A stretch of DNA of 32,870 bases, from the NCBI GenBank assembly GCA_040755995.1, contig JBFMAF010000017.1, forward strand, positions 1-32,870. The letters are read 5' to 3'. This document shows, in pieces, positions 1 through 32,870 of this stretch. A model generated the notes under the pieces. That model was not told the origin of the DNA. It saw nothing but the letters and a program-made list of their open reading frames with translations, and searched no databases. The position numbers and the translations under genes were made by a program. Numbering within the stretch: the first letter of the stretch is position 1; the number at the start of each line of letters is the position of its first letter. Origin of the DNA: Acidobacteriota bacterium. Its GTDB lineage: Bacteria; Acidobacteriota; CAIWXX01.

Positions 1-1
1 C

Positions 2-181
2 GCGAGCCTGCTCGGCCTGCGCGCAAGCCGAATCGTGATCGCGCACCGCCTAAGCACCGTAATGAAGGCCGACACGATTCACGTAATCGACGCCGGCCGC
101 GTAGTCGAGAGCGGCGGCTACGACGAATTGATGCGCCGCGACGGCCTCTTCGAGATACTCCCCCGGCGCCAACTCACGTAG
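2..181 (+). CDS. 3' end (partial) of ABC exporter ATP-binding subunit, NHLP/bacteriocin-exporter-like
   Basis: Manual translation ASLLGLRASRIVIAHRLSTVMKADTIHVIDAGRVVESGGYDELMRRDGLF...RRQLT*; H-loop IAHRLST; runs off the left edge, so intactness is unknown. Confidence 0.8.
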   Translation, partial: ASLLGLRASRIVIAHRLSTVMKADTIHVIDAGRVVESGGYDELMRRDGLFEILPRRQLT

Positions 182-286
182 CTGCGTCAAAGGGCCAATC
201 GCTGGACCCGCCCCTCCTCGCAGGCCACCATGACCTGGCGCCAGCTGCCGCCGATCCGCTGAGACGGGCCTACAGTGTGCGAGAGA

Positions 287-723
287 CTACTTCCGATTCG
301 GGCCAGGACGCGCGATGAAGTGGTGCGTGAAGTCGGAATCGACAGCCAAGGCCTCACGGATGCCGAGCTTCTCCATCACCACGAAGCTCAGGCAGTCGGT
401 GAAGCTGTATTCCTTGTCACTGTGTCGGGCCAGGTACTCGAAGGCATCCCGTTCTTCCTCGGCGGTCGCTTGGTGAATGCGCCCGAAAACGCCCGCGAAA
501 AGTTGGCGGCCGGCCCGCACGGCCACTTCGTGGGCGAGCTGTGCGTCTCGATGGACGCCTGATGGCAGCAGCGTGATGGTCTCGGCTACCACGTGGTTCG
601 TGGTGATGACGATGTCGTAGAGGTCGCGCCCGCGGTACCCGTCCATGACCGCGCGCACCCGCTCGTGGTTCGCGTCGTCCCGAGCGAACAGCGCGAAGAG
701 GAACCCGTGTCAAGGAAGATCAC
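287..723 (-). pseudogene. vapC: PIN-domain (VapC-like) toxin with a 1-nt frameshift near the 5' end
   Basis: GTG at 723 gives VIFLDTG; FLFALFARDDANHERVRAVM...TTNHVVAET...YSFTDCLSFVVME...ALAVDSDF continues in another frame (one base missing at ACGGGTTC, ~704); GTGA overlap with the antitoxin stop. Confidence 0.8.
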
Positions 724-953
724 TCGCGGGGCTTCCTGTACAGATAGGCATCGTGGTTCTCGGAAACGTCGGGGGGGGTCCCTTTCAAGATCCCAATCAG
801 GCTGTCGATCGCCCTCCACCCCGTCGGATCATCGGCATCGCGCGTTGGCGGAGACGGGATCAGCACCTCGACCTCAGCGTGCTCTTCTAACCTCACAGGC
901 TGCACAGGCTTGAAGACGCCGTCCTCGTAGATCGCCTTGACCGCTGTGGTCAT
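720..953 (-). CDS. Antitoxin, DUF104/AF2212-like
   Basis: 77 aa, N-terminal AIYEDGVFKP motif; directly upstream of and overlapping the PIN gene. Confidence 0.8.
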   Translation of the reverse strand: MTTAVKAIYEDGVFKPVQPVRLEEHAEVEVLIPSPPTRDADDPTGWRAIDSLIGILKGTPPDVSENHDAYLYRKPRE

Positions 954-997
954 TTCATCACCTCGGCATGAATTCTACCACTTCATCGCCAATGTGT

Positions 998-1207
998 TCA
1001 GGCGATCTTCTTCTGCGCCAGAAAGGCACGGACATCCGCAGCTGGATTCGTCGGAATAGCCATCAGGGTCACGCCCTCGCTTTCCATCGCCGCCTCGACT
1101 TGCGCCAACTGCTCGTCCGCTGTCTGCGCGTCGTAGTGGGCGATGACCCGACGAACCCGCTCCTCATCCCCGTAGCCGCCCACCCAACCCGCGCTTGCAG
1201 TGGACAC
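998..1207 (-). CDS. Small hypothetical protein (DEERVRRVIAHY motif), 5' end possibly degraded
   Basis: Protein-like acidic helical sequence DEERVRRVIAHYDAQTADEQLAQVEAAM; same strand as and just upstream of the TA pair; the nearest ATG (1248/1251) is out of frame, so the start is uncertain. Confidence 0.45.
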   Translation of the reverse strand: MSTASAGWVGGYGDEERVRRVIAHYDAQTADEQLAQVEAAMESEGVTLMAIPTNPAADVRAFLAQKKIA

Positions 1208-1270
1208 GCCGGGTTGTTTGCTTGCTGCGCGGGCGTGCCTTTGGTCATCATCGTGCAGTGCTGGTAGGAG

Positions 1271-1562
1271 ATGTCGATGCGGATGCAGACGGTGGTGAGC
1301 GAGGGCGGCAGTGAAGCCCCGGATTCTGCTACTGGACGACGCCGCCAGCGCGTTGGACAACCGGACGTGGGCGCTGGTAGACGCGAGCCTGCTCGGCCTG
1401 CGCGCCTGCCGCATAGTGATCGCGCACCGCCTAAGCACCGTAATGAAGGCCGACACGATCCACGTCATCGATGGCGGTCGCGCCGTCGAGAGCGGCGGCT
1501 ACCACGATCTGATGCGCCGCAACGGCCTCTTCGCCCAACTAGCCCGCCGCCAGCTGACCTAG
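1271..1562 (+). pseudogene. Second, truncated copy of the ABC exporter NBD C-terminus; LSGGQ signature deleted
   Basis: MSMRMQTVVSEGGS joins out of frame to VKPRILLLDDAASALDNRT...IAHRLST; 1382-1562 is a close direct repeat of 1-181. Confidence 0.8.
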
Positions 1563-1767
1563 TCTCTCGGCGAGCAGCGCCTGCTGCTGCAGTTCATCAG
1601 CGGTATTTCGAAGCTGAGGGTGGCGGGAACAGAGAAGCGCGCGTTCGCGTGCTGGGGCAGGGAGTTCGCCGCTCAGAAGACAATCGCCATGCGTCAGGGC
1701 ACGTCGCCAATTCGCTCGCCGTGTTCAATTCCGTCCTCATGGTCTTGACCTGGTTGATCATCTTCTG

Positions 1768-1959
1768 GGCGAGAAGGAATCCGGCGGCAAGAAAGAGGAG
1801 TTCCCGATCTACCTCGAGAAGAAGCTGATCACGCAGCCAAGCACCACGTTCGAGATCGTGGTTGGCCAGGAGCCCGCCAAGGCCGGCATCGACCCGTACA
1901 CCAAGCTCATCGACCGCAACGGCGACGACAACGTGAAGGCTGTTCGCGGGTTGGTGTGA
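1768..1959 (+). pseudogene. C-terminal fragment of ABC-2 permease/M1 aminopeptidase fusion protein
   Basis: Startless frame GEKESGGKKEEFPIYLEKKLITQPSTTFEIVVGQEPAKAGIDPYTKLIDRNGDDNVKAV*; the AGIDPYxKLIDRNxDDN tail is as I recall it for that family. Confidence 0.65.
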
Positions 1960-2067
1960 GGGCGCCGGAGAGGCTGAGGCCCTATCGAGGCGGCCGCCGG
2001 CGATCGGCCCGATGGCATCTCGGACTCGAGAATTCAGGATTCCGAGTACGCGGCCCGCGGAGTCGGG

Positions 2068-5001
2068 CTACGGCTCCGCCCCGCAAACAACGCTGCGACA
2101 AGCAACGCGGTTGCGGCCACCATGCTTCGCCTCGTAGAGCGCGCTGTCGGCGGCCGCGAGCAAGTCAGAGGGACTGCACCGCAGGCCGGCAGCCACACTC
2201 GCGACGCCGATACTCAAGGTGAGCCCGTCGCCGGTGGGCGAGGCGCGGTGCTCGATGGCCAGGCCCGCGATGGCGCAGCGCATTGTCTCCGCAACACCCA
2301 GGGCCCCGGCCGCATCCGTACCCGGCAGCACAGCCGCGAACTCCTCACCGCCGTAACGCGCCACAAGGTCAGTCGGCCGCCTGGCCTCGGCGGACATCGC
2401 CCGGGCCACCTTCACCAGGCACTCATCGCCGGCCGGGTGGCCGTAGCTGTCGTTGTAGGCTTTGAAACCGTCGATATCGGCAAGCAGCACGGCAAGCGCC
2501 TGGCCAGACCGCACGGCGCGGCTGCACTCGCGCCTCAGATGCTCCTGGAAGTGCCTGTGGTTGGCGATGCCTGTCAGGCCGTCAAGATCGGCCAGATCTT
2601 GAAGCCGCTTGTTGGCCTCGGCCAGCTGTGCTGTGCGAATCACCACCTGCTGCTCCAGCTCGCGCCGGTGCGCATTGACGCGGCGCAACCTGATTCGGTG
2701 CCCGCCGATGATTGCCGCGGCGACGGCTCCAACGGCCAGGGCGACGAACCAGCGTGTCTCCCAGAAGCGCGGCGCCAACGTAAACTCGACCACGGCCCCA
2801 TCCCCCGCCCACTGGCCGTCGTGATTGCACGCGACTACGCGGAAGCGGTAGTGCCCGGGACGCAGGCGGGTGTAGTACGCCGTGCGCCGGCGACCCGCCT
2901 CGACCCACTCCTCCTCCAGCCCCTCGAGTCGATAACGAAAGGCCACGCGCTCAGGGGCGAGGTACGTCAGCGCCGTGTAGTCGATCTCGAGGTTGCGGCT
3001 CCCGGGCGGCACGACGATGGCGCCGCCGAGCGGGAAGTTGCGTTGATCAACGCGCATCGCCTCCACCGCCACGCGCACCGGCGTGCGATCCACCACCAGC
3101 AGCCGCGGATCCACGATCGCCACCCCTGCCAGCGTCGGGAAGAGCATGCGGCCGTCCCGCATCTTCCACGCCGACGGCTGGTTGCCTCCGTTACATTCAC
3201 TGGCGGGCATGCCGTCGCCGCGGTCGAAGAGCCGGGCGTCGAGATCGATGCGGTTGTCACCTTCCATCAGGCGTTCCAACGATCGACGGCGCACTGTCAT
3301 GACGCCCTGGTTGCTGCTCATCCACAGGTTCCCGCTGGCGTCCTCAAGGATCGCCCATATCGTGTCCGCGGGCAACCCTTGCGCGCCGGTGATTTGCGCG
3401 AACCGTCCCCGGGTGTAGCGCAGCAAGCCGCCGCCCAACGTGCCGACCCAGAGGGTGCCTTTGGGGTCGATATAGAGGGCCGTGAGGAACACCTCGGGGA
3501 TTCCCCCGCTGCGCGTCCAAGTTGTCAACTTCTCGTTGTAGAGCCGCGCCAGTCCGCGTTGTGTTGCGATCCAGATTGCGCCGTCATGGTCCTCGGCGAA
3601 GGCCGTCACGGCACGGCTGGGCAAGCCCTGTTCCGGGCCCCAGCTGCGCCAGGTCCGGCCATCGAATCTGCCCGCACCGCCTGTGTTCGTCCCGACCCAG
3701 AGCGTGCCGCGCGAGTCCTCGAACAGGGCCAGAATGAAGTCGCTCGGAAGCTCGCCCCCGGCGAGCGTGTGGCGAGTGAGCTCCTGGCCGCGTTGCCGCA
3801 CCAGGCCGGCACCGCTCGTGCCGATCCAGAGATCCCCGCCCCGCGCCTCGAGCACGCAGGTGGCTCGAGAGGACGGCAGCCCCTCGGCCGTCGAGAAGAC
3901 GCTGACTCGTTCGCCCGTGACGCGGTTCAAGCCACCCGCGGCGGTTGCCACGAGCAGTGATCCGTCCGCAGCCTCGGCCACCGACATGACCATCGAGTTG
4001 GATAGACCCTCGTGCGACGTCAGCGCGCGGATGCGTGCTGACCGCACCCGCAACAGCCCGGCGTTCTGTGTGCCGACCCACAGGCTGCCCTCGTCGTCCA
4101 GAAGCAAGGCGAGCACCGTGGCTCCGGCCAGCGGGTGGCTCGCGGCGAAGCGTTCGATGCCGGTGGGGCCCATGCGGAGCAGCCCGCTGCGCGTGCCCAC
4201 CCATGTCGACTCCCCGAGCGGCAGCACACTTCCTATGAAATCGTCGAGTCCCTCCGCAGCCCCCCAGTGCAACACCTCCGCGCCCATGACTCGGTACAGA
4301 CCGCGCCCCAGGGTGCCGATCCAGATCGCACCCCCGTCGTCCGTCGTCAGGACGCGCACCGGCGTCTTCCCCAATTCTCCGGGCAGTCCATCCCGAGTCA
4401 GCTTGCCGTCGTGCAGCCGCGCGAGCCCGCCGCTCGTCCCAATCCAGAGCGATCCGTCGCGCGCAGCGGCGAGAGCCGTGACTGTTGAATTCGGCATACC
4501 TTCGGCGGTCCCGAAGAGTGAGTGCACCTTGCCGCCCTCGATGAGCGCCAGCCCCTGTCCTGTGCCTACCCAGAGAGCGTCGCTGCCGGCCGGCAGGATC
4601 GTCGTGACACGCTCGTCCGGTAGCCGCGATGCCTGGTTGAGCGGCAGGGTATCTTGCCGGCCCACGCCGAAGAGCCCGCGGCTCATCGTACCCAGCCAGA
4701 GGCGCCCGCCGGGCCCCTCGGCCAGAGCCATTACGGGACCGCTCGGGAGGCCGTGGAGCGCCGAATCGCGCCGATCGGCGAAACGCTGGCCGTCGAACCG
4801 TGCGGCCCCCTCCAGGGTTGCAACCCATATATAGCCCGCCTGGTCCTGCAGGAGACTGGTGACAGAGTTCTGTGGCAAGCCGGTTTCGGAGGTCCAGGCA
4901 TCGAGCCCGAGTTGACTCAACGGCCCGGACAGCGAGTGAGCCGGCGGCGTGCGCATCACTGCGATCGCTACGATCAGGGGCCAGATGCCGCGTATCATCA
5001 A
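2068..5001 (-). CDS. Diguanylate cyclase with extracytoplasmic two-component-regulator beta-propeller and Y_Y_Y domain
   Basis: 977 aa; signal peptide, ~14 D..G.LW.GT..GL repeats, YRYRLEG/YTRLRPGHYRF (Y_Y_Y), TM helix, DGLTGIAN, RPTD I-site, GGEEF. Confidence 0.92.
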   Translation of the reverse strand: MMIRGIWPLIVAIAVMRTPPAHSLSGPLSQLGLDAWTSETGLPQNSVTSLLQDQAGYIWVATLEGAARFDGQRFADRRDSALHGLPSGPVMALAEGPGGRLWLGTMSRGLFGVGRQDTLPLNQASRLPDERVTTILPAGSDALWVGTGQGLALIEGGKVHSLFGTAEGMPNSTVTALAAARDGSLWIGTSGGLARLHDGKLTRDGLPGELGKTPVRVLTTDDGGAIWIGTLGRGLYRVMGAEVLHWGAAEGLDDFIGSVLPLGESTWVGTRSGLLRMGPTGIERFAASHPLAGATVLALLLDDEGSLWVGTQNAGLLRVRSARIRALTSHEGLSNSMVMSVAEAADGSLLVATAAGGLNRVTGERVSVFSTAEGLPSSRATCVLEARGGDLWIGTSGAGLVRQRGQELTRHTLAGGELPSDFILALFEDSRGTLWVGTNTGGAGRFDGRTWRSWGPEQGLPSRAVTAFAEDHDGAIWIATQRGLARLYNEKLTTWTRSGGIPEVFLTALYIDPKGTLWVGTLGGGLLRYTRGRFAQITGAQGLPADTIWAILEDASGNLWMSSNQGVMTVRRRSLERLMEGDNRIDLDARLFDRGDGMPASECNGGNQPSAWKMRDGRMLFPTLAGVAIVDPRLLVVDRTPVRVAVEAMRVDQRNFPLGGAIVVPPGSRNLEIDYTALTYLAPERVAFRYRLEGLEEEWVEAGRRRTAYYTRLRPGHYRFRVVACNHDGQWAGDGAVVEFTLAPRFWETRWFVALAVGAVAAAIIGGHRIRLRRVNAHRRELEQQVVIRTAQLAEANKRLQDLADLDGLTGIANHRHFQEHLRRECSRAVRSGQALAVLLADIDGFKAYNDSYGHPAGDECLVKVARAMSAEARRPTDLVARYGGEEFAAVLPGTDAAGALGVAETMRCAIAGLAIEHRASPTGDGLTLSIGVASVAAGLRCSPSDLLAAADSALYEAKHGGRNRVACRSVVCGAEP

Positions 5002-5299
5002 GCCAACTCCCGGATGCTGAATCCTACCGGAATCCAGGCGTGATTGCTACGGGACAGGCATGCTGGCGAAGCGATCCAGACCCATTGGTCAATGTCGCTC
5101 TCTCAGCCTGCCCGGGGCCAATCATCCTCCTCTCGTGAGACGGCAGACGGTAGTATGGCGGTTACAGGTGTTCATTGCTGGGAGGTGCGCAGGCGATGGC
5201 CCATCCGATCGCGCACCCGGCTCGTCTGCATCAGCGCCAGTGGTGAGAACCGGACGACCTGACGACCTTTGGTGCGGCCGAGATCCTCTGTCTCGTTGA

Positions 5300-5446
5300 T
5301 TCCAGCGTTGACATTCGGCAGGGGCCGTACCAGGTCGCCCAGAAGTCCAGTAGCACCACCGATCGCCCGCGCAAAGAGGTCAACGCTATCTCTCGTCCGG
5401 AGAGATCCCGGGCAGCCAATTCTGGCGCGCGACCGCCAATTCTCAC
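5300..5446 (-). pseudogene. TlpA/ResA-like redoxin N-terminal fragment, CxxC changed to YGPC
   Basis: IGGRAPELAARDLSGREIALTSLRGRSVVLLDFWATWYGPCRM, then similarity is lost. Confidence 0.7.
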
Positions 5447-5845
5447 ATGTAGTCGACTGAGCCGTCGGGCTTCTTGTGCGCAACGATGACCTGCGACGCC
5501 GGGATCTCCCTGCCGTCGCGTGTCAGCAACGCAGTCTCGCCGCTCCACACGCCGCTCCTGCTGGCCGCAGGGATGCCCTTCGAGGCGATCGCCTGGTACG
5601 CCCACCCCGGATGGAACCCCCGTATCTCGAGCCCCCTGACGTCTTCGTCCTCGCGGATCCCCATCATCCTCCGTCCCGGACCGCTGACATAGAGCAGCCG
5701 CTGGTCAGCGCCAGCGATGCCGACGAGGTCGGATGTCGCCTCAATGATCGCAGTGAGCCTGGCGCGAGTTTCCTCTGACCTCGTATCTTGGATGATGCAT
5801 GCGAGAGCGTTGGCGACGGCGGTCAGGAAGTCACCTCGTCGATGC
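5443..5845 (-). pseudogene. GAF-end/PAS fragment of a signalling protein
   Basis: Startless frame DFLTAVANALACIIQ...RLTAIIEATSDLVGIA...LLYV...WSGETALLTRDGREIPASQVIVAHKKPDGSVDYM*; stops inside the PAC motif. Confidence 0.7.
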
Positions 5846-6081
5846 GACAGTCTAGCATCGGAAACGCAGCCATGCCTTAGTGTTGCCTGGAACCCTCAAT
5901 ACAGTGTAGGGTCCTGGTGCCGACCACGTCGACTGAACCGGTCGAGCGTTTTTCGGCGGCGAGCAGGCTTGAGGCGCCGAATCGCCGCATCGTACAATGA
6001 CATGCGAACCGAAGTCGGTAGGCTCCTCCACCGCGCCAAGGCCGCCGGGCCACCACTCGCTACGCCGACTGCGGCGGCGGA

Positions 6082-6121
6082 TGTCATATGGAGCGGCCGG
6101 TGAAGCAACTAAGTAGGTGAA
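6082..6121 (+). promoter_or_regulatory. Putative ECF-type autoregulatory promoter (TGTCATA-N17-CAACTAA)
   Basis: Immediately upstream of the ECF sigma gene; both boxes are conserved in the second copy at 12737 (CGACTAA) while the spacer diverges. Confidence 0.45.
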
Positions 6122-6670
6122 ATGGATGTGCCGGGCGAGTCGGGCTTGAATCCTGAGGAGCCCGGGATGACGGTAGCGGAGCTGGAGCGGCACCATCCGA
6201 AGAGCTTCGGCTGGGCGCTCGCCTGCTGCCGCGGTGATCGCAGCGAGGCGGAGGAGGTCCTGCAGGTGGCTTACATGAAGATCCTCGACGGCTCGGCCCG
6301 ATTCAACGCCCGCTCGCAGTTCAAGACATGGCTCTTCGCGGTGATCCGGCTGACGGCACAGGAGCACCGGCGCCGGGCCTTCCTGCGCCGCCTCATCGAG
6401 GACCGCGCCCAGCGATGGCGTGATCAGGTCGAGCAGCCCGCGGTGCCGGCGATCGAGGCGGATTCCGAGAAGGTCGAGGCGCTCCGTCTTGCGCTGGGCG
6501 AGCTGTCCCGAAGGCAGCAAGAAGTGATCAACCTGGTTTTCTACCAGGACCTGTCCGTTGCTGAGGCGGCCGAGGTGATGAAGGTCTCCGTCGGCAGCGC
6601 TAGCAGGCATTATGAGCGGGGCAAGAAACGACTTCTCGTCGGGCTCGAGGCCCGTGGAGTGTGCAAGTGA
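6122..6670 (+). CDS. ECF RNA polymerase sigma factor
   Basis: 182 aa; region 2 AEEVLQ...FKTWLF; region 4 LSRRQQEVINLVFYQDLSVAEAAEVMKVSVGS. Confidence 0.92.
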   Translation: MDVPGESGLNPEEPGMTVAELERHHPKSFGWALACCRGDRSEAEEVLQVAYMKILDGSARFNARSQFKTWLFAVIRLTAQEHRRRAFLRRLIEDRAQRWRDQVEQPAVPAIEADSEKVEALRLALGELSRRQQEVINLVFYQDLSVAEAAEVMKVSVGSASRHYERGKKRLLVGLEARGVCK

Positions 6671-7047
6671 AGAGTGAAGAAGAACGGTTGCGCCGGCTAT
6701 TCGCAGCTCTGCGCCGCGACGACGAGCTGCGGGCCCCGTCATTCGAAGTCGTGCGCAGCGCATCGAGCAGGTGCGAGGACCGTGCGCCGAGATTGCGGCC
6801 GCGATTGTCGCTGGTCCTCACCACACTGGCGGTAGGCGTCACGGTAGTCGGAGTCGCTCTTCTGTTGGAGCGCGAGACGGTGTCGCCGGCAATCCGCATT
6901 CAGACTACTCCACTCGCACTTCCGCTCGACTGCCTGCTCGAACCACCGAGCCCCATCGTGGCGCAGACCGTTCCTGACTTCGCCACCGGCCCGGAATTCG
7001 TCTGGGGATCCGTATCGAAGGAATCCCCGGTAGGAGGTACCCAATGA
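6667..7047 (+). CDS. Putative single-TM anti-sigma factor
   Basis: GTGA overlap with the sigma stop; charged N-terminus, one hydrophobic segment (LSLVLTTLAVGVTVVGVALLL). Confidence 0.7.
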   Translation: MKSEEERLRRLFAALRRDDELRAPSFEVVRSASSRCEDRAPRLRPRLSLVLTTLAVGVTVVGVALLLERETVSPAIRIQTTPLALPLDCLLEPPSPIVAQTVPDFATGPEFVWGSVSKESPVGGTQ

Positions 7048-7592
7048 GAGACAGAGTTAGACGGTGGCGGTTGCAGTGCGCCGTCCTGCCGGTGTGCGCG
7101 ATCATCGCGCTGGCCGGCTGTGATCGTTCCGGCCAGGCGCCGAAACCAGGCGCAGGGGGTGGCCTGGGGGAGACTCGGACCATGGCAGTCCCGCCTCCGC
7201 CCGGTCAGCCTCAACCGCCCCCCCAGGGCGAACCAGGGCCCATCGAGAAGTACCTGTTCCCGCCCGACCTGATCATGGTGCACCAGGCGGAGATCGGCAT
7301 CAAAGACGAACAGCGAGAGGAGATCATCACTGCCGTGCAGGAGGCTCAATCGAAGATCATGCGCCTGCAGTGGGAGATGCACCAGGCCATGGGGCAGATC
7401 GAGCGCGAGCTCGAAAGCCCGCGAGTCGACGAGGCGAAGGCGCTCGGCACCTCCGGGCGCATCACCGATATCGAAGGCCAGATCAAGCAGATTCATCTCG
7501 GCTTGCTGATCCGCATCAAGAACCGGCTCAGTGAAGAGCAACAGCGCCGGTTGACCGAGTTGCGGCGCGTACACGCGCCCCACGGCAGGTAG
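7044..7592 (+). CDS. Spy/CpxP/ZraP-like periplasmic helical lipoprotein
   Basis: Lipobox LAGC, Pro-rich linker, Met-rich helical hairpin, terminal LSEEQQ (LTxxQ-like); AGGAGG RBS; ATGA overlap. Confidence 0.75.
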   Translation: MRDRVRRWRLQCAVLPVCAIIALAGCDRSGQAPKPGAGGGLGETRTMAVPPPPGQPQPPPQGEPGPIEKYLFPPDLIMVHQAEIGIKDEQREEIITAVQEAQSKIMRLQWEMHQAMGQIERELESPRVDEAKALGTSGRITDIEGQIKQIHLGLLIRIKNRLSEEQQRRLTELRRVHAPHGR

Positions 7593-7659
7593 ACTGATGT
7601 AAACAAATACCATTTCACTTGGTGAGCGACAGGAGGCGGCTACCAATTCCAGGCAAGAC

Positions 7660-10600
7660 TCAAGCGTTCAGGTTGGGTCTTTCCGTCCTTCTATCCAGCA
7701 CATCCCGAACTCTTCTTGACAGACTTTCCAAAGAAAACGGCTTCTGAATGAAACTCATCTCCCCTTCTCTTACCCCATGATAGACCACCGCCTCGTCCGC
7801 ATATCCCGACATATAGAGCACCTTGAAGTCCTGGCGGATGTGCCTCAGACGATCGACAAGGTCCGGACCGCTCATCTTCGGCATCACCACATCCGTCAAG
7901 ATCAAGTCGATGGCTTCCTGCTGCTGCTCGCAAACCAGGAAGGCCTCTCCGCCATTGCGCGCCTCCAGTACCTCATACCCCTGCCTCTTCAGTATCTCAA
8001 CCGCCAGTCTCCGGACCACCTCCTCATCCTCCACCACCAACACCGTCTCTCTCCCACGAGGGATCGCCTCTGGATACCACTTCTCTTCTAACTCCTGTAC
8101 CGGCTCATCAACCCTCGGAAGATAGATCTTGAAGGTCGTTCCCCTCCCGGGTTCACTGTAAACCCAGATGTTCCCCCCGCTCTGTTTCACAATCCCATAG
8201 ACCGTCGACAATCCCAAACCCGTCCCTTTCCCCTTCTCTTTGGTTGTAAAGAAGGGCTCAAAGACACGGTTCCTGACCTCCGGAGTCATCCCGCATCCCG
8301 TATCGCTCACGGATAACCTGACATAATGACCCGGTACTACACTGAGATGGTTGTGGGCATACTCCTCATCGAGACAAACATTCTCTGTTTCCAGAATCAG
8401 CTTTCCCCCCGAGGGCATCGCATCCCTTGAATTAACGGCCAGGTTGAAGATCACCTGCTCCATCTGTCCCGGATCGGTCCTGATCCGTCCCAGGTCTTCT
8501 CCTGGATGAATGAAGAGCTCAACATCCTCTCCGATCATACGGCGTAACATCTTCTCCAGGCCCTGAATGAGTCTGTTCAGGTCCAGCACCTTCAACTCCA
8601 GAACCTGCCGCCGGCTGAAGGCCAGAAGCCCCCGAGTCAAATCCGAGGCCCGGTTTGAAGCCGTCGAGATCTGTCTCAGATCCTCCATCAGCGGATCGCC
8701 TTCCCTGAGTTCGCTGAGGGCGAGTTGACTATAGCCGTCGATGACCGTCAAGAGGTTGTTGAAGTCATGGGCAATCCCCCCGGCCAATCTTCCGACCGCT
8801 TCCAACTTCTGTGATTGGCGAAGCTGCTCCTGAAGCTCGATCATCTCCTTCTCCGCCCTTTTGCGATCAGAGATGTCTCGAGTCACACCAAGAAGCCCTG
8901 AAACTCGCCCCTCCGAATCACGCAGAAAAGTAATCGTGCTCTCTGTCCAGACAGTACGACCATCACTGCGATTCTCTTCGAGTTCCAACGTCCTCGCCCT
9001 GAACAAGTCCTTTCTCTCCGAATTCTCCATCTCGAGCTCTTCCGCAAGAACTTTCCTGGCCACTTCAAGAGAAGCAGGAGTGAGGATCTCTTCCAATGTC
9101 TGTGTCAGTGCTTCATCAACGCTGTACCCACGGATACGTTTGACTGAGGGACTGACATAAGAGAAACGAAGATTCAAATCCGACGTCCAGATAATGTCCG
9201 TTAGATTCTCAGCAAGGAGTCGATAGCGCCTCTCGCTTTCGGATAATGCCTCCTCTGCCCGCTTCCGCTCCTTTTCGTGCCGATCTCTTTGCAGCCTTGC
9301 GTTCAGTATCGGGGAGATGTGACCAGCAATGGTCTCCAGTAGTTCCTTGTCCTTCTCCCCATAGTCGACTTCCTTGTTGGCGACCGAGAGAAGCCCGATT
9401 GCTTGCTGACGATAAATGATGGGCACAGTTAGAAATCTATCAATCTTGATGTGCCCTGCTGGTACACGAAAGGGCCCGTTCGAATAGAAGGCCTTCTTCT
9501 CCCTGAGAGCCCGACCCCAGAGCCCACCCCATGTCTCGGGAGGGAATACGATGTCCTTCTCTGGAACCTGACACTGGTCCCAAACATCTCTGGTCAAGGA
9601 AGGCATAACCAGAACGCCATCTTCGTCGATGTACCCGAAAACACCGTAGTTGCTTCCCATGATCCCCAAGACGATGTCGAGCACTTCGCCATACATCTCC
9701 TGGTCAGGGATAGTGAGGAAGATACCTGCGATCTGGTTCCGGATGCTCAGATCATGCTCTGACTGCCGCAGCGCCTCTTCGGCCCGCTTGCGCTCAGCGC
9801 GAGTACGCAGGGCGGTGATGCCAAACGCCAGGTCGCCGGACAGTCCCTCCATCAACCGGATCTCTTCCGGTGTGATGGAGTTGGCCTCAGCGGAGTAGAT
9901 CAGGAGAACGCCGAATACTTGTGCGGTTTCGTCCTTCAAAGGCAGCGCGATGCCGGAGCGATAGCCCCGCTGCAAGGCACTTTCGCGCCACGGGGCCATT
10001 CGTGGGTCGGTTGTGAAATCCTGAACATGGATCGTTTCACCGCTTCGGATAGCGATCCCGGCGGGTCCTCGTCCGCGTTCCGTGTCGTCCGCCCAACTAA
10101 GCTTGGCGTCTGCGACATACCCACTTTCGAAACCAGCCCAGGCTACAGGGCGCACGGTCTTGCCAGCATCATTCTCAGCATATCCCACCCAAGCCAGGCA
10201 GTAACCTGCCTCGTCGCAAACGGTGCGGCAGACTTCGTTGAGCAAGGTCTGCTCGTCAACTGCCCGCAACAGAGTCTCGTTGCAGTTAGTGATTGCCGCC
10301 AGTTTTCGATTCAGACGCTGCAGCGCTTGCTCTGCCCGTCTTCACTCCTCAACTGCGTGTGTGAGTTTGATGTTGCTGTAACTCAGATTGCCAATCATTC
10401 CAGCAAAAGCGGTGTAAAAGGACATGGCCGCATTGACCTTTTTCCGGCTCCAGCGCGGTACCCGGTCCAGAGCCGCCATGTATTCCTGCTCATCGAATCC
10501 GAACTGGCGCGCTTGTTGACGGAAGACTCCATAGTCCGGCGTTTCGTCGTCAAACAGAAACTGGCCGAGGAAGATATTGCCCACGTGCCTGTCACCTATC

Positions 10601-12489
10601 GTGATAGGTGTAGCCATATCCCACATGTTGTGCTTGCACCGGTATAGTTTGAAAGTGCCGAACGGCACGCCACGGCTGAGCTCGAGATCGCTCTCGATGC
10701 ACAAGCGGCAAGACTCCGGGTTGATCCGATGGAACTTGGTGCAGACATCCTGCCAGCCGGTTCCCACCAACACCCTTCCGTGAAGGTCAATGATGCCGAT
10801 ACCGACGTTGGTCAACTGGTAGAACTCATCCATCAGCCTCTGTATCTCCTCGGTGTCGACAATGTCGGAGAGTTCCAACGCGCCAATATCTCCCTCGGGG
10901 GACAGGATAGCATCGAGCTTGCGTCGAACTCGCTTCTCGCTTTCCCGCAACGCCTCCTCCGCACGCTTGCGCTCCGCAATATCCCAGGCGAGATCGGCGA
11001 GCATCCCAGTCGCGTTCACATCGTTCTGATCATAATCCGCCGGCTTGTTGCCCACACCGAGGATGGCCACTATCTTGTCACCGCGAAACACGGGCGTGAC
11101 CAGTTCCCGCACGACCGGCGCGTGACCTTTCGGTGTACCTTTGCGATGGGGCAGGGCGCCGTAATCGTTATGGATGACAGCTCGCCGTTCGCGAACGCAA
11201 TCGACCCAAACCCCCGCCTCGTCAATCGAATAGTGCCGTCCCTTGGCCTCTGCGGTACACATGCTTGCGAGGGTATTGGTTGACCACGCCTGGAGCGTTA
11301 GCGTCTTCTGGTCAGCATCCAGAAAATGGTAGAATCCGATGACGCTGCCCGTCAGCGCCTCCGCTTCATCCAGGGTGGCTTGGAGTAGTTCCTCCGATGA
11401 GTGCATGTTGGCGAACTGCATCAAGCGCAGACGCGCTTGCATGATTTGTTCTCCGCGTCTGCGCCCGGTGATGTCACGGGCAATGGCGACCAGGCAATTC
11501 TTCTTCTCCTGCTCGACGTACTTGACATTCACCTCGACAGGAAACGTGGTCCCGTCTTTGCGCCTCTGCTCACCCTCGAGAATTACGTATCGCTTCTCCC
11601 GAACTTCGTTCACATGTTTCTGCCAGGAAAGAGGATCGGACAAACCTGCTTCAACATTCATCACTCCCATGTTGAGAAGCTCTTCGGATTCATATCCCAG
11701 AATGCCGCATGCCTTGTCATTGACATCAAGAAAACGACCGGTCTCCGGGTCTACAACGAATATGGCGTCATTGGATTGGTTGATCAGATTCCGGAAGAAG
11801 ATCAACTCTTCGTGGGTGCTTTCACGGTCAACGATGTTCTTCAACAACCGTTCCACTTCCTGTGACGTCTGACTCGGTTTCAAGAACTCATCCGGTGGAA
11901 CATAATAGAGGTTCCTGCAAACCATATTGCCGTACACAACCAATGGGTGCGTATAGATTACGTCCCTGAGAATCTCCGGAGAGAAACGATTGCGGTTATA
12001 CTGGCAAATGGCCAGAGCATCGCTGGCAGGAAAGAAGTAGTTGAGCTTGGATTCGTATTCCATGAGCCGCTCAGCCCCCGGGTCTCCTCCCAGCATCCAC
12101 GTCATCTCGCCGGTAGCCCTGAGTGCGGAAAAGCCCGATGCCCGTGCTTGCTCGGTTGATTGCTCCAAGAAGGCAATCATCCATTCGGGATCAAAGTGAC
12201 CCTGCTTCAGGTAAGCATCTCGCTTATTGGCCATGACCAATGCACCCGATCGGATGACTGAATCCACATCGATCCCTTCGGTTGTCATGGCGCCCAATAC
12301 AGCAGTGGCAGTGTTGTCATCAGCGATGTAGATGCACTTTTCGCCGCGCTCAAGACCGATTCTCATGAAAGGGATGACAGCGGCGAATTGCTCCTCCCTC
12401 GTTTCGTAGATCAGGCAGAGATGGTCGTGAACTCTGAGTCGTTCAAGGGCCCCCAGGAGCCTCCCTCTATCGTCGGCTGGGCTCACCAT
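7660..12489 (-). pseudogene. Hybrid sensor histidine kinase MEDS-PAS-GAF-PocR-GAF-GAF-PAS-HisKA-HATPase-REC, interrupted by an in-frame TGA at 10342-10344
   Basis: ORFs 10342..12591 and 7660..10269 share a frame; the junction reads AVEE*RRAEQALQRLNRKL; GGAGG RBS before ATG 12489; AHDFNN H-box, FEPFFTTK, GTGLGL, receiver LTDVVMP. Confidence 0.85.
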
Positions 12490-12736
12490 GTCTGAAATCC
12501 TCCAAGTGCAGTGTCTTCTTCCTCGGAAGGGATTCGTGGCCGAATCCACTGTTTGAACGTTCGTTGATGCGTAACTCGTTGCTGCTCTCACAGTCCCGGC
12601 CGTCCTGGAGACTGTGAGGGCCAGTTTCCTCTAGCAGGCCAGCGGCGCTCATTGGTTCCCCCCCGAGGGTCAAGAGTCATATTAACCCCAATCCCGACGC
12701 TCCTCCAGGGTCTCCGGCAATTCTCTGATTGCGCGC

Positions 12737-12937
12737 TGTCATATGGAATGGCTGGCGAAGCGACTAAGTAGGCGAAATGGACATGCCGGGCGAGTCCAGA
12801 ATGAATCCTGAGGAGCCCGGTGTGATGACCGCGGAGCTGGAGCGGCTCCGTCCCAAGAGCTTGTGGTGGGCGCTCGCCTGTTCCTGCCCGGTGTCATCAT
12901 GATCCGTCAGGCGGAGATCGGCATTCGGGACGATCAG
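12737..12937 (+). repeat. Collapsed direct-repeat copy of the ECF operon (upstream motif + sigma 5' end + piece of Spy-like gene)
   Basis: 12737-12880 aligns ungapped to 6082-6225; 12881-12937 aligns to 7257-7313; CCTG is shared at the junction. Confidence 0.9.
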
Positions 12938-12948
12938 GAGGTATACCC

Positions 12949-14952
12949 ATGTCATCCATAGCTGCGCTGCGGGGAATGTTCGTGGCATTCGTGTTCGCAG
13001 GCCTGTCCGTTGTCTTCGACTCAGGTGAGGCCGCGGTATGGGAAGGACCTGACGCTGGCACCAGCCGATCGGAGGTGAAGCCAGTTTTTCACTCGAATCC
13101 AGCGGCCGCGACGAACCTGCTGGCCAACTCCGGTTTCGAAGAGGGAGACACGGGCGTGGCCGACTGGGCCCCGTGGCCGGTCGCTCCCGGTGTGGGCTAC
13201 AGGTGGGAGTCGACAGCGGCGTCCGGGCGGAGAAGCGTGTGTGTGACAAGCGAGACCTCCACCGCGTTTGGGATGTGGCGGCAGGTCGTCCCGATCGCCC
13301 CCGGCGTTGTCTACTCCCTGTCGGGCTTCGTGAAGACACAGGACGTGATCCCTGCCGGACGCTGCGGTCTGCAGGTTGTCTTTCGCGATGCCGCGAACGA
13401 CGTGGTCAAGATGGTCGATCTCCCGTCGCACATCGGCACGCGGTCGTTCGCCTGCGACTTCCCTCGAACGCTCATGGTGCGGGCGCCGAAAGGAGCGACC
13501 GCCGCCGAGGTCAACCTTCTTCTATTTGGCAAAGGAAGCGCCTGGTTCGATGACATCTTCTTCGGCCCTTCTCCGACGGGTAGCATTTCTGGATCCGTTA
13601 CAGGCGAAAACGGACCTCTCGCCGGCGCGCGCGTGATGATCTGGAACAGGCCCTGGGGCGCTCCGGTCGAAGCAATCACAGACAAGACAGGGCGATATGT
13701 CATCGATGATGTGCCCGTGGCCTCTCCGCGATACCTGCTCCTGGCGAGCAAGACCGGGTTCAAGACTCAGCCGATTGGAGGCATCGACGTCCGGGACGGG
13801 CGTGTCACGAAGATCAACTTCAAGCTTCGGCGCGGCAGCGATCCGGTGGATGACCTTCGGGTCAAGTTCGCGAGCATGGTGCGCGTCAGACCTATTCCTT
13901 CGCCGGACATTCCCGCCGATGCGATGATTCCGCTGGACGCGACGGGCTATCCCGAGTCGGTCCGCCCCTTCCTGATGCCTGATCGGTTCATCGAGTCCAA
14001 TCACCCCTCCATCGCTTCGCTGGCGAAAGAGATCCTCTCGATCGTGCCGGTTCAGGAGAGGTCACGCACTCGATCTGTGGCATGGGCCGTCTATTCGTGG
14101 ATCGTACACAACATCGAGCATGACGGTGTCTACCAGGGAGGAACGGCGCCAGGCCGGGTCATTACCGTGGAGGAGGACTTCAAGGATGTGACGAGTGGGA
14201 TATGGCAGACTGTCACGAATGAGGGCTGGTGTTGGGGGCGCAGCTTCTACGATTGGGCCTACCGGCCGTCGGAGACTCTGGAGGAAAGAGGCGTCATATG
14301 CGCGGAGCACGCATGGCTCGCCGCAGCCCTCCTCCGCCACCTCGGCATCCCCGCTCGCGCCGCGGTGGGCTACAACCAGCTCTGGGTGCAGGTCACTCCC
14401 GAGCGCGGCTACTGGGCGTACTTCAGCACGACCGAAGGGAGAGGTGCCTATCGTCGCGAAGGCATTCTCGGTGCAGGTTTCGGCACCCCTGCCTCACCCG
14501 CCTTCTACTCGGTGCTTTCGAGACCTCTGCTGCACGAGGACTGGAACTGGCGGCGCCCCGGCATGTGGCGGGAGATTCATCCCTTCTCGGAGGACTACGA
14601 GGATACTCCTGAGGGGCTGGCACGCGCCGTGTCGGACCTGGCGAAGTTCTCGACCACAGGCGAGGCACCCAGAGGCGACCCGCCGGACCAACCCCGCCCG
14701 TCATTCCTGATGCTCCACTATGCGGACGTCACGCTGAACCTCCTCAACGTCGGAGACCAGAGAAGCCTAGACGTTCGATTCCCCTTCGTCTCGGAATCCG
14801 CAAGCCACTCCTTGCTCGACGACCACGCATTCTGGACGAACCATCCCGAGTGTGTGCGGAGGACCTGGATCGAAGTCGTCCAGAACCAACCCGTCGAGGG
14901 GGTCGAGCGCTGGTTCCACATCGAGCTCGACATCACGTCTCTGGTTGACTGA
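12949..14952 (+). CDS. Secreted transglutaminase-like protein with N-terminal CBM4/9-like and carboxypeptidase-regulatory-like domains
   Basis: 667 aa; signal-like N-terminus; NLLANSGFEEG...WFDDI; GSISGSVT..PLAGARV..TDKTGRY; GVICAEHAWLAAALLRHLGIPAR; AGGAGG RBS. Confidence 0.8.
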   Translation: MSSIAALRGMFVAFVFAGLSVVFDSGEAAVWEGPDAGTSRSEVKPVFHSNPAAATNLLANSGFEEGDTGVADWAPWPVAPGVGYRWESTAASGRRSVCVTSETSTAFGMWRQVVPIAPGVVYSLSGFVKTQDVIPAGRCGLQVVFRDAANDVVKMVDLPSHIGTRSFACDFPRTLMVRAPKGATAAEVNLLLFGKGSAWFDDIFFGPSPTGSISGSVTGENGPLAGARVMIWNRPWGAPVEAITDKTGRYVIDDVPVASPRYLLLASKTGFKTQPIGGIDVRDGRVTKINFKLRRGSDPVDDLRVKFASMVRVRPIPSPDIPADAMIPLDATGYPESVRPFLMPDRFIESNHPSIASLAKEILSIVPVQERSRTRSVAWAVYSWIVHNIEHDGVYQGGTAPGRVITVEEDFKDVTSGIWQTVTNEGWCWGRSFYDWAYRPSETLEERGVICAEHAWLAAALLRHLGIPARAAVGYNQLWVQVTPERGYWAYFSTTEGRGAYRREGILGAGFGTPASPAFYSVLSRPLLHEDWNWRRPGMWREIHPFSEDYEDTPEGLARAVSDLAKFSTTGEAPRGDPPDQPRPSFLMLHYADVTLNLLNVGDQRSLDVRFPFVSESASHSLLDDHAFWTNHPECVRRTWIEVVQNQPVEGVERWFHIELDITSLVD

Positions 14953-15001
14953 CCTGGCTCACGTCGAAGAGCGACTCATCAGCACGGATTGGGGGTAACT
15001 A

Positions 15002-16477
15002 ATGACAATTCCATTTCACGCGGTCCTCTTAATGGCCGCAACGTTATCCATGGCAATGGCGCCCGGCCCTCTGGCCGGTCAGAGCGACAGCGGACTTGAC
15101 CCTTGCGCGCTGATCGACCGGAGCCCGTTCGGCATACATCCCGCCTTTGCATTTGACATCCCGGGCGATCCGTACCGGCCGGCGCGCGAAGCAGGCGTCA
15201 CATGGACACGATGCGCCGATGCACCGTATGTCTTCTGGGCACTTGTGGATCCCGAGCGCACCGGAGACCCCGCCAAGATGCGCTTCGCCGGAACCACCAT
15301 CGGCCCGGACGGGAAGCCAATGTATTTCGACTATGATTCGAGCATCACGAAGGCACTTGCCTCGGGACTGTCCGTGATGTGGAACATCGCGGTGGAGCCG
15401 AGCGCCTGGGGCTACTCCAAGCCGGGAAGCTGGCAGCCCATTGACGAAGGGGCATACCGGCGCTTCGTGCAGACCACCATAAGGAGGTACCCCGGGGTCA
15501 GGGTCTGGCAAGTCGGCAATGAGCCCGACATCCAGCTCGGGTTCCCTCCGGAGCCGAAGCTCGCCGACTTCGCGAAACTCCACAAGCTCACGTACGGCGC
15601 GATCAAGGAAGCGGACCCTGGTGTCGTCGTCGTCATGGGAGGCGCGGCCGACTGGCCTCTGGGATTCTTCGACGCGGTGCTGGACGAGCTCGACGGCTCC
15701 CGTGTGGACGTTTTCGATTTCCACCTCTATGGGGATCCGAAGGGCGGGACACTCTCACCGCGACCACTGCCACCGATCGGCTACATGCACGTGGAGACCC
15801 AGGCGCGGTCCATCAGAAAGCACCTCGACGCCCGCGGCTTCTCGCGCACCCGGGTCTGGTCCACGGAGTGCGGCACGTTCTCCGGCACGGTCGGCCTCGG
15901 ACCGGCTATGATGACGGCCACCGAGGCGGATCAGGCCCGCGATCTGGTGAAGCGCTTCGTTGTCGCTCTCGCCAGCGGTGTCGAGAAAGTCTTCTGGGCG
16001 TTCGGGATTTCAGAGGGGCTCGGATCTTGGGAGGACCACGACTACTTCGATCACACCGGTCTGATCTACACCGGCCACGGCGCGCCGGCCGGCACGCGCA
16101 AGCTGGGCTACTGGGCACTCTGGAAGATGACCGGGCGACTGCGAGAGTGTAGTCTCAGCAAGGTCGAGAAGGTGGCCACGGGGGTGCCTCGGACACGCGC
16201 CTACCGATTCACCAAGCCGGGCGGCGGCTCGATCATGATCGCGTGGTGGGACACCTTCTTGGTGCCGGGGTACAAGCGTGGCGACAAGACCACACTCACG
16301 CTCCCCTGGACTGCGTCCACCGCAGTCGCGCGTCCCGCCGTCCCGGACGCGGCGCGTGGGGCCGACGTGGACGCACACGATCCTGAATCCGCATTCCCGG
16401 CGACGAAGCTGACGCCGGTTAACCGCAAGGTCGGTGTCACGCTGGGCCCCGATCCCATCTGGATCACGACCGACTGA
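15002..16477 (+). CDS. Secreted clan GH-A glycoside hydrolase (GH39/GH5-like)
   Basis: 491 aa; signal peptide; WQVGNEPD acid/base, DFHLY, VWSTECG nucleophile. Confidence 0.8.
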   Translation: MTIPFHAVLLMAATLSMAMAPGPLAGQSDSGLDPCALIDRSPFGIHPAFAFDIPGDPYRPAREAGVTWTRCADAPYVFWALVDPERTGDPAKMRFAGTTIGPDGKPMYFDYDSSITKALASGLSVMWNIAVEPSAWGYSKPGSWQPIDEGAYRRFVQTTIRRYPGVRVWQVGNEPDIQLGFPPEPKLADFAKLHKLTYGAIKEADPGVVVVMGGAADWPLGFFDAVLDELDGSRVDVFDFHLYGDPKGGTLSPRPLPPIGYMHVETQARSIRKHLDARGFSRTRVWSTECGTFSGTVGLGPAMMTATEADQARDLVKRFVVALASGVEKVFWAFGISEGLGSWEDHDYFDHTGLIYTGHGAPAGTRKLGYWALWKMTGRLRECSLSKVEKVATGVPRTRAYRFTKPGGGSIMIAWWDTFLVPGYKRGDKTTLTLPWTASTAVARPAVPDAARGADVDAHDPESAFPATKLTPVNRKVGVTLGPDPIWITTD

Positions 16478-16762
16478 GGGCTTGGACCCAACCCCTCGCC
16501 CGCCCGCTCGCTACCGCTGCCCGAGAGGTAGGAGGCGGACCCCCTCCTTTGCGACTGTGGCTCCACGTTCGAAATCATTTCGGTCATAGAGGCGCGAACG
16601 AAGTCCGATGTCGTCGCGATGACAGGTCGCCGGTCGACCGTGGCTTCCCGGCGTCGTTCAAGTTGTACGCCACGACACCTCCGAATGCGCGGGCCGATGG
16701 GTGTGCCTCACCGATCGAAAGGCACCGCCGCAAGGTTCCCCTTGTAATCGGAACGATATACA

Positions 16763-17128
16763 ATGCCGCCAGCCAGGGCAGGCATGGGCGAAGGGACATC
16801 TGCGAGACGCATCTTCACATTCGGCGGGTGGACCGCGCTCCTCCTGCTCTTCTGCGCACACATCCTCACCGCGCTTGATCCGCGCAAAGCGATCAAACAA
16901 TACGGCCTGGACGTGTGGACGAGAAAGGACGGGCTCCCCCTGAGCAGTGTCAGTGCCATCCTCCAGACCCAGGGCGGCTACCGCTGGCTCGGGACCATGG
17001 AGGGTTTGGAGCGGCCCGGCGGGTCGCTCACAGTCACGTCCGAGCCCGGGCGCGGCACGCTCGTCTCTTTCCGTGTACCACTCAAGCAGCATGAACATGC
17101 TCTTCCGCGGGCAAGGGAACACAGCTAG
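16763..17128 (+). pseudogene. Internally deleted propeller-type sensor histidine kinase remnant
   Basis: Signal peptide + ALDPRKAIKQYGLDVWTRKDGLPLSSVSAILQTQGGYRWLGTMEGL joined in frame to the HATPase tail GGSLTVTSEPGRGTLVSFRVP. Confidence 0.85.
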
Positions 17129-17153
17129 TGTTCTGTCCAAGGAGAGTGCGACA

Positions 17154-17840
17154 ATGTTACAGGAATTGGACCAGATGAACTCAGACGCCGCCACTCAGGG
17201 AGTCTCCAACGTCCGCGTGGCGATCGTGGAAGACGATCGGATCGCGCGCGAAGGCCTGCGCCTCATCATCAACGCGACACCGGGCTACAGTTGTACCCAG
17301 GCCTACACCTCGATCGAGGATGGGATGCGCGGCCTCGCCACAGACGTCCCCGACGTCCTACTCCTCGACATCCACCTGCCGGGCATGAGCGGTGCGGAAG
17401 GCGTCCGCCTATTCCGCGAGAAATATCCATCCGTTCAGGTGCTCATGCTGACCAACTACTCTGACGATGACAAGGTGTTCGAGTCCATCTGCAACGGGGC
17501 ATGCGGATACATGCTCAAGAAGACAGCCCCGGCCAGGCTGTTGGAAGCGATTGCCGAGGCGGCCGCCGGAGGGGCTCCGATGTCGCCCGAGATCGCCAAG
17601 AAGGTCGTGGAGTTGTTCCGGAAGACGCGCGCGCCGGCGAAGGTCGAGCAAGCCCTGACGCCGCACGAAGTGCGGCTCCTCGGGATGCTCGCTCAAGGCT
17701 ACACCTATCAGGGTGCCGGTGAGAAGCTGTCCGTCAGCATCAACACCGTCCGCAACTACGTCCGATCGATCTACGAGAAGCTCCACGTGCACTCGAAGTC
17801 CGAGGCCGTGAGCAAGGCCCTGCGCGGCGGCATTCTCTGA
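17154..17840 (+). CDS. NarL/LuxR-family response regulator
   Basis: VAIVEDD, LLLDIHLPG, GYMLK, HTH LTPHEVRLL...SINTVRNYVRSIYEKLHV; AAGGAG before ATG 17154 (17175 is an alternative start). Confidence 0.92.
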   Translation: MLQELDQMNSDAATQGVSNVRVAIVEDDRIAREGLRLIINATPGYSCTQAYTSIEDGMRGLATDVPDVLLLDIHLPGMSGAEGVRLFREKYPSVQVLMLTNYSDDDKVFESICNGACGYMLKKTAPARLLEAIAEAAAGGAPMSPEIAKKVVELFRKTRAPAKVEQALTPHEVRLLGMLAQGYTYQGAGEKLSVSINTVRNYVRSIYEKLHVHSKSEAVSKALRGGIL

Positions 17841-18029
17841 CCCCAATCTGAGAGCAGGCACGGAGTCCGTCGATTGGCGGTGCTCGTGCTCTGCTTGAAA
17901 CCGTCGCGAGCGTGAGGCGTCGCCGCCACGCACACGCCTCTCCTGCCCTCGCTCACGCCACCGTTCACGAAACAATCAGCGTCACAAACCAGCATGATCA
18001 TGCCATGCCGCGCCGAGGGTCGATGGCCG

Positions 18030-18200
18030 ATAATGGGAGCAGTGATGAGGAGGCATACGACATGAAGACGGCGCGATCGGGTTGGAACCAGGGGCAGGTG
18101 CGGCATTTCAAGCGAATTCTCTTGCTGGCAGACGGAGGCTACCTGCTCTGCGGAGGGACTGAATCATACGGAGTCGCGGGCGACGCCTGGAAGGCAATGA
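18030..18200 (+). pseudogene. Fragment of a secreted beta-propeller repeat protein
   Basis: GSSDEEAY and LADGGYLLCGGTESYGVAGDAW resemble DGGY..G.T.S.G...D.W repeats; the surrounding sequence is not protein-like. Confidence 0.45.
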
Positions 18201-18258
18201 GTCGCATGCGGCCACAGCACTTGGATCCTTTAACCATAGTTGCAGAGGAGAACCACTC

Positions 18259-21200
18259 ATGAAATGGAATTTGGGTATCAAGATGATTCTTGCGGGTTGT
18301 GCCCTGGCACTGTCCGGGCCGGGCGGCGCGGCCCGCGTCCGTCTGGACGCGGCGGCGCCTGCGGGGGTTTCAGGACAGGCTTCTCCGCGTCAGCAGATGG
18401 ACGCCCCGGCGAGACCTGCGGCTGTCACGGCCGACACCGGATTCGGCCGCATGCCGCTCTACTTCATCCCGAACGAGGGCCAGACTGACAACCGTGTGGC
18501 CTTCTATGTCCAGGGACGAGACAAGACGGTGTACTTCACGCCCGAGGGGCTGACATTCTCGCTCGCCCAGGCCGGTGATGTGAAGGAAGCGAGACCGCGG
18601 GCCGGCGCGGCGGATGGGCTCCGCGAAAGGTGGAACGTGAAGCTCGACTTTGTCGGAGCGAACGAGGGCACACGGCCCGAGGGCTTGGAGAAGTGCGGCG
18701 CGGTGGTCTCGTATTTCAAAGGTTCGAGGGAGCAGTGGCACACTGGGCTTGAGGCCTGCTCGAAGATCGCCTACGAAAACCTCTGGACCGGAATCGACGT
18801 CGTCTACAGCGGCACCGTGAACCGGATGAAGCACGAATTCATCGTACGCCCCGGCGCAGACCCGTCGAAGATCCGCCTGGCCTATCGCGGCGCGACGTCG
18901 GTCGCGCTGAACGGGGGCGGCCAGATCGAGGTGGCGACGCCCGCCGGCACCTTCACCGACGACACCCCCGAAGCGTGGCAGGACATCGGAGGTGAGAGGA
19001 GAGCCGTGGCAGTCGAATACGGGATCGATGGGACGGAGTATGGGTTCAAAGTCGGCGCGTATGATCCATCGTACCCGCTCGTACTCGACCCCGCCGTCCT
19101 GGTGTACTGCGGGTTCATCGGCGGCTCGGCTATCGACGTTCCGACAGGGATTGCCGTAGATTCAGCGGGCAATGCGTACGTCGCCGGATACACTGGCTCC
19201 ACCGAGACAAGCTTCCCGGTAACTGCGGGGCCCGATCTCGCTGCCAACGGGAGCAACGACGCTTTCGTGGCGAAGGTGAACTCGAGTGGCGCATCCCTGG
19301 TCTACTGCGGGTTCATCGGCGGCTCGGGCGGGGACTATGCCACCGGCATCGCAGTGGACTCCGCGGGAAACGCCTACGTTGCAGGCTATACCACCTCCGC
19401 CCAGGCAACCTTCCCGGTGACTGCCGGCCCGGACCTGACCTTCAACGGAGGTGACGACGCCTTTGTGGCGAAGGTGAACTCGGGCGGGACGTCCCTGGCG
19501 TATTGCGGATACATCGGCGGCACTGGTTGGGACCATGCGGAAGCGATCGGCTTGGATGCGACGGGAAACGCCTACGTCTGCGGCACCGTCGATTCGCCAA
19601 GCTTCCCGGTGACTGTGGGTCCCGACCTCTCGCACAATGGAAACGACGACGTTTTCGTCGCGAAGGTGAGCTCCACCGGCTCCTCCCTGGCCTATTGCGG
19701 CTACATCGGCGGCTCGGGCGGAGACTATGGTCTCGGGATCGCCGTAAGCCCCGGTGGAAATGCATACATCCTGGGGTACACACTCTCAAGTGAGACGACC
19801 TTCCCGGAAGCCGTGGGACCCGACCTCTCATACAACGGGAATGGCGACGCCTTCGTCGCCAAGGTCAGCACCAGTGGCGCCGCACTCTCCTACTGCGGGT
19901 ACATCGGCGGCTCGGACAACGATCGCGACTCTGGCAACTGGGGGATCGCCGTCGACTCCGCCGGAAGCGCCTATGTTGTGGGGGAGACCCTTTCAGCCGA
20001 GTCGAGCTTCCCCGTGACAGTCGGGCCGGATCTCAGCGCCAACGGTGGCGCGGATGCCTTTGTGGCGAAAGTGAGCCCCAGTGGTTCATCTCTGGTCTAC
20101 TGCGGATTCATCGGAGGCTCCGGCATTGAACGAGGCGGCGGAATCGCCGTCGACTCCGCCGGTAACGCTCTCGTCACAGGGGTTACAGACTCAACGGAAG
20201 CAACCTTTCCCGTCATCGACGGCCCTGATCTGACTAGCAACGGAAGCTATGACGCCTTCGTGGCGAAGCTCAACGCCGAGGGCACCTCGTTTGAGTACTG
20301 CGGGTACGTGGGTGGCTCCAGCGGTGAAGGCGGTCTGGGAATTGCCGTGGACTCCACCGGGAGCGCCTACGTTGTGGGCTCCACAAGCTCAACCGAGGCT
20401 ACCTTTCCCGTGACTGTCGGCCCCGACCTGACGAGCAACGGCAGTTCAGACGGATTCGTGGCCAAGATATCTCCGTGCCTGATGATCGTGACGCAGCCAC
20501 TGAGCCAGACTGTCGCATCCGGCGGCAGCGCGACGCTCAGCGTGGGTGCGACAGGCGCGGCGCCGCTCAGCTACCAGTGGTACAAGGGGATGAGCGGGGA
20601 CACGTCGCAGCCTCAGGGCGGCGCAACATCGGCGGGCTTCACGACACCGGCACTGACCGTGACGACAAACTACTGGGTGCGCGTCAGCAACGCCTGCGGA
20701 AGCGCCGACAGCGAGACTGCGACCATCACCGTCGGGGGTGGCTGCACGGCGCCCACCATCACTACGCAGCCATCCGGGCAGACGGTCGCATCGGGAGGCA
20801 ACGCGACGCTCGCCGTGATCGCCACGGGCTCCGCCCCCCTCGGCTACCAGTGGTACCAGGGCGCCAAGGGCAACCTGACCCAGCCTGTGGCCGGAGCCGT
20901 CTTCGACATTCTTACGACGCCGGCACTCTACTCGACAACGAGCTACTGGGTACGCGTCGCCAACAGTTGCGGCAGCGCCGACAGCAATGCGGCTGTGATC
21001 ACCGTGCCTGGGAGCGGTCCCTACATCGCCCGGATCAAGAGCAAGACAGCGAAGCCGGGAAGCACCGCCAAGATCATCGGCAGCGGGTTCTCCGGCACCA
21101 AGACGAAGAACGTCGTACGCTTCGGTACACGAAAGGCGTCTGTGACGAAGGCAAAGGCAACACAGCTCACGGTCACGATTCCGTCCCGCAAGCTCCACGC

Positions 21201-21273
21201 GGGCCAGGTCGTGGACGTGACCGTAACTGTCAACGGTGCCGTCAGCAACGCCGTGAGCTTCCAAATCAAGTAG
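18259..21273 (+). CDS. Secreted/cell-surface SBBP beta-propeller protein with two Ig-like domains and a C-terminal IPT/TIG domain
   Basis: 1004 aa; signal peptide; N-domain (PLYFIPNEGQ...FIVRPGADPSKIRLAY...YPLVLDP); 7 repeats YCG[FY][IV]GG..IAVDS.G.AYV.G.T..D.FVAK; 2x TQP..QTV..YQWY..YWVRV; basic TIG tail. Confidence 0.9.
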   Translation: MKWNLGIKMILAGCALALSGPGGAARVRLDAAAPAGVSGQASPRQQMDAPARPAAVTADTGFGRMPLYFIPNEGQTDNRVAFYVQGRDKTVYFTPEGLTFSLAQAGDVKEARPRAGAADGLRERWNVKLDFVGANEGTRPEGLEKCGAVVSYFKGSREQWHTGLEACSKIAYENLWTGIDVVYSGTVNRMKHEFIVRPGADPSKIRLAYRGATSVALNGGGQIEVATPAGTFTDDTPEAWQDIGGERRAVAVEYGIDGTEYGFKVGAYDPSYPLVLDPAVLVYCGFIGGSAIDVPTGIAVDSAGNAYVAGYTGSTETSFPVTAGPDLAANGSNDAFVAKVNSSGASLVYCGFIGGSGGDYATGIAVDSAGNAYVAGYTTSAQATFPVTAGPDLTFNGGDDAFVAKVNSGGTSLAYCGYIGGTGWDHAEAIGLDATGNAYVCGTVDSPSFPVTVGPDLSHNGNDDVFVAKVSSTGSSLAYCGYIGGSGGDYGLGIAVSPGGNAYILGYTLSSETTFPEAVGPDLSYNGNGDAFVAKVSTSGAALSYCGYIGGSDNDRDSGNWGIAVDSAGSAYVVGETLSAESSFPVTVGPDLSANGGADAFVAKVSPSGSSLVYCGFIGGSGIERGGGIAVDSAGNALVTGVTDSTEATFPVIDGPDLTSNGSYDAFVAKLNAEGTSFEYCGYVGGSSGEGGLGIAVDSTGSAYVVGSTSSTEATFPVTVGPDLTSNGSSDGFVAKISPCLMIVTQPLSQTVASGGSATLSVGATGAAPLSYQWYKGMSGDTSQPQGGATSAGFTTPALTVTTNYWVRVSNACGSADSETATITVGGGCTAPTITTQPSGQTVASGGNATLAVIATGSAPLGYQWYQGAKGNLTQPVAGAVFDILTTPALYSTTSYWVRVANSCGSADSNAAVITVPGSGPYIARIKSKTAKPGSTAKIIGSGFSGTKTKNVVRFGTRKASVTKAKATQLTVTIPSRKLHAGQVVDVTVTVNGAVSNAVSFQIK

Positions 21274-21626
21274 GTGCGAGCGACCGAGCGGCGCCCTGTG
21301 GCGGCTAGAAGCGAGGCCGCACCTCATCCGGTCCGTCGCGTCGAAGTCTGATCGCCATCGTCATCCTCCGGTACGAATTCGCGCGTGCTGCGTCGAGCAG
21401 GCCGTCTTGTGAACGCAGTGCATGGTGCGTCTGCGACACCCGCGTGCCTGGGAACTCATGAATGAGCCTCATGCTGTCTCACCTGAGCCGGCAAGCCTGG
21501 ATGACGAATCCCCTACTTCGTATCCGGCCGATCGCGGCCAGACGTGCGGGTGTTCTTGGACCGATCGATCTGGTAGGATACGAAGAGGGGCGTGTATCCA
21601 CAGATCTCGACCAAGGGAGGCGAACC

Positions 21627-21869
21627 GTGCGTGCATCAGCTTACGTGCTTGTCAACGTAGAGGCCGGCATGGCGCGGGCCGTGATGGAGAAGGTCTCGAA
21701 GTTGCGCGACGTGTCCCACGTCGATGCGGTCCTCGGACCGTACGATCTGATCGTCTCGATGACTGGCACCGACTTCAACGAGATCGGGAGGGCGGTCATC
21801 GAGAAGATGCAGGCGATTGAAGGTGTCGAGAGAACGCTCACCTGCAACGTGGTGAGCTTCGAGGTCTAG
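21627..21869 (+). CDS. Stand-alone Lrp/AsnC ligand-binding (RAM) domain protein
   Basis: GGGAGG RBS then GTG; 80 aa AYVLVNVEAG...VLGPYDLIV...IEGVERTLT; no HTH. Confidence 0.85.
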   Translation: MRASAYVLVNVEAGMARAVMEKVSKLRDVSHVDAVLGPYDLIVSMTGTDFNEIGRAVIEKMQAIEGVERTLTCNVVSFEV

Positions 21870-21909
21870 CGCATCGATCGGACCACTGCGCACGACCTAG
21901 TGGCTTGCC

Positions 21910-22535
<626 letters not shown>

Positions 22536-22574
22536 TTCGGCACCCGTACCGCCGCGCCCGCCCGCGCGCCCAAC

Positions 22575-22603
22575 TTGACGCCAGCGGACCTTTTGAATAG
22601 AGT
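22575..22603 (+). promoter_or_regulatory. Sigma70-type promoter of the nuo operon
   Basis: TTGACG-N17-TAGAGT, 50 nt upstream of nuoA. Confidence 0.6.
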
Positions 22604-22652
22604 TTGCGTCTTTGAGCCTGGGGAAAGCTGCAGGAGGTAGGGTCAGGCAATC

Positions 22653-23006
22653 ATGGAACGCTATCTGCCCATCGCCATATTCTTGGTCATCGTCCTACTC
22701 TTCCCGGTTGCCGGCTTCGTGTTCTCATGGCTGCTTCGCCCATCCAAGTACAACAAGGCCAAGCTCAGCGCCTACGAATGCGGGGTGGAGCCGTTCAGCG
22801 ACGCGCGCGAGCGGTACTCGATCCACTACTACATCATCGCGATGCTCTTCGTCATTTTCGACATAGAGACGATTTTCCTTTTTCCCTGGGCGGTCCTCTA
22901 CAAACAGCTCGCCCTTTTCGGCTTCATCGAGATGGCCTTGTTCATCCTGATCCTGATCGTCGGCTACTTCTACGCGTGGAAGAAGGGCGCGCTGGAGTGG
23001 GCATAG
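22653..23006 (+). CDS. nuoA: Complex I subunit A
   Basis: KLSAYECG, FVIFDIETIFLFPWA, KKGALEW. Confidence 0.96.
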   Translation: MERYLPIAIFLVIVLLFPVAGFVFSWLLRPSKYNKAKLSAYECGVEPFSDARERYSIHYYIIAMLFVIFDIETIFLFPWAVLYKQLALFGFIEMALFILILIVGYFYAWKKGALEWA

Positions 23007-23020
23007 GAGACTGCTGAACC

Positions 23021-23509
23021 ATGGGACTGATTGAGAACAGGCTCGAGCCGGGCCTCATCGTTACCAGCGTCGACACGGTCTTCAACTGGGCACGAAAATC
23101 TTCACTCTGGCCCGTCACCTTCGGCCTGGCCTGCTGCGCAATCGAGATGATGGCGGCCGGAGCCGCCCGTTACGACATGGACCGGTTCGGGTCGGGCATC
23201 TTCCGGCCCAGCCCGCGCCAGGCCGACCTGATGATCGTGGCGGGCACCGTGACGCTCAAGATGGCCCCGGCCGTCAAGCGGGTATACGACCAGATGCCCG
23301 AGCCTAAGTGGGTGATCGCCATGGGGAACTGCGCCAACGCAGGCGGCCCCTTCCCGACCTACCACACGCTCCAAGGGGTCGACAAGATCGTCCCCGTCGA
23401 CGTGTACATCCCGGGCTGCCCGCCGCGCCCCGAGGCGCTTCTGTACGGCCTCATGAGGCTCCAGGACAAGATCGCCCAGCAGACCATCGCCAAGAAGAAG
23501 TCAGCCTAA
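23021..23509 (+). CDS. nuoB: Complex I subunit B
   Basis: [29 protein letters not shown]. Confidence 0.97.
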
Positions 23510-23526
23510 GCGTTTCAGGAGAAACC

Positions 23527-24141
23527 GTGAGCGACGAAACCCCCAAAGAGCCTGTGAGCCCGCCGGCCGGCGCCGGAGCAGCCCCGAAACCGGCAACCAC
23601 GCCAAAGCCCGCTGCCGCGGCCAAGCCCGCGGCTCCACCGCCTCCCCCCGAGGAACCCCCCGACGACCTCAAGACCATCCGTGACAACCTCCGGTCGAAG
23701 TTCAAGGATGCGATGATCGAGGAGAAGGTGTTCCGCGCGGAGCTCACGGCGCGATTCGAGAGGGACAAGATAGTCGAGGTCTGCCGGTATCTCCGCGATG
23801 AGCACAAGTTCAACTTCCTTTCGGACCTCTGCGGCGCGCACTATCCGACCCGCGAGAAACCGTTCGAAGTCGTCTATCACCTCTACTCGATTCCCAACAG
23901 GAACTACATACGTCTGAAGATCTGGCTCGCCGACGGCGAGCACGCTCCGACTGTGAGCGGCCTCTGGAGTACGGCGAACTGGCACGAGCGCGAGGCGTAC
24001 GATATGTTCGGAATCACGTTCGACGGCCACCCGGATCTCAGGCGTATTCTGCTGCCGGAGGACTGGAAAGGGTTCCCCCTGCGCAAGGACTACCCGCTCG
24101 AAGGCCGCGGCGATTATCCGATTCCGGCGCGCGAAGACTGA
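23527..24141 (+). CDS. nuoC: Complex I subunit C with Pro/Ala-rich N-terminal extension
   Basis: AGGAG + GTG 23527; ANWHEREAYDMFGITFDGHPDLRRILL, FPLRKDYP. Confidence 0.95.
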   Translation: MSDETPKEPVSPPAGAGAAPKPATTPKPAAAAKPAAPPPPPEEPPDDLKTIRDNLRSKFKDAMIEEKVFRAELTARFERDKIVEVCRYLRDEHKFNFLSDLCGAHYPTREKPFEVVYHLYSIPNRNYIRLKIWLADGEHAPTVSGLWSTANWHEREAYDMFGITFDGHPDLRRILLPEDWKGFPLRKDYPLEGRGDYPIPARED

Positions 24142-24144
24142 GCT

Positions 24145-25260
24145 ATGGAAGCACTGACCACTTCTTTCGACACCAGGGAAATCGTCGTCAACATGGGACC
24201 TCAACACCCCAGCACCCACGGGGTGCTCCGGGTGATTCTCCGCCTGGACGGCGAGATGGTCGTGGATGCCGACTGCGTAATCGGGTACCTGCACCGCGGC
24301 TGCGAGAAGCTCGGCGAGAGCCGAATGTACCACCAGATGATCCCGACCACGGATCGGCTCGACTACATCGCCGCCATCTCGAACAACCTCTGCTACTGTG
24401 AGACCGTCGAGAAGCTATACGGAATCAAGGCGCCTCCGCGCGCGCAGTACGTGCGGGTGATACTGGCCGAGCTCACCCGGATCAGCTCGCACCTTTTGTG
24501 GCTCGCCACTCACGCGCTCGACATCGGCGCAATGACCGTGTTCATTTACTGTTTCCGCGAGCGCGAGCACATCCTCGATATCTTCGAGGGCTACTGCGGC
24601 GCCCGGCTGACGAACTCGGCGCTGCGAGTCGGCGGGCTGCCGAACGACATCCAGCCGGACTTCAAGCAGAAGGTCAAGGAGTTCTGCGACATTCTGCCCG
24701 CGAGGATCGAGGAGTACGAGGGGCTTCTGACGAAGAACCGGATCTGGATGAACCGGACGATCGGCGTCGGGATTCTGAAGCCTCAGGACGCGATCGACCT
24801 GGGCGTGAGCGGTCCCACGCTGCGCGGGTCGGGTGTCGACTGGGACGTGCGAAAGTCGAACCCGTACGCGTGCTACGACGAGTTCGAGTTCGACATCCCG
24901 CTGGGCAAGACCGGCGACACGTACGACCGGTACCTGTGCCGGATCGAGGAGATGCGGCAGAGCCGCCGGATCATCCTGCAAGCGCTGGAGAGGATGCCGG
25001 AAGGCGAAATCCGCGCGAAGCTGGCGCGGACGGCCAAGCCGCCTGCCGGCGAGGTTTATCACACGATCGAGGCCCCCAAGGGGCAGATCGGGTGGTACCT
25101 GGTATCGGACGGTTCGCAGAAGGCGTACCGCTGGCGCGTGCGCGCGCCGTCGTTCGTGAACCTGCAGGCTCTGGCAAAGATGGTCAAGGGGCAGCTCGTG
25201 GCGGATGTGGTGGCGGTGATCGGCAGCATTGATATCGTGCTCGGCGAAGTGGACAGATGA
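24145..25260 (+). CDS. nuoD: Complex I subunit D
   Basis: [25 protein letters not shown], terminal DIVLGEVDR. Confidence 0.97.
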
Positions 25261-25263
25261 TGC

Positions 25264-25366
25264 GGATTTCGGATTTCAGATTTCAGGTTTCAGATTGTGG
25301 TGTCGAGACGGTGCCGTCGGTGGCCGGGTTCGTTCACGTTCACGCCGACGTCTACGTTCACGACGG
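25264..25366. repeat. Short tandem repeats in the nuoD-nuoH spacer
   Basis: RGRTTTC x~4.7 (25264-25296); CGTTCA-like hexamer x~6 (25331-25366). Confidence 0.8.
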
Positions 25367-25420
25367 CAGGGATGATACCGGTTGGTTGCTTGCCGGGCCC
25401 ACCACTTGTGGAGGATTCTG

Positions 25421-26437
25421 ATGGGCTTGTTAGCCGTTGAAGCCCTGGTCAAGATCGTGCTTGTGCTTCTGGTGCTGGTGCTTCTTGTGGCGTACATGAC
25501 GTACGCCGAGCGGAAGATCGTGGGATTCATGCAGGTGCGACTTGGCCCGATGCGTGTGGGTCCCTGGGGACTGCTGCAACCGATTGCTGACGTGGTGAAG
25601 CTCCTGATCAAGGAGGACATCACGCCCACCATGGTGGACAAGTGGGTGTACTGGATTGCGCCGGTGCTGGCGGTGGTGCCGGCGTTCCTGGTGTTCTCGG
25701 TCATCCCCTGGGGCGACTCGGTCGCCATCTTCGGGCGCCAGATCGGCCAGTACGTGGCCGACATCAACGTGGCGCTGCTTTTCATCCTTGCCGTGATGTC
25801 GATGGGCATATACGGGATCATCCTCGGCGGCTATTCATCCAACAGCAAGTACCCGTTGCTCGGCGGCCTACGTTCGGCGGCTCAGATGGTGAGCTACGAG
25901 GTACCGCGCGGGTTCGCGATCATCGGCGTGATTCTGATAGCACAGTCGATGAGCCTGGTGGACATTGTGAAGGCGCAGGAGCACAGCCGGATCTGGTACT
26001 TCGTTCCGCAGCTTGTGGGATTCGTGATCTATTTCATATCGAGTGTGGCCGAATGCAACCGGTCGCCGTTCGACCTGCCGGAGGCCGAGTCGGAGCTGGT
26101 TGGCGGGTTCCACACGGAATATAGCGGTATCAAGTTCGCATTCTTCTTCCTGGCGGAATACACCAACATGATCGCCGTCTCAGCCGTCGCCGCCTGCCTG
26201 TATTTGGGCGGGTGGCTGCCGCCGTTCCCAAACTGGCTGCCATGGCTCAAGGTGGTGCCCGGAATATTCTGGTTCCTGCTCAAGGTCGCCCTGCTCCTTT
26301 ATCTTTTCCTCTGGTTCCGCGCGACCTTCCCGCGCTATCGGTACGACCAGCTCATGAGGTTGAACTGGAAGTGGATGATTCCTGTGTCGATCATCAACGC
26401 GATGGTGACGGGGCTCGCACTGATTCTATGGAGCTAG
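25421..26437 (+). CDS. nuoH: Complex I subunit H
   Basis: GGAGG + ATG 25421; ERKIVGFMQVRLGP, GLLQPIADVVKL, PFDLPEAESELVGG, PRYRYDQLM. Confidence 0.97.
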   Translation: MGLLAVEALVKIVLVLLVLVLLVAYMTYAERKIVGFMQVRLGPMRVGPWGLLQPIADVVKLLIKEDITPTMVDKWVYWIAPVLAVVPAFLVFSVIPWGDSVAIFGRQIGQYVADINVALLFILAVMSMGIYGIILGGYSSNSKYPLLGGLRSAAQMVSYEVPRGFAIIGVILIAQSMSLVDIVKAQEHSRIWYFVPQLVGFVIYFISSVAECNRSPFDLPEAESELVGGFHTEYSGIKFAFFFLAEYTNMIAVSAVAACLYLGGWLPPFPNWLPWLKVVPGIFWFLLKVALLLYLFLWFRATFPRYRYDQLMRLNWKWMIPVSIINAMVTGLALILWS

Positions 26438-26442
26438 ACACA

Positions 26443-26880
26443 ATGACAGTAAATGAGTTCTTCCGAAAGATATTCTTTGTCGACCTGCTCAAGGGCATGT
26501 CGATCACACAACACTTCTTCAACTCTCCCAAGGTCACACTGCAGTATCCGAAGCAGAGGTGGAATCCGCCCGAGCGGTTTCGGGGCGTTCTGCGGCTGGA
26601 GAAGGACAAGTGCAACGCGTGCGAGCTGTGCGTGAAGGAGTGCCCGGAGGGGATCATCAAGGTCGAGTCGATCCGTGGCGATGACAAGAAGAAGCACCCG
26701 GTGACATTCACGATCGATCTCAAGCGCTGCACGTTCTGCGGGTTCTGCGCCGAGGCCTGTCCGAGCGAGGCGTTGAACGTTTCGAAGGACTACGAGCTGT
26801 CCTTCTACGACCGCGACGACATCCGGCTGGACATGGAGAGGCTGCACAAAGGGGTCGAAATCACCCCGTATGAGAAGTAG
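26443..26880 (+). CDS. nuoI: Complex I subunit I (2x[4Fe-4S])
   Basis: TLQYP, RFRG, CNACELCVKECP, CTFCGFCAEACP. Confidence 0.95.
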   Translation: MTVNEFFRKIFFVDLLKGMSITQHFFNSPKVTLQYPKQRWNPPERFRGVLRLEKDKCNACELCVKECPEGIIKVESIRGDDKKKHPVTFTIDLKRCTFCGFCAEACPSEALNVSKDYELSFYDRDDIRLDMERLHKGVEITPYEK

Positions 26881-26887
26881 ATGAAGA

Positions 26888-26951
26888 AGTTGTCAGTTGT
26901 CGGTTGTCAGTTGTCGGCCCGGGCCCGGCTGTTCTCCTCAACTGACAACTG
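26888..26951. repeat. Heptamer tandem repeat with inverted copy in the nuoI-nuoJ spacer
   Basis: RGTTGTC x4 (26888-26915); reverse-complement arm CAACTGACAACTG (26939-26951). Confidence 0.8.
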
Positions 26952-26972
26952 CTCTTCGTGGAAGTGAGGATG

Positions 26973-27464
26973 ATGGAAGCGTACGCGTTTTACCCGCTTG
27001 CCCTCTTGACGATTGTCGCGGCGCTGGTGGTCGTGAGCCGCAAGAATCCAGTCCACTCGGTGCTGGCGCTCGTGATCTGTTTCATCGGTGTGGCGGCCAT
27101 CTACATCGTGCTCCACGCCGAGTTTCTCGCCGCGGTGCAGATTCTCGTCTACGCGGGCGGCATAGTGGTGCTCTATCTGTTCGTCGTCATGTTGGTGAGT
27201 CTCAGGCAGGGTGAGACGGCCAAGACTGCGCGGCACCGCCTCCCGGCGATCATCCTCGCGGTGATGCTCTTCGCGGAGCTGATCGTGGTCTTCGTGCGCG
27301 CGACGCCGTCGGCCGCGCAGCCGTCGCCTGTGATGACCGGCAGCGCGACCCAGGCCCTCGGCCGCGTGTTGCTGGTCGAGTACTTGCTGCCGTTCGAAAT
27401 CGCGTCGCTGCTGCTTCTGGTCGCCATGATCGGTGCAATCGTCCTCGCCAAGAAGAGGGTGTGA
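26973..27464 (+). CDS. nuoJ: Complex I subunit J
   Basis: [54 protein letters not shown]; start 26970 or 26973. Confidence 0.95.
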
Positions 27465-27465
27465 G

Positions 27466-27768
27466 ATGGTACCTCTGAATCACTATCTGCTTCTCGGAGC
27501 GGCGCTCTTCTTCATCGGTGTTCTCGGGGTCCTCACGCGCCGCAACATCCTGATCATCTTCATGTCCATCGAGTTGATCCTTAACGGCGTGAACATCACG
27601 CTGGTGGCCTTCTCACGGCACCTGGCCAATTTCTCGGGGCAGATTTTTGCGCTGTTCGTAATTACCGTGGCGGTGGCCGAGGCCGCCGTGGGGCTGGGCA
27701 TTCTGATCGCCCTGTTCCGCAACAAGGACACGATCTTCATCGACGATGTGGATATTCTGAAGGGCTAG
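27466..27768 (+). CDS. nuoK: Complex I subunit K
   Basis: [25 protein letters not shown]. Confidence 0.96.
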
Positions 27769-27769
27769 C

Positions 27770-29809
27770 ATGGAATACTTCTGGCTCATCCCGCTTTTCC
27801 CGCTCCTGGGGGCTTTCCTGAACGGCGTCTTCGGCGTCGCCTTCTTCCCGAAGAAACTCGCTCATGCCATCGCCTGCGGCACGGTGTTCATCTCGTTCGT
27901 GCTGGCGGTTGTCGCGTTCATGGGGCTGCTCGGCCTTCCCTCCGGCGAGCGTCACGTCGAGCACGTGGTCTACAGCTGGCTCCCGGGGACCCCCGCGCAC
28001 ACCAGCGACGGCATGCTCGCCAACTTCAAGATCGACCTCTCGTTCTACCTCGACGAGCTCTCCGGGATCATGACCCTGGTCGTGACCGGGGTCGGTTTCT
28101 TGATCCACCTGTACTCGGTCGGATACATGCATCACGAGGCCGGATACGTCCGGTACTTCACCTATATGAACCTGTTCACCTTCTCGATGCTGACACTGGT
28201 GCTGGGCGCTTCGTTCCCGCTGCTCTTCGTCGGCTGGGAAGGCGTCGGGCTGTGTTCCTACCTGCTCATCGGCTACTGGTACGAGAAGAAGAGCGCCGCG
28301 GACGCCGGCAAGAAGGCCTTCGTTGTGAACCGCATCGGAGACGCCGGGTTCCTCACGGGGATGATGTTCATCTTCGCGACGCTGGGGACACTGCACATCC
28401 CGACCGTGATGAAGATCGTTGCCACTGACTCCGAACTCGCAGCCACGATCCCCGCGACCGTCATCTGCCTGTTTCTTTTTGTCGGCGCCGTGGGCAAGTC
28501 AGCGCAGATTCCGTTGTATGTCTGGCTGCCGGACGCCATGGAAGGCCCGACACCTGTCTCGGCCCTGATCCACGCCGCGACGATGGTCACGGCCGGCGTG
28601 TACATGGTGGCGCGATGCGGGGCGCTCTACAGCTTGTCCCCGTTCGCCATGGCTGTAGTGGCTTGGACCGGCGTGGCGACGGCGCTCGTCAGCGCCTCCA
28701 TCGGCCTCGTCCAGAACGACATCAAGCGCGTGCTCGCGTATTCCACCGTCAGCCAGCTCGGCTACATGTTCGTCGGCTGTGGTGTGGGCGCATTCGCCGC
28801 CGGGATCTTCCATCTGTATACGCACGCCTTCTTCAAGGCCCTGCTCTTCCTCGGCTCGGGCAGCGTCATCCACGCGCTTTCGGGCGAGCAGGACATGCGA
28901 AAAATGGGCGCCCTGAAGTCGCATCTGCCGATCACGTTCAAGACGTTCTTCGTCGGGACCCTTGCCATCGCCGGCTTCCCGTTCCTTTCGGGATTCTTCA
29001 GCAAGGACATGATCCTGGCCAAGGCGTTCGAAAACAACAGGTACGTCTGGGCCGTCGCCGTGTGCGTGGCCGGCATGACCAGCTTCTACATGTTCCGGCT
29101 GCTCTTCATGACGTTCTACGGAAAGAGCCGTGTGGACGAGCACGTGGCGCACCACATCCACGAGTCGCCCTGGACGATGACGCTGCCGCTCAGCCTGCTG
29201 GCGATCGGCGCGGCGCTGGCCGGCTACGTCGGGCTGCCGCCGCCGCTCGCGCACACGATCCATGCGGCGCCCGAGAGAGTGGCAGCATTCCTGGCGCCGG
29301 CGATTTACGCCGGGCACCTGCCCGAACACGAAGCGGCCGCCAGCGCATCCCTCGAGATGGCGCTCATGGGAGCGTCGATACTGGCGATGGCGATCGGTTT
29401 CTACATCGCATTTACATTCTACATCCGGCGCCCCGAGCTTCCGGCCCAGCTCGCTGCGCGCGCCAGCGCCTTCTATCGACTTCTCCTGAACAAGTACTAC
29501 GTGGATGAGGCGTACGAATTCGCTTTCGTCGACGGGACGAAGGGGCTGGGCAACGGCCTCGCCAAGTTCGACAACACCGTGATCGACGACTTCTTCGTCA
29601 ACGGGGCCAGCCGCAACACGATCCGGACGAGCGACGCGTCGATCGCGTTCGACATGGGTGTTGTGGACTGGCTGGTCAACGCCGTGGCCCGCATGCTGCA
29701 GTGGTTGAGCCGGATCTACCGCCGGGTGCAGACTGGAATCACACCGGACTACGCCACCGCCATGATATTCGGCATTCTGATCCTGGTCAGTCTGAGCCTG
29801 TTCTTGTGA
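27770..29809 (+). CDS. nuoL: Complex I subunit L with extended amphipathic helix
   Basis: 679 aa; GWEGVGLCSYLLIG, GKSAQIPLYVWLPDAMEGPTPVSALIHAATMV, HAFFKALLF. Confidence 0.97.
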   Translation: MEYFWLIPLFPLLGAFLNGVFGVAFFPKKLAHAIACGTVFISFVLAVVAFMGLLGLPSGERHVEHVVYSWLPGTPAHTSDGMLANFKIDLSFYLDELSGIMTLVVTGVGFLIHLYSVGYMHHEAGYVRYFTYMNLFTFSMLTLVLGASFPLLFVGWEGVGLCSYLLIGYWYEKKSAADAGKKAFVVNRIGDAGFLTGMMFIFATLGTLHIPTVMKIVATDSELAATIPATVICLFLFVGAVGKSAQIPLYVWLPDAMEGPTPVSALIHAATMVTAGVYMVARCGALYSLSPFAMAVVAWTGVATALVSASIGLVQNDIKRVLAYSTVSQLGYMFVGCGVGAFAAGIFHLYTHAFFKALLFLGSGSVIHALSGEQDMRKMGALKSHLPITFKTFFVGTLAIAGFPFLSGFFSKDMILAKAFENNRYVWAVAVCVAGMTSFYMFRLLFMTFYGKSRVDEHVAHHIHESPWTMTLPLSLLAIGAALAGYVGLPPPLAHTIHAAPERVAAFLAPAIYAGHLPEHEAAASASLEMALMGASILAMAIGFYIAFTFYIRRPELPAQLAARASAFYRLLLNKYYVDEAYEFAFVDGTKGLGNGLAKFDNTVIDDFFVNGASRNTIRTSDASIAFDMGVVDWLVNAVARMLQWLSRIYRRVQTGITPDYATAMIFGILILVSLSLFL

Positions 29810-29918
29810 TCCGCAGATTACGCAGATGGATCAGACCACGCAGAAGGACATCAGAGACCCTCGCACCCACCCAACCACCGGGTGCGGCCAGCACAGAAAT
29901 TCGGAGGATTGATTCCTT

Positions 29919-31556
29919 ATGAACAACGCCGCCGGTTACCCCATCCTTTCACTGATCACATACATACCGATTGCCGGCGCCCTGGTTCTTCTGTTCGTCA
30001 ACAAGAAGAGCGAGGGCTTCATCAAGTGGTTCACGAACATCGTGGCGTTCGCGGACATGGTGGTCTCGTTCTTCCTGCTCCCGAAGTTCAACACCGGCAC
30101 GGCGGACATGCAGTTCATCGAGCGTGTGCCGTGGATTGACAAGATCGGCGCTCAGTACTTCTTCGGCATCGACGGAATCAGCCTCCTGCTCGTGCTCCTT
30201 ACTACCGTCCTCGGCTTCTTGTCCATCCTCTCATCGTGGACCGCGATCACCGAGCGCGTGAAGGAGTACTACATCTTCATGCTGGTGCTCCAGACGGGGA
30301 TGCTGGGTGTCTTCGTCTCGCTCGACTTCTTCCTCTTCTACGTCTTCTGGGAAGTGATGCTCGTTCCGATGTACTTCCTGATCGGTGTCTGGGGAGGCCC
30401 GAGGAAGCTGTACGCGGCGATCAAGTTCTTCCTGTACACGCTGTTCGGCAGCGTCCTGATGCTGATCGGCATTCTGACCGTCTACTTCCACTACTACGCA
30501 AAAACGGGCGTCTACACTTTCGACGTGCTGAAGCTGACCGAATTTCTGATCCAGAATCCGCTCGCCCACACTCTCGGGATCTGGATCTTCCTCGCATTCT
30601 GGGTCGCGTTCGCGATCAAGGTGCCGATGTTCCCGTTCCACACGTGGTTGCCGGATGCTCACGTCGAGGCCCCCACGGCCGGCTCGGTCATCCTGGCCGG
30701 CGTTCTGCTGAAGATGGGGACGTACGGATTCGTGAGATTCTCTCTTCCGATGTTCCCCGGGCCGACCAAGGAGATGCTGCCGTGGGTGATCGGCCTCTCG
30801 CTCATTGCCATCGTTTACGGCGCCCTGGTCGCGATGATGCAGAAGGACTGGAAGAAGCTGGTCGCATACAGCTCGGTCTCGCACCTCGGCTTCTGCACCC
30901 TCGGCATCTTCGCCCTTAATCCCGTCGGAATCGAAGGCGGCATGCTCCAGATGATCAACCACGGAATCTCCACTGGCGCGCTGTTCTTGATCGTCGGCAT
31001 AATCTACGAGCGACGCCACACCAGGGACCTCTCCGAGTTCGGCGGACTGTCCAAGGTCATGCCAGTTTACGCGGCGGTGTTCGCGATCATGACCATGTCG
31101 TCGATCGGGCTGCCGGGGCTCAATGGATTCATTGGAGAGTTCTTCATCCTGGTAGGTGCCTTCGAGGTCAAGTGGTGGTGGGCGCTGATCGCCACATCGG
31201 GAATTGTGCTGGGAGCCGCATACATGCTCTGGGCCTACCAGCGCATCATGTTCGGCAAGATCGAGAACGAGAAGAACAAGAACCTCACCGACCTGAACTT
31301 GCGCGAGTTCGCCACCTTCGTGCCGCTGATCATCTTCGCATTCTGGATCGGCCTGTATCCGAAGCCGTTTATTCGCATCATCGAGAAGCCGATCGAGAAG
31401 ATCGTCGAACAGGTTCAGCCAGGCTACTTCGCCCGGCAGCAGAAGCCGATCGAGCCGAGGGAGTCAGGGCCTGCACCGGCGCACTCAGCCGCGGAGCCGG
31501 CGGCATCGCACGAGGGAGTCGAGCCTGCGGCGCACGCAGGAGCCGGCAATGAGTAG
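29919..31556 (+). CDS. nuoM: Complex I subunit M
   Basis: 545 aa; FYVFWEVML, KVPMFPFHTWLPDAHVEAP, LLKMGTYG, AYSSVSH. Confidence 0.97.
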   Translation: MNNAAGYPILSLITYIPIAGALVLLFVNKKSEGFIKWFTNIVAFADMVVSFFLLPKFNTGTADMQFIERVPWIDKIGAQYFFGIDGISLLLVLLTTVLGFLSILSSWTAITERVKEYYIFMLVLQTGMLGVFVSLDFFLFYVFWEVMLVPMYFLIGVWGGPRKLYAAIKFFLYTLFGSVLMLIGILTVYFHYYAKTGVYTFDVLKLTEFLIQNPLAHTLGIWIFLAFWVAFAIKVPMFPFHTWLPDAHVEAPTAGSVILAGVLLKMGTYGFVRFSLPMFPGPTKEMLPWVIGLSLIAIVYGALVAMMQKDWKKLVAYSSVSHLGFCTLGIFALNPVGIEGGMLQMINHGISTGALFLIVGIIYERRHTRDLSEFGGLSKVMPVYAAVFAIMTMSSIGLPGLNGFIGEFFILVGAFEVKWWWALIATSGIVLGAAYMLWAYQRIMFGKIENEKNKNLTDLNLREFATFVPLIIFAFWIGLYPKPFIRIIEKPIEKIVEQVQPGYFARQQKPIEPRESGPAPAHSAAEPAASHEGVEPAAHAGAGNE

Positions 31557-32870
31557 CCCGCTCTTCTCCTGGGCGGACGTCGCCAGAATCGCCCCCGAGC
31601 TCTGGATCGCGGGCATGGCGATGGTGCTGCTCGTCGTGGACATCTTCGTGCCGCGCGGCAAGAAGATGTGGCTCGGCGTGATCTCGCTGCTGATATGCAT
31701 CGGCGGGATCGGCCTCGTCGGCACGGCGGGCACGGGCGGCCTCATCTTCTCGAACTTGTTCAGCACTGATGCGTATTCGTCCTTCTTCAAGATGATCTTC
31801 CTGGTTGCGACACTCCTCACGATCCTGATGTCGATACGCTTCCTGGAGATCGAAGAGGCCCACCTCGGGGAGTACTACTTCTTGCTCCTGGCGGCTGTTG
31901 CCGGCATGATGTTCATGGCGGCAGCCGTCGACCTGATCGCGATCTACATCAGTCTCGAGACCATGGCCATTGCCTGCTACGTGCTCACCGGCTTCTTCAA
32001 GCGCGATGCGAAGAGCAACGAAGCGGCGATGAAGTACTTCCTGCTCGGCGCCTTCGCCTCCGGGATACTGCTTTATGGCATGGCCCTTGTCTACGGCCTC
32101 ACCGGTTCGACCAATCTTTACCAGATCGCGGAGAAGCTCCAGGCTGGCGGCCAGGATCACGCCGTGTTGATCCTGGGGATGCTGTTGATCCTCTCAGGGT
32201 TGGGGTTCAAGGTGGCGGCCGTGCCGTTTCACATGTGGGCACCGGACATCTACCAGGGAGCGCCGACCCCGGTCACGGGGTTCCTCTCGGTGGGCCCCAA
32301 GGCGGCCTACTTCTCCGTCTTCCTGCGGATCTGCCTCGTCGGGCTGATGCCGCTCGCGACCGACTGGAAGATGATGCTCGCCTGGATCTCGTTTTTCACG
32401 ATGGCGGTGGGCAATATCGGGGCTATCGTGCAGACCAACGTGAAGCGGCTGCTTGCCTACTCATCCATCGCGCACGTGGGCTATCTGCTCATGGGTCTTC
32501 TGGCTGGCGGCGACGATTTCGGAATTCCGGGGGTACTGCTCTACCTGTTCGTCTACGTCTTCATGAACCTGGGCGCGTTCGGCATCGTTATCTACCTGCG
32601 CAGCACGGGCCAGGTTGGAGATGAGATCGAGCACTTCCAGGGCCTTGCTCAGAAGAACCCCTGGGCGGCCGGCCTGATGATCGTCTTCCTGCTCTCGCTC
32701 ACGGGCATTCCGCCGACGGCGGGCTTCGTCGGGAAGTACTTTTTGTTCGCCGCCGCGGTGCAGGAAGGCTGGATGCTGCTGGCAGTGGCCGGCGTGGTCT
32801 TCTCGGCCGTGTCGCTGTACTACTACTTCAAGATCGCAGTGGCGATGTACATGGGCGAGCCCACCGAGCG
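31549..32870 (+). CDS. nuoN: Complex I subunit N (partial, runs off the window)
   Basis: Manual translation from ATG 31549 (not in the ORF track): APELW...GEYY...SLE...SNEAAMKYFLLGAFASG...FKVAAVPFHMWAPDIYQGAP...KRLLAYSSIAHVGY...GIPPTAGFVGKY. Confidence 0.95.
   Translation, partial: MSSPLFSWADVARIAPELWIAGMAMVLLVVDIFVPRGKKMWLGVISLLICIGGIGLVGTAGTGGLIFSNLFSTDAYSSFFKMIFLVATLLTILMSIRFLEIEEAHLGEYYFLLLAAVAGMMFMAAAVDLIAIYISLETMAIACYVLTGFFKRDAKSNEAAMKYFLLGAFASGILLYGMALVYGLTGSTNLYQIAEKLQAGGQDHAVLILGMLLILSGLGFKVAAVPFHMWAPDIYQGAPTPVTGFLSVGPKAAYFSVFLRICLVGLMPLATDWKMMLAWISFFTMAVGNIGAIVQTNVKRLLAYSSIAHVGYLLMGLLAGGDDFGIPGVLLYLFVYVFMNLGAFGIVIYLRSTGQVGDEIEHFQGLAQKNPWAAGLMIVFLLSLTGIPPTAGFVGKYFLFAAAVQEGWMLLAVAGVVFSAVSLYYYFKIAVAMYMGEPTE

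What the first reader, a model, noticed from the sequence alone, without database searches (positions are those of the whole stretch)
29492..29737. NuoL carries the '2M complex I' helix extension, but the operon shows only one nuoM
Seen: the lateral-helix segment from KYY to QTG is 82 aa and contains the motif FD..V[IV]D..VN twice (FDNTVIDDFFVNG at 29567, FDMGVVDWLVNA at 29648), 26-27 residues apart. Gene order is nuoL-nuoM-nuoN with no room for a second M. Known: ordinary NuoL has one such motif and roughly 55 aa over this span (from memory), and ~26-aa insertions in this helix mark complex I variants with an extra NuoM antiporter subunit. Inference: the complex may be built as L-M-M-N using two copies of one NuoM or a NuoM encoded elsewhere, pumping an extra ion or driving steeper reverse electron transfer. 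Alternatively it is a relic after loss of the second M.
Basis: partly seen in the sequence, partly recalled or inferred. Interest (0 to 1): 0.8.

Follow-up and report, generated by a model that had tools for sequence, protein, structure and literature searches.

The report
One nuoM gene, two docking sites
The strap helix of this complex I subunit carries two copies of the motif that grips the NuoM proton pump in solved structures, yet the operon has only one nuoM gene, so the enzyme likely uses that pump twice; this mismatch is common among its relatives and was already noted in print for another lineage.

Summary
Observation confirmed. The NuoL span is 82 aa, against 56 in the genome's other NuoL. 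It is a 26-residue tandem repeat, modelled as one continuous helix. The operon (nuoABCDHIJKLMN) has one nuoM, and none follows nuoN on the adjoining contig.

The layout is common: at least 33 of 60 sampled relatives have the long helix, and only 1 shows two adjacent nuoM genes. It is in print for Manganitrophaceae (PMC9040806), and this scan met it before on other DNA.

A relic is unlikely. Both NuoM-anchor aspartates are kept in 83 of 83 long tails. The two motifs stay alike beside one nuoM and diverge in true 2M operons. Three near-complete genomes have a long NuoL and only one nuoM. Most partner NuoMs form one clade, and nuoM sits further from nuoL in 17 of 19 untied within-genome pairs.

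Best reading (0.55, inferred): L-M-M-N built from one nuoM gene, with helix length setting the copy number. Main rival (0.25): three pumps with the helix end docked further along. No complex model or stoichiometry could be obtained.

The parts
22653..23006 (+). nuoA, first gene of an 11-gene complex I operon without nuoEFG
23021..23509 (+). nuoB
   Evidence: TIGR01957 over cut-off
23527..24141 (+). nuoC
   Evidence: TIGR01961 over cut-off
24145..25260 (+). nuoD
   Evidence: TIGR01962 over cut-off
25421..26437 (+). nuoH
26443..26880 (+). nuoI
   Evidence: TIGR01971 over cut-off
26970..27464 (+). nuoJ
   Evidence: best models below their cut-offs; position and similarity
27466..27768 (+). nuoK
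27770..29809 (+). nuoL, 679 aa, with lengthened lateral (transverse) helix
29492..29737 (+). KYY..QTG span of the lateral helix, 82 aa; modelled as one helix over residues 576-654 (pLDDT about 70-82)
29567..29647 (+). repeat unit 1 (F600-A626) with D601 and D606; predicted docking site for one NuoM
   Evidence: function by motif spacing to Paracoccus D648
29648..29725 (+). repeat unit 2 (from F627) with D628, D633 and N637; D628 aligns to Paracoccus Nqo12 D648, the NuoM anchor
29741..29803 (+). terminal transmembrane helix (TM16, residues 658-678) after the conserved QTG..Y motif
29810..29918 (+). 109-base nuoL-nuoM spacer with a ribosome-binding-like GGAGG before nuoM (the C10 operon has a 5-base spacer)
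29919..31556 (+). the single nuoM (545 aa), in a NuoM clade tied to long-helix NuoL; keeps E145, K234, H241, K265, Y317, E407
31549..32870 (+). nuoN, cut by the contig end; it ends on contig C40 (127-base overlap)

Best explanation
NuoL carries a 26-residue tandem repeat that doubles the aspartate motif known to anchor the lateral helix to NuoM, and the complex is likely built as L-M-M-N from two copies of the single nuoM product. Shown by sequence: the repeat, its conservation, one nuoM in the operon, and an unchanged QTG..Y/TM16 end. Inferred: the helix is a ruler with one docking unit per pump. The KYYVD unit would sit on L, D601 and D628 each on the TM7-His/TM10-Tyr pair of one NuoM, and Q654 with TM16 on N as usual. 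NuoM would stack on itself (TM12 Glu against the next TM5 Glu) until the helix is filled. Also inferred: nuoM is translated more often than its neighbours from its own start site, and a fourth pump would move a fifth proton per quinone, or let the proton gradient drive low-potential reduction. The operon has no NADH module of its own.
For: (1) Solved MBH, MBS and complex I have a helix length that matches the number of antiporter subunits (PMC7684303 passages). The long span here (81-82) equals that of all 10 true-2M tails scored, from two lineages. (2) D628 aligns to Paracoccus D648, which coordinates NuoM H239/Y315 (PMC9802314 passages). D601, D606, D628, D633 and N637 are kept in 83 of 83 long tails without a second nuoM, and in 28 of 28 in the phylum-wide sample alone. 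NuoM His is kept in 80/80 and Tyr in 79/80. (3) The two motifs resemble each other beside one nuoM (median BLOSUM score 32, n=83) and have diverged in true 2M operons with two different Ms (median 7; n=10 of 11, one not parsed). (4) The end of the helix is as in short forms (Q 81/83, G 83/83, Y 83/83), and AlphaFold2 gives one unbroken helix over 576-654. (5) G045 has only three antiporter-family genes (long L, M, N). G044 and G022 have these plus an Mrp-like pair, so no second nuoM was found there. (6) In G038 one nuoM hit serves a long-L operon and a span-55 operon that lacks nuoM, so this NuoM likely fits a normal-length strap. (7) 73 NuoMs of long-L loci plus one orphan form a clade (SH-like 99). 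They diverge more slowly relative to L and N in 7 of 8 genome pairs. (8) The nuoL-nuoM spacer is longer in the long-L locus in 17 of 19 untied within-genome pairs (21 compared); K-L shows 9 of 16 and M-N 7 of 11.
Against: No stoichiometry, structure or expression data exist for any member, as far as the searches show. NuoN also keeps the His/Tyr pair (66/66 beside long L), so the second aspartate could dock on N. Predicted ribosome-binding strength does not differ between groups (p 0.48-0.59). Seven long-L partners lie outside the special NuoM clade, so its residues are not required. The window's own motif-similarity score is only 11, because of the extra residue. All group contrasts rest on a few old lineages (two for true 2M), so their p-values overstate. 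A single-chain model predicts a straight helix almost by default. NuoM shows no NuoL-like Arg in TM6 to offset a Glu-Glu M-M interface (position 175 is Leu 96%). An unchecked earlier scan note (e1-7114659) reports three extra units with one M in an archaeon.
Confidence: 0.55

Rival explanations
1. The complex has the usual three pumps. The second aspartate docks on NuoN, and the rest of the helix with TM16 runs about one subunit further, to brace NuoK/J/A/H or an unknown partner, or the extra unit bows out along the membrane. The repeat would be a stabilising brace, not a pump counter.
For: NuoN keeps the His/Tyr pair that could take an aspartate. Eight NuoN positions differ between long-L and short-L operons. 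The gene count gives three pumps. Mutating the anchor affects stability, not pumping stoichiometry, in Paracoccus (PMC9802314). An unchecked note reports three extra units with one M.
Against: The NuoN pair is nearly as conserved beside short L (60/64, 61/64), so it does not discriminate. QTG..Y and TM16 are unchanged. The length equals that of true 2M tails. In three solved families helix length tracks pump number. It does not explain the longer nuoL-nuoM spacer or the like-for-like motifs.
Confidence: 0.25
2. The fourth pump is real but comes from another gene: in this genome the nuoM of the C10 operon, giving a mixed L-M-M'-N complex.
For: The genome has a second nuoM (55% identical). 26 of 30 genomes with a long L, the own genome included, also have a short-L locus. 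Five sampled relatives have a long L + M pair with no nuoK or nuoN beside it, which must combine with subunits made elsewhere. Operons lacking nuoM, with a distant lone nuoM, show that supply in trans occurs.
Against: G044 (4 contigs, 99% complete), G022 (9 contigs, 95%) and G045 (96%) show one nuoM only. The two motifs stay alike, unlike in complexes with two different Ms.
Confidence: 0.12
3. The repeat is a functionless relic left after loss of a second nuoM.
For: PMC9040806 offers evolutionary transition as one reading. True 2M operons exist in the same phylum (G032 family).
Against: Five residues are invariant in 83 of 83 tails, and the span is 81-83 in 29 of 30 sampled long tails. The layout is spread over many families. 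No true-2M NuoM falls inside the clade of the window's NuoM.
Confidence: 0.08

Closest known systems
Complex_I_1 and Complex_I_2 of 'Ca. Manganitrophaceae' (Yu et al. 2022, PMC9040806; passages and section 10 read, Fig. S2 not seen)
   Same: Canonical gene content with a NuoL carrying the 26-residue helix insertion: the same mismatch, already in print.
   Different: Different phylum. The paper leaves the meaning open and, in the parts read, does not propose two copies of one NuoM, a dedicated NuoM clade or wide spread. The window's operon also lacks nuoEFG.
2M complex I (Chadwick et al. 2018, ISME J 12:2668; paper not held, known only through PMC9040806, PMC7419157 and PMC11636273)
   Same: Same insertion length and position (span 81 against 82), with the first aspartate of each motif kept.
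   Different: 2M operons encode two different nuoM genes and their two motifs have diverged. Here there is one gene and the motifs stay alike across relatives. The window's NuoM does not group with either M of the sampled 2M operons.
Canonical complex I NuoL/Nqo12 (E. coli 3rko, Thermus 4he8, Paracoccus 8qby, cyanobacterial NdhF 6hum)
   Same: Same fold and core residues. One D-x-x-x-[VI]-D-type anchor that binds NuoM.
   Different: One anchor only; short tails span 52-59. No solved NuoL with the repeat was seen among the sequences shown.
MBH / MBS / complex I series (PMC7684303, passages)
   Same: Lateral helix length scales with pump number, the principle used here.
   Different: There each pump has its own gene.

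Membership tests
Complex I (NDH-1), 11-subunit core | genes nuoA, B, C, D, H, I, J, K, L, M, N | tested here: met
   A and J best models fall below their narrow cut-offs but match in order
Complex I (NDH-1), 14-subunit NADH type | nuoEFG in the operon | tested here: not met
   absent from the window; nuoE is in the C10 operon and nuoFG on C28
2M complex I | about 26-residue insertion in the NuoL lateral helix | tested here: met
2M complex I | two nuoM genes in the gene cluster | tested here: not met
   one nuoM; none after nuoN on C40
2M complex I | four antiporter subunits in the assembled enzyme | not testable with these tools
2M complex I | fifth proton per turnover (proposed in the literature) | not testable with these tools
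   needs biochemistry
Long-helix NuoL with canonical gene content (Manganitrophaceae type) | insertion present with a single nuoM | tested here: met
   common ancestry with the Manganitrophaceae genes was not tested
Green complex I (two MrpD-like subunits replace NuoL) | no canonical NuoL | tested here: not met
   P0001 scores over the TIGR01974 and NF005141 cut-offs

The most novel reading that the evidence does not exclude
A widespread class of complex I hides a fourth proton pump from gene counts. One self-stacking NuoM is used twice, and the number of 26-residue repeats in the NuoL helix acts as a ruler for pump number. A cell with a long and a short NuoL could then build five- and four-proton versions, in some genomes from the same nuoM.
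Probability: 0.5. Interest if true: 0.8.

Novelty: new variant of a known kind. Interest (0 to 1): 0.55.

Why it matters
If true, four-pump complex I is far more common than counts of nuoM genes suggest: about half of the sampled genomes of this phylum, against 1 in 60 by gene count. Energy budgets inferred from genomes would be off, and the helix repeat would be a simple handle for testing whether pumps can be added as modules and change the H+/2e- ratio, a standing question in complex I mechanism. If false, it is an ordinary, widespread brace variant already noted in print.

Tried and rejected
Chadwick 2018 could not be read, so whether it already discusses long-L/one-M clusters is unknown. 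Sequencing runs: no RNA holder listed. A promoter/terminator scan gave chance levels and nothing in the nuoL-nuoM spacer. Predicted Shine-Dalgarno strength did not separate groups. DNA-level similarity between the repeats gave no sign of a fresh duplication in the window (31 of 60 bases). A regex measure of span was unreliable and was replaced by alignment columns. An IQ-TREE run did not finish; the trees are FastTree only, with no test of monophyly. The NuoL-core tree mixes long and short forms and puts the window's NuoL next to its own short paralogue at weak support (82), so it says little on the order of events. 'NuoM becomes NuoL-like on its docking face' gave only a hint: TM3 +12.8 towards L against +1.5 towards N, while other helices shifted towards both. 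No coordinates were at hand to map it, so it is not counted as support. The C26 antiporter genes belong to a hydrogenase-type cluster (about 30% identity) and were rejected as the fourth pump.

Full report
Observation. The window is a whole contig (C17) of a 7.7-Mb genome. From 22653 it encodes nuoA B C D H I J K L M N, without nuoEFG. The genome's second nuo operon, on C10, has a 628-aa NuoL with a span of 56 and one motif. The window stops inside nuoN, but its last 127 bases open contig C40, where nuoN ends and no nuo gene follows. A Pfam PF00361 search finds nine antiporter-family genes in the genome: three on C17, three on C10 and three in a hydrogenase-type cluster on C26. The phylum is inferred to be Acidobacteriota from the named relatives.

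Size and spread. I used two sets. The first is 80 loci found with the window's tail, the best 80 of 537 confirmed and so biased towards close relatives. The second is the NuoL/NuoM loci of 60 relatives drawn by the tool, 2 from the same family and 58 from the same phylum; not every cut locus was fetched. Over 160 tails the span is 52-59 (71) or 81-92 (89), never 60-80 (one cut tail left out, one of the 89 a misaligned fragment). The internal repeat offset is 26 in 72 of 88 long tails. In the second set 29 relatives have a long NuoL, and four more show it by the ungapped length of a tail at a contig end. That makes at least 33 of 60, of which one (G032) has two adjacent nuoM genes. Of 66 long-L, one-M loci with a complete nuoN, 58 have at least 2 kb in view behind it with no further nuoM. 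G025 is unpublished. It counts as one genome in these tallies and in the trees, tail counts and spacer pairs, and it was left out of the alignments used for folding.

What the repeat contains. phmmer aligns D628 to Paracoccus Nqo12 D648, and D601 matches it by motif spacing. PMC9802314 (passages) describes D648 coordinating H239 and Y315 of NuoM, with a stabilising role. D601, D606, D628, D633 and N637 are present in 83 of 83 long tails without a second nuoM, the window included, and in 28 of 28 in the unbiased set. The partner His and Tyr of NuoM are kept in 80/80 and 79/80. Q654 lies 26 residues after D628, and QTG..Y is as conserved as in short tails. AlphaFold2 on a 73-row alignment gives one helix over 576-654 (pLDDT about 70-82), then TM16; a lone chain cannot show docking. 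PMC7684303 (passages) states that helix length matches pump number in MBH, MBS and complex I.

Contrast with true 2M operons. Four Nitrospiraceae loci, G032 and six loci of its family were examined. Five of those six show two nuoM, and one is cut after the first. Ten of the 11 tails parsed, and all have span 81. Their two motifs have diverged (median similarity 7), against 32 for the 83 one-M tails. This is expected if both motifs bind the same protein in one-M systems. Only two lineages stand behind the 2M figure, and the window itself scores 11 because of its extra residue.

Is there another source for a fourth pump? In this genome the C10 nuoM could serve. G045 (96% complete), however, has only three antiporter genes, and G044 (99%, 4 contigs) and G022 (95%, 9 contigs) have L, M, N plus an Mrp-like pair. 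G038 has one nuoM hit for two operons, one with a long L and one with a span-55 L and no nuoM. Five sampled genomes carry a lone long-L + M pair apart from a short-L operon.

The partner NuoM. In a FastTree of 154 NuoM, 74 rows form a clade (SH-like 99): 73 from long-L loci and one lone nuoM. The window's NuoM lies in it, no true-2M NuoM does, and seven long-L partners fall outside. Lone nuoM genes of G053 and G021 also join it; G003 and G021 show only short NuoL. The NuoL-core tree does not separate long from short. NuoM diverges less relative to L and N in the long-L locus in 7 of 8 genome pairs. The nuoL-nuoM spacer has a median of 28 against 8 bases (n=21, 37). It is longer in the long-L locus in 17 of 19 untied pairs within genomes, while other junctions show 9 of 16 and 7 of 11. 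Start sites were picked by script, and one pair (G008) is doubtful. Predicted ribosome-binding strength does not differ. Kin are not independent, so these are patterns, not tests.

Mechanism. The most economical reading is a ruler: one docking unit per pump, so four units mean L-M-M-N, with the one nuoM used twice (0.55). The main rival is three pumps with the second aspartate on NuoN, which keeps a His/Tyr pair, and the helix end docked further on (0.25). A second M from the other operon (0.12) and a relic (0.08) are less likely. The extra proton and the direction of electron flow are inferred from the literature on 2M enzymes and were not tested. No complex model could be obtained.

What is known. 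PMC9040806 (passages and section 10; Fig. S2 not seen) reports the insertion in NuoL of canonical-content clusters of Manganitrophaceae and leaves it open. Chadwick 2018 is not held and is known only through citing papers (PMC9040806, PMC7419157, PMC11636273; passages). Seven searches listed no paper showing a structure, or two copies of one NuoM; most subscription papers are not covered. PMC11794437 (passages) describes a related helix-to-NdhD salt bridge. No solved relative with the repeat was seen. The scan's earlier notes list the same mismatch in other genomes eight times, which are leads and not support.

Verdict. The feature is real, conserved and widespread, and the mismatch is already described once in print. 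New variant of a known kind; interest 0.55.

Noticed in passing
L146/L203 (G038), L151 (G003), L168 (G023), L169 (G005), L171 (G021); lone nuoM at L192-L196: nuo operons running nuoL straight into nuoN with no nuoM, while nuoM lies elsewhere: alone in G003, G005, G021 and G023, in the other operon in G038. All five NuoL have span 55.
   Followed up: partly
L114, L115, L117, L121, L131, L077, L080, L084: Stand-alone long-nuoL + nuoM pairs with no other nuo gene beside them; in the five sampled genomes the main operon has a short NuoL. A possible add-on module.
   Followed up: partly
window 27770-29400 and L001 6460-8346: The window's NuoL core is closest to its own short paralogue (62%), and long/short paralogues are sisters in G038 too; this may reflect recombination that spares the tail.
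   Followed up: no
L093, L097, L101, L106, L185 second nuoM: The second NuoM of true 2M operons lacks the TM7 lysine (Ile or Leu instead), and the first Nitrospiraceae NuoM lacks a TM11 histidine.
   Followed up: no
L189 (G016), L190 (G039): Clusters ordered J K L-like L-like M N A B C D E, resembling the green complex I layout.
   Followed up: no
L086, L087, L090, L092, L094, L095, L100, L102, L107, L109: Loci, mostly Bacteroidota/Ignavibacteria, with a 1.4-2 kb stretch between nuoM and nuoN that matches no nuo gene.
   Followed up: no
L038, L048, L065, L103, L121: A few long tails have a further 9-11 residue insert before or in the first motif (span 90-92).
   Followed up: no
L002 (G000:C26 165000-182000): Hydrogenase-type cluster with three antiporter-like genes, a formate-dehydrogenase-like gene and maturation-protease-like genes (read from the translations).
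   Followed up: no
window 18259-21273; 2068-5001; 7660-12591; 6122-6670; 12949-14952: Unrelated neighbours by Pfam: DUF7948/SBBP/Ig surface protein, propeller-GGDEF protein, GAF-PAS histidine kinase and MEDS-PAS-GAF-PocR sensor, ECF-type sigma factor, transglutaminase-like protein.
   Followed up: partly
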